Part shown: positions 1-64,000 of the stretch, in pieces | Position numbering within the stretch: position 1 is the first letter of the stretch | Layout of the letters: each line of letters begins with the position of its first letter | Source: Candidatus Altimarinota bacterium | Lineage (GTDB): Bacteria; Patescibacteriota; Gracilibacteria; JBDHUY01 | Reading direction: 5' to 3' | DNA length: 64,000 nt | NCBI GenBank assembly: GCA_039809385.1 | Contig: JBDHUY010000001.1 | Coordinates: 1-64,000 of the forward strand | The notes under the pieces: model-generated | Told to the model about the DNA's origin: nothing | What the model saw: the letters and a program-made list of their open reading frames with translations, nothing else | Databases searched by the model: none | Made by a program: the position numbers and the translations under genes

Positions 1-119
1 ACTCCAACAGTATGTCCATCTGATCAACAACCGTCCTCGAAAAAGACATAACTGGCTTACACCTTACGAACTTTTCTTCAACCACCTACCTTCATAGTTG
101 CACTTGACTCTGGAATCTA
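1..119 (+). mobile_element. Right end of an IS30-family insertion sequence (transposase 3' end at <2..97 plus terminal inverted repeat ~97-119)
   Basis: Frame 2..97 reads LQQYVHLINNRPRKRHNWLTPYELF..*, matching the IS30 transposase C-terminal NxRPRKxLxxxTPxE motif; followed directly by GTTGCACTTGACTCTGGAATCTA, resembling IS30-type IR ends. Confidence 0.8.
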
Positions 120-121
120 AG

Positions 122-156
122 AAAAGCGTACGAATCGATAGGATCCGTACACTTTT
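122..156 (-). terminator. Intrinsic terminator of the 1394-aa gene
   Basis: On the minus strand GTGTACGGATC/GATTCGTACGC pairs fully with G-U wobbles and is followed by TTTT. Confidence 0.6.
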
Positions 157-190
157 TACAATGTTTCGGTTGGGGGAATTTAGCTTTAAA

Positions 191-3100
191 CTATACTTCC
201 GGTGTTATATCTGTCTTCATTATATACGCTGCCAGTTCTTCCGGAGTCGTGACAAAGCTGAGTATGGCCCGTACTGCTTTTTCGGCTGATTTTGTTAGCT
301 CGATACCTGGCATCGCTCTGAAAATTTCCAGACTCCACGATGCTTTCGTATAAGGTGGTTCGAAGCCCATCGCCTCAAGGCTTTTTCCGATCATACTGTG
401 GTTACGCATAACTGCTTGTTTTTTAGCTTCGGCAAGTTTGTTAATATTTACATGCTCGAAGACATTGAGAATCGAGTCTATATCTTTCTGTTTTGTCTCG
501 TTCAGGTGAAAGACGATCGACTTGTTGGGATACTGGATACTGCTTTGTTCGAGGCTTATCTTTTGCGATTGAGATGTTTCTTTTGAAGGCGCAGCTGTAA
601 TATTGTTGCCGATATGTATGGTTTCTTGTCCTCCATTGGATGTCAGTTGGAGTGTGCTTGCATCATTGATACGGTTTTGTTCCGTATACGCAATGTTTGT
701 ACCTGCTGGTATTTTCTCAGTATTGTGAGGAATAAAGGATACTTCTTTTTTCGCTACTGTGTGGCTGGTAGGTTGTACTACGATGCGAATGATATCTCCA
801 TTTTTCATCGACGTAAGTGCGGCTTGCCGTACGGCCGGGTTATCAACATGGTTCTGGGGATTTTCCAGCATCCGTGTAATCTCCCCAGTTTTTCCATATC
901 CCCACGTGGCCACTCGCTTTGCCACTCTTTTTCGTTTTGAATTGCTCCAATTTGCTACTCCGGCTGCCTGGGTCATCTCATGTCCGTCGGCTGCCATGAT
1001 CATAGTATTGACGGTTTGTTGGGTGGCGCCTCGGGTCTTTTTTAATTTTTTGACACTCCCATATAACGTGCTGTGGGGGTCATCGGTCATTATGGTAACT
1101 AGTTGATTGCGCTCTGCTACGGTCATCATGTTTTCTGGAACCTCAGCTCCCGTATTTTTGTCCGTTGGGCTTACAGGGGGAACTGGAACATCTTTATCGG
1201 GGATAATGGTAGGAGCCGGAGCTGGGACGACTTTATTCTCTGCTGTAGGACTCGGTTGGGGAGTGGGAGCAGGAGAGGGGGGAGCTATGACAACCGGTTT
1301 GCCTGAATTAAGCGCTATCGGGGGCTGCGGGGGATTGTTTTCTTTTTTTACAACAGGTGGAGTCGTGTCTGGATTTTGCTTGCCTTTTTCCGGCGACCCC
1401 CATTTATCTAAGGTAAATGCTCCGATACTGAGAGTAACAATTACGCCTGCAGCGGCAGCCCATTGGCCGATGCGGGATCGGGTTTTCTTTTGAGTTTCCT
1501 TAATCGAAATGGCAGGAGACAGTTCGCCACTTTCTGTCGGGTTAGGAACAATCACCTGTCCTAATTGTCGGGCAATCGCCTCTGCTATCAGCGTCCTGTT
1601 ACTTTCATGATTACACCATGACATGAATCCCACTTGCTGTCCGATTGTGCGATCGGCATTATTCTTTAGCTCCCGTAGCTGGCGTAGTAGTTCCTGGATT
1701 GTCTTATCTTGGTCAGAGATATCTATTCCAATTGTCAACTCTAAAACTTGAAACCACTCCTCGATGATTGTTTGGAAAGGTCCCGTTTTATCTTTTGAAA
1801 CAGTGTGTTCGAAGGCTTGTTGCATAGCTTCATACATTTTTTTCTGTTTTTCTTCTATCTCCTCGTCGGTAGGTTGATTGTCCAACGTTCCTGCTGCAAT
1901 GGGGTTAAGTTTGCCCGTACTCTTGGGCTGTACGAGTTGCCCGGTATTCCCTTTTCCGACCGGAACGTCGGTATAGAATTTTATTTTCTGGATGAGCTGG
2001 TCGAGGCAGCTTTGAAACCAAACAGTCAATATACGATTTTGTGCGACACGCTGATTTTCAGTTTGAGGTTCTTCTGTTGGGAATGGAAAACTTGCCATCG
2101 TCGTATCATCGTATCTATTGTTTTCTTCTTGTCTGAAAAACCCTTGCAGTGATTCGTCTAATTCGTGGCATACATCTTTAAAATCTTGACTGGTTGAGGT
2201 ATCCGCGGTTTCCCAGATGTTTTTAAAATATCCCATGCAAAGATACTTAATGAAAGTAATTTTCCTTTCATAGTATTCTCGAGGATCTCTTTCTTTGGAA
2301 GAGAGATACTGCGCTCCGGAAAGAATATATACAAGTTGTTCTAATTGTTCTCTAACTTGCGGACCTTCCGGAGTGGTATTGATCACTTTAGCAATTTTTT
2401 TCTGTAGTTCCTGTTCTTTTGTCAAATCAGCTTGTATTTCTCTTGTGATGGTACCGGGATTTTTCGCAGAGATAAAGCTGTTTTTGAGAGTGGTATTTAG
2501 CGTTGCGGTTGAGGAATTCGGTGGATAGGTATGGTAAAATCCAGCTAATAAATTGGCAAAATCTTTTTCCAGCGTGGTGCTTTTATTAAGTTGATGGAGT
2601 CTTTCAATAATCAATTGAGTATTCGGTAATGGTTCTTTTGCGATGAGCAGCAGTGCTTTACTTATTTCCTCATTTACAAATGGCAGAATAGAGTTAAAGG
2701 CTATTAATTCTATCAAAACGGTTCGTATAGTTGTATAAGTCGTAAGAACATTAGCCTCCATTTGCGGATCGCCAACTACCTCTTTAGGATTGTCGTACAT
2801 GCTCCAAACGGTCTCCATTAAAAGATTGAGATTTCCCAGAAATGCCTGTTGATTTTCCGGAGAATCTACTTTTTGTGCCTCCACAAAAGCCACGCTATTA
2901 GTTTTGTCATCTGACTTGGTGAGCAGAGGATTTCTATTCTCTGCATTTGTCGCTACTGCCTCGGTTACAAGTCCGTTGGCTATGTTTTGAGGATCTCCGC
3001 TTTGGTAGCCATTTCTATAGATAGTTTCAATTTCGTCGGTGGTCATACATTCCAAACCGTCCGTTTCAGTTGCTATGACTTTTATGTTCTTCAAAGCGTG

Positions 3101-4375
3101 TGTTCCTACGTCGATATTGTCGTACCAGGTAGCTCCGGTATCAGGATCGGTAGCGCTGGAATTAGCTCCACCTCCAAGCTGAAAGGAAATAGTGTCACGA
3201 AGCCCTATTATTTTTTTGATTAAGTCCTTTGGAGAGAATGAATCAACATTTACAGCTGCTATCCCTAGTCGTAGCCCGTTTCTTTTGATCAACGCCATTT
3301 CGTTCTTGAAATCTTGGCACCACCTGTTGTTATTAGCGTTAGATTCTTTTATGAGGGCTTTAAAAACTCGTATAAAGTATTCTCCCTCTTCGCTCTGTAC
3401 GAAATCCTCAACTTTTCCGTCATTGCTGAGATTAAAGAAGGTGGACACAATACGCTGGGCTTTTGCTTCATCGCCGCTATTGAGCTTTAAAATCTTAATA
3501 AGAGTTGTGGCACAATTATGAGGTTTATTGAGTGTTTTTAGAGTCAACCCCCCTCTTTCATCTTCTTCCAGGCTGCGAATGGTACTGTCTCCGGCGGACA
3601 GGGTAATTGCCAAGTCGTTATAAAAATAGCTGATTGCCGCTGTTGTAGACATCCCTCCCAGATCTGTCACCGGGGTCCCGTTAGGTTTCTTTAATTTCCC
3701 TTCAATATACGGTAGTACGATGTCTTGCATGATCGTTTTTTTTGCCTGGCTGTCTTTTCCTACCAAATTGGTAAGTGCCTCTGATATGAGAGGAACAAAT
3801 CTATCAACATCGCTACGACACTCTGATACCAAAAGAATAATATCATTGATCTTGCCCATTATTCTTTTAAGTTCCTCGATAACCTGGTCTTGCGTCAGAC
3901 TTTTATGTCGTCGTGCCAATTCCGGAAGCAAAACTTCCGAAAGTTCTTTTCCGATGATGGCGGCATATTCGCCAGCTCCGCCGTGACTTACTCCGTCAAA
4001 CACACCGATCGCCACTCCCGGAATCGTGAAACCCCGATCATCGGAATAGTGGGGGTGATTTTCGCTGGCACTCGCTGCAGTAGCCATCTTGAACCCATAG
4101 GTTTCCGAAACCGCTTCCACTTTCTTCGTATCGGTTTCTACCTGTCTCAAAACTTGCTGTAACATATCGTCCGTAGGATTGGGCGGAACGGCGGTAACAG
4201 GCTCTACGACAATACCTGCGGTCTGTTGATTTTTATCAAGGGTAGCCGCTATTCTAGATCTAGAAAAACCGGGAAGTACATTCATAATTTCCCGACCTTT
4301 ATTTAAAATGGTATCAGCTCGCTCTTTCCCCGCTACAGCCTCCAATGATCTCTTTGCAAATGATAACAATCCCAT
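191..4375 (-). CDS. Large membrane-anchored protein with N-terminal PP2C/PPM-like Ser/Thr phosphatase domain, TM helix, Pro-rich linker and unknown C-terminal domain
   Basis: Ordered PPM motifs SDD, GVFDGVSHGG, STT, AGDS, TDGL, DDKT; hydrophobic WAAAAGVIVTLSIGAFTL; PPSPAPTPQPSP linker. Confidence 0.7.
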   Translation of the reverse strand: MGLLSFAKRSLEAVAGKERADTILNKGREIMNVLPGFSRSRIAATLDKNQQTAGIVVEPVTAVPPNPTDDMLQQVLRQVETDTKKVEAVSETYGFKMATAASASENHPHYSDDRGFTIPGVAIGVFDGVSHGGAGEYAAIIGKELSEVLLPELARRHKSLTQDQVIEELKRIMGKINDIILLVSECRSDVDRFVPLISEALTNLVGKDSQAKKTIMQDIVLPYIEGKLKKPNGTPVTDLGGMSTTAAISYFYNDLAITLSAGDSTIRSLEEDERGGLTLKTLNKPHNCATTLIKILKLNSGDEAKAQRIVSTFFNLSNDGKVEDFVQSEEGEYFIRVFKALIKESNANNNRWCQDFKNEMALIKRNGLRLGIAAVNVDSFSPKDLIKKIIGLRDTISFQLGGGANSSATDPDTGATWYDNIDVGTHALKNIKVIATETDGLECMTTDEIETIYRNGYQSGDPQNIANGLVTEAVATNAENRNPLLTKSDDKTNSVAFVEAQKVDSPENQQAFLGNLNLLMETVWSMYDNPKEVVGDPQMEANVLTTYTTIRTVLIELIAFNSILPFVNEEISKALLLIAKEPLPNTQLIIERLHQLNKSTTLEKDFANLLAGFYHTYPPNSSTATLNTTLKNSFISAKNPGTITREIQADLTKEQELQKKIAKVINTTPEGPQVREQLEQLVYILSGAQYLSSKERDPREYYERKITFIKYLCMGYFKNIWETADTSTSQDFKDVCHELDESLQGFFRQEENNRYDDTTMASFPFPTEEPQTENQRVAQNRILTVWFQSCLDQLIQKIKFYTDVPVGKGNTGQLVQPKSTGKLNPIAAGTLDNQPTDEEIEEKQKKMYEAMQQAFEHTVSKDKTGPFQTIIEEWFQVLELTIGIDISDQDKTIQELLRQLRELKNNADRTIGQQVGFMSWCNHESNRTLIAEAIARQLGQVIVPNPTESGELSPAISIKETQKKTRSRIGQWAAAAGVIVTLSIGAFTLDKWGSPEKGKQNPDTTPPVVKKENNPPQPPIALNSGKPVVIAPPSPAPTPQPSPTAENKVVPAPAPTIIPDKDVPVPPVSPTDKNTGAEVPENMMTVAERNQLVTIMTDDPHSTLYGSVKKLKKTRGATQQTVNTMIMAADGHEMTQAAGVANWSNSKRKRVAKRVATWGYGKTGEITRMLENPQNHVDNPAVRQAALTSMKNGDIIRIVVQPTSHTVAKKEVSFIPHNTEKIPAGTNIAYTEQNRINDASTLQLTSNGGQETIHIGNNITAAPSKETSQSQKISLEQSSIQYPNKSIVFHLNETKQKDIDSILNVFEHVNINKLAEAKKQAVMRNHSMIGKSLEAMGFEPPYTKASWSLEIFRAMPGIELTKSAEKAVRAILSFVTTPEELAAYIMKTDITPEV

Positions 4376-4462
4376 AGTGTGTATTTTTTAAGAATAAAAC
4401 GTGTATAGTCTGGATTTAAGGAGAAAGAATTATAATAGTAATTTAATAAATGTCAATTCTTT

Positions 4463-5689
4463 TTAACAATGTAAGTGAAGAACGCTACCAAATCGAGCTC
4501 GTGTTTGTTCTTGTACCTGTAATTGAGGGAGGCTTTGATTTCTTGAAATTAAGAGTTCCAAGGCCTTATTTTGTAGATATAAACTGTCGAACCATTTTTC
4601 CAGCATAACCGTCTGATAGAATGTGTCAGTATTGTCTTTCCAAATGCGATGCTTCTCCAAACCTGCTTCAACCTCTTCCTCGGCTTTTTTCCAACCTCCA
4701 CTTGATTCGTCGTATTCGATACTACTGGCAATTCTGGCTATTTCTCCGTGACTTAGTCCCAGACCGTAGAGGAGAAAGAGTGATCGTGCCGCCTGTTGTA
4801 ATTCTTGACTATATTCTTTGAAATTGTAATTTTCTTCCACAATTTCCGCTACTTCCCAGGGGCGCGGAGCGTTTCCTCCCAGAATGCTGGGACCGATATG
4901 CGATTGCATTTCCTGAAAAAGGATGGGCGGCCGGCTGGGAAGTTTGTTTTTGATAATTGAAATGATCGTTTCGAACCGGGTCATCCCGGTATTCTGTCGT
5001 ATGTGAATAGCCTCGTGTTCTATGAGCGATAATACGCCGCTGGTCAGTCCGGCGATTTCATAGAGCATTTCGAGCGTACTGGGCGGGTCGTTGCGAATGA
5101 TCAATACTTTGGGCTTAAAATCGCATGGCATTGCTTCGGTCTGTCCGGAACTACTATGAAAGGAACGGGTAGTTGTGGGGTTGGCTAAAGATGATCTCAT
5201 TTGCATCGAAGGCGGCAGGATGCTGGTAGGGTTTCTAGGACGTTCTTTCCACAAGGCCGGGCAGAGCCACGTATCCGGATCACCTACTTGAGGTTGGGTT
5301 ACAAACCTAAAATCTATATCGTTACATGTAAAATTGCGCGGAACGGTTCCATTCTGTATCAATTCGATGATCCCCAATTCTTTCCATCCGGTTATATTAC
5401 ACTTGCTTTTGAGAGCATTGAGAATTTGATCGAATAGCTCAAGTACGATTTCTTCTTTAATATTTCCCCTCAAGCCATCCATACGTGCGAATATATTTTC
5501 TCGCGGGGTCCTTTTTAATAAATCGTATCGTTGCGTATCCAGGATCTGAATCATCTCTATCATCGCGGCGACTTGTCTTTGAAGCGTTTCGGCTTGGGTT
5601 GATCGTGTCAAAAACGGTGTACTGGCTTTTTCTCTTGATCTTCCGAGCATGATGAGATGATGATCCGAAGCGTCCGTTACTTTTTCCAT
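4463..5689 (-). CDS. Hypothetical protein with HExxH zinc-metallopeptidase-like motif
   Basis: 408-aa ORF; LIEHEAIHIRQ with a downstream candidate third ligand E (FQEMQS). Confidence 0.6.
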   Translation of the reverse strand: MEKVTDASDHHLIMLGRSREKASTPFLTRSTQAETLQRQVAAMIEMIQILDTQRYDLLKRTPRENIFARMDGLRGNIKEEIVLELFDQILNALKSKCNITGWKELGIIELIQNGTVPRNFTCNDIDFRFVTQPQVGDPDTWLCPALWKERPRNPTSILPPSMQMRSSLANPTTTRSFHSSSGQTEAMPCDFKPKVLIIRNDPPSTLEMLYEIAGLTSGVLSLIEHEAIHIRQNTGMTRFETIISIIKNKLPSRPPILFQEMQSHIGPSILGGNAPRPWEVAEIVEENYNFKEYSQELQQAARSLFLLYGLGLSHGEIARIASSIEYDESSGGWKKAEEEVEAGLEKHRIWKDNTDTFYQTVMLEKWFDSLYLQNKALELLISRNQSLPQLQVQEQTRARFGSVLHLHC

Positions 5690-5902
5690 AGCAATAAAAA
5701 AACCGTATCCCTGATAAAAGAATGGTTTTTAGCTTCTGTTTTGCCGCCGGTTCTGTTTTGATGTCTCAGACTATGGATCTATTTATATGTATACCACAGT
5801 TTACACCCCGAATGCAAAACTTCCGCTCATTCGGCTTTGCCAGGATGATGAAAAGGGGTTATCATGCACATAGTACGATTTGACCTCTCTTCAACAAAGA
5901 AT

Positions 5903-7036
5903 ATGACCATCGGCATTGACGCTCGCATGTACTCGACCAACTTCACTGGGATCGGAAAATATAATTACGAGCTGATTCGCAATCTCTTGCGTCTGGATAC
6001 GACCAATCGCTATGTCATTTTTCTTAATCCCGTAGAGTTTCCCGGTTTCGACGATTCGTCTCCCTATGTAAAAAAAGTCATGGTCGACGCGCCCCACTAC
6101 TCGCTCGCCGAACAGACCGTTTTTTTACGAACGCTGCAGCAAGAAAAGCTCGATCTCATGCACTTCACCCACTTCAACGCCCCCCTCTTGTACCGCGGCC
6201 CGTGCCTTGTTACCATCCATGACCTGACGATCTCATTCTATAAAGGTAAAAAGCATACCTCCTTGCCAAAACGACTCATGTATTATACCGTGGTCCGCAG
6301 CATCTTGAAAAAAGCCCGCAAGATCATTGCCGTGTCCCAATACACTGAAAGCGATATCGAGCGCCTCTATCCCTTTACAAAGGGAAAGATCAAGATGATC
6401 TACGAAGCGGCCGATGCGGAGTTTCAAGTCATCCATGATACGCCGCGTCTCGAAGCCACTCGAAAGAAGTACGGACTCGACCGGCCTTTTCTGCTCTATA
6501 GCGGCAACTGGCGCAATCACAAAAACGTAGCCGGACTCATCCGCGCGTTTGCGCATATTCTCAAACAAAACCCGGCGCGGGAATTACTGCTGGTTATTAC
6601 CGGGAAAGAAGATCCGTATTATCCCGAAGTCAAAGAGCTTCCTCGTCTTCTGGGAATCGAAAGTCACGTCAAACTGGTTGGACTCATCCCAACCTCCGAA
6701 TTGATCGATTTGTATAATCTGGCCGAAATATTCGTTTTTCCGTCGTTTTACGAAGGTTTCGGACTTCCCATTCTGGAAAGTATGGCCTGCGGTACGCCTG
6801 TTGCCTCTTCCAATACCTCCTGCTTGCCGGAGGTCGGCGGACCCGAAGGGTGCGTCTATTTTGATCCGCACAACGTTGAAGAAATGGCCACCAGTATTAT
6901 CAAATTACTCGATGATGCTCCCTTACGGCAAAAACTGATTGAGAACGGCTTTTCCCGCATCAAAGAGTTCTCCTGGGAAAAAATGGCGCGGGAAACACTG
7001 GCAGTATACAACTCGTTAGTCGCGAGTCTGGAGTAG
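5903..7036 (+). CDS. Glycosyltransferase family 4 (GT-B)
   Basis: MTIGIDAR start, VTIHDL, FVFPSFYEGFGLPILESMACGTPV motifs. Confidence 0.93.
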   Translation: MTIGIDARMYSTNFTGIGKYNYELIRNLLRLDTTNRYVIFLNPVEFPGFDDSSPYVKKVMVDAPHYSLAEQTVFLRTLQQEKLDLMHFTHFNAPLLYRGPCLVTIHDLTISFYKGKKHTSLPKRLMYYTVVRSILKKARKIIAVSQYTESDIERLYPFTKGKIKMIYEAADAEFQVIHDTPRLEATRKKYGLDRPFLLYSGNWRNHKNVAGLIRAFAHILKQNPARELLLVITGKEDPYYPEVKELPRLLGIESHVKLVGLIPTSELIDLYNLAEIFVFPSFYEGFGLPILESMACGTPVASSNTSCLPEVGGPEGCVYFDPHNVEEMATSIIKLLDDAPLRQKLIENGFSRIKEFSWEKMARETLAVYNSLVASLE

Positions 7037-7195
7037 GGAGAACGGAGGGGGGGTATTTGAAGTAAAGACTCACCCCTGAACCCCCTTATCAGAGCGAACA
7101 AGGAAAGCGTTTCTGAACCCCTAACCAATCAGGGAGGAATAATAGAAGCAACAAAATTAATAATTCAGCATTCATAAATCGTAATTCCTGTTTTT

Positions 7196-7495
7196 GTGTC
7201 TGATTTCTCGCCTCTCCAGCCATTATTTGCCAAAAAAGCCGCCCAACAGAATGTTTCCGCGACTCTTCAGAAGGCACATGTCTGTTTTTTGATGAACCGG
7301 CTTCTGGCCGAAAAAATAACCAAAAAATCAAAAACGGCTTTTGCCAAGGCCACCGACTTGAAAAATCGCACGATTATCATTACAGTTTCGAGCAGTGGCA
7401 TGGCTCAGGAAGTAATGCTGCACCGAACCGAATTATTGGCTGAACTCCATACCAGAGGGTATACGATTCAGACAATTCGGACACAGTTAACATGA
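7196..7495 (+). CDS. DciA/DUF721-family protein (probable helicase loader)
   Basis: 99 aa; pattern IIITVSSSGMAQEV..RTELLAEL typical of DUF721. Confidence 0.6.
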   Translation: MSDFSPLQPLFAKKAAQQNVSATLQKAHVCFLMNRLLAEKITKKSKTAFAKATDLKNRTIIITVSSSGMAQEVMLHRTELLAELHTRGYTIQTIRTQLT

Positions 7496-7580
7496 AGGGA
7501 CTTGTTTTTTTGGAGCAGGTGGGCTATAATGCTATGAAGATTTGTTTTAACCATTCTCTTTATCTCTTATATATCTTCTT

Positions 7581-7955
7581 ATGAAAGCCATTCGATTTTT
7601 ACGCCCTTTGGGATTAACGGCGGTGGGACTTTTTGTCTCCGCACGTTCGGTACTGGCTGCGCCAAGCGACATTGTGCGCTCGACCGATTGTCCCAGCAAT
7701 ACCAACTGTAACCCCGATATCCGCAATCAGGTTACCGTCGTGATCAACTATCTTTTGACCTTTATCGGTCTGATCGCCGTTATTCTGGTGATCTTCGCCG
7801 GTTTCCAGATGATGACCGCACAGGGAGATCAGGGAAAAGTCCAGAAAGCTCAGAAACTGATTACGTATGTAGCGATTGGTATCGTGGTCATGCTGATCGC
7901 GTATGCTATCGTCAATTTCATCGTCAATATCGCTTTCGGTACTCCGGTTGGATAA
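7581..7955 (+). CDS. CPR-type pilin (TrbC/VirB2-like)
   Basis: Signal peptide, Cys pair, two TM helices with AGF.MMTAQGD..KV.KA.K.ITY..IG motif. Confidence 0.85.
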   Translation: MKAIRFLRPLGLTAVGLFVSARSVLAAPSDIVRSTDCPSNTNCNPDIRNQVTVVINYLLTFIGLIAVILVIFAGFQMMTAQGDQGKVQKAQKLITYVAIGIVVMLIAYAIVNFIVNIAFGTPVG

Positions 7956-7993
7956 GACTGTCCAGAAACGATAAAGAGAGAATATTGTTTTTC

Positions 7994-8020
7994 AAAAGCC
8001 CCGATTCGTCGGGGCTTTTT
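7994..8020 (+). terminator. Intrinsic terminator after the pilin gene
   Basis: AAAAGCCCCGA-TTCG-TCGGGGCTTTTT perfect hairpin plus T-tract. Confidence 0.9.
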
Positions 8021-8411
8021 GTTTTGCTAGCTTCAGCTTAGGAAATTTGTTTTAGAGCGGACTACTTGGCCATAAAAAGCGTGATATTTCCTTCTAAAAT
8101 TGAAGCTTCTCGTAAGGCTTATACGAGACATTACAGGTAGTATCTCATTGTATTCGTTTTATAATGCAGATTAGTATGGTATGACAAAAACTTGGTATGT
8201 TACGACGAGGTATAAACACGGGTAGCAGAAAAATATCGCAGAAACAGTCCCGAAGGTGGCCTTTATGGGCGATCTTTGTTTCCGGTTAAGATTGCGTTGT
8301 CCGGTGATTTTCACAGTTTCAAAAAACCTCGCAATGACCCTACTATAAGCTAACGTCATGTAAGAAAATGTTCGTTTCTTCATTCGGTCTTTGACAAAGT
8401 ATAGTAAGTCC

Positions 8412-8891
8412 TCATGCCGGAATAACTTCCGGGTATACTGGTTTTCCCGTTTCCGGGGCATATTGATCGCTTACCACGATGCGTTTCGAGGAAATCTCGA
8501 TGATCTGTCTGCGTCCCAATATCCGTTTGGACCAGGGAATCAAACGTTTGGCTGTTACGATACTGTCCAATACCAGCAACGCAGACTCGAAAGAGAAATC
8601 GGTTACGCGCCCCAGACTGTCTCCGCTTTCGGTGACCACCGGCAGATTGATCAAAGAAATGCCGGTTCTTTTTCTGGATTTCAAGCCGGCATCTCGTATG
8701 GCAAAGATTTTGTGCGCTACCAGACGTTTCTCCTCGACAGAACAATCCTGCGCCAAAAACTCCGACCGCTTTCCGATAATTTTGACAATACGTCCGGTGC
8801 TCGGATCAAGCAAAAAAGTTTCGAGATCGTCCACGGAATTTCCGTGGATGTCGACTATGTGTTCTTCCAGTTCGGAGGCAAACAAGATCAT
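8412..8891 (-). CDS. PRC-barrel domain protein
   Basis: Two PRC-like repeats (LINLPVVTESGDSLGRVTDFSF); 4-nt overlap with the PBP gene. Confidence 0.8.
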   Translation of the reverse strand: MILFASELEEHIVDIHGNSVDDLETFLLDPSTGRIVKIIGKRSEFLAQDCSVEEKRLVAHKIFAIRDAGLKSRKRTGISLINLPVVTESGDSLGRVTDFSFESALLVLDSIVTAKRLIPWSKRILGRRQIIEISSKRIVVSDQYAPETGKPVYPEVIPA

Positions 8892-11800
8892 TCGTGTACC
8901 TTTACAAGAACCCGATTGCTGTAGGATATAGTATCATTTGTATCGACAACTTTCAAAAAAAGTTCGTAATCCCCGGCGTTGTCCGGCGACCAGAGAACCG
9001 AAAAACGTTCAGGCTGGCCGCTGATTTCACTGATCGTTTGAATCGTACGAGAAACTCCGTCTGTGCGGTGAGCGATCAGGCTAACCGATTTAAGACTGGT
9101 ACCGCTAATAATATACTGTACGTCAACACTTTCTCCCGCTGCAACAGTTGTTCCCGAACCGGGTTTGACGATATTGAACGAAGCTTGAGATCCGTTCTCT
9201 GTGCTTGACTCGGGAGTAGGCTGATTGTTCTCTCCAGATCCTTCGTTTCTTCCGGGGGCGATCAGCGTGATACTACGCGAACTTTGAGCAGAATTGCTAT
9301 AATTGTCGAATGCTTTGACCGTGACCGTCTCCGCGCCAGGATTGAAACCGTTGCCGATGGTGTAGTTGACCGTATACGGTGCGGTGCGTACCGCACCGAT
9401 GAGCGTATTGCCCAGAAAGAACTCAACTCGGGAGATGGTACTGGTATCGTCGTAGGCTTCGGCCTGAAAGCTGACGTTCGAACCTATTTCCAGAGAAGCC
9501 CCCTCGGCTGGTGCTACCACCGAGACATTGGGCGGGGTCGTATCGCCTTCGACTACCGATACTTCGACATTTCCCTCAGATTGGTAGCCGTTAGCGTCGG
9601 TAAGAACAGCTCTGATTTTATAGGTGTTCCCGATGCTGTTTTCGCGCGGAATCGAGACAACGCCGTTATAGGGGGAGGCTTTGCTGGTATAGACCAGCTG
9701 ATCCCCCAAATAATACTCGACCCGGTCGACTCCAAAGAAGGCACTGGTCTTGACAAAGACATTTACCGGCCCTGACGTAACCTGTCCGAAGGATAAAGGC
9801 GCCACGATACTGATAGAAGGCTTTTGATCATCGGTTACCGGAACGCACAGTTCGCTCTGTTCTTTCGGAACATCACTGCGTATTCCTCCCAAAAGTTCGC
9901 TGTTCTGAATCCAGGCATAGATCGCTTTGTCCCATTCTGGTTTTCCGTCGAATTCGTGAACCTTTACGACGTATTGGTCGTCAATCTGGTTGGGGGCACA
10001 TTGATCATTAGCTAGTTTTCCGTTGCGCTTGTCGATCCGAACCCGCACAATCGACTCATCGTATTCGGTAGGTTTGGAAAAACTGGCAAACCAGTCGCTT
10101 ATTTTAAATCGATCGGGGGTTTTGTCCGTAGCCAGCTTGCCCGTGAGCGAACTTACCGTCACTTTCGAAATTCCTTCGGGTTGCGGAAAAGGCTGATTCT
10201 GTAATCCCAGCAGGGTATGTGCTTGGGTCATATAATTTTTCCAGGTTTCGGCGATTGTGTTTATATCGAAGGCATCGTAGGCTAGTTCGCTGCTGTCGTT
10301 GTTGCCTCCCCACATGCCGGTTACGATATCGGTCGAGTAGCCCATAGTCCAGTTGTCCATCGGGCGGACCTGTCCGTTTTTTAAACGTTTATTCGTCGTA
10401 CCGGTTTTGACGGCGACGGTGAATTTCGGCACGGTAATCCGGTTTCTCCAGTAGCCGGCGGGACGAGCTTCGGCATCGGAAAGAATATCGTTGATCTGAA
10501 ATGCGATCTGCGGATCGATTACCGGGGTGCCGGCGGGCCGGTCGCTAAGCTCTTCGATCAGGTTGCCGTTTTTGTCGCGTACTTCCAGAATCGGCGTCAA
10601 GTCAGTCTTTACACCGCCGTTGGCAAAAATGGCATAGGCCTGAACCATATCCAGCAGACGTACTTCTCCGGTTCCCAGAGCCATCGGCCAGCCGTAATTA
10701 AAGGATGGATTATTTTTGCGGTAGGTGTCTCGGTCGGTTTTCAAGGATCCGAACCCGAATCCTTCCAGAAAATCCAGCAGCTGGTCTTCTTCTCCGCCCA
10801 GGAAATAGGCTTTGATTGCTGGAATATTGCGCGACCAGGCCAAGGCTTTGCGAATGGTGGTCGGGCCGATGAAGCGTCCATCGGAGTTGGGTGGGGTCCG
10901 ACTTCCGAAAGGCGTTTTTACGTCCCATAAGATACTGCCCGCTCCATAGCCTTTATTAAAGGCTGCCGCATAAATAAAGGGTTTAAACGAAGATCCCGGT
11001 TGTCGTTTCGATAATGCCACGTTGACATTGCCGTCGATTTTCTCGTCCCAATAATCTCGCGATCCTACCATGACCAGAATTTCCCCCGTCTTTGGGTTGG
11101 CCGAAACCAGAGATGCATTGGAAATCAAGTAGCGTTTTTCAATCTGCGGAATTCTTTCTTTGATCATTTTTTCAGCTAATTCCTGAAGTTTTGGATTTAA
11201 TGTGGTTTTTACTCGCAAACCGCCTTTTTCCACAACTTCTTGTCCGTATTTTTGTTCTAGATAGTCTTTTACATACAAAACAAAGTGCGGATACTTGATA
11301 GATTCCCGGTAGGGTTTGAAAGCAAAAGTCTGTCCTTCTTTCCAGGCTTCGTTCAACTGTTCCTGGGTAATGTACTGGTCTTCCAGCATACGCTTGAGAA
11401 CCAGATCTTTGCGCCCCAGAACATAATTTTTGTCTTCCATACCCGAACAAGACAGAGCCTTTTTTTTCTGGGATTCTTCGGCGACTTTCTGGTCGAGTTT
11501 TTCGGGAGAAATCAGGAAATCGCGAATATTTTCGCGGGTTATGACAAACGCCTTTTTGGCAAGCGGTTTAAAGGGTATTCCTTCATAACTGAATTCGATA
11601 TTCTGAGTATTTCCCAGCGAAACGTTCAGCGATCCGTCAGCGCTGAAATCACGTTCTTCGCCTTTTTTCAGAGTAACCTCGATCTTTTCGCCGTCGTCGA
11701 CAATGACCCGGGTCCAGATACTGGCTTTGGCTTTTACATGGACTTTTAATTGAGTTTCCGGACTTTTGTCCGTGCTGAATTCGGAACTTTCGAGGGGTGT

Positions 11801-12553
11801 GCCGTCCTGATTTTTACAATAGCCCATAAGCAGATCGCGATTGGGCCCATAGGGGGAGTAAAGACTCGGACCGTTGAGAATGGAAGCAAGCAGTGCCGAT
11901 TCCAGAAGATCAACATCCTTGGCCGATTTATCGAAAAAGGTGCGCGAAGCCATTTCGATTCCGTAGGCATTCGAACCGTATGGAATTTGATTCAGGTAAA
12001 GTTCCAAAATCTTGTTTTTGTCATACGTTTGTTCGATTTGAAATGCCAGAATAAGCTCTTTTATCTTACGTTTGGCGCTTACTTCGGGCGTCAGGAAAAT
12101 ATTTCTGGCCAGCTGCTGCGTAATAGTCGACCCGCCCTGGATACGCTCTTTGGGATTGCGTACATAGCGCCAGACCGCCCGCGCGATCCCGGCCGGATCA
12201 AAACCCGGATGGGTATAAAAGTCTTTGTCTTCCATCGCGATAGTGGCTTTTTTGGCCATATCGGCGATTTCTGCGAGTTTTATGTAACGTCGGTTTTCGT
12301 CGCCGTGAACTTTATAAAGTTCGTTTCCGTCCCGGTCGTAGATGATGGTAGATTCGGCGATTTTCAGATTTTCGATTGTCCGTACATCCGGTATTTCGCT
12401 CAAGAGGCTGACGATAAACGCGACTGCGGTTATCGTCCCGATAACAAATATGGCAGCAAAAATTCCAAGCGTGATTTTGAGCCATTTCCGCTTTTTGGAA
12501 GGGACTTTAAGACCGGTCTGTTTTTTTATCAGAAACCATTGTAGTCTGTTCAT
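8888..12553 (-). CDS. Class A penicillin-binding protein (transglycosylase + transpeptidase) with inserted beta-domain and C-terminal Ig-like repeats
   Basis: EDKDFY, GGSTITQQL, RKIKE, YLNQIPYG (GT51); SSFK, SRN, KTG (transpeptidase); about three C-terminal Big-like repeats (DTTPPNVSVVAP, VEFF.G). Confidence 0.95.
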   Translation of the reverse strand: MNRLQWFLIKKQTGLKVPSKKRKWLKITLGIFAAIFVIGTITAVAFIVSLLSEIPDVRTIENLKIAESTIIYDRDGNELYKVHGDENRRYIKLAEIADMAKKATIAMEDKDFYTHPGFDPAGIARAVWRYVRNPKERIQGGSTITQQLARNIFLTPEVSAKRKIKELILAFQIEQTYDKNKILELYLNQIPYGSNAYGIEMASRTFFDKSAKDVDLLESALLASILNGPSLYSPYGPNRDLLMGYCKNQDGTPLESSEFSTDKSPETQLKVHVKAKASIWTRVIVDDGEKIEVTLKKGEERDFSADGSLNVSLGNTQNIEFSYEGIPFKPLAKKAFVITRENIRDFLISPEKLDQKVAEESQKKKALSCSGMEDKNYVLGRKDLVLKRMLEDQYITQEQLNEAWKEGQTFAFKPYRESIKYPHFVLYVKDYLEQKYGQEVVEKGGLRVKTTLNPKLQELAEKMIKERIPQIEKRYLISNASLVSANPKTGEILVMVGSRDYWDEKIDGNVNVALSKRQPGSSFKPFIYAAAFNKGYGAGSILWDVKTPFGSRTPPNSDGRFIGPTTIRKALAWSRNIPAIKAYFLGGEEDQLLDFLEGFGFGSLKTDRDTYRKNNPSFNYGWPMALGTGEVRLLDMVQAYAIFANGGVKTDLTPILEVRDKNGNLIEELSDRPAGTPVIDPQIAFQINDILSDAEARPAGYWRNRITVPKFTVAVKTGTTNKRLKNGQVRPMDNWTMGYSTDIVTGMWGGNNDSSELAYDAFDINTIAETWKNYMTQAHTLLGLQNQPFPQPEGISKVTVSSLTGKLATDKTPDRFKISDWFASFSKPTEYDESIVRVRIDKRNGKLANDQCAPNQIDDQYVVKVHEFDGKPEWDKAIYAWIQNSELLGGIRSDVPKEQSELCVPVTDDQKPSISIVAPLSFGQVTSGPVNVFVKTSAFFGVDRVEYYLGDQLVYTSKASPYNGVVSIPRENSIGNTYKIRAVLTDANGYQSEGNVEVSVVEGDTTPPNVSVVAPAEGASLEIGSNVSFQAEAYDDTSTISRVEFFLGNTLIGAVRTAPYTVNYTIGNGFNPGAETVTVKAFDNYSNSAQSSRSITLIAPGRNEGSGENNQPTPESSTENGSQASFNIVKPGSGTTVAAGESVDVQYIISGTSLKSVSLIAHRTDGVSRTIQTISEISGQPERFSVLWSPDNAGDYELFLKVVDTNDTISYSNRVLVKVHE

Positions 12554-12864
12554 AGGATGGAGGGATCAAAAACCGGAAATACGAGTCTTGAGATAGTATA
12601 TGGGTTTGTGGATATTTATCAAGAAATAGAGAACTCGGTATCAAGTCCATATTGTTGTCCTTCGTATATTGATTATGAAGCTTCTCCCGGTTCTCCGTAT
12701 AATGAAAAGTTCTCCAGCTAGAAATGACATATCCTTATGTTTCAGGATCGCAGATCCTGTCTGTTACATCCCTGAATTGTAAGTCTTTACGTTTCCTCTC
12801 CCTTGCTATCATCCTCAAAAACCGTATGCTGGAAAGCAGCATCTCTCTTTTATACATCTTCAGC

Positions 12865-14127
12865 ATGTTACCGTTTTTAAAGAAAAAAGAACAGGCAACA
12901 GAACCAAAAAATGTGTTTACGGTTCTGGACATCGGCACCGACTGGGTCAAGGTATTAATCGTGGAAACAGATCGGAAGATGGGCAAAATTGTCGGAGTAG
13001 GAAAACAACGTCAAAAGCTCGGGGATATGCACAAAGGTAGCATTATCGACATCGGAAACGTCACCGAGAACTGTCGTGAAGCCCTGCAAGAAGCGGAAAA
13101 AATGGCGGACAAAACTCCCCGGGATTTGATCATCGGGATTGCCGGAGAGCTGGTACAGGGTGTTTCTACAAATCTGGAATACGTCCGAAAAGACTATTTC
13201 GAAGAGATCACGATGGCGGAACTTCAAAATATCGTGCATAAAGTACAATGGAGAGCGTTTGACGATATCCGCCAGGAGATCAAGCAGGAAGCCGGGCTCA
13301 ACGAGCTGGATGTAAAGCTGATCCATTCGGCGATCGTCGGAGTCGATATCGACGGATATAAGGTGAGCAATCCATTGGGTTTTAAAGGCCGCAATGTGAA
13401 AATTACCGTATTTAACGTTTTTGCCCCGTTGATTCATTTCGAAAGTATTCAGACCATAGCCGCCAATCTGGAAAAAGAACTCATCAGTATTGCCTCAGAG
13501 CCATACGCGGTTTGCCGGTCGCTGGGCTTTGAAGACGGCAGCGATATCAGTGCGATTTTTGTCGATATCGGCGGCGGAACCACCGATGTGGCAATCGTCA
13601 TTAACGGCGGTGTAGTGATGACGAAGATGTTCGGCCTGGGTGGCCGGATCTTTACCAAACGGTTGGCCAAGCATGAAAATATATCCTTTCTGGAAGCCGA
13701 ACAGCGAAAAATCCTCTTTTCTCAGAGCAAATTACCCAAAAAAGAGCAACAACTGATCGAAACCTTGTTCGAGGCAGACGTGGAGATCTGGATAGAATCG
13801 TTACTCTATGTGCTGGAACAAGCCTCTCACGAGATCGAAGTATTGCCAAACAAGATTTTACTGTGCGGAGGCGGAGCTCTGCTACCGTCGATCGAGAAAG
13901 GGCTGAATGCCTACGACTGGGAACAGGTTACTTTTTTTGCCCAAAAGCCGCGTATTTCGTACTTGCACCCGAAAGATATCATCAATCTGCAAGATACGAC
14001 CAGTCATATTAAAAACATTCAAGATGTGACCCCGATGGCGCTGGGCAATCTGGCCTTGGAACTGGCCGGGGATGAAGCGCTACTGCCGCGTATGCTGAAA
14101 AAGGCAATTCGACTGGTAGAAAAGTAG
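12865..14127 (+). CDS. ftsA: FtsA-like actin-fold cell division protein
   Basis: VLDIGT, G.IIDI, VDIGGGTTD, LCGGGA motifs; may be a divergent paralog. Confidence 0.8.
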   Translation: MLPFLKKKEQATEPKNVFTVLDIGTDWVKVLIVETDRKMGKIVGVGKQRQKLGDMHKGSIIDIGNVTENCREALQEAEKMADKTPRDLIIGIAGELVQGVSTNLEYVRKDYFEEITMAELQNIVHKVQWRAFDDIRQEIKQEAGLNELDVKLIHSAIVGVDIDGYKVSNPLGFKGRNVKITVFNVFAPLIHFESIQTIAANLEKELISIASEPYAVCRSLGFEDGSDISAIFVDIGGGTTDVAIVINGGVVMTKMFGLGGRIFTKRLAKHENISFLEAEQRKILFSQSKLPKKEQQLIETLFEADVEIWIESLLYVLEQASHEIEVLPNKILLCGGGALLPSIEKGLNAYDWEQVTFFAQKPRISYLHPKDIINLQDTTSHIKNIQDVTPMALGNLALELAGDEALLPRMLKKAIRLVEK

Positions 14128-14316
14128 GGGAACAAAGCGGACAGAAATACCCGAAGTTAGAATCAAGAAGCTAGAAGTTAGGGGGCATGGCACCGGTATC
14201 ATAGCAAGTGAGTCCAACCATCTGGCATTCCCGCTCCCGATGGGGTTGGGGAAAGCAATAAGGTTCATTCAAAATCCTCATAATACGATTATTTTGAGGA
14301 TTTATATTCCTTAAAA

Positions 14317-14345
14317 TTGACTTATTTTGAGGATTTTATTATACT
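14317..14345 (+). promoter_or_regulatory. Sigma70 promoter TTGACT-17-TATACT, probably giving a leaderless mRNA
   Basis: Near-consensus boxes with 17-nt spacer; ATG starts 7 nt after the -10; overlapped by repeated TTATTTTGAGGATTT. Confidence 0.7.
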
Positions 14346-14351
14346 GGAATC

Positions 14352-15479
14352 ATGAAAATTCCACGAGTTTACAGGAATTTGGACAAAATCCTCAAGCCAA
14401 ATAAGGTATTGGTTCTTTATGGTCCTCGGCAGGTTGGAAAAACCACACTGCTGGAGAATTTTTTGACACAAACAAAATTAAAATACCGTCTCGAATCAGG
14501 CGACAGTATAAAAACAGAAAGTATTTTTAATTCCAATGATATTGAAACAATACAGAATTATGCGGAAGGCTACGACCTCATCGCCATAGACGAGGCTCAG
14601 CAGATCCGAGGGATCGGACAAGGATTAAAAATTCTGGTTGATCATGTCCCCGGCATAAAAGTAATCGTAACGGGGTCATCTTCTTTTGAACTAGCGGGAC
14701 AGATTGGAGAACCGCTTACAGGAAGGAAGAATACGATTCTCCTTTTTCCCATTTCCACACTGGAGTTACAAAAACTGTACAATGCGCACGAGCAAAAGGA
14801 ACTATTGCCGGAACGACTTATTTTCGGGAATTACCCCGAGGTCGTGAGTGCCAAAAAACGATCGGACAAGATACAGCTCCTCGAAGAACTAGTACATTCG
14901 TATTTACTCAAGGATATTCTTGAACTCGAACGCGTAAAAGGCTCAAAGTTACTACTAGATCTGTTACGTTTGCTGGCATTTCAGGTGGGGAATGAGGTGT
15001 CGCTCTCGGAACTGGCTCAGAAACTGGGGATCGATTATAAAACCGTAGGCCGCTATATTGACCTGTTTGAAAAAGCGTTTGTGATTTACAACCTGCGCGG
15101 CTTCAGCCGCAATTTACACAATGAGATCACGAATAAAAGTAAGTACTATTTCTACGATACCGGTATCCGAAATGCGATTATTTCAAACTTCAATCCCCTG
15201 GATCTTCGCAATGATATCGGCGCTTTGTGGGAAAACTTTGTAGTGATGGAGCGTTTGAAAAAACGTTCGTACACTCAAATTCCGGCAAATGATTATTTTT
15301 GGCGCAACTGGCAACAACAGGAGATTGATCTAATTGAAGAACGAGAGGGAAAACTATTCGGCTATGAATGCAAATGGCAAAAAACAGAAAAAAAGGCCCC
15401 GAAAGCATGGCTGGAAGCCTATCCTGAGAGTGAGTATGCCGTAATTCATCCGGAGAATTTTATGCGATTTGTGGCCTGA
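14352..15479 (+). CDS. AAA+ ATPase with DUF4143 domain
   Basis: GPRQVGKTT, IDEAQ, TGSS, K.YFYDTG, EID...YECK motifs. Confidence 0.92.
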   Translation: MKIPRVYRNLDKILKPNKVLVLYGPRQVGKTTLLENFLTQTKLKYRLESGDSIKTESIFNSNDIETIQNYAEGYDLIAIDEAQQIRGIGQGLKILVDHVPGIKVIVTGSSSFELAGQIGEPLTGRKNTILLFPISTLELQKLYNAHEQKELLPERLIFGNYPEVVSAKKRSDKIQLLEELVHSYLLKDILELERVKGSKLLLDLLRLLAFQVGNEVSLSELAQKLGIDYKTVGRYIDLFEKAFVIYNLRGFSRNLHNEITNKSKYYFYDTGIRNAIISNFNPLDLRNDIGALWENFVVMERLKKRSYTQIPANDYFWRNWQQQEIDLIEEREGKLFGYECKWQKTEKKAPKAWLEAYPESEYAVIHPENFMRFVA

Positions 15480-15712
15480 TCATCCGACCATCAGTTGTTC
15501 TCAAAAAATGCAACAACTTCAGGAGGGAAGAATATTTGCAGGAATCGTAATAAAAAATGTTCATGATATGTTAAATAGATCGCGGGTTAAAGCTGAATTC
15601 GAGGTGTTTTATTTTGGAACGGCATGAAAGCAACTGTTGCAAAAATTGCAACAGTTCAAAAAGAGGGAATCAGAAATATGGAAAGCACAAATGAATTTCA
15701 ATACAATAAACC

Positions 15713-16338
15713 ATGAAGCTTACTCTTCGTACCGAAAATCAAAAAGATGAGATTGTCATTTACCGATAAAAAGATGGCAAAGAGAAGCTTGAAGTTCATC
15801 TTCAAGAAGAAACATTGTGGCTAACACAGATCATCTGGTAAAACTTTTTAGTCGAGACCAGTCAGTGATTTCACGGCATATTAATAAGATTTTTTGCTGA
15901 GAAGGAAGTTGATAAAAAAAGTAATATGCATTTTTGCATATTGCTTCCTCCGACAAACATATCACCTATTACAGCCTGGATGTCATTATCTATGTCGGCT
16001 ACCGCGTCAACTCCAAACGTGCCACGCAGTTTCGCATTTGAGCTACATCCATTTTGAAAGATCATCTGCTGCGAGGCTATACTGTTAATCCGAAGCGCCT
16101 CCAAGAAAAAGGACTGAAGGAATTTGAAGAAGCGGTGGCATTGATCAAACGAACGATCGAGACCAAAGCTCTAAGTGCCGATGAGTCCAAAGGCTTGCTG
16201 GAGATCATTACCGGCTACGCCTCGGCTTGGCTGTTGCTGCAAAAATACGATCAGGGCGATCTGGTTGAGCCAAAGACCAGAAAGACGAGGAAAACGTTTG
16301 GGTATGATTTTTGTCAAAAAGTACACTACGCCTCATAA
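15713..16338 (+). pseudogene. Degraded RhuM-family (virulence protein/Fic-associated) gene
   Basis: DEIVIYR*KDG..LEVHLQEETLWLTQ, then frameshifted VISRHI, SVGYRVNSKRATQFRI, LKDHLLRGYTVN; internal stops and frameshifts; 3' part missing. Confidence 0.85.
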
Positions 16339-16345
16339 AGACAGA

Positions 16346-17182
16346 TCAGAACCGTTTGGCAGCACTCACGCGGACATTCGCTTTTCCGTCTGTATCAACC
16401 ACAATCGCCGGTGTAACATCCAAGCCGGTTCCCGGAATCCTGAACGTACCCTGTACGCCAGCTTTAAGCGTATCCTTATCACCCAGCTTCAGAGCCGTCA
16501 CACCAATTGACCGCAGGAAAGCCGCATGACCGGTTTTATTTTGCCATGCCAGAAACCCCCGGGAAAAATTACCATTGATATTGTCACGCTCATACCAGGC
16601 AAATCCGCTTAAATCGAGATGTCCACAGCTATACGTATCTGTATACTGTACTCCCACCATCGGGCTTTCGCGATCACCGATCTTTCTCGCACCGGCGCCT
16701 ACTGCTATTTCACCATTAGTACTTATCGGCAATCTAATACCGGCATACCCGCCAAAATTAGGGGCTTTGGCAGTCTGAGGGTGAAAGAAAGCAACGAGAA
16801 ATATTTTCTGATGCGTATTGAAATTGACTCTTCCGACAATGCGTGAAAAATCCCGGGTCGCATCGTACTCCCCCATCACGACACCTGTCATGAATGGTGG
16901 TTGTTGGGGCGTATTTTTTTCAGTTGTTTGCTGCGGGGGTACGCTTCTGGTTTGTTCGTTTTCAGATCGAACTGCTGCAGGCGCTGATGTCGGGATGCAC
17001 TGGGACAGATTCTGGGCTGCGGCTGTATCCGGAAAGAGTGTTGGAGCTACGCATAACAGGGCTCCGATGACTGTATTTCGAACCATTTTTCCTAAATGGC
17101 TTAAGGAAGTTTGTTCTGTAGGAGACTGACTGGTAATATCTGGTGCTATATCGTCTGATACGGTATCAGTTGGAACTATCAT
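16346..17182 (-). CDS. Secreted hypothetical protein, beta-strand rich
   Basis: Extended signal peptide ending AAA-Q; alternating hydrophobic pattern; ends in Phe. Confidence 0.65.
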   Translation of the reverse strand: MIVPTDTVSDDIAPDITSQSPTEQTSLSHLGKMVRNTVIGALLCVAPTLFPDTAAAQNLSQCIPTSAPAAVRSENEQTRSVPPQQTTEKNTPQQPPFMTGVVMGEYDATRDFSRIVGRVNFNTHQKIFLVAFFHPQTAKAPNFGGYAGIRLPISTNGEIAVGAGARKIGDRESPMVGVQYTDTYSCGHLDLSGFAWYERDNINGNFSRGFLAWQNKTGHAAFLRSIGVTALKLGDKDTLKAGVQGTFRIPGTGLDVTPAIVVDTDGKANVRVSAAKRF

Positions 17183-17409
17183 AAAAAAAGTTAGTTACAT
17201 AGATAGAATCTTCCCGGTCCTCAAATAAAAATCTGAGGTGATTTTTTGGCCAAAAATGCTGGGGAGACCGCAGCATACCTGTTTGACGTTTTTATGTCAA
17301 AGCACATGATATATTTCATAAATATGCTTTAAAGATTAGATCGTTTATTCCCTTTATAATAAGAAATAGCAGTGTTATACTTATTTGTAGATATTTAATC
17401 TACATTACT

Positions 17410-18195
17410 ATGTTAAACAGATTGGAATTCAATCGGATCGTTGCTCAATTAAAGAATTTGGGATGTACCGAAACCGAGGCTTCCATCTACCTGAAAGCAT
17501 TGCAGATAGGACCATCTACCATTCAAGAGATTTCGCATCAGTTGAACATACATCGGGTAACCGTTTACAGCGCGGTGGAACATCTGGTGCAAAAAGGGAT
17601 CTTGTATGAAACCCGCAAGGAAAAAAAACGCCTGGTTGTGGCCGAGAAACCAGACATTTTTCATTCCATTGTACAAACCAGAATCAGCGAACTGCGCCTG
17701 CTGGAGAAAAATCTGGACTATACGACCGGGCTGCTGGAGTCGCTCGCTTTACGGGATAGGTCTATTCCCAGTATTCGATTGTATGAAGATATAAGCGGGT
17801 TCAAGAAAATGCTGGAGGAGCATTTGAAATCCAAAAATGAAGTACTGGTGATCAATTACATATCTTTATGGGCGGATTTGATCGGAGCCGACTATCTGGA
17901 GGATTATTTTATACGTCGCTCTGCCAAAGGTGTGCATACCCGGCTCATTTTTCCGCCGTCGGATTTTGGAACGCGTGTGAACCGGAAATCGAAAGAGTAT
18001 AAAATCCAGATCAGGGTGCTGCCTGAGGATATGAAATGGCGTTCAGCGGTGGTGTGCTGGGATGATAATCTGGCTATTTCTTCCCTCACAGAGGGGAAGC
18101 TGACGTGTACTATTATAGAAAACAAGGATATTGCCCATTTTTTTCGGACAATTTTGTTTGAACTGTGTTGGAAACAAGCGAAACCTATTGCGTAG
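17410..18195 (+). CDS. TrmB-family transcriptional regulator
   Basis: LG.TETEA.IY..L..G N-terminal wHTH, R.TVY; C-terminal effector-binding domain. Confidence 0.88.
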   Translation: MLNRLEFNRIVAQLKNLGCTETEASIYLKALQIGPSTIQEISHQLNIHRVTVYSAVEHLVQKGILYETRKEKKRLVVAEKPDIFHSIVQTRISELRLLEKNLDYTTGLLESLALRDRSIPSIRLYEDISGFKKMLEEHLKSKNEVLVINYISLWADLIGADYLEDYFIRRSAKGVHTRLIFPPSDFGTRVNRKSKEYKIQIRVLPEDMKWRSAVVCWDDNLAISSLTEGKLTCTIIENKDIAHFFRTILFELCWKQAKPIA

Positions 18196-18330
18196 GCTTT
18201 TGGGTATGATGGCACTAAAAAAAGCGACCTCCTGATGATCATTCTGTTTAGATTTTGATATTTGAGATTATTTTGTGCTTTGAACTTTGAGATTTGATAT
18301 TCTGAAAGAGACCTGATTCATAGTAAAGAT

Positions 18331-19659
18331 ATGCTCAAAACCGCCACCAGCATCGTCAAAAAATTAACCGGCTCGGGGTTTCGCGCCTGCTTTGCCGGCG
18401 GCTGCGTGCGTGACATGCTGCTCGGTATCGAACCGAAAGATTATGATATCGCCACGAATGCCAAACCCGAACAGATCGAAGCACTGTTTGCCAAAACGGT
18501 ACCGGTCGGAAAACAGTTTGGCGTGATTTTGGTTATTGAAGAAGGACATCACTTTGAAATAGCCACCTTCCGCTCCGACAGCGGGTATAGCGACGGCAGA
18601 CGCCCCGACGCCGTGCTCTTTACCGATCCGCGTGAAGATGCCAAACGCCGCGATTTCACGATCAACGGCATGTTCTACGATCCGATTGAAAAGAAAGTGC
18701 TGGATTATGTCAACGGACAGCGGGACCTGCACGAACGGCTCATCAATTTCATCGGAAACCCCAAAAAACGCATCCACGAAGACCGTCTCAGAATCATCCG
18801 AGCCGTACGGTTTGCCCACCAGATCAAAGGACAGTATCATCCCGCCACCTACAAAGCGTTAAAACATTTTGCCTCATTAATCCAGACCGTATCAAAAGAA
18901 CGGGTACGTGACGAACTTAACAAGATCCTGCTATTACCCAACCGAGCCAAAGCGCTGGAAGATCTGGCAGATCTGGGTATCCTCGACCATATTATTCCCG
19001 AACTGGTGGAAATGAAAGGCATTGCACAGCCGCTTCTCTACCATCAGGAAGGCAGCGTATGGAAGCATATGCTCCGCTCGGTCCATTCGCTGAAACAAAC
19101 CAAAAACCTGACACTGATTTGGGCCGCATTGCTCCACGACATCGGCAAAAGCAAAACGTTTCAGATCGATCAACGGATCCGCTTCAATGAACACGACCAA
19201 AAAGGCCGCCATATCGCCCACACCATCTTGGCACGTTTAAAATTTCCGAGAAAGTTCATCGAGCAAGTATGCTGGCTGATCGCCCACCACATGATGATCG
19301 GCAACCTCGTGCGGATGAGTAAGGCCAAACAAGCCAAATGGGTCACCCATCCCTCCTTTAGAACGCTCCTCATGGTGCACAAAGCCGATGCTTCGGGAGC
19401 GATCCCCGTAGATCTAACACTCTACCATCGCGTCAAAAAATTAGCTACAACCGTTAAACAGCGGCTGCCTAAGAAAATCCCGCGCTTAATTTCGGGCGAC
19501 GACATCATGAAAATAACCGGACTGGGCCCCGGCCCCTCAATAGGAATCATGTTGGAAAAAATACGCGAAAACCAGCTAGCCGGCAAAATCGCTACAAAAG
19601 AAGAGGCCCTGGATTTTCTTCGAAAGCTTCAAAGAGTTACCTACGTCAAACGCAAATAG
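18331..19659 (+). CDS. cca: Class II CCA tRNA nucleotidyltransferase with HD domain
   Basis: AGGCVRD.LLG..PKDYDIAT, RRDFTIN, EDRLRI.RA.RF, LLHDIGK. Confidence 0.9.
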   Translation: MLKTATSIVKKLTGSGFRACFAGGCVRDMLLGIEPKDYDIATNAKPEQIEALFAKTVPVGKQFGVILVIEEGHHFEIATFRSDSGYSDGRRPDAVLFTDPREDAKRRDFTINGMFYDPIEKKVLDYVNGQRDLHERLINFIGNPKKRIHEDRLRIIRAVRFAHQIKGQYHPATYKALKHFASLIQTVSKERVRDELNKILLLPNRAKALEDLADLGILDHIIPELVEMKGIAQPLLYHQEGSVWKHMLRSVHSLKQTKNLTLIWAALLHDIGKSKTFQIDQRIRFNEHDQKGRHIAHTILARLKFPRKFIEQVCWLIAHHMMIGNLVRMSKAKQAKWVTHPSFRTLLMVHKADASGAIPVDLTLYHRVKKLATTVKQRLPKKIPRLISGDDIMKITGLGPGPSIGIMLEKIRENQLAGKIATKEEALDFLRKLQRVTYVKRK

Positions 19660-19907
19660 CTATGACTTCCCATATCTTCCAAAACAATTACCCTTTCAGG
19701 CTCGTATTTTCGATAGATAATGAGCAAATCAGGTCGAATATGGCTTTCTAAAAAGCCCTTTCGATTGCCTGCCAAAGAATGTTCTTTATAATCGCCACCG
19801 AGTGTTCCAGTAGTTTTTGTAGCAGCTACTTCGTTGCGAACTTTTTTATCGTGTTTATAGCGTTTATATGATTTCCTGAAACGTGCCGAGACAATCAACT
19901 GATACAT
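19641..19907 (-). CDS. YafQ/RelE-family mRNA interferase toxin (possibly with an internal deletion)
   Basis: F.KSYK, YKEHSL.G, ESHIRPDLLIIY, GSHS motifs. Confidence 0.8.
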   Translation of the reverse strand: MYQLIVSARFRKSYKRYKHDKKVRNEVAATKTTGTLGGDYKEHSLAGNRKGFLESHIRPDLLIIYRKYEPERVIVLEDMGSHSYLRLT

Positions 19908-19916
19908 AGGCTAACA

Positions 19917-20193
19917 TTAGTCGTCGACTTCCAAATCTCTCATAAACTCTTCTACATTGGTATATCTCTTCCCGTATTTCAACGCTTCATCGGTTTCACG
20001 AACCATCTGTTCCATAGTGAGAGGCCGATCATTCGCGTCATCGGGGGAGGATAGATGAACCTGCTCGGTTTTAGCGATTTGTTCCAGATACGCATTCATA
20101 ACTTACTTAACGAGGGAGCTCCTTTTTTTTCAAAATCGTTTGAACCTGTTTTTTAAGGCGTGCATCGGTTTTAAAGGTAATTGTAGTAGTCAT
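19917..20193 (-). pseudogene. Frameshifted RelB/DinJ-family antitoxin
   Basis: MTTTITFKTDARLKKQVQTILKK (RHH start) stops shortly after an A8 run; the C-terminal part MNAYL...KRYTNVEEFMRDLE lies in another frame. Confidence 0.75.
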
Positions 20194-20448
20194 ATCTGGG
20201 GAAAAATGAATCTAAGCAATAGTAAGTATAATACGATACTCATCTGAATCAAAACATTTTACGGTGGAGATGGGCATATGAAAAAGAACGGCGAATAAGG
20301 TGAATTATTTATAGGATGTATATTGACACACTATCCTGGATCGTATGGAAGGACAGACATCGCGATATATGATCACTATATTCGTACGTTCCCCATTGAA
20401 TGTTCGATATTTTTAGGTAGTATTTACCTATTCGCTGATAAAAAATAC

Positions 20449-21168
20449 ATGCTCTTCATTGTCTCCACCCCTATCGGAAATCTGGAAGATATAACTTTTC
20501 GAGCGGTACGAACTCTCAAAGAAGCCGACCTGATCGTCTGCGAGGACACCCGCCAGACCGGCAAACTGCTCCAGAAATACGAAATCAAAAAGCCGCTCCT
20601 GTCGTTTCACAGCCATTCCAAGATCAGCCGGGTCGAAGAAATAGTTCACAAACTGCAGGAAGGTCAAAAAGTAGCCCTGGTCACCGATGCAGGCACCCCC
20701 GGGATCTCTGATCCAGGTTTTATTTTGGTACAGGCGGCGATTCGAGGCGGCATTCAGGTTGTTCCGATTCCCGGCCCGAGCGCATTTTTAACTGCCCTCT
20801 CGGCCAGCGGGTTGCCCATCCACGAATTTGTGTATTTAGGCTTTTTACCGCACAAAAAGGGGCGTGAAACCCTGCTAAAAACAATTGCCGCAGAAGAAAA
20901 AACAGTGGTTTTTTACGAATCGCCTTACCGGATCATGAAAACACTCGAAAAACTGGCTGAACTTTGTCCGCAGAAAGAGATAGTCATCGGGCGCGAACTG
21001 ACCAAATTGTACGAAGAATTTATTCGCGGGCAAGCCCGGGAAATATACGAATCGTTTAAGAGAAGATCTATTCAGGGAGAATTCGTGGTGATGGTCGGTG
21101 CCGGGTCAGAGCATTTTCGGGAAGATATATCTCCAGAGGTTTTCGATACCGGAAATTTCGACAGATAA
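20449..21168 (+). CDS. rsmI: 16S rRNA C1402 2'-O-methyltransferase
   Basis: LFIVSTPIGNLEDIT.RA, CEDTR, DAGTPGISDPG, YESPYR, RELTK. Confidence 0.96.
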   Translation: MLFIVSTPIGNLEDITFRAVRTLKEADLIVCEDTRQTGKLLQKYEIKKPLLSFHSHSKISRVEEIVHKLQEGQKVALVTDAGTPGISDPGFILVQAAIRGGIQVVPIPGPSAFLTALSASGLPIHEFVYLGFLPHKKGRETLLKTIAAEEKTVVFYESPYRIMKTLEKLAELCPQKEIVIGRELTKLYEEFIRGQAREIYESFKRRSIQGEFVVMVGAGSEHFREDISPEVFDTGNFDR

Positions 21169-21755
21169 CCAAACAATATGGCATGTAACCGGTCGATCTT
21201 CTTTGCATACTAAATGAACCTCTCCGACTGGCGGCTAGTTATCCGTTTTATTGGGGAGTTTTTTACTTGTGGCTCATAGCTCCAAGTATATTTTACAGCA
21301 TAAGGCTTCGACCAGGCGACAATTTCCGAGAAATTCATGCATCGATCGGATCGGAGTATCCAACGCTGCCATAATCATCCGGAAATAGGCTTAACCGGAT
21401 AGGACAGATCTTCACTCGCTCAAAAAAGAAGGATATATATGATAGAAAAATCCATTGGTACGATGATAGAGAGCCAAAATCACAACAGAATACAAAATAT
21501 CGAAGTTCGAAAAAACGGTGACAGGCATGTACGATGCATGGTTTCTACATTTGATATTGGATAATTGAGTTCATTTTGGCATTTGGATTTTGAGCTTTGA
21601 GATTAACGAATACACGTATATTACGTTGAAGTAGAAACAGAATACTATCCGGAAAAATTCCTGCTCAGGATAGATTTACAAAAAATCTCTTTACTGACAA
21701 CGTTCTTTTGTTGTACATTACCATACTTCTTAATACTCCTAACTCAGGACTCCCC

Positions 21756-23813
21756 ATGAGACTAGAAACGATCAATCACCCCAAGAGGCCGAAACACCAG
21801 ACAGTGCCTCAAGCCATAACAGACCTGAAAACATACATACTAGCGCTTGTAATGATACTGACAGTCTTCCCATTAGATCCGGCAATAGCGGCGGCCAGTC
21901 AGTCGACAGGACAAAAAGCACGACAGCATAAAAAAACTGACCCGCCACCACCGCTGTCAATTGAAAAAAAAACGTATGGGGCTAATGATTATCAAATAAT
22001 GATATCCAACATTATTAACGACGGAAATTCGGACCCTATTCAAAAGAAAGCCCGAATCAGTTTCGAACTGGAATATATCTGGAAGAACCACAGGAACGCA
22101 TATCTTTCGTGCGTTGAGATCGTCAGCGATTTTCTCAAAGACGACGGGAAAAGCATGAAACCCCATATTGAAACGATCGCAGAAGAAAGGCCCTTTGATA
22201 TTCTGGAGAATTACCACTACCTACGATCACTGCCGTGGTCAAAAAAAATATATGAAAACGCTATTAACACAGTTTGGACCAAGACCCCGGACAGAATATT
22301 TTCCCGGATGGATGGGGAGGCTTGGAAAATGATCATCCAAGTGTTCCCGGGAAAGTATGACGAAGCTATGCGAACATATTTCGGCAGACTCATGCAAGAA
22401 GATATGAATTGGTCGACAGCACAGACAATGCTGGACGTTGCTCCGTTGATCGTACAATTGTTTGGGAAAGAACAAGCCAGCGGAATGCTTCTGGCAGCCG
22501 CAGAAAATTTTCCACTCAGGGCCTTTGATGAACTTCCTTCAACGATCAACCGTCCTATGTGCATTTTTATTTTAGGAAAAATCGCAGATAAAGTTCCTGC
22601 AAAAGCAGTAACATCGTTATTCGGGACGCCGGGACTTAACAGCCGTCCGGATATGGAAATCCTTCGTATTCTCGAGCGGATCATACAGAAATGCGCAGAG
22701 GAACAACCGGAGATTTTTCTGCAGCACTACCACGGCATTCGTAAAATATTCCACGAACAATTTCAACAGCTGTTTCTTAAAACAGTCACTACGAGCGATC
22801 CTGGCAAGGTGGTAACCAATATCGCCCAAACCGGACAGTTAGTAGAAGACGCCGACGTGCTAAACAAAACGCCTAACGGTCGGGAGCTCCTTAAAAGGAT
22901 TGCCACGGTAAACCCGCATGCCACCTTGTTAAAACTGGATGAGCGACCGGATCTGTATTTTGATATTCTAAAGCTGGCTGCCGAAAAAGAACCAGGCCAG
23001 GCTCTGACAGCGTTATCCCCCCGGCAAACTGCGTACGATTCGCTTACCGCTGGTGCCAAAGAACAAATACGCCGACTGTGGCAAGAGACACTGGAGAGAT
23101 GCATAAAAGACGAACCGGGTACAATCATCAACGTATGGACAACGGTCATCAGGCCTAATCTTACACAGGATGCCGCGCTACAAATTGGACGTACTGCGAT
23201 AGACAATATGCTGAAAGCCGATATTTTCTATTTTTTGAGACCGGGAATTTCCAATGAAATTACCAACATTTTAGGAGAAGAGGGAGTCCGCGATATATTT
23301 GAACAGAGTCTCCCGAAGATAATACGGAACGATCCGTACAGACTGATCGACAGTCATACCAGAGTTAAAGAGATCCTGCGAGATGAGCATGCGGTTAATC
23401 AGGTCATAACGCAGGCTGTGAATGCTTTACTGGAACGAGATCCGGGAAAAATGTTGGAGAAGTTTAGCAATATCTGTGCGATCCTCAAGAAAACTCCCGC
23501 ACCGGAAGACGCCTGTAAAGAGTTGCTGGGTACAATCCTGCATCAGGCGAGACATAAAGACAAAATCAGTATCCTGCGCCACGTCAATCTGTTATATTTT
23601 CTATTTGGAAACGATGAGCAGGCATACACAAAAAAGCTCCTGCCCTACGTCACAGAGATTCTGGAAGAAGAACCTGACATAATACTGACCAATAATCCGG
23701 TTGAACAGCAGACCATGAAACGAATACTGAACGATGTGTATATAAAAACCAAGAATCAGAAACTGAAAACAAATCTGGGCAAGATATTGGGAAAAACCGA
23801 TACGTCATTCTAG
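21756..23813 (+). CDS. Secreted/anchored hypothetical protein, probable alpha-solenoid
   Basis: N-terminal hydrophobic segment ending AIAA; recurring helical units punctuated by xxP. Confidence 0.7.
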   Translation: MRLETINHPKRPKHQTVPQAITDLKTYILALVMILTVFPLDPAIAAASQSTGQKARQHKKTDPPPPLSIEKKTYGANDYQIMISNIINDGNSDPIQKKARISFELEYIWKNHRNAYLSCVEIVSDFLKDDGKSMKPHIETIAEERPFDILENYHYLRSLPWSKKIYENAINTVWTKTPDRIFSRMDGEAWKMIIQVFPGKYDEAMRTYFGRLMQEDMNWSTAQTMLDVAPLIVQLFGKEQASGMLLAAAENFPLRAFDELPSTINRPMCIFILGKIADKVPAKAVTSLFGTPGLNSRPDMEILRILERIIQKCAEEQPEIFLQHYHGIRKIFHEQFQQLFLKTVTTSDPGKVVTNIAQTGQLVEDADVLNKTPNGRELLKRIATVNPHATLLKLDERPDLYFDILKLAAEKEPGQALTALSPRQTAYDSLTAGAKEQIRRLWQETLERCIKDEPGTIINVWTTVIRPNLTQDAALQIGRTAIDNMLKADIFYFLRPGISNEITNILGEEGVRDIFEQSLPKIIRNDPYRLIDSHTRVKEILRDEHAVNQVITQAVNALLERDPGKMLEKFSNICAILKKTPAPEDACKELLGTILHQARHKDKISILRHVNLLYFLFGNDEQAYTKKLLPYVTEILEEEPDIILTNNPVEQQTMKRILNDVYIKTKNQKLKTNLGKILGKTDTSF

Positions 23814-24095
23814 CCGCTGTTTCCGTTTCGGATACCGACAGACACGGGTATCTCGGTTCTGATGAAAATCAGGATCTAGTTCATCCCATCCATCGGGTGA
23901 GGATACTGAAATCTCGCTCTTTTCTGGGGCATTGTTCGATATAATCCACGGCAAAGACAGTACCGATGCATCCGGTTCAAGAATATATGCTTGAATGGTT
24001 CGCTTATCTCTAAAAGAGCGGACAAGCGATGTTACTTCTTCGGTGAATTGAGGAATGAATACAGCAGGCAACTCATGGAGAGCTACTACAGCCAT
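23805..24095 (-). CDS. Hypothetical small protein or fragment
   Basis: 96-aa ORF overlapping both neighbours; no motif. Confidence 0.25.
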   Translation of the reverse strand: MAVVALHELPAVFIPQFTEEVTSLVRSFRDKRTIQAYILEPDASVLSLPWIISNNAPEKSEISVSSPDGWDELDPDFHQNRDTRVCRYPKRKQRLE

Positions 24096-24496
24096 AGAGA
24101 GAATTTTCCAGTCAATTCATCCAGATTTTCCTTGTCGCCCAGCAGGCAAATACCATAATATTCCAGTTCCAACTCGGGAGTGGCTTTGGACCGTTCCACC
24201 TGTTGTTCCCACCCTCCGATAGTCATGGCATTGGTAAACGATGCAAAAGGGATATTTTTTTCAATGCAGGCGTTTCTCAACGTTCGGATCTTATTCGAAT
24301 TGTCGGCTCGTAGAATAATATACGGAAATTTCGATGCCATGTGAACTCCTCCGTCTTTATCGGCATAGTTGATCACTCCCATATCTTGTTCACGATAAGA
24401 ATCGACCAAGCCAACCGTCATATGAGCCAGCGCATTCATGATTTTACCTGTCTCAATTTTTTTATTGAGAACTGCGACAAATTTCTTTTGTGTCAT
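24086..24496 (-). CDS. DUF2000-family (PTH2-like fold) protein
   Basis: KFVAVLNKK...MNALAH, Y.D.DG..H, P.IIL.A, YYGI.L.G....L..LT.KFSLW. Confidence 0.85.
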   Translation of the reverse strand: MTQKKFVAVLNKKIETGKIMNALAHMTVGLVDSYREQDMGVINYADKDGGVHMASKFPYIILRADNSNKIRTLRNACIEKNIPFASFTNAMTIGGWEQQVERSKATPELELEYYGICLLGDKENLDELTGKFSLWL

Positions 24497-24817
24497 ATTG
24501 TTTCTTTATATAAAGGTGATAGATAACGCTAGTGTATTATATCAAGTTCGATTTTAGTGACAAATTGTTTTGGCATTTTTTTTGATTTGCGTAACTAACG
24601 GCAAGGTCACCTTCCCTCGGGGATGTCTCTTTGTTGGAACAGGCTTTAAACCTGCTTCCGGACGTTTCTCGTAACTTCTGGGGTAGAAAATATATGCAAA
24701 AAGTTACTAGTGTCACTACCGGTACGTTCATAGCTCTACGATGATGTGCTATATAAAAAAAGCAATCGGAGCAATTGGTCCCAGCCAACAATGACAATGG
24801 AGCGTCTGCTAAAGGCT

Positions 24818-25840
24818 TCAGAGTTCTTCGTTCACCTTTATAACCACTTTCCCTCTGGCATGTCCCTCCTCCACATACCGGATCGCCTCAGGCACCTCAC
24901 TCAATTTGTAGGTTCGATCGATTACCGGCCGTATTTTCCCCTCTTCCAACAGGCCTTTCAGAAAAACCAGATCCTGCCGGTTCGGCTTTGATAGAATATT
25001 TCCTAATTGTTTCCCACCTTTTTTGGAAAGCATGGGCCCCAGGAGCATAGCCTGAAACATCTGGGCCGGTTCTCCCCCGGTCATGACATACGTTCCTTGC
25101 GGACGCAACGCGCGTTTGTAATCAAAAATGGAATGGTATCCATTCGTCCCTAGAATCAAGTCATACTGTTCCTTATTTTTCGTAAAATCCTCTTTGGTAT
25201 AATCGATCACCTGATCCGCTCCCAGCGTGCGCACCATGTCGACATTGCGCGTACTGCACACCGCCGTCACTTCCGCGCCCAACGCTTTGGCAATCTGTAC
25301 CGCAAAGGTGCCCACTCCGCCCGAGGCGCCGTTGATCAGGACTTTGTGCCCCTGTTGAATAGTTGTTTTATCGCGCAATCCCTTGAGTGCGGTTACAGCG
25401 GCCATCGGAACGGCGGCAGCTTCTTCGAACGATAAATTCGCAGGCTTGAGCACCAAGGCAGTTTCGGGAACAACGGCATATTCGGCAAACCCGCCGAAGC
25501 CACACAACGACAGATCTCCGAATACGTCATCCCCCGGCTTAAACTGGGTTATTTTTTTCCCCGTAGCAAGAACTTTTCCGGCAATATCCGCACCCAGAAT
25601 GGTATGTTTCGGTTTGAAAAAACCAAATCCCATCAAACGCATCAACGCCGGTTTGCCACGCAAAAGATGCCAGTCGGCCGCATTGACACCTACCGCGTGC
25701 ACCTGCACCAGGACTTGGTGCTCCTCTGTAATAACGGGCTTTTTGATCTCTTTGAGTTCGAGCACATCAGGAGAACCATATTGCAACGATACCATGGCTT
25801 TCATCTGGGTATGGCTATCAATAGGCGGAATAACGGTCAT
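24818..25840 (-). CDS. NAD(P)-dependent MDR-family oxidoreductase (quinone reductase-like)
   Basis: YGSPDVL, VN.ADW, G.D.AG, INGASGGVGTFAVQ, GHARGKVV. Confidence 0.93.
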   Translation of the reverse strand: MTVIPPIDSHTQMKAMVSLQYGSPDVLELKEIKKPVITEEHQVLVQVHAVGVNAADWHLLRGKPALMRLMGFGFFKPKHTILGADIAGKVLATGKKITQFKPGDDVFGDLSLCGFGGFAEYAVVPETALVLKPANLSFEEAAAVPMAAVTALKGLRDKTTIQQGHKVLINGASGGVGTFAVQIAKALGAEVTAVCSTRNVDMVRTLGADQVIDYTKEDFTKNKEQYDLILGTNGYHSIFDYKRALRPQGTYVMTGGEPAQMFQAMLLGPMLSKKGGKQLGNILSKPNRQDLVFLKGLLEEGKIRPVIDRTYKLSEVPEAIRYVEEGHARGKVVIKVNEEL

Positions 25841-26001
25841 AGGTTGGTGCTTTATCGGATAAAGGGAAAATAGTTACGTGGAAATATACTGTATAACCAG
25901 AAATATACCATATATCTCCCGAAACGTATGCACATTTTTGCGTTATATTTTTTACAATTACAGCCCCTGAACCTGTCCTTGAAACCGCCTGCCGGGAGCA
26001 A

Positions 26002-26030
26002 AAAAGAGGAAGCCTTTGGCTTCCTCTTTT
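26002..26030. terminator. Bidirectional intrinsic terminator after the DinB-family gene
   Basis: AAAAGAGGAAGCC-TTT-GGCTTCCTCTTTT. Confidence 0.88.
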
Positions 26031-26065
26031 AAACGATCCGTATCTTGCTTGTTATCATCCTTTTC

Positions 26066-26566
26066 TTAAAACGTCTCTCCCGGATTGGCATCTCGCGCGA
26101 GCCACAGATTGGCCGTGTTCAGCTCGGGACGACCCGCTACTTTCAAATACAAAAATACCTGCATGCGGTAGGCTACCAGCCCTTCAAGGATCAAATTAAG
26201 ATACCAACTGCTACGTTTCATCGTAACGCCGAAGACCTGAATCTCTTCGTTCAGTTTTTCGTCGCTGACCGAGCGCACATTGTCCACAACCTCTTTCTCC
26301 GCCGCTTCCAGATCAGCCAGAAAATTCGCTTCGCTGTAGACTTTGATATCCTCATCCATTTTCCCAAACAGACTCTGGTCGCCGGTACTAAGCACGCGAG
26401 CACACACGGCGGGACCGTGTACCAGAAAGCCGAGCACTTGGCGTAGGGTCCGCTGTTTCTCACTGGGTTTGTAGTCGTAGGATTCGGCAGGAATCTTGGA
26501 ATGCAGGTGCCGGATGATACGATACTCATGTTGTATTGCCTGGATCATCTCGTCGCGCGAAATCAT
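26066..26566 (-). CDS. DinB/YfiT-superfamily protein
   Basis: DYKP..KQRTL, YRMQ.FLYLK..G..ELNTANLW pattern. Confidence 0.75.
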   Translation of the reverse strand: MISRDEMIQAIQHEYRIIRHLHSKIPAESYDYKPSEKQRTLRQVLGFLVHGPAVCARVLSTGDQSLFGKMDEDIKVYSEANFLADLEAAEKEVVDNVRSVSDEKLNEEIQVFGVTMKRSSWYLNLILEGLVAYRMQVFLYLKVAGRPELNTANLWLARDANPGETF

Positions 26567-26754
26567 AGAAAAAAATTTAGAAAATAAATGACAACGCTTT
26601 TATTGTGCTCCCCGTTAAGCCGGTAAACAAGGTATTTTACCTTGTTTCTGGTGACCACTTCCTGCTGGCAGCAAGAAAAGAAACTATATATTTCAGGTTG
26701 GGACAAGAGGTGAAGGGTTCCTTAAAAAAATTATTCCCAACTGGCAAGGTTTGT

Positions 26755-26795
26755 TATAGTTTATAATTGACTATCAACTATAAACTATATATACT
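26755..26795 (+). promoter_or_regulatory. Sigma70 promoter TTGACT-17-TATACT overlapped by a 16-bp inverted-repeat operator
   Basis: TATAGTTTATAATTGA-CTA-TCAACTATAAACTATA (1 mismatch); -35 at 26767, -10 at 26790. Confidence 0.75.
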
Positions 26796-26900
26796 ATGAA
26801 AGAGATTTGAAACATCCATATCCTTGGATGTATTCGATTCATAGCAAGTATCGAGAGAAAAGGTATTATTTTACATCAGAGTCCTCCTTATTTTGGAAGC

Positions 26901-27884
26901 ATGAAAACCCAAACAGGCCACAATATACTCACATACATCCAAAAGCACCGACAGGTACGACCCAAAGAATTGCTGGAAGTGTTTTCGATTAGCAACCAGG
27001 CTCTGCACAAACAACTGACCAAACTGATGTCAAACGGACAGATTACCAAAGCCGGGACTTCCCCTGCTGTTTTTTATCTGCCTGTTTTTCCCCCGGCCGT
27101 TGAGACACGCGAAGTAAAGACGTTCGATCCGCAGACCGAAAACATCATCGAAGAGAATTTTATGTATATCTCGCCTGCGGGGCAGAAACAGAGCGGACTG
27201 AGCGGTTTTAGGCAGTGGTGTAGCGAACGCAACTTCGACATAGCACAGAAAAGTGCCGAGTACGTCCGGATTGTCGGACAGTACGAGAGTCTAAAAAAGA
27301 ACGGAGTAATCGATGCCAGCGAAAAGCTCAAACGCTCGTTTGCGGACGTATTTCTGGATAAACTTTTCTATATCGACTTTTACAGCGTAGAGGTCTTTGG
27401 AAAAACCAAACTGGGGCAGCTGATCCTGTTTGCCAAGCAGAGCCAAGACAAAAGCTTGATTCGGGAGATTCTGCCTGCGATAGAATCCCCCATCCGTACA
27501 TTGATACAAACGTATAAGATCGATGCCGTCGGCTTTATTCCGCCCACGATCAAACGCAGCGTCCAGTTCATGAAAGAGCTGGAGAAAAAACTCAATCTCC
27601 CGTTGCCTCCCATTCCCCTCGTCAAGGTAAAAGCCGCTGTCGTGGTTCCGCAAAAAACTCTTTCCAAGATCGCGGATCGGACCGAAAATGCGGCCAAGAC
27701 GATTATGGTCGACCAGAGTCGTCGGTATAAAAACATCCTGTTACTGGACGATGCGGTAGGATCGGGAGCCAGTCTGAACGAAACTGCCCGTAAAATACGG
27801 GAGAGAAATATTGCTTCCGGACAGATCATCGGGCTTGCCCTGGTGGGAAGTTTGAAGGGTTTTGAAGTGATTAGTGAAGTGTAA
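26901..27884 (+). CDS. wHTH plus ComF-like phosphoribosyltransferase-domain protein
   Basis: N-terminal HTH (ISNQALHKQL..L...GQI.K.G); PRPP-binding loop ILLLDDAVGSGASL. Confidence 0.85.
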   Translation: MKTQTGHNILTYIQKHRQVRPKELLEVFSISNQALHKQLTKLMSNGQITKAGTSPAVFYLPVFPPAVETREVKTFDPQTENIIEENFMYISPAGQKQSGLSGFRQWCSERNFDIAQKSAEYVRIVGQYESLKKNGVIDASEKLKRSFADVFLDKLFYIDFYSVEVFGKTKLGQLILFAKQSQDKSLIREILPAIESPIRTLIQTYKIDAVGFIPPTIKRSVQFMKELEKKLNLPLPPIPLVKVKAAVVVPQKTLSKIADRTENAAKTIMVDQSRRYKNILLLDDAVGSGASLNETARKIRERNIASGQIIGLALVGSLKGFEVISEV

Positions 27885-28503
27885 ATGTCTCCATAATAAG
27901 CACTTCCCCATCTCTGATCGCTTTGTATGGAATACCATGTTCGATACAATACGTAATCTCCTTTTCAATCAGAGCAGATTCGGGATGATTCGAATCCCAG
28001 TGCGGCATAAAAGCAAAATCCACGAATCCCAGCCCCTCCCAAATCACATCTGGCTGTTTTGGGTAGGGAGTATCGACCGGATCAACGATTGTATAAGCAT
28101 GTAAGTCGGGAGCCAGGACGCATCCGGCGGCGCTGTAGCCGGCATAGAGGAAATCAGCGTTTTTCCGGAAATCATGTAAGAGGTTATCAAGACCGCTCAG
28201 TCGCATCGCCTGTCGTAAAACAAAGACATTTCCGCCGCTGATAAAGATGGCACCGAGTTCGGCAAGTCTTTTCTCTAACGCATCGCGTTGCCCGAAATAG
28301 TCGCGCAGATCGATCATGCTAACCGCAAGACCGAGTGCACGGAGAGACTGCATGTCGTGTTCGTTCCGCTTAGTCCGTTTTTCCGGATCGGCTCCGGTGA
28401 AATCGCGCGCATTCGGGATATATCCGATTTTTCGCTGTGGCACGAACTCTTGTAATCGATCGGTCTGGTTTCCCAATTCATAGGAAGATAGGTAGAGTTT
28501 CAT
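27871..28503 (-). CDS. Peptidase E (S51)/class I glutamine amidotransferase-like protein
   Basis: MKLYLSSY, SGGNVFVL, YAGYSAA, PH motifs. Confidence 0.88.
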   Translation of the reverse strand: MKLYLSSYELGNQTDRLQEFVPQRKIGYIPNARDFTGADPEKRTKRNEHDMQSLRALGLAVSMIDLRDYFGQRDALEKRLAELGAIFISGGNVFVLRQAMRLSGLDNLLHDFRKNADFLYAGYSAAGCVLAPDLHAYTIVDPVDTPYPKQPDVIWEGLGFVDFAFMPHWDSNHPESALIEKEITYCIEHGIPYKAIRDGEVLIMETFTLH

Positions 28504-28526
28504 AGAGTAGAAAAAAAATCAGCAAA

Positions 28527-28925
28527 TTATTTAGATGGTTCTGCAGTAGATTCTTTTATAATTCTGGGGATCATCCATGGTGCAACTTTGCAAACTGATA
28601 TTGTTTTTTTCTGCTCCATTATTGCTTTACAAAGCCGATGGACACCATCTAAAATCTTCCATGAATCTCGAAAAAAATAGATATGGATCGGGTATTGCAT
28701 ATCGGCCCTTGTAATTTTTTCATAGTGACCAGATTGTTTTTCAGGATTACAAAGTAATTCCCGCAACGTAAGGTTCCAGTCATCGGTACCTTCTTTATCC
28801 AAATAGGCAATGTCAAGGTTTTGCTCCAGCTGCTCAATATCCATTTCTTCTGCAGCAATGTGTAAATTCCATATTTTTTCATCATCATATACAAATCCAA
28901 AATCTATCGCTGCGGGTCTGGGCAT
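28527..28925 (-). CDS. ParB/Srx-like N-terminal domain protein
   Basis: AD..YPI, ILDGVHRL.KA motif. Confidence 0.7.
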   Translation of the reverse strand: MPRPAAIDFGFVYDDEKIWNLHIAAEEMDIEQLEQNLDIAYLDKEGTDDWNLTLRELLCNPEKQSGHYEKITRADMQYPIHIYFFRDSWKILDGVHRLCKAIMEQKKTISVCKVAPWMIPRIIKESTAEPSK

Positions 28926-29029
28926 AGTTGTTACATAAATTAGTGGAAAAGACCATGTCATCCATTGTATCTTTGCTTTCGTTACCTTACCGCTCTATGG
29001 AGGAAAGATATCTGCATCTACGGCTCCCT

Positions 29030-29626
29030 TTAGGAGAAAAGATGCCGAGTACAGTTAAAACGTGTCATTTTATACTTATTGCTTTTGTAAATCTCAAAAC
29101 TAGTAATACTGGTATTCCCTAATCCCTCAATCGACTCGACTTCTGTATGCTTTTTCCCTGTAATAACTGCAATCAAGGCTCTACCGATATCGAAATGGCA
29201 GACAAACAAAACTGAATCGTTCTGATGTTTTACCATCATTCTTTGGAAAAAAAGCTCCGCTCTTCTATAAACATCCTGTATTGTTTCTCCATTTTTTGGT
29301 TGAATACGGACTGTATGAGTATCATTTGTTCCCCACCCCAGATCACTCTTTTTCTTACCCTGAAACTCGCCATAACATCTTTCTCTCAACTCCTGGACGA
29401 ATTCGAGACGTGTACCGGGATGAAACTCGACAATCTTCTTGGCGGTATCAGCAGCTCTATTCAAGTCACTGGAATAGATGTAGTCAAATGTTTCCGTTTT
29501 TAATCTCAAGGCAACTTTTTCTGCCTGCCTGATACCCTCAGCAGAAAGCGTCCCGGGTAAATGTCCCTGTAAAATACCGGATAGATTTTCTTCAGTTTCC
29601 CCATGTCTCGTAATGATAAGCTTCAT
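29030..29626 (-). CDS. Histidine phosphatase family protein
   Basis: RHGET, SSDL.RA..TA, LRER.YG, GE, VCH. Confidence 0.92.
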   Translation of the reverse strand: MKLIITRHGETEENLSGILQGHLPGTLSAEGIRQAEKVALRLKTETFDYIYSSDLNRAADTAKKIVEFHPGTRLEFVQELRERCYGEFQGKKKSDLGWGTNDTHTVRIQPKNGETIQDVYRRAELFFQRMMVKHQNDSVLFVCHFDIGRALIAVITGKKHTEVESIEGLGNTSITSFEIYKSNKYKMTRFNCTRHLFS

Positions 29627-29686
29627 AGAATAAAGGAATAGATGCATCTCCTTAACTTTCTGAAATGACCTGTTTTCTTAAATCTT

Positions 29687-30124
29687 TTACAAATATTCGA
29701 GCATCAAATACTTCAACTCGCCGACAGTTTCATCGTCAATAGAATCCCTTGACCATGTGGGTAGATTTCCAAAGCTTGTATCATTAAATACCCTATGCCC
29801 CAGTTTTCTTTCTGTTGCATATCTCGGAATACCGTGGAAATGAAGTTGATGAAGCGCATTACCGAGCTGGCAGTAGTTAAATCTGTCGGGTTTAAAGATT
29901 GGATTCACCAACAGAGAATTTTCGATTTCTTTACATACTTGCTGAAATTCGATCAATTCATCCGTTGTAAGTTCCGAAATTTTTTCTACGCCCTTTCTTT
30001 TGCAAAATAGAATATAACAGCCAAAAGTATGCTGATTATAGCTCACTTCCAACATCCAATATGTATATTCTTTGAGTACACCGTTACCGTGTTTACTTTC
30101 CGGATCATAAAATCTGGTAAACAT
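29687..30124 (-). CDS. HIT-family protein
   Basis: FNY..LGN...QLHFHGIPRY motif. Confidence 0.85.
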   Translation of the reverse strand: MFTRFYDPESKHGNGVLKEYTYWMLEVSYNQHTFGCYILFCKRKGVEKISELTTDELIEFQQVCKEIENSLLVNPIFKPDRFNYCQLGNALHQLHFHGIPRYATERKLGHRVFNDTSFGNLPTWSRDSIDDETVGELKYLMLEYL

Positions 30125-30260
30125 ACTACTGATGATCAAAAGTTAATGACCTATTGTGGGCATATCTGTTAAAGAGAACGACCCGATTATATCGAAGCAT
30201 TTTTCAAGAAACAATGATTTATCGTTGTACCGCTACTGTAGAAAACGTGTAATTTTTCAT

Positions 30261-30689
30261 TCACTCCGCCACCAGCCCGGGCGATTTTTCGGCGATCCGG
30301 ATAACTTTGGCCAGGCCTTCCATATCCAGATCTTCCAATTTTTTGAACCGGACACAACTTTTACCAACACTCACCTTCCCTAGTAGGTCTTTATACGTTT
30401 CGGCGATATATTTTCCTTTTTCCAACGCGCACACATACAGGCTCATGTAATTTTTCTGGCTGGCCAGCGAAATAACCGGCCAGTCGATGATCTCTTTTTT
30501 ATAATTTTTATATTTGAAACCGCCATATCCGAGCATGTTATAGGAAAAATGCGGTTTGAGCGAGGGGGCCGTTTTTTGGATAAATTCATGCAAAAACCGG
30601 ATCGGCTCAAGGCGTTCCGACGGCAGCATCTGGAAATATTCCTCGACGGATGTGGCTTTGACGGGCTTGAACATGTTCATAGATTTCAT
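30261..30689 (-). CDS. DUF1801 (YdhG-like) domain protein
   Basis: MLGYG, WPVI.LASQKNY.SLY, GKSCVRFKKLEDL. Confidence 0.88.
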   Translation of the reverse strand: MKSMNMFKPVKATSVEEYFQMLPSERLEPIRFLHEFIQKTAPSLKPHFSYNMLGYGGFKYKNYKKEIIDWPVISLASQKNYMSLYVCALEKGKYIAETYKDLLGKVSVGKSCVRFKKLEDLDMEGLAKVIRIAEKSPGLVAE

Positions 30690-30768
30690 GCGGCTAAGCG
30701 GATAAATTATTATACATTTGTCTGATGAAGATATGGAAAACAGGCGCTCGTATTCTGAACGCAGATTA

Positions 30769-31203
30769 CTAAACAACAAACGGAATAATGCGCTTGGTTT
30801 TACGCGCATACTCGACATACTCGGGATAACGTTGACGCAGGAACTGCTCTTCGCTCACGATGCGAATAAGTGTTACGATGGTCATAATGACACTAACGAT
30901 CACGGTGGTAAGAGAAGGATGGCCCAGCACGCTTGACCAGATAAGCACCAAGACGATAGCGTAAATAGGATGACGGATAAACCGGTACGGACCGGTGCGG
31001 AGCAATTTTCCAGCTTTTGTCTCGGCACCCGTGCTGAACTGACCGACCTGGAAGATGCGCCGCGACCAGATGCCCAGGGCGAGAGCCGCTATCTGAATTG
31101 CGATAATCCATGGAGAGGCGGAAAGCAAATTTCCGGTTAACAGCAACAATAGGACTGCGGCCAAAAAGATCGGAAAGAAAAATTTGGAGATGAGCTTGAT
31201 CAT
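30769..31203 (-). CDS. Isoprenylcysteine carboxyl methyltransferase-family membrane protein
   Basis: L..TGPYR.IRHP.Y, EE.FL...Y..Y.EY...TKR.IP. Confidence 0.9.
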   Translation of the reverse strand: MIKLISKFFFPIFLAAVLLLLLTGNLLSASPWIIAIQIAALALGIWSRRIFQVGQFSTGAETKAGKLLRTGPYRFIRHPIYAIVLVLIWSSVLGHPSLTTVIVSVIMTIVTLIRIVSEEQFLRQRYPEYVEYARKTKRIIPFVV

Positions 31204-31227
31204 GGGAATATCCTTCGGTGTAATGTA

Positions 31228-31641
31228 TTAGTTGGCTTCGGTATATTTTTTGAAATTATCGAGAAAGGCCTGCCAGCCGGATCGTTGCATATCGTGCGGG
31301 TTCTGATCTTCGGCCTCAAACGTCTCAAGGATATGAACTCCCTCCGGCGTTTCGCTAAATTGTATTTGTACTTGCCGACCGTCCGACATCTTAAATTCCA
31401 GCAACGTAGGCTCTTGTACTACGGTATATGTCCCTTCAAAATCAAAAGCAGCGCTTTTATCTTTGGCGAACATATGCGTCTTGAAATTGCCTTCCACTGT
31501 TAGATCATTGTTGATCGCCTGGGCGCCCCAATCGGGAGTAGCAAAGGCCCAGCCCGGTATATGTTCGACCGAATTCCAATACTCCCACACTTTGGCGGGT
31601 GAGGCGTTAACCGTAGTCTCGACGGTGATAGGATTTTTCAT
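31228..31641 (-). CDS. SRPBCC/AHSA1-like protein
   Basis: KVW.YW...EHI..W.FA..DW, FDFEGTY, Q..GWQA.LDNFKKY. Confidence 0.9.
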   Translation of the reverse strand: MKNPITVETTVNASPAKVWEYWNSVEHIPGWAFATPDWGAQAINNDLTVEGNFKTHMFAKDKSAAFDFEGTYTVVQEPTLLEFKMSDGRQVQIQFSETPEGVHILETFEAEDQNPHDMQRSGWQAFLDNFKKYTEAN

Positions 31642-31699
31642 AGCTGGCGGGGTTAGAGGGGGAAAAGTTGATAATGTAACCGTTAGCGGTCGGAAGCAG

Positions 31700-32095
31700 T
31701 TAGCTCACCCGCTTAGTACTCGAACGAGCCTTCGGTGCGCTTTTTGCCTGGCGATTCAGCGCCACGGCGGCTCGGATGAGGTTCTGGAAGGCCTTGTCGT
31801 AGATCTTGTCGCCTTCGTGGATAACTATAGCGCGATAGGTATTGATGAGAGCGTTCGGATCATGATCCTTGAGCAGGTGGCCCTTGGCAAATGTCAATCT
31901 GAGGTGATTTTTGTAGGTTTCGCCGGTACAGATCATCCCATCGTGCGACCATACCAGCACTCCGGCCGGGTTGGTGGGTTTTCTCCATTTTACTTCCTCG
32001 ATCGCCTCCGGATCGGCTTGCTGTATCAGCGCGGAGATGCGGGACAGTGTCGCTGCGCGCCAGTCGGACGGAATGGTTGTTGTAGCTTTTTTCAT
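31700..32095 (-). CDS. DUF1801 domain protein
   Basis: DWR..TL, EEVKWRKP, WSHDG.ICTGETYK..LTFAKG. Confidence 0.9.
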   Translation of the reverse strand: MKKATTTIPSDWRAATLSRISALIQQADPEAIEEVKWRKPTNPAGVLVWSHDGMICTGETYKNHLRLTFAKGHLLKDHDPNALINTYRAIVIHEGDKIYDKAFQNLIRAAVALNRQAKSAPKARSSTKRVS

Positions 32096-32100
32096 AGTTT

Positions 32101-32418
32101 CTATGATTTCGATTTCTTGTTTCGTTTATCCAGTATTCCTCGCACCGACGGACTGATGGCTTTGTCTTTACGGTGAATACAGCCCAGCCAGCAGCACGGC
32201 CGACGCATGCCTTCTTTGAGTTCCGATACAACCCGTCCGACGTGCTCGGCTCGTGTTTCCGCCTTCTTGGGGTACTCCACCCAGCAGATCCACTCGTTGC
32301 GCGCGAGCGGTGTCAGGTCCTCCCATAGGACAAGAGCCGCTTTGTCAGAGGTTAATGCTTTTTGTAGATCGGCTGGCATGTTGTGCACCGTACCGGCTGA
32401 AATGGATTTTGTAGTCAT
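32101..32418 (-). CDS. YdeI/OmpD-associated family protein
   Basis: P.DL..AL, W..LTPLARNEWICWV, RRPCCW.GC.HR. Confidence 0.9.
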   Translation of the reverse strand: MTTKSISAGTVHNMPADLQKALTSDKAALVLWEDLTPLARNEWICWVEYPKKAETRAEHVGRVVSELKEGMRRPCCWLGCIHRKDKAISPSVRGILDKRNKKSKS

Positions 32419-32617
32419 ACCGTTAGTATAAAGTTTTTCTGGGTACAGTTAAACAGAAAATTTTTCTCGAAATTGTCTCAATACCTGCTTCAGAGTTATC
32501 TCTGTGATCACACGTTGCTATTTGCTTTTATATGAAGGTCCCAACTCCATCGAGAAAACCAATGGTTCAGGTTCTTTCAGAAATCTGAACCCGCAGAGGG
32601 GTCTTACTTATACGCAA

Positions 32618-33211
32618 TTATTTCAGCTTATGTTTTAGCCTCTCGTTCAAGCTATCTAAAATTCGAGGTCCAATATCGATTACCCATTGTGTCGCACGAT
32701 GATCTAATTCCTCTCCATGTGCTGCCCTATTTAACGTTACAATCATATCAGCCAAAGCAGCCCGTTCTTGGTTTGAAATAATATCTTTTTGATGTAAGTC
32801 ACGCATTAGGAAGGAGACCCCACCTTGTCTCTTTGAACTAATACCATTTTGTTCTGCAAGTGCACGGAGACTCTTTTCTATTTCAATTCGCAAAACTACT
32901 AGAGCAAGGCTTGGGTCGGATTCTGCAAAATCTAGAAAAGCATATTCAGTTGTTATTTTTCTATTAGTTTCATTAATAAGACCTGCATTTTGGGCTTCCC
33001 GTTTTACACGCTCCAAATCTTGGAACTCAAGCTTTAGACCACCAGGAAATTCAAGGGATTTGAACAATGGTGCTAACCATGGCACTACTGCAACTATGAC
33101 CAAAGTTAAAGTGATTGCATCAATCTTGAGATCAGGCCAAATTATATGGACAGTAGCAATGGCTATTGCAGCAAGGGTGATTGATATTTGAACTTTTATA
33201 GCACTTTTCAT
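32618..33211 (-). CDS. Membrane protein with two N-terminal TM helices and a possible HEPN/DUF4145-like C-terminal domain
   Basis: LRIEIEK.LR ... LNRAAHG pattern; AT-rich relative to its neighbours. Confidence 0.65.
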   Translation of the reverse strand: MKSAIKVQISITLAAIAIATVHIIWPDLKIDAITLTLVIVAVVPWLAPLFKSLEFPGGLKLEFQDLERVKREAQNAGLINETNRKITTEYAFLDFAESDPSLALVVLRIEIEKSLRALAEQNGISSKRQGGVSFLMRDLHQKDIISNQERAALADMIVTLNRAAHGEELDHRATQWVIDIGPRILDSLNERLKHKLK

Positions 33212-33349
33212 CTAAACCAGATTTTATTAAGGCTAAAAAATTTACGCTAACTCATTTTTCATGCGAAGTATATTCGTAATACCCCATATCTGTCCAACCG
33301 ATAGGCGGAAAACGTATCAAAAAAGTATGATTTCAAGTTTTTCTTTTTA

Positions 33350-33996
33350 CTATTCAGTCTCCGCCTCCCACGCTTGCAACGGTGGCCCACCACGGTTGTA
33401 GGCGGTTTCATCAATAACTGCTAAGTAATCAAAGTCGGTAAAACTCTGCGCCGTGAGCGGAAAGTAGGTCGGGTTCTTCTGGCTGCCCGAGCGAATGGGA
33501 AGAGTGGCAATTTCGGAAGCAGCCAATCTTTTTCCCTGATAGGTAGGAATAAATCGGATTGGCCCTGGTGTTGCCGTCAATTGAGCTTCCAGCGTTCCGG
33601 CTTCGGGCGTCCCGATGCCATTGTCATCCGAAGTACCGAGGGCAGTACCGATTACAGCATACCGTTTTCCCAGCATTTCATGCAGCTGCGATCCAGCCGG
33701 CCACCACGTTATCAGTTCGTGGCCCAGTTGCCATTGAGCCTTTCCTTTTTTCAGATGACTGTTGTGCGCAAAAGCAAAAACTTTTCCTCTCTCCTGCTCG
33801 CGGGACACGATGTAGAGGAGATTATCCGCCTGCAGCATATCGCGAATCCCCAGGCGCTCGGCATAGGTAGTCGTTTTAGCCATCGAAGCGTGGAAGTCGA
33901 GGAGTCCCCGCGCGACTCTCGCATATTGCAGGGCCTCCGAAAAACGATCCCGACCGGTCTGGGCGATCAGCTCGGGACGACGGATCTCCAATTCCT
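33350..33996 (-). pseudogene. 5'-truncated erythromycin esterase (EreA/TIKI-like) family gene
   Basis: RD..QADNL, FAHNSHL, AG..L...LG.RY.VIG, FD motifs are the C-terminal half only; the apparent ORF start lies inside the repeat element. Confidence 0.8.
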
Positions 33997-34093
33997 CCTC
34001 TGGTTCCAAGTTGCACTTGGAACCCAACTGTTATGCGCATAACCACCGTTTGTGTGCCAAAACATCGCAGTTCCAGGTACAACCTGGAACTAG
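33997..34093. repeat. REPIN-like element copy 1
   Basis: GGTTCCAAG-TTGCA-CTTGGAACC, central GTTATGCGCATAAC, AGTTCCAGG-TACAA-CCTGGAACT; nearly identical to copies 2 and 3. Confidence 0.9.
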
Positions 34094-34146
34094 TATCAAG
34101 TAGTTTTGATTTGATATTAATTCGAACGAATAAACTGAGCTCTTTC

Positions 34147-34677
34147 TCACCTTACAAGACCATGAGCGATTTGCAATACCTGATTAGCAACTTCATTGAC
34201 TGGTCTATTTGTATCGACGGGAATTGCGCCCATTGCAAGCATCTCCTCCGCATAGGTTTCCGCACGTTTGATAATTTGCTGCATAACGTTTTTGTCCTTC
34301 CCGAAACTGTTATCGGTTCGGTCCTCGATCCGTTTGGTAAAAACAGCTGGGCTGCATTGAAGTAATATAATCTTATCGAAGAGAGGAAGTACCTCTGTTT
34401 CGTTAGTAGCCATCCCAAGTACAAAACCAATCGTATCTTGTGTATTAAGTAAGCGTTTCAGATAATCAACATCACACACCCAGTCATGTGCATCCACAAA
34501 TTCCTTGGTCATTTCAGCATCTTTACCGCCGTGCTTTTCTCCGGTCTTCTGATGAACCCATGAGCAGAGTCCATCAACCTCATCGATACTAATCGCGAGG
34601 TAACCTAGTCTGGTTAGCTCGTCTGCTAGAGTCGTTTTGCCAGTGCCAGAGACACCGGTAATGTAAATTTTTATCAT
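34147..34677 (-). CDS. P-loop nucleotide/shikimate-kinase-like protein
   Basis: YITGVSGTGKTT, D.D, FDK..LL, R...R..N.FGK. Confidence 0.85.
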   Translation of the reverse strand: MIKIYITGVSGTGKTTLADELTRLGYLAISIDEVDGLCSWVHQKTGEKHGGKDAEMTKEFVDAHDWVCDVDYLKRLLNTQDTIGFVLGMATNETEVLPLFDKIILLQCSPAVFTKRIEDRTDNSFGKDKNVMQQIIKRAETYAEEMLAMGAIPVDTNRPVNEVANQVLQIAHGLVR

Positions 34678-34776
34678 GGATTTTTCTCGAGTTATGGGAA
34701 GGGATTTCGAGCCAATTTTATTTTGGTTTCTCGTATGGCCGCTTCAAGTATACCGATGTTTATATCTTTAACCTCT

Positions 34777-34869
34777 CCGGTTCCAAGTTGCACTTGGAAC
34801 CCAACTGTTATGTGCATAACCACCGTTTAAGTGCCAAACATCGCAGTTCCAGGTACAACCTGGAACTAG
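34777..34869. repeat. REPIN-like element copy 2
   Basis: Same tripartite hairpin structure as copy 1. Confidence 0.9.
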
Positions 34870-34886
34870 CCTAAAATATCCAAAAA

Positions 34887-35630
34887 TCAATTTATGATTT
34901 CTCCTTTGTTGTTTGCTAGCCGTTCCCGCCATTTTTGGCGTTCCTCGGGCGTAATTTTGACCCAATCGGTTGCTTCGCCGACGATCTTCAACGGTGCTTG
35001 CGAGCGATACGAGCGGGTCGGGTTTCCGGGAAAGTATTTGTTCGTCACGTTTGGATCATTTTCAAAACTATCTGTCGGCTCAACGATATACACACGTTCC
35101 GGCCCATCGCCCTTTGCCAACGCAGCAGCCAGTCCCGCCCCATTCACTTGGGCGGTAAAATAAATGTGATTCATCTTGAGGTCTGACTGGTAATTAGAAC
35201 TGCCCCCGGCTGTCAACAAATCTCCGACTTCCAAATCTGCCTTTGTTCCATGATAAAAAGGGCCTTGGTCGGAAGGGGTATCCTGAAACGAAGTGGCTAA
35301 GGAAGAATATCTTTTCGCTTTATCGGGATCACCCAGTTCTGCATAGCAGGTGGAGATGTCTGAATAAAGAGGAGGGAAAGCGCTTTGTACCGTGGAGTCA
35401 TTTATGTTTAATCCAAGCTGGAGAGTCGTCTCGAGCCATTGCAATCGGTCGGAAACATCGTTTTGAGATCGGGCGACATGATAGGCCGTAATGAATTTTT
35501 CAAAGTCGTAGGTCGCTTCATGCCAGGCTTGAAGAAACACCTTGCCCGCTTCTGCGGGTTTCCCTTGTTTTTCAATGGCTATGCCCTGAAGACAGAGTTG
35601 AACGATATGGTTGTTGGGGCTGAATTCCAT
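34887..35630 (-). CDS. arr: NAD+:rifampin ADP-ribosyltransferase with N-terminal TPR-like extension
   Basis: GPFYHGTKADL, SNY....MNHIYFTA, YIVEP...FE.DPNVT.K.FPGNPTRSYRS..PL. Confidence 0.93.
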   Translation of the reverse strand: MEFSPNNHIVQLCLQGIAIEKQGKPAEAGKVFLQAWHEATYDFEKFITAYHVARSQNDVSDRLQWLETTLQLGLNINDSTVQSAFPPLYSDISTCYAELGDPDKAKRYSSLATSFQDTPSDQGPFYHGTKADLEVGDLLTAGGSSNYQSDLKMNHIYFTAQVNGAGLAAALAKGDGPERVYIVEPTDSFENDPNVTNKYFPGNPTRSYRSQAPLKIVGEATDWVKITPEERQKWRERLANNKGEIIN

Positions 35631-35693
35631 GTTCTCAATGGATATGGGTAACAAGTTTTTCTGTGGGGCAGATTCTTTGATGTAAGGATTTCT

Positions 35694-36167
35694 TTACACA
35701 TCAGTTCCTGCCGTATTACCAAGTTCTTCGGCCAGCCCGATGAGAATGCCTTCTGGCCCACGGATATAGCAGAGCCGATAGATATCTTGGTAATTGACGA
35801 CTTCCCCAACCAGTTGGGCACCGTGTTTGCGGAGCCGGGCGAGGGTATCGTCGATATCCTCCACGGTGAACATGACACGTAGGTAGCCCAAAGCGTTCAC
35901 CGGGGCATGGCGGTGGTCAGAGATTACAGACGGAGCAAGGAATCGGGACAATTCAAGCCGGCTATGGCCGTCCGGGGTGATCATCATGGCAATCTCGACG
36001 CGCTGGTCGCCCAGTCCGGTGACGCGACCGGCCCATTCTCCTTCTACCATGGCTCGTCCTTCAAGCTTCAGCCCAAGCTCGGTGAAAAAAGAAATAGCCT
36101 GATCGAGATCTTCTACCACGATGCCGACGTTGTCCATCCTCTTCAGATTGGCTTCTCTTGACCTCAT
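35694..36167 (-). CDS. VOC/glyoxalase family protein
   Basis: RMDNVGIVV.DL, TPDGHSRLEL, YRLCYIRGPEG. Confidence 0.92.
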   Translation of the reverse strand: MRSREANLKRMDNVGIVVEDLDQAISFFTELGLKLEGRAMVEGEWAGRVTGLGDQRVEIAMMITPDGHSRLELSRFLAPSVISDHRHAPVNALGYLRVMFTVEDIDDTLARLRKHGAQLVGEVVNYQDIYRLCYIRGPEGILIGLAEELGNTAGTDV

Positions 36168-36265
36168 ATAGTTGTGCTTATTTGAATAAACTTTCAGCGA
36201 AAACACCCAACGCCGTAACGATTTTCACTACAACTTGGACACTCGCCTTCTTTTCTGGCGGTATA

Positions 36266-36362
36266 CCTCTGGTTCCAAGTTGCACTTGGAACCCAACTGT
36301 TATACACATAATCACCGTTTACGTGCTAAAACATCGTAGTTCCAGGTACAATCTGGAACTAG
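36266..36362. repeat. REPIN-like element copy 3
   Basis: Same structure; central palindrome degenerate, G-T wobble in the right stem. Confidence 0.9.
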
Positions 36363-36391
36363 CATGAGCGATATCAAATCTTGCTTTATCT

Positions 36392-36814
36392 TTATGCTGG
36401 ATTGAATTCGACCGTCCACTCGATACCGTACTTGTCCCGAAACATGGCAAAGTAGGTACCCCACGGACTTTCCGCCATGGGCATTTCAACTGTCCCGCCC
36501 GCTGAGAGTCCGTTGAAAATCCTGTCTGCTTCTTCTTTGCTTTCTGCAGTAACGGCGATCTTGGATCTATTTTCGTTCTCGCTTACTCGTCCCATGCTCT
36601 CCGGAACGTCATTTGCGATAAGTAGGTTGTTGCCGATAGGCAGCGCAATGCGCAGTATTTTATTGGCTTCATTTTCGGGTACCGGAAACTCGGCGTTTGT
36701 GATGTCTTTGAAACGGGTAATACCGGCGAATTCGCCGCCGAAAACGGATTTGTAAAACGTAAACGCTTCTTCGGCATTTCCGTTGAAGTTAATGTAAGGG
36801 TTTATGGTTGTCAT
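36392..36814 (-). CDS. PhnB/VOC family protein
   Basis: INPY.NFNGNAEEAF.FY.SVFG, PWG.YF.MF.DKYGI.W. Confidence 0.92.
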   Translation of the reverse strand: MTTINPYINFNGNAEEAFTFYKSVFGGEFAGITRFKDITNAEFPVPENEANKILRIALPIGNNLLIANDVPESMGRVSENENRSKIAVTAESKEEADRIFNGLSAGGTVEMPMAESPWGTYFAMFRDKYGIEWTVEFNPA

Positions 36815-36889
36815 AATGAGTTTGGTTAATTCATACTACGTACTCTAGCAATTCCTATGGTCGATTTCAATTTTTCGTTTTATTTCAGA

Positions 36890-37477
36890 TTATTTTGATC
36901 CAATCGGTATTGTCACAATTCTCTCAAAATAGAATTCGTCATTCGGGACGGCATACTCAATCGAACCACATTGAAATGCACCTTCCGGAACGCTCCCTTG
37001 CAACTCTTTCAGCAACTCCGTTGTGCGTTCTACCGTAATAAACTCTGCGATAGTCATGTGCGGCGCACGATCTTTTCGTGTCAACGGATTGCCCCTAAAC
37101 AGCGAAGTCGAGTGAATTACATGACGCAGGTCAAAGAACTCTTTTTCGGGAGTAATGGTATAACAAACTCCGGGATAAGGAGGGAAACTTCGCAACGGTC
37201 CATATTGTATTTCAAATGGTTGGACACGAGACAAAGCTTCTTTCAATTCTACAAGTTGTTCATCGGTCAATGGGCCGGTGAGAGGTTCGCTCAAACTAAT
37301 GTGTGCCTGGCAATAATCGGCAGATGTTGGGTCGAACTCCCGCCTCAATTCGTCTACGGGTTCGACAACCCCGTTGGGGGGAAAAATATAAAAGGCGCCG
37401 TATCGATACTCAAATTGCCACTCTTCCCAATTCTCAGTGTTCTGCTCGTATTCAATCTTGTGAAAATTATTCATCAT
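36890..37477 (-). CDS. 2H phosphoesterase (2'-5' RNA ligase-like)
   Basis: Two HxS/T motifs: AHISL and PHMTI. Confidence 0.88.
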   Translation of the reverse strand: MMNNFHKIEYEQNTENWEEWQFEYRYGAFYIFPPNGVVEPVDELRREFDPTSADYCQAHISLSEPLTGPLTDEQLVELKEALSRVQPFEIQYGPLRSFPPYPGVCYTITPEKEFFDLRHVIHSTSLFRGNPLTRKDRAPHMTIAEFITVERTTELLKELQGSVPEGAFQCGSIEYAVPNDEFYFERIVTIPIGSK

Positions 37478-37556
37478 ATGATTAGGGCAAGAGTTCTTCG
37501 ATAAAAACAGATTGAATTTTTCGACAAAGAATGGCTGGCGAGCCGGGGCGGGGTGG

Positions 37557-37581
37557 CAAGACCGGTGCCATCAGCCACTCG
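37557..37581 (-). repeat. Direct repeat of the tRNA-Ser D-arm to anticodon segment
   Basis: CAAGACCGGTGCCATCAGCCACTCG matches 37643-37667 at 24/25. Confidence 0.85.
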
Positions 37582-37590
37582 ACTTCTTGC

Positions 37591-37678
37591 TGGCGGAGAG
37601 GACAGGATTCGAACCTGCGGTACCTTGCGGTACTCCGGTTTTCAAGACCGGTGCCATCAACCACTCGGCCACCTCTCC
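37591..37678 (-). tRNA. tRNA-Ser (anticodon TGA), CCA encoded
   Basis: GGAGAGG/CCTCTCC acceptor stem, CCGGT-CTTGAAA-ACCGG anticodon arm, long variable arm, GTTCGAATC T-loop, G discriminator. Confidence 0.97.
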
Positions 37679-37727
37679 CCACACAACAAACCAGTAGTTT
37701 CAAGTATAAAGCATACCAACGGTTTGT

Positions 37728-38447
37728 CTAGCGGGAAACATCGGAATCAGAAGCCACTTGCAATAATGGAATAATAACGGACAAAACCGATGGGTCGTTG
37801 CCGATGAAATCGCGCAGCGCCTCGTTCATGTTTGGCAATGTCACAACATGAAAATATAACGTACGTAACAAATGGATGGTGCCGAGCATGACCACCAGGG
37901 AAGGCATTGTATGCGATACGGCGTTAGAGAATTCCTCGCCGGATACCTCAATGAAAAGAACACAGGCAACCATGTGCATAAATCCAAGAGACAAATTTCC
38001 CACCTTACACCAATAATTCGCGGCAACCTCAAAGCCGTATTCCGCGCAAAAACGTACAAAAGATTCATCGTGAAAACGCAAATTCTGATAGATACGCTTA
38101 TATACCTCCAGGCGATCAACCTTCCCATTCAGATAATATGGCAGTTCGTTCAAAACCGCTTGGACTTGTTTAGTATACAGAGACTCGGCATGCCGCAGAT
38201 ATGAAACTCGAACTTCTGAAATCCGGCCAGAAGTACAGGAGATGTGTTGAAGAAGAGTCACAAAACGATTCCGCAGGGAAAAGAAGAGAGGCAAAAGATC
38301 CGCTTTTCGGGTTAACAAAGATTCGCGAGCTAGAACCGAAGCAAAACGTCCTTCAAACAATGCCGCGTGTGAAGAGAGATCCTCTACCACCCGGAGGTCA
38401 TCGTCAGATTCCGAAAAACGTTCGGGCGACAAGACCGGAAAATCCAT
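37728..38447 (-). CDS. Hypothetical membrane protein
   Basis: ORF from MDFPVLSPE with two C-terminal hydrophobic segments. Confidence 0.55.
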   Translation of the reverse strand: MDFPVLSPERFSESDDDLRVVEDLSSHAALFEGRFASVLARESLLTRKADLLPLFFSLRNRFVTLLQHISCTSGRISEVRVSYLRHAESLYTKQVQAVLNELPYYLNGKVDRLEVYKRIYQNLRFHDESFVRFCAEYGFEVAANYWCKVGNLSLGFMHMVACVLFIEVSGEEFSNAVSHTMPSLVVMLGTIHLLRTLYFHVVTLPNMNEALRDFIGNDPSVLSVIIPLLQVASDSDVSR

Positions 38448-38599
38448 AGACAAATGATATGGTACGGCAAGAGTGTACTGTACCCAAAAAATTCCGTGAA
38501 GCGAAAAATCAGCAAAATTGCTCGCCTTGGGGCAAAAAATATTTATAATAAGACCGATTTGGTTCCCGTTTATTTTCACGATTATCTTTAAAAAACTGT

Positions 38600-40090
38600 A
38601 TGACCACCGACCGAGACGAACGCAGCGTGCGCATCGCAAAAATGCAGAAACTGCGCGAAAACGGCATCAATCCCTATCCGGAAAAATTCGATAAAACGCA
38701 TACGTTAGCCGAGTGTCCGGGACTTCCCGAAGGCACTCCCGTCAAAATCGCCGGACGGATCGTGTTATCGCGGGACATGGGCAAAATCATCTTTGCCCAT
38801 CTGCTCGACGAAACCGGCAAACTACAGATCGCCCTCAGCATCGACCACAGCGGTCAGGAACAGCTGGATTTTTTTCTGACCTACTTCGATCTGGGCGATT
38901 TCATCGGGGTCGAGGGCGAACGATTCACCACCAAAAAAGGCGAAGCCTCGATTCTGGTAAAAAAAGTAACTTTTCTGGGAAAAGCGCTGCGTCCGCTTCC
39001 CGAGAAATTTCACGGCCTGCAGGATAAAGAAACCAAATATCGCCAGCGGTATCTTGATTTGATCACCGACGACGAAACCCGCCGGCGGTTTCAGTTTCGC
39101 GGCCGCTTTATCAAAGCGCTGCGCGATTTCTACGAACAGGAAGGTTTTGTGGAAGTAGAAACCAGCATCTTGTGCAACTCCCCTAGCGGTGCTCTTGCCA
39201 AGCCGTTTTCCACGCATCATAACAGTCTCGATCTGGATGTTTTCTTACGCATTGCCCTGGAAATCCCGCTGAAAGAACTCGTGATCGGCGGTTACGAAAA
39301 AGTCTTCGAGATTGGTAAATGTTTCCGCAACGAAGGCATGGATCCCTCGCATCTGCAGGAGTTTACCATGCTGGAACACTATGCGGCCTACTGGAACTAT
39401 GAAGATAACATGCGTTTTACCGAAAAGATGTTCGCCTACCTGCTCGAGAAAGTGACCGGGAGTCTAAAAGTGATGATCCCCGATCACGACGGCAATCTGA
39501 AAGAGGTCGATTTTACGCCCCCCTGGCCGATCGTGACTATGCGCGATCTGATCAAAACCGATAGCGGTATCGATATCAACGAGATCGAGAATGTCGAAGC
39601 GCTGCGAAGGGTTATCCGGGAAAAAGGGATCGACGTGGAAGAGATGGGAAACCTGGAATACGGCAACCTGGTCGACAGTTTGTACAAAAAAGTTTCGCGC
39701 CCCAAACTGGTCGGGCCTATGTTTATGATCGGGCATCCGATCGAGCTCTCGCCCTTGGCACGCAAAAATGATGATAATCCGCGCATCGTAGACCGTTTTC
39801 AACTCGTGGTGAACGGCTGGGAGATCGTGAATGCGTACAGCGAGCTGGTCGATCCGATCGACCAGGAAGAGCGTTTTGACCAGCAGTCTAAGGCCCGCGA
39901 AGGCGGCGACGCCGAAGCGCATGTCAAAGATAGTGACTACGTCAAAGCGATGGAATACGGTATGCCACCGATCTCTGGCTGGGGCATGGGCATCGACCGG
40001 ATCGTAGCACTGCTGACCCAGCAGGGAAATTTGCGCGATGTGGTTCTGTTTCCGCTGCTGAGACCGTTACAGGAAGAAGAGGAGGGATAA
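38600..40090 (+). CDS. lysS: Lysyl-tRNA synthetase (class II)
   Basis: YRQRYLDL, GA.AKPF.THHN, FRNEG.D.SH..EFTMLE, ELVDPIDQ, MEYGMPP. Confidence 0.98.
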   Translation: MTTDRDERSVRIAKMQKLRENGINPYPEKFDKTHTLAECPGLPEGTPVKIAGRIVLSRDMGKIIFAHLLDETGKLQIALSIDHSGQEQLDFFLTYFDLGDFIGVEGERFTTKKGEASILVKKVTFLGKALRPLPEKFHGLQDKETKYRQRYLDLITDDETRRRFQFRGRFIKALRDFYEQEGFVEVETSILCNSPSGALAKPFSTHHNSLDLDVFLRIALEIPLKELVIGGYEKVFEIGKCFRNEGMDPSHLQEFTMLEHYAAYWNYEDNMRFTEKMFAYLLEKVTGSLKVMIPDHDGNLKEVDFTPPWPIVTMRDLIKTDSGIDINEIENVEALRRVIREKGIDVEEMGNLEYGNLVDSLYKKVSRPKLVGPMFMIGHPIELSPLARKNDDNPRIVDRFQLVVNGWEIVNAYSELVDPIDQEERFDQQSKAREGGDAEAHVKDSDYVKAMEYGMPPISGWGMGIDRIVALLTQQGNLRDVVLFPLLRPLQEEEEG

Positions 40091-40309
40091 CAATGTTTCT
40101 ATTGATTGATTTAATGAAATGATGAGAGAGCAGGTTTTTGAAAACCTGTTCTCTGCATTTACTAGACCGGGAGTTCTACTACTTGCGCTGAACAATCTTA
40201 TAGACACTCTAGCTCTCGATCCGAATCCAATTTTTTGTAAGGAAAAGAGGAGCAACTAACGTGTGTAGTGCTCCTCAGTTTATCATCTCAGTGAGGATAG
40301 TTTACTTTT

Positions 40310-40711
40310 TTATAGGAATTTGGGGCGAAGAGTAGCTACTGGAGTATTTAAGTAGCTTATTAGCTCATCAACGGTACCAACAGGGATGTCAGCATATTCG
40401 ATGTTTATTATAAAGGGCCTAGAGTCAGTAACGTTTACAAGGAAAACGTTACTTGTAGTTAGCTGAAAGTCATTATCTTCTTGTACGTTATTAGTTAGGG
40501 ATTGAACCTGTGCTATGGACAAATCATATGGCTCCAAAGTTATCCTAGGACAACTTGTAGAAGTTCCTTTAAAGGAAATTACAAAAAGGTTTCCTCCTAC
40601 ATCAAATCTCGCTTCGGTCAAAACCAAATTGAGATTGTGATATTTGATATTCAGAATTTGTCGCAAAGCATTTAAGACATGTGCACAAACAATAAACATG
40701 AGACTCTCCAT
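40310..40711 (-). CDS. Hypothetical protein (AT-rich)
   Basis: 133-aa ORF, no motif. Confidence 0.5.
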   Translation of the reverse strand: MESLMFIVCAHVLNALRQILNIKYHNLNLVLTEARFDVGGNLFVISFKGTSTSCPRITLEPYDLSIAQVQSLTNNVQEDNDFQLTTSNVFLVNVTDSRPFIINIEYADIPVGTVDELISYLNTPVATLRPKFL

Positions 40712-40920
40712 ATTTTTTTAAAGTATTATCTCCTCATAGGGAGATGACCCCAGTACAAAAGTAAGCTGCCAGATTAAGGATACTCAATCGACAACAGACA
40801 GAAATTATACCGGGATAACTCCCTATGCTGAAACCAATTGTCAAAGAACGACAGATATATATCTGCTGTAGTATTCCCTACAGTATCTCCGTAGCAAATA
40901 GGCTAGCCTTCAATATCGAC

Positions 40921-41754
40921 CTACGCTCGTTTCAGAACTTTCCCGAGCAAGGCGAAAAAGGCTGAAACATATTCTCCGAAAGACTTTTTCGCTTTTCCCA
41001 AATAATCAACTTTTACCTGAAAAGTAACGTGATGTTCGCTATATTCATTTGCGATTACCTTCACGCCGACAATCTTTCCATCCGAAAGTTGAATTTTCTT
41101 ATCAATATCACTTTTCGCATATCCGAAATCTATAGAAACGTTATCCAAAATGAGGGGGCCCGAAAGGACTGTAAACTCTACAGAACGGTTTTGAGCATTC
41201 AGAGTATGTTCCTCACTCCCACAGCGAATTTTTACACTACTACGATCAAAGGTTTCAACCGTTTCCGACTGTTTGGAAGCAACATTTGATGGAAGATTCG
41301 GTTGGTTTGAAGGAGCAGCCGGAGTCGAGGCGCTCGGCTGAGAAGGTCTTTCCGAAACAGTATTACCTGGATTTGAAGCGAGCTGATTATTTCTAAGCTC
41401 TTCTTCTTGTCGCTGTCTTACACCCGCCAGAATTTCACCTATAGGAAGAGCATCCACCGATGTTTTATTTCCTTGTCCCCCTTCCAGTCCCGGGAGGGGT
41501 GCAGTCTCATTACCTCTAGAAGTATCTACTGTATCCTTCAGTCTCATCCGTTCAGCTTCAATAGCCTCGGCAATCTCAGATGAATTTAATTCATTAACCG
41601 ATGTCCGATTGGCGTCATCACCTTCTAATCCAGGTAATTGGCTTGTCTCTCGGGACGTTCCCACCAAGTTCTGCGTTCCCTTGTCACCCTGCCCCGGCTC
41701 TTGCGATAAATCCCTTTCTGGTCCTTTTCTAAATCCTGCTGCCATATGATACAT
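40921..41754 (-). CDS. Hypothetical protein with internal duplicated motif
   Basis: 277-aa ORF; TSR..ET..LPGLEG...N.TSV..L...EI occurs twice. Confidence 0.65.
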   Translation of the reverse strand: MYHMAAGFRKGPERDLSQEPGQGDKGTQNLVGTSRETSQLPGLEGDDANRTSVNELNSSEIAEAIEAERMRLKDTVDTSRGNETAPLPGLEGGQGNKTSVDALPIGEILAGVRQRQEEELRNNQLASNPGNTVSERPSQPSASTPAAPSNQPNLPSNVASKQSETVETFDRSSVKIRCGSEEHTLNAQNRSVEFTVLSGPLILDNVSIDFGYAKSDIDKKIQLSDGKIVGVKVIANEYSEHHVTFQVKVDYLGKAKKSFGEYVSAFFALLGKVLKRA

Positions 41755-41932
41755 ATAAGAATAAAATGTCTCATCCTGAAATCGTAAACCGTACTTTACA
41801 TAACCGGACGAGACCAGAATATACTCGCCACCGCAGAGATTGTAAAGAGTACTTTACGATTTGTGAGAAAAATCACGACAGCTAACAACCCTCCTCATAC
41901 TCGAGCGGGTTTAAAGATCGCAAAAAAGAAAA

Positions 41933-42163
41933 TCAGCTTTCCACTTCGACTGCTTTATTTTCAGATTCGGAAATTGTCCCGGTTGGGTTATTCCAGAATA
42001 AAAGCTGATTCACTTTTTCCACAACGGCATCCACCACCCCAAACGTGCAAAAGATCAAAGCGCCGTACGCTACCTCATATACCTCCTCGATCCGATCAGC
42101 CATTCTCGGCTGCCGCGCAGAGGGAATAAAATATTCAGAATGTTCAATTTTTTCCAAAGCCAT
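41933..42163 (-). CDS. Small hypothetical protein
   Basis: 76-aa ORF with one hydrophobic segment, downstream of murA. Confidence 0.4.
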   Translation of the reverse strand: MALEKIEHSEYFIPSARQPRMADRIEEVYEVAYGALIFCTFGVVDAVVEKVNQLLFWNNPTGTISESENKAVEVES

Positions 42164-42249
42164 ATGTTATAGAAACATCAAAAAAACAATATGCATCTTT
42201 CTCTATCCCCATTCATAATTCATAATTAATCCTTCATAATTTGTATCCG

Positions 42250-43512
42250 CTACTCTACCCGCCGGATATGCGCCCCCAAGGCGCGCAGTTTTTCTTCAAA
42301 CCGCTCGTAGCCCCGGTCGATATACAGCACGTTACTGATCTCTGTCTCGCCTTTGGCCATCAGTGCCGCCAGCACCGTCGCCGTACCGGCGCGCAAGTCC
42401 AGACTCGCCACCGGCACACCTCGCAGTTTGGTCGGACCAACGACGATCGCCTGATGGGGATTCAGGATCTCCACACGAGCTCCCATTTTTTCCAACTCGA
42501 ACAGGTAGTTGAGCCGTCCCTCAAAGAGCGTTTCATGGATCTTCGTAATACCCTCGCACTGGGTCAGCAGTACCGCAAAAGGCGCCTGCAGGTCCGTGGG
42601 AAAACCGGGATAGGTGCGCGATTCGATTTTTTTCAGAGCGGAAAGATGTTCGGAAGGGAAAACGGTGGTACGATCCTCGCCCACGTCAAACCGTACGCCG
42701 ATCTCTTCGAGTTTCTGGAAAAAAGCGTCCAGGTGAGAAGGATCGAAATGAGTCACGGTAACGGTTCCGCCGGTGAGAATTCCGGCCAGGAGAAACGTCC
42801 CGGCCTCCAGGTAATCGGAAACGACGGTATGTTCTATCTCGCCGTTCAGTTGCGCAACTCCGTTGATGGTCAGGTTGTGGGTCCCGACACCTTCGATACG
42901 TGCGCCGGCTTGGTTTAAAAAACGACACAAATCTTCTACGTGCGGTTCGCAGGCGGCCAGGCGAATATGCGTGGTGCCTTGGGCCAGAACCGCGGCCATG
43001 ACGGCATTTTCGGTCCCCGTGACCGAGATTTCGGACATGATGATTTTGTTGCCGGTGAGTCCCTGGGGAGCGCTCACGCGAATCGCCTGCTCTTCTTCGG
43101 TCGTAACTGCGCCCAGTTTGGCAAAGGCGTTCAGATGGCTGTCGATCGGTCGTTTACCGATCACGCAGCCGCCGGGCATGGTGAGCGTCACTGCTCCGAA
43201 GCGCCCCAGCAGCGGGCCGGCGAAGAGCAGAGAAGCGCGCATCTTGCGGGCTTTTTCAGACATGAGATCGGTGGAGTTGACGGCGCTGCAATCGATCGTG
43301 GCTGTATTATTTTCAAACTCGACCGTCGCCCCCAGATGCCGGAGCAGATCGAGCGTCGTTTTCACGTCTTCGATATCGGGGACATTGGTCAGCACCACCT
43401 TCCCCTTGATCAGCAGCGTCGCGCAGAGAATCGGCAACGCCGCGTTTTTGCTTCCTGAAATGGCTACTTCGCCATTCAACACATGACCGCCCTCGACCAG
43501 AAATTTGCTCAT
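42250..43512 (-). CDS. murA: UDP-N-acetylglucosamine 1-carboxyvinyltransferase
   Basis: SGSKNAALP, MRAS, PGGCVIG.RP (catalytic Cys), YPGFPTDLQ, DLRAG. Confidence 0.98.
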   Translation of the reverse strand: MSKFLVEGGHVLNGEVAISGSKNAALPILCATLLIKGKVVLTNVPDIEDVKTTLDLLRHLGATVEFENNTATIDCSAVNSTDLMSEKARKMRASLLFAGPLLGRFGAVTLTMPGGCVIGKRPIDSHLNAFAKLGAVTTEEEQAIRVSAPQGLTGNKIIMSEISVTGTENAVMAAVLAQGTTHIRLAACEPHVEDLCRFLNQAGARIEGVGTHNLTINGVAQLNGEIEHTVVSDYLEAGTFLLAGILTGGTVTVTHFDPSHLDAFFQKLEEIGVRFDVGEDRTTVFPSEHLSALKKIESRTYPGFPTDLQAPFAVLLTQCEGITKIHETLFEGRLNYLFELEKMGARVEILNPHQAIVVGPTKLRGVPVASLDLRAGTATVLAALMAKGETEISNVLYIDRGYERFEEKLRALGAHIRRVE

Positions 43513-43587
43513 AGAAAAAAGAGTTACTACCCAAACGGGGGTATTGTAGGGAAAGTGGGGGGAGAAAACAAGAGCGTTATGGATGGC

Positions 43588-45425
43588 TTATGATTTGAAG
43601 TTTTTATGCAGTGAAACAATATTCAAATCGGCATTCAACGTGATTTTTAAAAAGAAATCCGATTCTTTTCCTACGCAACTGATTTCAAAATCTTTGCCTG
43701 TACGTTGTTGAACAAGCTTTATAAGAGGCAGGACGATTTTGCCCTGCATTTCATTTTTGCTTATAGAGTAAGCGGAACGAGGTAAGTCACGGTTACGTAT
43801 CTCATGTTGATCATTTTCAAGTAAGGCATTGAGCAAGGTCACGGTAGCCGTTTGGGAGTGTAGATCTTTACTGGAAACAGATTCACCGGCAATATACATT
43901 TTTTGATCAATCGTATCGAGAACGATATCACATTTCTTTTTTAAAGCTGCTACTTTGTCCAGAGAAATGAGGCTAGAACTTTTTTGATGCATTTCAAACG
44001 TGACAGCTCGCACAGATACGGAATTTACGAATCGTGAAAGGATATTTTCCTCGACATGCTGTTCAACGACGACGCCATCCGAACCGTAACCGTCCTTCCA
44101 ACTGAGATACGTCACATAGCTCTCTGGAAATTCTTCCTGTAGCCGTGGTTCTAGATTTTCAATCGTAGTTCTTTTCGTATTGGTAGGAGTCACAATACCA
44201 ATTGAGCCGCCCAGAGACATATCTTGAAGAGAAAAAACGGCATAGTTAGGGAGAGAACCTCGGATAGATAGAAAATCGATTATTCTGTTTATAAAATCTG
44301 AAAAATATGTTGTTTGCAAAGGGCCACCTGTAAGAGTGAAGTGTCTTTTTTCATTAGTTCGATAAACATCATAACCTGAGTTTCATTATATCCATTCATC
44401 AAGATCTTATGTAGCTGGTCAAATATGAGGAGTGAGGCTATACTTGATACCTCAACTATTCTTTTATGTAAACTTTCCGGTGACATAACCAGATTTTCAA
44501 AAAACTCAGGGACAACTTTCTTAGCCTGAATGTCTTTTTCAAAAAAGTCCCGGACTACGGAATTTAACTTTTCTAAAGTATCATCATAGTGAACTGTTTT
44601 TTGACTTTTAAATTTATTTATTAAGCCTTTACCGGAAAAAATTATAGCCACATCTATTGGCCATAGTATATTTCCGTCTATATCTGGAAATAAATCCCTA
44701 GAATCATACCCCAGGCAAGATACATCTTGTATTGCATGAAAATTCTCTTTATACAAATCATAATCTACATTCGTTACCGTCTTATCGGGCAGATAAATGA
44801 TAGGATACCCACTGGAAGCCAAACCAGAAAAAGCTCCTCCACCCCAAGTAATCCCTCGGGCAATAATATGATTAATTTTCCACGCTAAGAGAAAAACGTT
44901 TTGAAACTCCTGATCACTAGATTCAAGAAGAAATTTGGGAGAAAATGTTTTCCACTCACGGAGTTGATCTGTCTTTTGAGTTCCAAAAAACAAGCCTAAT
45001 ACTACGGACAAGCCCGCAGAGAAGGCACCTTGATGATTCAAGTCATGATCAAATGGAAGCTCTGCTAAGCAATGAATCAAAGCACCTTTACGATTCAAAG
45101 ACTTTGCGTTCTTAAAATAGGCGGTTAGATAATGTACGAGTTCCTCAACTTCAAGAATATATTGGGAAATAGATTCGCTAATAAATTTATTCTGAAGAAA
45201 AGAAAATACAGGGGTAGTTCCGAATTCGATCTTGCCAGTCTCGGTATATTCAATTCCAAGATATATCTTAAGGGGTAATTTTTGTTTAATAACAATTCCC
45301 TTATAATAAACACTATTTGCCGTCATCCAGTCGAACATGAGAGGGCAAGAGACCACAATCGAACACTTAGAGAAAAACTCCTGATACGCTTCACTATAAT
45401 TTTGATGAAGGTAGCTACTATTCAT
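43588..45425 (-). pseudogene. Frameshifted GHMP-kinase-like protein with a C-terminal HTH-like domain (ORFs 44289-45425 and 43588-44319)
   Basis: Two overlapping ORFs joined by adding one base in the A6 run at 44346-44351; weak GHMP-like layout (IKQKLPLKIY.G, ELP..H.L...GAFS, SLGGS). Confidence 0.55.
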
Positions 45426-45496
45426 AGTTCTATTTTATCTATAGATGATCATAATTGCACTAAATTCAATATTGCAAAAAATAGAAACAGCCTCGA

Positions 45497-46195
45497 TTAA
45501 TCACTCTCACTGTAAGCAATTGCACAGACCTTTCTCGCAAGGATATCCAGTGAGTCATACAAAAGGACAGAAAACATATGATTATTTAAAACCAAAGGAA
45601 GCTCAGTACAACCTAAAACGATACCTTCAGCACCAGAAGCCACCAATTGATCCACAAGCTGATTCAAAAACCGCTTTTGTTCTTCTGTTATAGTACCCGC
45701 TATAATCGACATAATCACCTGTGACAGGATTTTTCGTTCCGATACTGAAGGTATGAGACTCATTATTCCGTTTTTGCCCAAAGTCTCTTGATATATTCCT
45801 GATTCCAAAAGAGTATTGGATCCAAGTATACCGACTTTATGCTTTTTGTCATTGACAATCTGTTCTGCAACAGAATCAATGATTGATAAAAATGGGATGG
45901 AAACGTCCTTAGTATATTCGGACAAAAAAAGATGCATCGTATTGCATACTAGTGTCAAAATATCTGCTCCCGCATTTTGCAGTGCTTTAGCTTCACAGGT
46001 CACCATATCAACAGCTATATTTTGAGCCCCATTATCAGAAATCAAATCGGGAACCGGAAGATTACTGATAATCAAATGTGGAAAATCAGCATTTGCAAAT
46101 GCACAATAAGAACTTTGACTATGAAATAGTACTCGTTCATAAAATTTCAAACTTGCTTGAGGGCCCATTCCACCTAGCACTCCAATCGTTTTCAT
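45497..46195 (-). CDS. Aspartate/glutamate racemase family (RacX/YgeA-like) amino-acid racemase
   Basis: IGVLGGMGP, CNT.H and LGCTELP with both catalytic Cys. Confidence 0.93.
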   Translation of the reverse strand: MKTIGVLGGMGPQASLKFYERVLFHSQSSYCAFANADFPHLIISNLPVPDLISDNGAQNIAVDMVTCEAKALQNAGADILTLVCNTMHLFLSEYTKDVSIPFLSIIDSVAEQIVNDKKHKVGILGSNTLLESGIYQETLGKNGIMSLIPSVSERKILSQVIMSIIAGTITEEQKRFLNQLVDQLVASGAEGIVLGCTELPLVLNNHMFSVLLYDSLDILARKVCAIAYSESD

Positions 46196-46233
46196 AATGA
46201 TACTGTATTAGGGAAATTATAAATAGCTCAGCA

Positions 46234-47244
46234 CTACATATTTGCAGGGTAAATATCAGATAATCGTTCAGGAGTAAGTCCACATGAAATTAATGCTCCA
46301 ATATCATTTCTGATAGGGCCATCTTTTATTACTTGTAATCCATCCTGATATGCCTTCTTAAAGTCGGCATGACAGAATAAATCTCCCTGCGAAGGATAGG
46401 AGTAATAGGTCGGTCTTGAACCGAGTGAAGTGAGCAGAGGAATTATCGGGTGCGAACTACTTGTATCAGCAGCCTGAGACAATAGCTTAAAAAAAGGTTT
46501 TTCTCCTTCACCTCCAATGGGCATAAGTAGCTCAGGGGATGTTGGAAGATTAGAGCTAAAAGGATATTCAGTCGCGACACCACCGTTGTAGACAACATTA
46601 GCCGCAGCATACACATGATATTGATCCCCACTATTAGAATGGCGCGATTCACTGCGATTGAATACGTCGCTCAAAAGATTTTGCTCTATTAAAGATCTAA
46701 TTCTACCAGCCTCCGATAGTATAGTATTGATTAGACCGGCAGGTTGTTCTTGATGAAAAAAACATAAAACATGATCAGCAATATCCGGGTATAGGTCGAA
46801 GATAAAATTCTTAATATAATTTTCCATCTGTTGAGCATATTCTTGAGCTCTTGCGTAATCTAACTTATTCGTTTTGATAATAAAATCCGTTGCTTGATAG
46901 ATCAGGTAGTAGGGGGCTTCGTTGAGTCTTTTCTTAATACCCCTCAATATTTCCAAACCTGGCAGCAAAAGAGCCGGTAGCCGAACAGGCAGATTTGAGC
47001 AATCCTTAGGCAATCCTAAACCGCTGGTAAGGTAAATATTCGAAAGAGTAATTTTCTTATCGACCAACCTACGGGCCATATTATGAAGAATTGCCCCATG
47101 TTGTTCTGAACAAACAAAGCGTAATGGACCAATTGAGCTAAATGGTATTTTACGACCTAAAAGATAGGCTTGGATTTCATTGCCATTTAGTGCACGGTTA
47201 TTTTGTTCTAGATGATAATCAGATTGATTGTTTATAAAATTCAT
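46234..47244 (-). CDS. Hypothetical protein, possible HUP/Rossmann (class Ic aaRS-like) fold
   Basis: 336-aa ORF; YAAANVVY...LMPIGGEGEKPF loosely parallels TrpRS MAADIL...VPVGxDQ. Confidence 0.6.
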   Translation of the reverse strand: MNFINNQSDYHLEQNNRALNGNEIQAYLLGRKIPFSSIGPLRFVCSEQHGAILHNMARRLVDKKITLSNIYLTSGLGLPKDCSNLPVRLPALLLPGLEILRGIKKRLNEAPYYLIYQATDFIIKTNKLDYARAQEYAQQMENYIKNFIFDLYPDIADHVLCFFHQEQPAGLINTILSEAGRIRSLIEQNLLSDVFNRSESRHSNSGDQYHVYAAANVVYNGGVATEYPFSSNLPTSPELLMPIGGEGEKPFFKLLSQAADTSSSHPIIPLLTSLGSRPTYYSYPSQGDLFCHADFKKAYQDGLQVIKDGPIRNDIGALISCGLTPERLSDIYPANM

Positions 47245-47483
47245 AGAAATAAGACAATAATAAGAAGAACTAAATATCTCCTGGTTGCCCAGCAGATATT
47301 GAAAGTTCTTTAGAAAGATTTCAAAAACGATCAGCATCTACTGTGCATGGTTGATTGCTGCCACCAATGGAAAAAAAGTAGCTGAAACGATAAGGAACAA
47401 ATGTACGAATTCATAAAAAGAGGAATCCTTTTTTTCATATATCAAGTGAGTTCATTTTTGCTAGAATAGCAGTTTTCATGAAT

Positions 47484-47750
47484 CTACCTCTTCAACAACC
47501 TCCCCACCACCCCGCTGCCATATTTCAGCTCATGACTCCCACGCGTCACCGTAGCGACTCCGCACTGGAGCCGTTCGGCGATCTCGCGATGAGGAGTCCC
47601 TTGGAGCAGCAAGGAAAAAATCTCGATCCGTTCTGCCACCGCCTCGATCTCCTGCTCCGTCAGCAAATCCTCGACCAGCCCTTTCATCGCCGGTAATGTT
47701 TTAGCCCTAAGCAGCAGCTTAGCCACCTTGGCAGCATCGGAAGATTTCAT
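47484..47750 (-). CDS. TrpR-like (YerC/YecD) repressor
   Basis: DLLT.QEI..VA.R, .REIA..L..GVAT.TRGS..LK. Confidence 0.9.
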   Translation of the reverse strand: MKSSDAAKVAKLLLRAKTLPAMKGLVEDLLTEQEIEAVAERIEIFSLLLQGTPHREIAERLQCGVATVTRGSHELKYGSGVVGRLLKR

Positions 47751-47769
47751 AAAACCGAGGAAAAAGAAC

Positions 47770-47787
47770 GTACTCGTATACTAGTAC
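47770..47787. promoter_or_regulatory. TrpR-type operator GTACTCGTATACTAGTAC overlapping the promoter of the TrpR-like gene
   Basis: 18-bp imperfect palindrome fitting the GTACT-N8-AGTAC Trp-box pattern, about 20 bp upstream of the start; TTGACT -35 on the minus strand at ~47799-47804. Confidence 0.8.
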
Positions 47788-47856
47788 ATAGAACTTCGAA
47801 GTCAAGAAAAATAAAACATTCGGACAGAATGCGGGAACGTTTGGGGGAACCTAGGG

Positions 47857-48058
47857 AATACACAAATGCCTATCCTTTCTGCATTATGAACCTAATAGAC
47901 TTTCGACTGCTTCCTGGGGCAGACACATAGGTCTGCGCCCTACATTGGGGAATGACTGGAAAATACACAAACGCCTACCGCCCCTCCGCTTTATAGACTT
48001 TATGAACTTTACGGACTTTCGACTATTCCCCGGGCAGACACATGGGTCCGCACCCTAC
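47857..48058. repeat. Degenerate tandem duplication, each unit ending in a GTAG-class REP
   Basis: Minus strand GTAGGGCGCAGACCTATGTGTCTGCCCC (47916-47943) and GTAGGGTGCGGACCCATGTGTCTGCCCG (48031-48058); shared AATACACAAA and TTATGAAC..GACTTTCGACT. Confidence 0.8.
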
Positions 48059-48079
48059 TACAGGAACACCTGGGTCCCA

Positions 48080-49426
48080 TTATTCGTCGTACACCCGCTG
48101 CGTCTCCATATCGTAAAACCGCATCTCTTCCTTTTTAAACATCAGTTCCACGCGACCGGTCGGTCCGTTACGATGCTTGCGGATATAGATATCGGTAATC
48201 CCCTTACGAGTGCTGTCTTCCTCGTAATAATCTTCGCGGTACATCATCAGCACGACGTCGGCGTCCTGCTCGATCGAACCCGATTCGCGCAAATCAGCCA
48301 GAATCGGAATCTTGCCCGGACGGTTCTCGACCGCGCGGGAAAGCTGGGAGAGCGCGATAACAGGCACCGCCAGTTCGCGCGCCAGCGCTTTGAGAGAACG
48401 CGAAATTTCGGAAATTTCCTGAACCCGGTTGTTGGGATTGTTGCCGGAAATAAGCTGCAGGTAATCGATAATGATCAGATCGAGTCCGTGCTCGATCTGG
48501 AGACGTCGGGCCTTGGATTTGATTTCCATCACCGAGAACGCGGCCGAATCGTCGATAAAGATACGCGAGGAAGCCAGTTCGTCCATGACCTGTCCCAGCC
48601 GCGAAAAATCGTCGTCGGAGAGCTCTCCGCGATGCAGTTTCCACGAGTCGACCCTGAGCAGCGAGGCAAACATACGATCGACCAGCTGTTCTTTGGACAT
48701 TTCGAGCGAAAAGATCCCCACGGTCTTTTTGGCGCCGATTCCGATATTCTGGGCAAAATTGAGCGCGAACGAAGTTTTTCCCATACTGGGACGGGCTGCC
48801 ACGATAATCAGGTCGCCGCGTTTGAAACCGCTAAGCGCCTTATTCAGCGTGGCGAAACCGGTCGGGATGCCCCTGACCTGCGATTTGTCCTCGGTATCGT
48901 GCAGTTCGGCAAATTCCTCGTAGCGCTGCCGCAGAATATCCTTGATATGGATAAACTGGTTTTTGATAAACGTCTGGGTGACGTTAAACAGCGACTTCTC
49001 GGCTTCGTCCAAGAGATGTTCGATCTCCTGGTCTTCCTGAAAGCCGAGCTGGGCAATCTTCGAACCCGAGGAGATCAGTTTACGTAAGGTAGACTTGGTT
49101 TTGATGATCAGGGCGTACTCCACCAGATGGGAGGTCGTGGCGACATAGGTCGTCAATTCGGCGATATACGTCTGCCCGCCGACCGTTTCAAGCTGTTTGT
49201 TGTTTTTCAGTTCTTCGGTCACGGTAAGCAAATCGATGGGTACCCGTCGGTCATACAATGTCAGCATGGCCCCGAAAATCAGCTGGTGGGCGTCGGCATA
49301 AAAGTCTTCGGCTTTGACCACGTCGGCCACATTGATCATGGCGTCTTTTTCGATCAGGATCCCCCCCAGAACGCTGCGTTCGGCTTCATCGCTGTGGGGC
49401 GGAATGCGGGAAGTGATGTCGGACAT
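48080..49426 (-). CDS. dnaB: Replicative DNA helicase
   Basis: PPHS.EAE.SVLG, AARPSMGKT, FSLEM, IDYLQL, LSQLSR, DLRESGSIEQDAD. Confidence 0.98.
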   Translation of the reverse strand: MSDITSRIPPHSDEAERSVLGGILIEKDAMINVADVVKAEDFYADAHQLIFGAMLTLYDRRVPIDLLTVTEELKNNKQLETVGGQTYIAELTTYVATTSHLVEYALIIKTKSTLRKLISSGSKIAQLGFQEDQEIEHLLDEAEKSLFNVTQTFIKNQFIHIKDILRQRYEEFAELHDTEDKSQVRGIPTGFATLNKALSGFKRGDLIIVAARPSMGKTSFALNFAQNIGIGAKKTVGIFSLEMSKEQLVDRMFASLLRVDSWKLHRGELSDDDFSRLGQVMDELASSRIFIDDSAAFSVMEIKSKARRLQIEHGLDLIIIDYLQLISGNNPNNRVQEISEISRSLKALARELAVPVIALSQLSRAVENRPGKIPILADLRESGSIEQDADVVLMMYREDYYEEDSTRKGITDIYIRKHRNGPTGRVELMFKKEEMRFYDMETQRVYDE

Positions 49427-49656
49427 AGATAGAAAAAAGCTAAAAAACTTGTGCTAAGCGTAGCGAACGCATCAAAAGTTAAATCTGGAAGGCAAAACTT
49501 CTTGAGCATCCCGAGGATCCTTCATCGGGCGCTCTCTCTTTCAAAAGGAAGCTCAAGAAAGCCATCCTTACCCCAAGATACTTCTCATTTTCTGCCAAAG
49601 CAGAGTAAGTGTAACCAAAAGTAACAAAAAGGCAAATGGGAAAAGCAGGTGGCTTT

Positions 49657-50130
49657 TTAGAGCGAAAAATCCACCGTATCGCCTACGCCAATCCTCATCG
49701 TATCGGAGATACCGCCATTCAGTTCTAAGACATACTGCACCGCACTCCGGGACGGATAGCCGCCACACGGATCAGCTTGACAAGGAAGAGCATTCTTCTG
49801 AATGGATATGATTTTCTTATCCGCCGAAATAAACACCATATCCAGTGGGATACGCGTATTTTTCATCCAAAACGAGACCGGCTGGGCTTTTTCAAACACA
49901 AACAGCATCCCCTGATTCTCGGGCAGCTCATTCCGGTACATTAACCCTTTTTCGCGTTCAAAAACCGTATCGGCGATCTCTACCTGAAAGTCGAGTTTTT
50001 CAGTCATAGTCTGGATACGTAACGAGACAAGATTCTCTCCGGAATTTGGGTCGCGCGGCGCGGTCGTAGAGGCGCACGCAGGGAGGAGAAGCACCACTGT
50101 CAGAGCAAACCCAAGCAGTTTTAAACGCAT
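49657..50130 (-). CDS. DUF192-domain lipoprotein
   Basis: Lipobox LPAC; VEIADT..ERE.GLM.R, GMLFVF, FWMKNT.IPLD, YVLELNGG. Confidence 0.92.
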   Translation of the reverse strand: MRLKLLGFALTVVLLLPACASTTAPRDPNSGENLVSLRIQTMTEKLDFQVEIADTVFEREKGLMYRNELPENQGMLFVFEKAQPVSFWMKNTRIPLDMVFISADKKIISIQKNALPCQADPCGGYPSRSAVQYVLELNGGISDTMRIGVGDTVDFSL

Positions 50131-50214
50131 ACAAAGCGCTGTTACAAATAAGATCAGCTCGATTGAGCGACAACCGCTTCTCATGGTACAATAAAAAGAC
50201 TATCCTCTCAACGC

Positions 50215-53205
50215 ATGATTTTTTACCAGGCTTCTGTTACCGAGATCCTCACCCAGCTAAAAACCGATCCCTTGAAGGGACTGGATGAAACGGAGATACC
50301 AAAAAGACAGGCAGAAAACGGTCTGAACATCATAAAAACCGTTTCCAAACGCAGCGGAATACGCATTTTTCTGCAACAATTCGCAGACCTGCTGGTTATG
50401 TTGCTGATCGTCGCCGGATTGATTGCCCTCTACTTGGGAGAATATCGCGATACGGTCATCATGTTTCTAATTGTGGCGATCAACGCACTAATCGGTTTTT
50501 TTCAAGAATACAAAGCTGAACGGATCGTAGAATCACTGAAAAACCTGGTTAAGAAACAGACCCGGGTCATTCGTAACGGACACGAATATGAAATATCGAC
50601 CGATCAGCTCGTCCCGGGAGATATCGTCTTGCTGGAAGAAGGGGTGGGTGTAGGCGCCGATATGCGGCTGCTGGAGACCGAAAGTTTTGCCACAAATGAT
50701 TTTATTTTGACCGGAGAGTCTGACCCGCAACCCAAAGAAAGTTCGCTAACCATCACCGAAACCACACCGGTCACCGACCAGAATAATTGCGTTTTTACCG
50801 GAGTAACCGTGGCGCGGGGTTTTGCCAAAGGCGTGGTCTTTGCTACCGGCATGCAGACTGAAATTGGCAAAATTGCCGAACACACTGAAAATATACAAAA
50901 TACCTCTTCGCCCCTGCAACGAGAGATCGGCATGCTGGCCAAAACCATTACCTGGATGGCGGGCGTTCTGACGATCATGCTCTTTTTGGTACAGATCCTG
51001 ATTATGAAGGGAGGAATAGAAAGCGCCTTTATCTTTGCGATCGGCATCGCGGTATCGATGGTACCGCAGGGATTACCCGCCCAGATCAGCGTGGCGTTGT
51101 CACTCGGCACCGGGCGGATGGCCAGACAACGAGCCGTGGTCAAAAAACTCTCGGCCATCGAAACCCTCGGCTGCGCCACGGTGATCGCTACCGACAAAAC
51201 CGGAACGATCACCAAAAATGAGATGAGCATCGTTTCGATATATATAAACGGTACTATCTTTAGCGTCACGGGCAGCGGCTACGCCCCACAGGGCGAGATA
51301 GTTGATGCAGATGGCAAAACTTATACGAAAGAACGTCTCCAAGATCTGAAAGTATTTTTCCTGGACGGCTATCTGGCCTCTACCGGCCGCGTCAATCCGC
51401 CGGATACCGAACATGCCACCTGGTATCCGCTCGGCGATCCTACCGAAGCGGCATTCGCCACGTTGGCCATGAAAGCCGGCTACGAGCTGGGCGAGGTAGA
51501 AAAAGAGTATCCGAAAGTAAGAGTCTTTCCGTTCGATTCCCAGCGCAAGCGCATGACGGTATTGCGGGAACATACCGGCAAACATATTGCCTTTTTAAAA
51601 GGAGGGATCGAATCCATCCTGGAAGTTTCCAACCAGCTGATCCAGAACAATACCGTCAGACCGCTCAACGACGAGGACCGAAAAAGGCTCTTGGAACTAG
51701 TCAAAACCTATGCCGCCGAAGGCAAACGCGTCATCGCCCTTGCCTATCGAGATATGGGGGAAAGAGCGACCAGCCAGCATTCCTCCTCCCTGGCAAGGGA
51801 GGAGCCAGAGGAGGGTCAGGAAAGATCGAATCAAGAAGCTAGAATCAAGAAGCCAGAATCTGGGGAAGAAGAATCTGCTCCGTCAGGAGGGTGGTCCGCC
51901 GCAGCGGACCGAGGTGTGAACCTGGAAAACAAGTACCAACCTCTTACAAAACACCCTGAAGACAGTACCCCGCTAGATAGTAGATGCCAGATACTAGATA
52001 CTTCTCCCGACTCCCCTCTCCCAACTCCGTTCTCCCAACTCCCCACCGCAGAAATCGAACAAGCAGTCACCTTCGCCGGATTTGCCGTCATGCAGGACCC
52101 GCCCCACGAGGAAGTGCGTCCGGCGCTGCGCGAAGCTTTTGCCGCGTCGTTAAAAATAGTCATGATTACCGGCGACAATGCCGTGACTGCCAAGGCGATT
52201 GCCAATGAGATTGGGATGACGGCAGAAGGAAACACGATCCCTACGGTCGTAAACGGTGACGAACTAAAAGCTATGTCCGACCCGGAAGTCGGAAGATTTT
52301 TGGAACGGCGCGCTATCATCTTTTCACGCGTTTCCCCCGACGACAAATTACGGATCGTTTCTTTGTTGAGGGAAAGAGGCGAGATCGTGGCAGTGACCGG
52401 TGACGGGGTCAACGATACTCTCTCGCTCAAACAAGCTGATATCGGCGTAGCCATGGGGCAAAAAGGCGCGGAGGTCGCCAAAGAAGCGGCCGATATGGTG
52501 CTCCTGGACGATAATTTTTCGACCATCGTGGTCGCCATCCGCGAAGGGCGTACCATCTACAAAAACCTGGAAAAGACCATTCTCGCTACTCTCTGCGCCA
52601 ACTTCGGCGAACTTACCTGCGTACTGCTGGGATTTATCGGAACCGCATTTTTCGAGCTGCCCATGGCGATTCTGGCGATCCAGATCCTCTCGGTAGATCT
52701 GATCGGGGAAGTACTGCCCCTGACAATGCTCACCTTTGATCCGCCCGAAGCGGCTTTGATGAAAAGAGCGCCCCGCGATGTAAAAAGCCACATTGTCACG
52801 CAGAAAAGATTGAAAGGGATCATCTTTTCCGGATTTCTCATTGGTCTTTTGGCGTTTCTCAGCTTTCTGGCAGTGTATCACTGGAATACGTTCGACGGAA
52901 CGAATCTGACAGCCCGGGCCCAGACCGCGGCGTATGTCAGCATTGTGTTTATCCAGCTGACGAATATCATGTCGAGTCGCAGCGGGAAACCGATCTGGAA
53001 CAAATACTTTTTCTCGAACACCAAGCTACTCCTCAGCCTTCTGATCTCCATCGTATTTGTGCTCGTAATCGTCTATGTTCCGCTGGTAAACGCCTTCCTG
53101 CATACCGCTCCCCTGCTGTGGCAAGACTGGCTCTATCCGGTGGGCGGGGCGTTCGTGTTGCTCGTACTGAACGAGTTTGTTAAAACCAGATCCAAGAGAG
53201 AATAG
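50215..53205 (+). CDS. Cation-transporting P-type ATPase (type II) with an in-frame repeat-derived insertion
   Basis: LTGES, VPQGLP, DKTGT, GDPTE, MITGD, TGDGVND motifs. Confidence 0.95.
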   Translation: MIFYQASVTEILTQLKTDPLKGLDETEIPKRQAENGLNIIKTVSKRSGIRIFLQQFADLLVMLLIVAGLIALYLGEYRDTVIMFLIVAINALIGFFQEYKAERIVESLKNLVKKQTRVIRNGHEYEISTDQLVPGDIVLLEEGVGVGADMRLLETESFATNDFILTGESDPQPKESSLTITETTPVTDQNNCVFTGVTVARGFAKGVVFATGMQTEIGKIAEHTENIQNTSSPLQREIGMLAKTITWMAGVLTIMLFLVQILIMKGGIESAFIFAIGIAVSMVPQGLPAQISVALSLGTGRMARQRAVVKKLSAIETLGCATVIATDKTGTITKNEMSIVSIYINGTIFSVTGSGYAPQGEIVDADGKTYTKERLQDLKVFFLDGYLASTGRVNPPDTEHATWYPLGDPTEAAFATLAMKAGYELGEVEKEYPKVRVFPFDSQRKRMTVLREHTGKHIAFLKGGIESILEVSNQLIQNNTVRPLNDEDRKRLLELVKTYAAEGKRVIALAYRDMGERATSQHSSSLAREEPEEGQERSNQEARIKKPESGEEESAPSGGWSAAADRGVNLENKYQPLTKHPEDSTPLDSRCQILDTSPDSPLPTPFSQLPTAEIEQAVTFAGFAVMQDPPHEEVRPALREAFAASLKIVMITGDNAVTAKAIANEIGMTAEGNTIPTVVNGDELKAMSDPEVGRFLERRAIIFSRVSPDDKLRIVSLLRERGEIVAVTGDGVNDTLSLKQADIGVAMGQKGAEVAKEAADMVLLDDNFSTIVVAIREGRTIYKNLEKTILATLCANFGELTCVLLGFIGTAFFELPMAILAIQILSVDLIGEVLPLTMLTFDPPEAALMKRAPRDVKSHIVTQKRLKGIIFSGFLIGLLAFLSFLAVYHWNTFDGTNLTARAQTAAYVSIVFIQLTNIMSSRSGKPIWNKYFFSNTKLLLSLLISIVFVLVIVYVPLVNAFLHTAPLLWQDWLYPVGGAFVLLVLNEFVKTRSKRE

Positions 53206-53229
53206 TATTTAGTATTTAGTATTTAGTAT
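53203..53229. repeat. Heptamer tandem repeat (TAGTATT) x ~4
   Basis: tagtatttagtatttagtatttagtat starting at the ATPase stop codon. Confidence 0.85.
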
Positions 53230-53396
53230 GGGAACACTTCCTGCAGATTGTCTAAGGATTATGCGTAGTACGTGATTTTCCGTGTTTCTTTCCCCATTGC
53301 TCTGTCCCCGCTGTTCGCTGTAAGCTGACCGCTGTCAGCCTATCCCCTCTGATTCTCCTCCGTTCTCCCCACTCCCTTCTCCTAACTCCCCTCCCC

Positions 53397-54665
53397 ATGT
53401 ACTTCTCCCAAGACTTCATGTTCCACTTTCTCATCGCCCTGACACTGGGAGCTCTGATCGGAACGCAGCGCGAACGTGTCCAACAGCAACTGAAGATCCA
53501 GGAATTTGGCGGGATACGCTCTTTTATGTTTATCGCCATGACCGGTTTTTTATCCGGATATTTGGGGAATCTGCTCTATACCTGGTTTATTGCGGTGATA
53601 TTTGTCGTCTTGAGCGCGCTCGTTTTGGTAGGGCATGTCTATAAATCGTTCCGCGAGGAAAAACCCGGTATTACTTCGGAGCTGGGCGCTATCATGACCT
53701 TTCTGGTGGGAATTTTGTGTTTCGAGAACTATCAGATCGGCATCCTGGTAGGCATTATCACCGCGTTAATCCTATCGGTCAAAGAACCGCTGCATAATTT
53801 TGTGAATAAAATTCGGGACGAGGAATTCACCGCGACACTGGAGTTTGCACTGTTAGCATTTGTCATTTTACCGCTGCTACCAAACCGGACGATCGATCCG
53901 TGGCAAATAATTAATCCGTATGAAATATGGCTTTTGGTGATTTTTATGCTGGCGATCAGCTTTATCGGCTATATTTTGAATCGGGTATTAGGACCGCAAA
54001 AGGGAGTTGTATTAACCGGAATCGTGGGCGGTATCGTTTCCAGTACCGCCGTGACGCAGGCCATGTCGGAGAAAAGTAAACTCGGTACCAAGTACCATAA
54101 GGCGTTGGTGGGGGCGACGATTGCCGCCAGCCTGATCATGCTGGTTCGCGTCCTGGTCGTTACCGGAAGTCTGAACAGCAATCTCTTACCCGAACTTGTC
54201 TGGCCGATAGGAGCCATGTTACTGGTAACCGGAATACAGATGATTATCAAACTATTTTTAGCTCGTAAAGAACTTGGAGAGAAAAATGAAGCGGACACGG
54301 CTTTTATCAAAGAAAGTCCTTTTAAACTTATGCCGGCTATCAAATTCGGGATATTTTTTATGGCGATCCTGATCATCAGCGAACTTGCCAAGAGATACCT
54401 CGGGACCGGCGGTATTTATCTGACAGCCATGGTAACGGGACTGGCCGATGTAGATGCGTTTATGCTGTCAATGATCAAAATTTCGCTCAGCGACCCCGGC
54501 TTTAGCTCGACGGCAGCCCAAGGTATAACGGTTGCGGTAGTATCAAACATGATTGTCAAAGGCAGTATCCCCTTTTTCTTTGGGCACCGTTCGTTCGCGG
54601 TACAGATCGGCCGGGCATTCGCCCTTATTGTAGCGGTTGGATTGGTAGTAGCATTCTTGTTGTAG
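53397..54665 (+). CDS. MgtC/SapB family plus DUF4010 membrane protein
   Basis: LG.LIG.QRE, GIRSF, GITSE, ILPLLP, GG.VSSTAVT, GL.DVDA. Confidence 0.92.
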   Translation: MYFSQDFMFHFLIALTLGALIGTQRERVQQQLKIQEFGGIRSFMFIAMTGFLSGYLGNLLYTWFIAVIFVVLSALVLVGHVYKSFREEKPGITSELGAIMTFLVGILCFENYQIGILVGIITALILSVKEPLHNFVNKIRDEEFTATLEFALLAFVILPLLPNRTIDPWQIINPYEIWLLVIFMLAISFIGYILNRVLGPQKGVVLTGIVGGIVSSTAVTQAMSEKSKLGTKYHKALVGATIAASLIMLVRVLVVTGSLNSNLLPELVWPIGAMLLVTGIQMIIKLFLARKELGEKNEADTAFIKESPFKLMPAIKFGIFFMAILIISELAKRYLGTGGIYLTAMVTGLADVDAFMLSMIKISLSDPGFSSTAAQGITVAVVSNMIVKGSIPFFFGHRSFAVQIGRAFALIVAVGLVVAFLL

Positions 54666-54816
54666 ATGATAAAAAACGGAGAGAGGAATGCCGGTTTTGA
54701 TCTGAAAGAGAACGGACTTTTGACTTTTGCGCTTTGAATTTTTATAATACCACCAGGCTTTATTTTTCAAAAAAACGTCCCAAAACAGGAATACAATATT
54801 TTTTAAAACCAATTCT

Positions 54817-55539
54817 ATGTCGTACTTGTCCCAACTCGCGCTTTTGAAAGAAATGCTGGAAAGCTGCGAGAGTAGCTTGCGTAGCGCCAAGCAATTGCTC
54901 AATGAGTTATCTCCGGGACAAAGCGCGCGGACCAATTATGGCAAAATAGCCGAAACGTTACCCGACATGACCGAGAATTTCGACGGACGTTCCAAAGTAG
55001 TGGAAGGTATTTTCGACGGACAGAATATGCACGGCAAAGATAAGAATATGTACCCGGTGCCTTCCAACTATGCCAGCAAATCCAAGCTGGTCGCCGGGGA
55101 CGTCCTGAAGCTGACGATCGCCGATAACGGTTCTTTCATTTACAAACAGATCGGCCCCGTCGAACGCAAACACATCATCGGCACGCTTATGTTCGATAAC
55201 GGAAAATACAAAGTATTGGCCGGCGGCAAAGCTTACAACGTGCTGACCGCTTCGGTAACGTACTATAAAGGCGAACCCGGCGACCAGGTCAGCCTGATCG
55301 TATCGGTTCCGGACGAAAGCGAATGGGCAGCCATCGACGCGGTCATTCCCCAGCACAAAGTAGGGGAAGCAGCTTCCGCCGCCGCAATGGATTTTTCGGG
55401 GGACGCTCTTTCCTTTGACGAAGACAATCCCGAAAACGGGGAGAGCGAAGAAACCGCAGAAAAACCTAAGAAGGCTAAAAGTACTGCTAAATCGCGCAAA
55501 AAAAGCGCAGGCGACGACTTCGAGAATCTGGATGTGTAG
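54817..55539 (+). CDS. Conserved hypothetical protein of a type common in CPR genomes, with acidic/basic disordered tail
   Basis: VEG.FDGQ.M, YPVP.NYASKSKLV.GD.LKLTI...G.FIYKQIGPV.RK, VL.ASVTY.K. Confidence 0.8.
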   Translation: MSYLSQLALLKEMLESCESSLRSAKQLLNELSPGQSARTNYGKIAETLPDMTENFDGRSKVVEGIFDGQNMHGKDKNMYPVPSNYASKSKLVAGDVLKLTIADNGSFIYKQIGPVERKHIIGTLMFDNGKYKVLAGGKAYNVLTASVTYYKGEPGDQVSLIVSVPDESEWAAIDAVIPQHKVGEAASAAAMDFSGDALSFDEDNPENGESEETAEKPKKAKSTAKSRKKSAGDDFENLDV

Positions 55540-55739
55540 GGAACAGTGCGGAGTTTAGAGATCGGAGCAGGAAGCTTCTTTGCAGGAAAGATAGATATTT
55601 CCTGTCTTTCTTTTGATAATGTATAACGTATTATGTATAAGGTATGAAGTATCTGGTGTGAAGTTTCTATGCTTCACTTCAACATAAAAGCAATTCATAA
55701 TTCAGCATTTATCATTTATACGTTGTCTCCCTTTCCCTG

Positions 55740-56759
55740 ATGTCCTCCTTTTCCTGGCAAAACCAGCCGCGCCCCATGATCGTGATGGCTCCCATGGACG
55801 GCTATACCGACAGCGCCATGCGCCAACTCGTCAAAACGATCGAACCACGGACGATCTGCTTTACCGAATTTTTGAGCAGCGATTACTTTTTTCATAAACC
55901 CAAGGAAGCTAAAGGACTGCTGTTTGCCGACAAGGAAAAGGAGTACCCGCTGATCGTACAATTATTTGGGAAAGAGCCCGAACACTTTGCGGTGGCAGCC
56001 AGAATAGCCCAGGAGGAAGGGGCGGCCGGGATCGATATCAACATGGGCTGCCCGGCCAAAAAGGTAGTCAACAGCATGCACGGTGCGTATTTGATGACGA
56101 ACGTCGAGTTGGGCTGCCGGATCATCGAGGCCGTCAAAAAAGTGGTAACCATTCCGGTATCGGTCAAGACCCGTCGGGGCTGGAGCGACGACAAGAATCT
56201 GATCCCGTTCGTTACCCAACTCATCGAAGCCGGCATTGACCTGATCACCATTCACGGACGCACCTATAATCAGGCTTTTAGCGGAGAAGCAGACTGGTCG
56301 GCCATTCACCGGCTCAAAGCGGCCGTATCGATCCCGGTCATTGGAAATGGGGATATAAAAGACGCGGCATCTGCCAAAGCCCGGCTCGGGCCGTTGGATG
56401 GCATGATGGTGGGACGCGGCTGTATGGGCAATCCTTGGGTGTTTAAAGAACTGGCCAGCTGCTTCTACGATCAAGCCGAGTGGAATCCGCAGAGCATTAC
56501 TCTGCTGGAGAGACTGGACACGATGCTGCTACATGCTTCCCTGCTGGTACAAACCAAAGGACTCGAACGGGGCATCATGGAAAGCCGCAAACATATGGCT
56601 TCCTACATCCGCGGCATTCCCGGAGCGGCCGAGTTCAGAAACCGCCTGGTACGGATCCAGGGCCTTCCCGAACTGGAACAGATTTTGAGCGAAATACGTT
56701 CACTAAATTCTTCTGCCCCCGACATACAGGAACTCTCGGTTCTGACAGTGTCGGCATAA
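55740..56759 (+). CDS. dusB: tRNA-dihydrouridine synthase (DusB-like)
   Basis: APM.G.TD, QLFG, DINMGCP, SVKTR.GW, IHGRT, GNGDI, GRG..GNPW. Confidence 0.93.
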   Translation: MSSFSWQNQPRPMIVMAPMDGYTDSAMRQLVKTIEPRTICFTEFLSSDYFFHKPKEAKGLLFADKEKEYPLIVQLFGKEPEHFAVAARIAQEEGAAGIDINMGCPAKKVVNSMHGAYLMTNVELGCRIIEAVKKVVTIPVSVKTRRGWSDDKNLIPFVTQLIEAGIDLITIHGRTYNQAFSGEADWSAIHRLKAAVSIPVIGNGDIKDAASAKARLGPLDGMMVGRGCMGNPWVFKELASCFYDQAEWNPQSITLLERLDTMLLHASLLVQTKGLERGIMESRKHMASYIRGIPGAAEFRNRLVRIQGLPELEQILSEIRSLNSSAPDIQELSVLTVSA

Positions 56760-56819
56760 AAGCAATTTATAAAAGTATATACCATACATATACTACTCAT
56801 AGTATGTAATATTTTGTAT

Positions 56820-57128
56820 ATGCCGCCTCAACCTACAGCTTCCACGGTCGTTTTTACCGTCAAGACTCAAAGAACCACCTATCAGAGGGTAAAAAAAATT
56901 GCGCATGGACTGGGGTTTTCATCAAACAGTATTATGTACGCTTTCCTTTTGCAGCTCATTCTGGAAAAAAGATTGGATGTACCGTTAGAAAAAGATTATG
57001 CATATCCCCAGGACATAATTGAAAAGCTCGACCAAGAAAATGAAAGGCTCAAGCGCAAAGTTATCAATGGCAGGATAACAACATACACGAATAGCAAAAC
57101 CTTGCGAAAAGATTCACTAAAAGACTAG
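56820..57128 (+). CDS. Putative RelB/DinJ-like antitoxin
   Basis: RHH-like N-terminus (VFTVK...KKIA..LG.S); directly upstream of a YafQ-like gene. Confidence 0.65.
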   Translation: MPPQPTASTVVFTVKTQRTTYQRVKKIAHGLGFSSNSIMYAFLLQLILEKRLDVPLEKDYAYPQDIIEKLDQENERLKRKVINGRITTYTNSKTLRKDSLKD

Positions 57129-57134
57129 GAGAAT

Positions 57135-57410
57135 ATGTTACGGCTCGCCTATAGCAGCAGATTTAAAAAGGATTATAAACGATTTCAACATAATTCAGAT
57201 CTTCTGGCTGAGATTGATAAGGTAATCGTTCTGCTATTATCCGAGGCTCTCATTCCCGAAAAATACCAGGGCCATCCGCTCAAAGGGAGTAAAGCGGGAC
57301 TGAAAGACTGTCATATTCGTCCGGATATCGTTTTATTATAGGGAAGAGACAAAGATGTCCGGCTTATCACGCTTCATCGAATAGGATCGCATACTCATTT
57401 GAGTCTGTAA
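57135..57410 (+). pseudogene. YafQ-family toxin with an internal amber stop
   Basis: ...DCHIRPDIVLL-TAG(57339-57341)-GRDKDVRLITLHRIGSHTHLSL* continues in frame. Confidence 0.85.
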
Positions 57411-57442
57411 AAGAATCGAGAAGTTTTTTAGGAATTCATACA

Positions 57443-57473
57443 AAAAAGCAGAGTCTTGCAAACTCTGCTTTTT
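57443..57473. terminator. Bidirectional intrinsic terminator
   Basis: AAAAAGCAGAGT-CTTGCAA-ACTCTGCTTTTT between convergent genes. Confidence 0.88.
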
Positions 57474-57504
57474 AGAAAAATCGTTAACAGTTTAAGAAAA
57501 AATA

Positions 57505-57930
57505 CTATTTTTTAGGCATTTTTTTCATCATCGCCATCGCGGCGATATTGCCGACCAAGAGCAACACAGCTCCTACCCAACCTACATAATATCCCGAAGA
57601 CATTCCGTTAATTCCCAACAGCTTGGAAGCGGCATCATCGGCCGGTATATAGGCAGTATACAGGAAGATAAAACCAACCAGAGCAAAGAGAATCGAGAGA
57701 ACCAGAAGACCTTTCATGGCTTTCATGCCGGCAACCAGGACGACAATCAGCGATAGAATTCCCAGCCACATAGCAATGCTCATTTTATTGCTGACCAGAT
57801 CCAAAGCAGGTTTCACAAAAGCCGCAGTATCGCCACTTATGCTCACCCAGCTGATGAAACCGGATACGATCAACAAAACCGCCCCCAGGGCTGACACGAG
57901 GATAGCCGGGTGCTTCGTGGAAGAAGTCAT
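57505..57930 (-). CDS. Four-TM hypothetical membrane protein
   Basis: Four hydrophobic segments, basic C-terminus. Confidence 0.75.
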   Translation of the reverse strand: MTSSTKHPAILVSALGAVLLIVSGFISWVSISGDTAAFVKPALDLVSNKMSIAMWLGILSLIVVLVAGMKAMKGLLVLSILFALVGFIFLYTAYIPADDAASKLLGINGMSSGYYVGWVGAVLLLVGNIAAMAMMKKMPKK

Positions 57931-58088
57931 ACGGAAAAAGATAAGAAGATAAAACTGTTTGGATCATAGCATCCGTTGGGGCAAAATCAATCGTTTTTCT
58001 CATTGTATAGCCAGCTTTACATATCGGGCCCGAAACAACAAAACGAGTCTTTTGGATAAGAGACTGGTTCACTGTAATACATCCATTT

Positions 58089-58832
58089 TTACTCTTTGGA
58101 TGACTTTTTCGCTACCTTTGCTGGAAGCAATAAATCCGCAATTTCTTTTTGGGACAACTCCCGATACTGACCGCTGGGCAAATCACCCAAACGCAAAGAG
58201 TCGATGCGAACGCGCCGCAAGGACAAGACACGATACCCGAAATGCTGAAACATCCGTCGCACTTCACGTTTCTGACCTTCATGCAGAACGACCCCGACCA
58301 GCGTTTTATGCGCTTCCTGCTGAAGTATGGTAACCTTGGCAGGAGCCGAGATCAGATCGGGGGTTTTCAAGCCTTGTTCAAGCTTTTGTCGATGTTCTAA
58401 AAGAAGGTTACCTCCGATCAAAACAATATATTCTTTCTCCACCTCGAATTTCGGATGGGTCAAGCGGTACGCCAGATCGCCATTATCTGTCATGAGAAGT
58501 AGCCCCTCAGTCAGATAATCCAGCCGTCCCACCGGAAAAAGATTTCTAAAAGAAGCAGGCAATAACGCATACACGGTTTTACGCTTCTGCGGATCAAAGC
58601 GCGTCGTGACTACTTCAAGGGGCTTATTCAACATGATCGTACGCGAGGGGGAAGATGCTACGGTTATAATTTTCCCCTGATAAACAACGCGATCCGTCTC
58701 CGGCTCAACCGACATGCCCAGCTCGGCGGCCCTCCCATTTACCGAAATCAGACCTTCTTCAATGAGTATCTCGGCTTTTCGTCGCGATACGCCGAGACAG
58801 TCTCGCAAATACTTTTGTAAACGAAGCGACAT
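58089..58832 (-). CDS. RsuA/RluB-family rRNA pseudouridine synthase
   Basis: S4 domain RLQKYL...SRRKAE; LNKP, PVGRLD..TEGLLL.T, EG.KREVRRM. Confidence 0.95.
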   Translation of the reverse strand: MSLRLQKYLRDCLGVSRRKAEILIEEGLISVNGRAAELGMSVEPETDRVVYQGKIITVASSPSRTIMLNKPLEVVTTRFDPQKRKTVYALLPASFRNLFPVGRLDYLTEGLLLMTDNGDLAYRLTHPKFEVEKEYIVLIGGNLLLEHRQKLEQGLKTPDLISAPAKVTILQQEAHKTLVGVVLHEGQKREVRRMFQHFGYRVLSLRRVRIDSLRLGDLPSGQYRELSQKEIADLLLPAKVAKKSSKE

Positions 58833-58960
58833 AGTTAGGTCGGGAGACCGGAGAAGGGAGTTAGGGAAGAAAGAGAATAGAGCTTACAGTCAACAGCTGA
58901 CAGCAAGGCAAAAGTGAGGAATAAGGGCTGACTGCTGTTAGCTGAAGGCTGTTTGCTCTT

Positions 58961-60514
58961 CTACGGCAAGTAGGTCGCATAATCCGGGCCGATCACGATT
59001 TCGATCTCCGGTTCGGTCGGCTGAAGTACCGGCTGGTTTTTATTGCCGTTAAGAACCGGATCAAGAACAGCATCGCGGCGCAAAACGACTTCTCCCCGCA
59101 AAAAAGTTTGTAAAACTTCCTGGGTTACTTTATGCTCGTTTTCGCCTCTGACATAGATTTTGGTCGCGGTATTTTTTTCGTTAGTTTTCAGATTGGAGAC
59201 ATCGCCAACTGTAAAACCGTAGCGGGAAAGTTTGTTCTTAAGCTGATTGCCCAATCCGGTAACTTTGGTTCCGTTGGTAATTTTCAAAGGAATTTTTTCG
59301 ATCAGCATTTCCTGATAGGTGGACAAAATATCCGCCAGGCGGCGAATTTCGGTATAATATTCCGGAGAGGAAGCCGTGCCGCCATTTGGAATAAGCACGG
59401 ATGCGCCTCCGGTCAGGCTGCGATCGGGGGTATACAAGAATCCTCCCACACTAGTACTGTCGTCGGAGAGACCGACGCTCAAAATATTCTGGGAAGGAAT
59501 GTCTTTGGCGATACTGGCGGTACGAATCGCTTCTCCGACATTGATATCGGTTTCGAGATTGTCGATCACAGCGTAATAAAGCTGCTTCAATAACGTAGGA
59601 TTGGTGAGATAATTTTCTTTGAGCGCTTTGGCTTTGAGCGCCGAGATAACGAGTTGCTGGCGGCGGGCACGGTCAAAATCCGAGGTCGAATGGCGGCTGC
59701 GTACGTATTTGAGAGCGGTATCTCCGTCCATATGCTGCGGGCCTTTTTCGACTTTGAATATTTCGTTACGAATAAATACCCCGTTACTGTCTTCCAGCGG
59801 GTACGAAGTATCTACCAGCCGTTCGGGGACGTCGATATCGATCCCTCCCATAATATCGACCACTTCGCGAAACCCCTGGAAATTTACTTTGGCATAGTAT
59901 TGGATATCCAGCCCGGTAATCTTTTTAGCCAATTCCTGCATAGAAGTAATGGCTTCTTCGTGACCACTGTGTCTTTTTACATAATCATACAGCGAGTTGA
60001 TCCGGTCGGTATAGCGGGGGGTGATTTTCACATACAGATCGCGCGGGATCGAAAACAGCGACACCGTTTTTTTAGTATGATCCAGGGACGCGATCATAAT
60101 CGAATCGGTCAGGTCGGGCCCGTCGTGTAACCCTCCTCCTACGCCCAGAAACAAAACATTGGTACGCCCGAAACTGTCGGTTTTAAGATCTTCGCCGAAA
60201 AACGTATTGACGATGTTGGGAATACTGAAATCGAACTTTAGATCGCTGGCCAGCTGATAGCCCAGAAAAGCGCCCCAGGCAATCACGGCAGTCCCGGCCA
60301 GAGCGATCGTATAGCGAAAAATCGTTTTAATCAGCGTATACGGATGCTTAGCGGCTCCGACGCCGGTTTTGGACATAATCTCTTTGGTCTTTTCAAAAAA
60401 ATCGCGGGTCTTTCCCACGGCGGCTTTGGTTTTGTGCAAAGCAGCTTTGGTGGTAGCCTTTAGCTCTTGCACGACCTTGTTCTGTTCTTTTATCTTGCGA
60501 GCTTTGAATTCCAT
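58961..60514 (-). CDS. LCP (LytR-CpsA-Psr) family protein with LytR_C domain
   Basis: TM helix; TDSIM, SIPRDL, AL.YVRSRH.TSDF.R.RRQQ; C-terminal NGT...GL domain. Confidence 0.93.
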   Translation of the reverse strand: MEFKARKIKEQNKVVQELKATTKAALHKTKAAVGKTRDFFEKTKEIMSKTGVGAAKHPYTLIKTIFRYTIALAGTAVIAWGAFLGYQLASDLKFDFSIPNIVNTFFGEDLKTDSFGRTNVLFLGVGGGLHDGPDLTDSIMIASLDHTKKTVSLFSIPRDLYVKITPRYTDRINSLYDYVKRHSGHEEAITSMQELAKKITGLDIQYYAKVNFQGFREVVDIMGGIDIDVPERLVDTSYPLEDSNGVFIRNEIFKVEKGPQHMDGDTALKYVRSRHSTSDFDRARRQQLVISALKAKALKENYLTNPTLLKQLYYAVIDNLETDINVGEAIRTASIAKDIPSQNILSVGLSDDSTSVGGFLYTPDRSLTGGASVLIPNGGTASSPEYYTEIRRLADILSTYQEMLIEKIPLKITNGTKVTGLGNQLKNKLSRYGFTVGDVSNLKTNEKNTATKIYVRGENEHKVTQEVLQTFLRGEVVLRRDAVLDPVLNGNKNQPVLQPTEPEIEIVIGPDYATYLP

Positions 60515-60724
60515 GAAGAAAAGAATCTAAACCGGGGTAACAGATGAGAGGGAGCATCTGTTCGGCGAAAATATGATACTTTGTTTATTTTTTATCTTTT
60601 GTTTAGACCATTGATGTATCGTACGATGCACAAACGACGTTCTTATTGTACGAATTTTAACGGGGAAAAAAAGATTTTGTGATCGAAAAATGAAAAACTT
60701 ACTTTGGTACGAACTTACTTGCCT

Positions 60725-62278
60725 ATGAAACCATCGCAGACCCCGAGATATTTTACACAATCATCGCTGATACAGTTGGGAGCAATCTCGTATACGCTGG
60801 GAATTGCGGTCGGGTTCTTTGTTTCCTGCTCAACCGCACTGGTTTTGGTAGCAACGTGCTGCATTGTAGTAGTGTCATGTGTGTGGAGAGATATGCGGAT
60901 CATAGCAGGAACGGCAATTTTGCTGGCACTGCCGCTGTGCGGAATGATCCGTACCGGCATGGTGCTGGCGCCCCCGCTACAAAACCAGATTGCTTATTAC
61001 AACGGCACACATGCGACTGTCCGGGGCATTATCGCCGTTCCCCCCGATATCCGGGAGGATAAAACACTGCTCACGATTGAAACCGAACGTATCGTATGGC
61101 AAAACCGGGAAGAGACGGTAAGCGGAAAAGTACTGATTCAAACCGGACGCTATTTCGAGGGCGGCTATGGCGACCGGATCAGTGTGAAAGGCCGACTAGC
61201 CACACCACCCGAATTTCCGGATTTTTCGTATAAGAACTATCTGGCTAAGGAAAATATAGGAACGATGATCGAATCGACAAGCGTAAACATTGAAGCATCC
61301 CGCCAAGGCAGCCTTTTTTTCGAATATCTCTATGCAATACGGAAGAGTTTGGAAAACCGCATCAATCTGATCCTGCCCGAACCGCACAGTTCGCTGATGA
61401 GCGGGATTCTGCTGGGAGTACGGCGCAATATTCCCGAGAGATTCTTATCAGATCTTCAGACAACCGGTTTAACTCACATGATCGCGCTGTCCGGATTTAA
61501 TATTACGATTCTCATAACATTTATCGCCGGCGGTCTGCTCAAACGGGCCCGGCCGTTGCTGCGGTATGGCGGAGCGATGGTCATTATTGTGATATTTACG
61601 CTGATGGTGGGCGCCGGACCTTCGATCTTGCGCGCTGCGATCATGGGATTACTGGGGCTTTTGGCGCTGTGGCACGGGCGGACCGCACAGATATTGACGA
61701 TGCTGTTATTGACCTTGGCGGTGATGGTGACTCTGGAGCCGCGTTCGCTCCTCTACGATGTGGGTTTTCAGCTTTCGTTTCTCGCCACGCTGGGTCTGAT
61801 TTTGCTGACCAAACCGCTGGAACCGTTCTTTTCAAAGTTGCCGGAACGATTGGGGATCCGGGAAACCCTCCTGTCTACGTTTGCCGCGCAGATCATGGTG
61901 TTGCCGATCTTGTTTGGCAACTTTGGGCAGGTGTCGCTTATTTCACCCTTGAGCAATCTGGTCGTTCTATGGATCATTCCGCTGACAATGCTGTTGGGAA
62001 GCGCGGCGCTGTTTATCGCCTTTATTCCGCTGGTCGGGATACTGATCGCCAAAATAATAGGATTTGGCTGCTGGTTGTGTTTAACCTATGTAATTCTAGT
62101 GATTCAAGGATTGGCCAAAGTCCCATTGGCTGCGCTGCCGATCACCTGGTGGCGCGACTGGATGAGCTGGCTCTTTTATCTCGTTCTGGCTGCTGAACTA
62201 TGGCGGCGACAGAGGCAAGACAGAAAGAAAGAGAATACCGAAAAGGTACAAACAAGCGCAGCAGAAACAGGCCCATAA
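60725..62278 (+). CDS. comEC: ComEC/Rec2 competence channel (no metallo-beta-lactamase domain)
   Basis: OB/DUF4131 region, GL.H.IALSGFN, S.LRAAIM, D.GFQLSF.AT. Confidence 0.93.
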   Translation: MKPSQTPRYFTQSSLIQLGAISYTLGIAVGFFVSCSTALVLVATCCIVVVSCVWRDMRIIAGTAILLALPLCGMIRTGMVLAPPLQNQIAYYNGTHATVRGIIAVPPDIREDKTLLTIETERIVWQNREETVSGKVLIQTGRYFEGGYGDRISVKGRLATPPEFPDFSYKNYLAKENIGTMIESTSVNIEASRQGSLFFEYLYAIRKSLENRINLILPEPHSSLMSGILLGVRRNIPERFLSDLQTTGLTHMIALSGFNITILITFIAGGLLKRARPLLRYGGAMVIIVIFTLMVGAGPSILRAAIMGLLGLLALWHGRTAQILTMLLLTLAVMVTLEPRSLLYDVGFQLSFLATLGLILLTKPLEPFFSKLPERLGIRETLLSTFAAQIMVLPILFGNFGQVSLISPLSNLVVLWIIPLTMLLGSAALFIAFIPLVGILIAKIIGFGCWLCLTYVILVIQGLAKVPLAALPITWWRDWMSWLFYLVLAAELWRRQRQDRKKENTEKVQTSAAETGP

Positions 62279-62338
62279 GTTTTCCAGAGTGAACCAGTTC
62301 TTTTCATTGCAAACAAGAGAAAATGATGATTGCCTCTT

Positions 62339-62629
62339 TTACTTCCTTGTTCTTTTAAGAGCTTCTTCATAAATCTTGCCATCCTTGCGCTTTCCTATTG
62401 CTATGACAACTACCGTGAGTTTTCCTCGATAAACTGTGTATACAACACGATATATGCTAATCTTGAGTTTGAAATAACCAGTAAGATTACCCCGTAACGG
62501 CTTTCCATATTCCAAGGGATTAGCGCTCAATTTTCCCTCAAGGATTTTTTGAAGCCACAATGCTGTATTTTTTCCCAATGAAGAAAGATCTGTATATGCC
62601 TCTTTTGTTAAAATAACGTTATAGATCAT
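62339..62629 (-). CDS. RelE/ParE-family toxin
   Basis: GKPLRG.L.G.FKL....YRVVY, V.V.AIGKR....IY. Confidence 0.9.
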   Translation of the reverse strand: MIYNVILTKEAYTDLSSLGKNTALWLQKILEGKLSANPLEYGKPLRGNLTGYFKLKISIYRVVYTVYRGKLTVVVIAIGKRKDGKIYEEALKRTRK

Positions 62630-62913
62630 GGTTCATCGGGTAAAGCCTCGAGCATTTTTTGTACCTCTGCGCTGGAGTATACGACGTTCGACGGATTTTT
62701 GATCCGTTCTTTGACGATTTCGGTCAGCCAGGCATCTTCGGCTTCTTCGTCGTCCTGGTACAACTCCAGGGGAAAAGGAATGCCCTTATGGCTGATAACG
62801 GCTTTGACAAAGATATGCATGCCGGAGGATATGTCCAGACCTAATCGATTCAAAATAGCGGCAAATTTTTCTTTATCTTCTTTCTTGATACGACTTTGAA
62901 TGAGAGAAGTCAT
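62626..62913 (-). CDS. RelB/DinJ-family antitoxin
   Basis: IQ.RI....K......L..LGLD.S....IF...V....GIPF; 4-nt overlap with the toxin. Confidence 0.9.
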   Translation of the reverse strand: MTSLIQSRIKKEDKEKFAAILNRLGLDISSGMHIFVKAVISHKGIPFPLELYQDDEEAEDAWLTEIVKERIKNPSNVVYSSAEVQKMLEALPDEP

Positions 62914-62917
62914 ATTA

Positions 62918-62968
62918 TGTATGACAAAAGAAATAGAATCGATGTAATTATAATGAATCTGTCATACA
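62918..62968. promoter_or_regulatory. Putative TA autoregulatory inverted repeat
   Basis: TGTATGACA (62918-62926) ... TGTCATACA (62960-62968) directly upstream of the antitoxin. Confidence 0.55.
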
Positions 62969-63102
62969 AAAACAAACGGATATTAAAGAAATCCGTAACT
63001 CCAAAAAAGCGCGTTGACGTTTGACCATCAGCGTTTAACAATACCAGTCCACTGATTATTCCTTCCAACTTTAGGGACTTTATAGACTGTTAACTATCCC
63101 TC

Positions 63103-63999
63103 CTACCCCACCACCTGCAGCTGCCAGAAGCGGGCATACAATCCTTGCCGCTCAAGCAATTGAGCATGCGTACCACTTTCAATAATCTGTCCCTGATCGA
63201 TAATATAAATCTGGTCGGCTTTGGCCGCGGTCGTCATCTTATGCGTAATGATGAAAACCTTTTTGCCTCTCGTATGCGCCTGCTCTTTCAGCAATTCGAT
63301 CACCGCCGCCTCGTGCTCGGCATCCAACTGGTTGGTACCTTCGTCGAAAATCAGCAGATCGCGATCCTGTAATATCGTCCGGGCGATTGCCAGAAGCTGG
63401 TTTTGACCGGCCGAGAGACGTAGATTTTCCCCGACCAACGTATCCAGCCGATCTTGGGCTCTTTCGATAAAATCCCGCATATACAGGCGATCCAGCAACC
63501 CCCAGATCACGGTCTCTTCGACCGGGCGAGTGAATCCTAACAACAGATTCTCCCGCACCGAAAAATTCTCGAGAATCACCGGCTCCTGCGTAATGATTGA
63601 AATCATAGCGCGTAGCTGATCCGGGGCACAATCGGCATATCCGACTTTGCCATACCGAATCGTTCCGGAAACCATGTCGTAATTTTTCATCATCAGATGC
63701 GTGGCCGTAGTTTTACCGGAACCGTTACGTCCGACCAATGCCGTGACCCGCTCCGGAACAATTTCAAACGAAACATCGCGCAGTACTTCCTTGGGAAACT
63801 CTTCAGCATCGTCCAGTAATTTTTTCCAGGCTTTATTTTCTTCCGACATATAGCGATAGAACTTGGTTTTCCGTTCCAAACGCTCGGATTTGCCGATCAG
63901 GTGGCGCAAATATTTCTTCTCGTCCTCGTGGAGCGGCGGATAGAAAAAACGGATATTCTCAAACACCAGCGGTCCGGAAAAAGATCCGGTATAGAGCTT
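63103..63999 (-). CDS. ABC exporter ATP-binding domain (gene runs off the window end)
   Basis: GRNGSGKTT, LSAGQ.Q, IFDE, ITH motifs; frame open to the window edge. Confidence 0.92.
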   Translation of the reverse strand, partial: KLYTGSFSGPLVFENIRFFYPPLHEDEKKYLRHLIGKSERLERKTKFYRYMSEENKAWKKLLDDAEEFPKEVLRDVSFEIVPERVTALVGRNGSGKTTATHLMMKNYDMVSGTIRYGKVGYADCAPDQLRAMISIITQEPVILENFSVRENLLLGFTRPVEETVIWGLLDRLYMRDFIERAQDRLDTLVGENLRLSAGQNQLLAIARTILQDRDLLIFDEGTNQLDAEHEAAVIELLKEQAHTRGKKVFIITHKMTTAAKADQIYIIDQGQIIESGTHAQLLERQGLYARFWQLQVVG

Positions 64000-64000
64000 A

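Follow-up and report, generated by a model that had tools for sequence, protein, structure and literature searches.

Small detoxification and resistance-like genes, some of foreign affinity, and REPIN-type repeats beside tRNA-Ser(UGA) in a CPR-type bacterium

Introduction

In the tycheposon islands of Prochlorococcus, flexible genes gather beside a full-length tRNA gene in a streamlined genome, partial tRNA copies persist as scars, and, in the available portions of the report (bioRxiv 10.1101/2020.12.28.424599), tRNA-Ser(tga) is among the seven island tRNAs named and most islands are without an element or integrase at any one time. Chromosomal integrons, and the CALINs, which are clusters of attC sites without an integrase, also hold co-oriented runs of genes that are short, poor in promoters, mostly single-domain and heterogeneous in composition, and excerpts of PMC10661359 describe gene-cassette pools as enriched in VOC enzymes. 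In REPIN-RAYT systems, as portrayed in parts of PMC3116915, PMC3337134 and bioRxiv 10.1101/119735, a single RAYT gene is flanked by REP hairpins, and elements made of two inverted REPs are dispersed as extragenic copies of a sequence family private to the genome. Resistance-like genes, including a rifamycin share of 0.62% and erythromycin esterases, have been surveyed across the CPR (PMC8651080); the available part of that survey mentions a rifampin phosphotransferase, not arr, and does not treat genomic context, tRNA linkage or arrays.

The window analyzed here is a stretch of 64,000 nucleotides (positions 1 to 64,000 of contig JBDHUY010000001.1, assembly GCA_039809385.1) from Candidatus Altimarinota bacterium, an uncultured, tiny-genome, CPR-type wastewater bacterium whose genome is about 95% complete (class relatives have genomes of 0.7-2 Mb). 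The original prediction, made from the window alone, had described an integron-like array of stress and resistance genes, accreted serially from different donors at a tRNA-linked hotspot. Our analysis supports in part a mosaic of detoxification, resistance-like and stress genes gained by horizontal transfer, accompanied by hairpin repeats of a known kind.

The array and its host

Sixteen short ORFs, all on the minus strand, fill 27871-37477 (about 10 kb) 3' of tRNA-Ser(UGA), as predicted, and Pfam and NCBIfam searches agreed with the families named originally; a PEMT/ICMT-like membrane methyltransferase, three REPIN repeats and a partial copy of the tRNA had been missed. The features, proceeding away from the tRNA, are:

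37591..37678, minus: tRNA-Ser(UGA), proximal island border (ARAGORN; Rfam RF00005, 63 bits)
37557..37581, minus: 25-nt copy (24/25) of tRNA-Ser positions 12-36, 9 nt after the tRNA
36890..37477, minus: 2H phosphoesterase (2_5_RNA_ligase2; Pfam PF13563, 54 bits)
36392..36814, minus: VOC2, YjdN/3-dmu-9_3-mt type (Pfam)
36266..36365, minus: REPIN r1, two inverted 10-bp REP hairpins (repeat search and folding)
35694..36206, minus: VOC1, VOC/glyoxalase-like (Pfam)
34887..35630, minus: arr, NAD+--rifampin ADP-ribosyltransferase (NF033144, 143 bits, cut-off 130; tree)
34774..34873, minus: REPIN r2 (repeat search and folding)
34147..34677, minus: AAA_18 P-loop kinase, between REPINs r2 and r3 (Pfam)
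33997..34096, minus: REPIN r3, abutting the ere truncation point (repeat search and folding)
33350..33996, minus: erythromycin-esterase (ere) C-terminal fragment (Pfam PF05139, profile positions 149-358 of 358)
32618..33211, minus: 197-aa AT-rich ORF (no Pfam match at 1e-3; weak HEPN and DUF4145 matches)
32101..32418, minus: YdeI/OmdA (Pfam)
31700..32095, minus: DUF1801 (b) (Pfam)
31228..31641, minus: AHSA1/SRPBCC (Pfam)
30769..31203, minus: PEMT/ICMT-like membrane methyltransferase (Pfam)
30261..30689, minus: DUF1801 (a), start set at an internal ATG (Pfam)
29687..30139, minus: HIT-like protein (Pfam)
29030..29647, minus: histidine phosphatase, branch 1 (Pfam)
28527..28961, minus: 144-aa ORF, no family (profile searches)
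27871..28503, minus: peptidase S51 (PepE-like), distal array end, convergent with an HTH-PRTase gene (Pfam)

The internal start of DUF1801 (a) was chosen because its homologs align from residue 46-47, and the true start of VOC1 probably lies some codons downstream of the annotated GTG. The arr product carries a conserved N-terminal extension or domain of about 125 aa. The ere gene, correctly recognized from the outset as a relic, has lost the N-terminal ~150 residues and is the sole Ere match in the genome. By its weak profile matches the 197-aa ORF is possibly DUF4145/HEPN-like, and the 144-aa ORF has a 32% identical paralog on contig 3, directly 3' of a tRNA-Ala. The array belongs to the host genome: its REPINs recur on contigs 2 and 4, both flanks match the same-family genome G001, and sequencing depth is even over flanks and array (run X1). 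Sequencing runs from two studies (2021 and 2024) contain contig pieces without differences.

No parts of an integron

The array is not an integron, and the integron-like label falls, while the accompanying observation that neither intI nor a regular attC could be recognized holds. A search of the whole assembly gave no integron integrase, the best TIGR02249 match, a Xer-like gene on contig 2, scoring 87.6 bits against a cut-off of 265. A simple custom core-site script, used rather than IntegronFinder, found 0 attC-like core pairs in the array versus 0.1-1.1 in shuffles, and the plus strand of the 10 kb has just 7 RYYYAAC and 8 GTTRRRY words. About half of the intergenic gaps (7/15) are shorter than 70 nt (5, 23, 24, 39, 58, 63 and 68 nt) and therefore offer no space for an attC, an Rfam scan matched nothing besides the tRNA, and the only regular repeats, the REPINs, belong to another system. 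A degenerate integron, i.e., a CALIN with attC sites that have diverged beyond the reach of a simple scan, would suit the cassette-like ORF sizes, the shared orientation and the VOC content, which is also where the claim of cassette-typical families finds support in the excerpts of PMC10661359; against the missing integrase, the lack of core-site pairs, the scarcity of core words, the seven narrow gaps and the Rfam result, we regard it as extremely unlikely.

Foreign affinity of individual genes

A horizontal origin of arr is well supported by sequence comparison. Homologs with 68-77% protein identity (one row 61%) come from at least seven phyla (Cyanobacteriota, Bacteroidota, Chloroflexota, Ignavibacteriota, Pseudomonadota, Actinomycetota and Bacillota) and from two named Patescibacteria, and all of the best 80 loci cover residues 1-247 (1-246 or 2-247 in two cases) at 61-77% identity. 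LysS, for comparison, reaches 57-64% identity in six relatives from the class and no more than 66% among 80 metagenome loci. The arr DNA is 74-78% identical to arr on six cyanobacterial plasmids, and at this level the gene is closer to those plasmid copies (78%) than lysS is to that of the same-family genome (68%). Both resistance families are rare in the class, Arr occurring in 2/201 genomes and Ere in 3/151 (two above cut-off).

The foreign affinity of VOC1 and ere is less fully shown than that of arr. VOC1 is 80-81% identical in amino acids to Ignavibacteriales and Bacteroidales copies that themselves adjoin arr, and its DNA is 77% identical to that of a Sinorhizobium plasmid (row H10), with 121 of the 184 matching records coming from Sinorhizobium and Rhizobium. 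VOC2 shares amino-acid identity with proteins of G008 (79%, encoded directly 3' of a tRNA-Leu), a Chitinophagaceae MAG (71%) and G019 (68%), and YdeI/OmdA with those of G019 (70%), G059 (60%), G038 (53%) and G004 (48%). The nearest plasmid relatives differ from gene to gene, being cyanobacterial for arr, rhizobial for VOC1 and haloarchaeal for DUF1801 (b), and a plasmid DNA search gave no match for array genes beyond the 3-4 with donor affinity. Accretion from different donors is thus upheld for part of the array, by the cross-phylum matches of arr, by VOC1 and by the rarity of Arr and Ere, with donor affinity established for just 3-4 of the 16 genes.

Shortness, composition and orientation

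The heterogeneous base composition noted at first sight is real: GC3 values in the array span 0.27 (1st genome percentile, in the 197-aa ORF) to 0.65 (98th percentile). It is only moderately unusual: measured against 1094 runs of 16 consecutive ORFs (run statistics use ORFs of at least 100 aa), the array reaches the 94th percentile for GC3 spread, and the codon usage of 15/16 genes falls inside the 9th-99th genome percentile. Shortness is the stronger anomaly, the mean ORF length of 170 aa lying at the 0.2nd percentile of such runs, and co-oriented runs of at least 16 ORFs number 3 among the 527 runs in the genome.

Gene order in relatives and a possible link to tRNA-Ser(UGA)

The gene order of the array was common to none of 40 class relatives, as serial accretion had led one to expect, with the reservation that the closest of these is from the same family only. 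That genome, G001, is fragmented and has 65-70% DNA identity (79% in one 77-base match), and since no close relative was present in the collections searched, gain in this lineage is inferred rather than observed. In L025, the closest lysS locus (66%), tRNA-Ser(UGA) again adjoins lysS and is followed by a sulfatase gene and no array gene. Part of the array may be old lineage stock, because DUF1801 occurs in 46/151 class genomes and comparable clusters also occur away from tRNAs, e.g., next to gltX in G019.

The tRNA hotspot of the original prediction stands in part. Small arrays of the same gene families come after tRNA-Ser(UGA) in four other families of the class (G038, G059, G004 and G024). 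In three other CPR genomes (L110, L115 and G036), arr is located 131-216 nt beyond the 3' end of a co-oriented tRNA, and in L110 the arr insert is flanked by a 16-nt direct repeat containing the tRNA end. Short stretches of the tRNA 3' end are also repeated exactly downstream of tRNA-Ser(UGA), at 100 nt in G001 and at 2.2 kb in G059. Against a general hotspot, 17 of 19 unselected tRNA-Ser(UGA) flanks in the class have no array-family gene within 6 kb, the two occupied flanks coming from one family, and 40 DUF1801 loci show background tRNA density (10 tRNAs in 246 kb). In the array itself no tRNA 3'-end repeat was found at the distal end or internal boundaries, and no recombinase gene in or adjoining it. 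Elsewhere, at the end of contig 3, a serine and a weak tyrosine recombinase gene lie 1.1-1.9 kb from tRNA-Gln, and tRNA-adjacent recombinase genes therefore exist in this genome.

In contrast to the tycheposons, as far as the available portions of that report describe them, no tycheposon-type integrase or replication module was seen in or near this locus, and its cargo is detoxification- and resistance-like rather than for nutrient uptake. Its sole tRNA fragment also corresponds to positions 12-36, in the 5' half of the tRNA rather than the 3' part; this 25-nt copy may be a scar left by recombination or the remnant of a second tRNA.

REPIN repeats and their RAYT

The three regular repeats inside the array are 90-96% alike, and each ~100-nt copy folds into two 10-bp hairpins (z about -5) with the motif GTTCCARGT-N3-ACYTGGAAC. 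When up to three mismatches are allowed, the genome contains 27 occurrences of this motif (22 of them with no more than two), with compensated stem changes (AAGT/ACTT, AGGT/ACCT, ATGT/ACAT, AGAT/ATCT); the motif was absent from 1.12 Mb and 0.67 Mb of other organisms' loci. Hairpin copies flank a 216-aa ORF on contig 2, the sole Y1_Tnp locus in the genome, which matches NF047646 (REP-associated tyrosine transposase) at 101 bits against a cut-off of 80. The repeats are REPIN-type elements tied to the genome's single RAYT.

Apart from those at the RAYT locus, the strong full-length copies, 7 in number, all fall in three resistance-like gene arrays: the present one, one at 45 kb on contig C4 beside APH and a TehB-like gene, and one at 100 kb on C4 between AHSA1, VOC and VOC, a ranking biased by the nhmmer model, which was built from the three array copies. 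Weaker copies adjoin housekeeping genes (RNase Y and Pth at C6, LepA near the RAYT). The system differs from those in the available parts of the REPIN literature in having about 12 full copies versus the hundreds cited for Pseudomonas and enterobacteria, in their concentration in accessory gene arrays and in its CPR-type host.

Origin of the array

We lean towards the array being an additive, flexible island in the flank of tRNA-Ser(UGA), made of small, widely circulating genes and later colonized and partly remodeled by REPINs. The genes would have arrived in several events, neither as one block nor via an integron, with the tRNA as seed and with tRNA-targeting integrative elements or recombination delivering them, the integrase not being retained; their shared orientation fits the replication direction suggested by GC skew. 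The genome's own REPINs would then have settled in three intergenic gaps, with the RAYT as presumed mobilizer, and a REPIN-associated deletion would most likely have caused the truncation of ere, whose break point r3 marks.

Arrival of the whole 10 kb at once, on a tRNA-Ser-targeting element whose integrase and distal att were later deleted, would account for the position at a tRNA border with a tRNA fragment right after it, the uniform orientation and the tight packing, and has parallels in the tRNA 3'-end repeats of relatives and the recombinase pair near tRNA-Gln. We consider it unlikely, given the range of GC3 inside 10 kb, the differing plasmid relatives, the missing distal or internal tRNA repeat and the different subsets of array families held by relatives. 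Quite unlikely, too, is an old, vertically inherited stress-gene cluster of the lineage, its foreign look produced by slow evolution of small enzymes: the frequency of DUF1801, similar clusters in G019, G059, G004, G024 and G126, mostly ordinary codon usage and the identical contig pieces from two studies speak for it, while the rarity of Arr and Ere, the closeness of arr to plasmid genes relative to lysS, the unshared order and the truncated ere speak against it.

It is also conceivable, though improbable, that direct-oriented REPINs bracket modules of one or two genes that are excised, amplified or moved by the RAYT or by recombination between REPINs, which, if true, would be a functional analogue of integron cassettes. 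REPINs r1 and r2 do bracket VOC1 and arr, r2 and r3 bracket the kinase, ere is truncated at r3, and the strong copies keep to resistance-like arrays. In addition, an X2 contig joins 36270 to 34779, a 1492-nt step back with 33 letters in common, as a circular or tandemly repeated arr module would produce. This single contig has a low depth (3.65) and crosses an exact repeat of 33 nt at the junction; with Logan contigs assembled from 31-letter words, a chimeric assembly is no less likely. REPINs, moreover, often occupy any tolerant intergenic gap, as the copies beside housekeeping genes illustrate, the biased ranking weakens their apparent concentration, and no REPIN-like repeats were found in the arrays of relatives. 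A literature search pairing Patescibacteria with "REP-associated tyrosine transposase" found nothing on the subject, yet RAYT-like genes are common in the class, as NF047646 matches above cut-off in 39/151 genomes.

The gene array beside tRNA-Ser

The features that matter for the argument lie close together in the window:

27871-37477, minus strand, array of 16 ORFs
33997-34096, REPIN r3
34774-34873, REPIN r2
35694-36206, minus strand, VOC1 (glyoxalase-like)
36266-36365, REPIN r1
36392-36814, minus strand, VOC2 (YjdN-like)
37591-37678, tRNA-Ser(tga)

The 16 ORFs, of 105-255 aa, run head to tail from 37477 down to 27871, the first of them starting 113 nt after the tRNA. At its distal end the array is convergent with an HTH-phosphoribosyltransferase gene, and lysS lies on the opposite side of the tRNA. 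The gene list of the original prediction was borne out by Pfam and NCBIfam, which identified a 2H phosphoesterase, two VOC proteins, arr, a P-loop kinase, an erythromycin-esterase fragment, YdeI/OmdA, two DUF1801 proteins, AHSA1/SRPBCC, HIT, a histidine phosphatase and a peptidase S51, the rest being a PEMT/ICMT-like membrane methyltransferase and two ORFs without a family, for which the atlas leads were DUF4145-like and unnamed clusters with a ParB_N trace. Two array ORFs have paralogs in the same genome: a 144-aa ORF (32% identity to contig 3 162916-163398, 75 nt 3' of tRNA-Ala(cgc)) and a 197-aa AT-rich ORF (41% to contig 6 69968-70600).

The compositional mosaic that had been claimed is also real, GC3 ranging from 0.27 to 0.65 across the array genes, with extremes at the 1st and 98th percentiles of 1474 crude genome ORFs, although the spread as a whole reaches only the 94th percentile of 1094 runs of 16 consecutive ORFs. 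Against the same runs, drawn from an ORF set that leaves out those of <100 aa, the mean array gene length of 170 aa falls at the 0.2nd percentile. Promoter-like sites in the array number 20 versus 19.9 in shuffles, and Rfam at gathering thresholds returned nothing beyond the tRNA. In the ~0.9 kb between tRNA-Ser and lysS there is a 303-aa candidate minus-strand ORF without a family (37728-38639), which overlaps the start of lysS and has an AT skew like that of plus-strand genes.

The reading that we favor, and hold to be somewhat probable, is that the array is a real accessory island of promiscuous small genes beside a tRNA, later colonised by REPINs, and not an integron.

Comparison with integrons

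The integrase of integrons, IntI, is a tyrosine recombinase bearing an IntI-specific insert, and its attC sites are imperfect palindromes (R''-L''...L'-R') of 50-150 nt that stand behind each cassette ORF. The original prediction had called the array integron-like while recognising neither intI nor a regular attC, and it was the absence that was upheld. Profile searches found no integron integrase in the 95%-complete assembly, the top TIGR02249 match reaching 87.6 bits against a cut-off of 265 and being a Xer-like gene on contig 2; the remaining recombinase matches lie on contigs 3 and 13, and the sole other tyrosine recombinase is weak (33.6 bits on PF00589, contig 3). Within the array, Pfam and recombinase profile searches found no integrase gene. 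Our own script, which scanned for RYYYAAC...GTTRRRY pairs with complementary arms, found 0 attC-like pairs in the array at all four thresholds versus 0.1-1.1 in shuffles. Moreover, 7 of the 15 intergenic gaps are shorter than 70 nt (5, 23, 24, 39, 58, 63 and 68 nt) and thus leave no space for an attC. With these tight gaps, and with repeats that belong to another system, the integron-like claim did not hold, and judged by its sequence the array is no integron. The case illustrates how an integron and a look-alike can be told apart, i.e., by gene spacing, a missing IntI and the tracing of repeats to their own transposase.

REPINs and their predicted transposase

Three direct repeats of ~100 nt, 90-96% alike, follow VOC2, arr and the kinase gene, one behind each. 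Each consists of two 10-bp hairpins in inverted arrangement (GTTCCARGT-N3-ACYTGGAAC) and folds as single-stranded DNA with z of about -5. These repeats had been overlooked at first reading. With <=3 mismatches allowed, the genome contains 27 copies of the hairpin motif, 22 of which have <=2, and the changes in the stem are compensated. On contig 2, hairpin copies stand at both sides (C2 139927-139947, 5', and 140543-140563, 3') of a 216-aa ORF that matches NF047646, the REP-associated tyrosine transposase, with 101 bits against a cut-off of 80. A RAYT is a Y1/HUH transposase of the REP-associated type and is usually present in single copy, and this ORF is the only Y1_Tnp locus in the genome. 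Its HIH and YIHQNP motifs are visible in the sequence, its true start is probably an internal ATG, and against PDB sequences it has only a weak match (TnpA-REP 4er8, E 0.41). Because copies flank the sole Y1 locus, an ORF that passes NF047646, the array repeats are predicted to be REPINs of this RAYT system, an already known kind. The sequence features of such systems are present, namely a single RAYT, flanking REP palindromes, inverted two-REP elements that are extragenic and dispersed, and compensated stems.

About 12 full REPIN copies were found in the genome with an nhmmer model whose ranking is biased, since it was seeded by the three array copies. About five of these REPIN/REP copies surround the RAYT gene, which adjoins lepA (contig 2 139.58-140.75 kb; locus L001 5580-6750), and the other seven sit in three arrays of resistance-like genes, namely that of the window and two on contig 4:

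Contig 4 44.9-48.2 kb (locus L002), co-oriented: tRNA-Met(cat), REPIN, APH-family phosphotransferase, TehB-like methyltransferase, YbaK/tRNA-editing-domain protein
Contig 4 99.0-102.8 kb (locus L003 3026-6757), co-oriented: ArsR-type HTH, AHSA1, REPIN, VOC, REPIN, VOC, PF10706, DNA methylase

In the latter the first VOC protein is bleomycin-resistance-like, the second is YjdN-like with 44% identity to VOC2 of the window, and the PF10706 protein resembles the aminoglycoside-2''-adenylyltransferase ANT(2''); a GmrSD-type restriction gene lies upstream. The former gives the genome another REPIN-bearing accessory run close to a tRNA. Beside housekeeping genes there are weaker copies or lone hairpins. 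Two hairpins with T-rich tails, at window 34068-34092 (after the kinase gene) and 36337-36361 (after VOC2), scored as intrinsic-terminator-like, and the REPINs may double as terminators here.

The motif was absent from 1.12 Mb of other organisms' loci, a further 0.67 Mb gave only two non-palindromic matches with 3 mismatches, and the arrays of relatives (L017, L021, L208 and L231) had no REPIN-like direct repeats; across these loci, the predicted REPINs are private to this genome. Among 151 class genomes, 39 have NF047646 matches above the cut-off, often numerous in one genome. In several class genomes, RAYT and DUF1801 matches contain 1-4 in-frame TGA codons; some members of the class may thus have recoded TGA, which would fit a CPR/Peregrinibacteria-like lineage.

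The truncated esterase ORF borders on REPIN r3, with its listed start falling within the repeat, and it corresponds to positions 149-358 of the 358-position Ere profile, so that the domain is not full length. A REPIN-associated deletion probably cost the erythromycin esterase its N-terminal part.

A bolder interpretation is that the RAYT and its REPINs form an integron-like device, in which direct-oriented REPINs bracket resistance modules of one or two genes (VOC1 with arr; the kinase gene) in three arrays and would set them free. If true, cassettes would have a way of moving, by hairpins and an HUH transposase, other than IntI/attC, and this same movement might also show in the recurrence of arr immediately 3' of various tRNAs in other CPR genomes. 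A datum in its favor is a contig of metagenome run X2 (1067 nt, depth 3.65) in which 35715-36270 is followed by 34779-35289, with 33 letters common to r1 and r2. This junction of 36270 to 34779 would be an excised circle or tandem copy of the REPIN-bounded arr and VOC1 module. Alternatively, the assembly joined the two ends across the repeat, and such a chimera is at least as likely, given the depth of 3.65 and an exact repeat of 33 nt. Contigs bearing array pieces without differences were found in four runs of two studies (activated sludge 2024, wastewater 2021), and the run that holds most of it may be the sample from which the genome came. No joint in them skips a large part of the array, and some bins of runs X5 and X6 are uncovered; as these are assembled contigs, neither point counts as evidence. 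We consider such a device very improbable, and retain the accessory island with later REPINs as the better account. Its presence in metagenomes of activated sludge and wastewater, from two studies, gives the array some relevance to the study of environmental resistomes.

Origins of arr and its neighbors

The arr product is predicted to be a true Arr, of the NAD+--rifampin ADP-ribosyltransferase family, by an equivalog-level match (NF033144, 143.3 bits against a cut-off of 130; Pfam Arr-ms, 152 bits). The family is rare in the class, being present in 2 of 201 genomes, as is Ere (3 of 151), and DUF1801 occurs in 46 of 151. The best 80 Arr loci come from Cyanobacteriota, Bacteroidota, Chloroflexota, Ignavibacteriota, Pseudomonadota, Actinomycetota, Bacillota and two named Patescibacteria. 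Their identity to the array protein is 68-77% in 79 cases and 61% in one, in contrast to LysS, which reaches 57-64% in six class relatives and <=66% in 80 metagenome loci. All 80 cover residues 1-247 (two of them 1-246 or 2-247), including the N-terminal ~125 aa (window 35263-35630) that have no Pfam match, which marks them as one conserved Arr subfamily of two domains that occurs in many phyla and on plasmids. In nucleotides, arr shares 74-78% identity with its counterparts on six cyanobacterial plasmids. A quick maximum-likelihood tree placed the window Arr with those of locus L112, a Candidatus Uhrbacteria MAG and a 'Patescibacteria group' MAG (SH-aLRT 90, 90 and 98, only the last fork starred), nested in a mixed cyanobacterial/Bacteroidota cluster.

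VOC1 is 80-81% identical to copies that adjoin arr in Ignavibacteriales and Bacteroidales MAGs, and 77% identical in nucleotides to a Sinorhizobium plasmid, with Sinorhizobium and Rhizobium accounting for 121 of its 184 matching records. One of the DUF1801 genes (DUF1801b) has a 69% nucleotide match on haloarchaeal plasmids. For the remaining array genes no donor signal was found, and megablast of the array against plasmids gave no match.

The genomes of CPR bacteria are generally regarded as minimal and stable, and here one spends 10 kb and two smaller arrays on promiscuous detoxification- or resistance-like genes, among them an arr that groups with other CPR copies within a gene pool of cyanobacteria and Bacteroidota. 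Two leads on gene uptake emerge, i.e., tRNA 3' flanks as landing sites of arr in CPR, and the concentration of REPINs in accessory arrays.

Relatives and the tRNA link

Conservation of the array's gene order across relatives, named beforehand as an outcome contrary to serial accretion, was found in none of 40 same-class genomes (0.7-2 Mb), one of them, G001, of the same family. Single array genes have homologs of 48-79% identity elsewhere, in small clusters of the relatives:

G019, next to gltX: HD, DUF2200, DUF1801, VOC, DUF1697, YdeI, RibD_C and more
G008: VOC2 homolog directly 3' of tRNA-Leu
G126: VOC1 at 79%, DUF1801 and VOC near tRNA-Asn

No synteny with G001 could be established, its DNA being 65-70% identical (one 77-base match at 79%) and the eight matching window segments falling on ten different short contigs. 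The LysS scan of metagenome contigs found no close relative (top identity 66%). In 79 of 80 lysS loci tRNA-Ser is not beside lysS, and none of the 80 has array genes other than one weak HIT match (L036). At the closest locus, L025 (LysS 66%), tRNA-Ser(UGA) does stand beside lysS and is followed by a sulfatase gene, the array is missing, and the ORFs adjoining the tRNA have no homolog in the host genome.

The tRNA-linked hotspot, also part of the original prediction, stood in part. In its favor, array families follow tRNA-Ser(UGA) in the same orientation in four class genomes: G038 (YdeI), G059 (DUF1697, YdeI, SnoaL), G004 (YdeI, VOC) and G024 (VOC, histidine phosphatase). Exact repeats of the tRNA 3' end occur downstream in G001 (15 nt, at 100 nt) and G059 (14 nt, at 2.2 kb). 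Three other CPR genomes, two of them the named Patescibacteria (L110 and L115), carry arr at 131-216 nt on the 3' side of a co-oriented tRNA:

L110 3792-4820 (Uhrbacteria), tRNA-Trp
L115 777-1730, tRNA-Asp
L107 9624-10296 (genome G036), tRNA-Val

An exact direct repeat of 16 nt, which takes in the tRNA 3' end, stands on both sides of the L110 insert, and upstream of that tRNA there is an IS30-like transposase gene. Among the remaining 78 arr loci no co-oriented tRNA comes closer than about 850 nt. A counterexample is L112, which belongs to the clade of the window Arr and lacks a tRNA within 4 kb. Alignment of the arr upstream regions found only L110 and L115 alike, and no leader common with the host genome.

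Against a general hotspot, 17 of 19 unselected tRNA-Ser(UGA) loci lack genes of the array families within 6 kb, and the other two belong to one family. A general tRNA link via DUF1801 found no support, as the 10 tRNAs in 246 kb (40 loci) equal the background density; 4 of the 40 lie <=500 nt from a tRNA, in mixed orientations. Over 24001-37590 of the window, no repeat of the tRNA 3' part was found at <=5 mismatches in 21-23 nt, and the sole tRNA copy detected by blastn-short is of 25 nt, from positions 12-36 in the 5' half, 9 nt after the tRNA.

We infer a serial build-up, in which promiscuous small genes would have accumulated beside tRNA-Ser, the tRNA would have acted as the seed of the island, and the REPINs would have entered after the genes. 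In concept the array comes closest to the additive tRNA-seeded islands, as set out in bioRxiv 10.1101/2020.12.28.424599. Elsewhere in the genome, contig 3 177.0-179.6 kb holds a tRNA-Gln(ctg) followed by a serine recombinase (178227-178655) and the weak tyrosine recombinase (179020-179577), at the contig end, and may be an integrative element at a tRNA.
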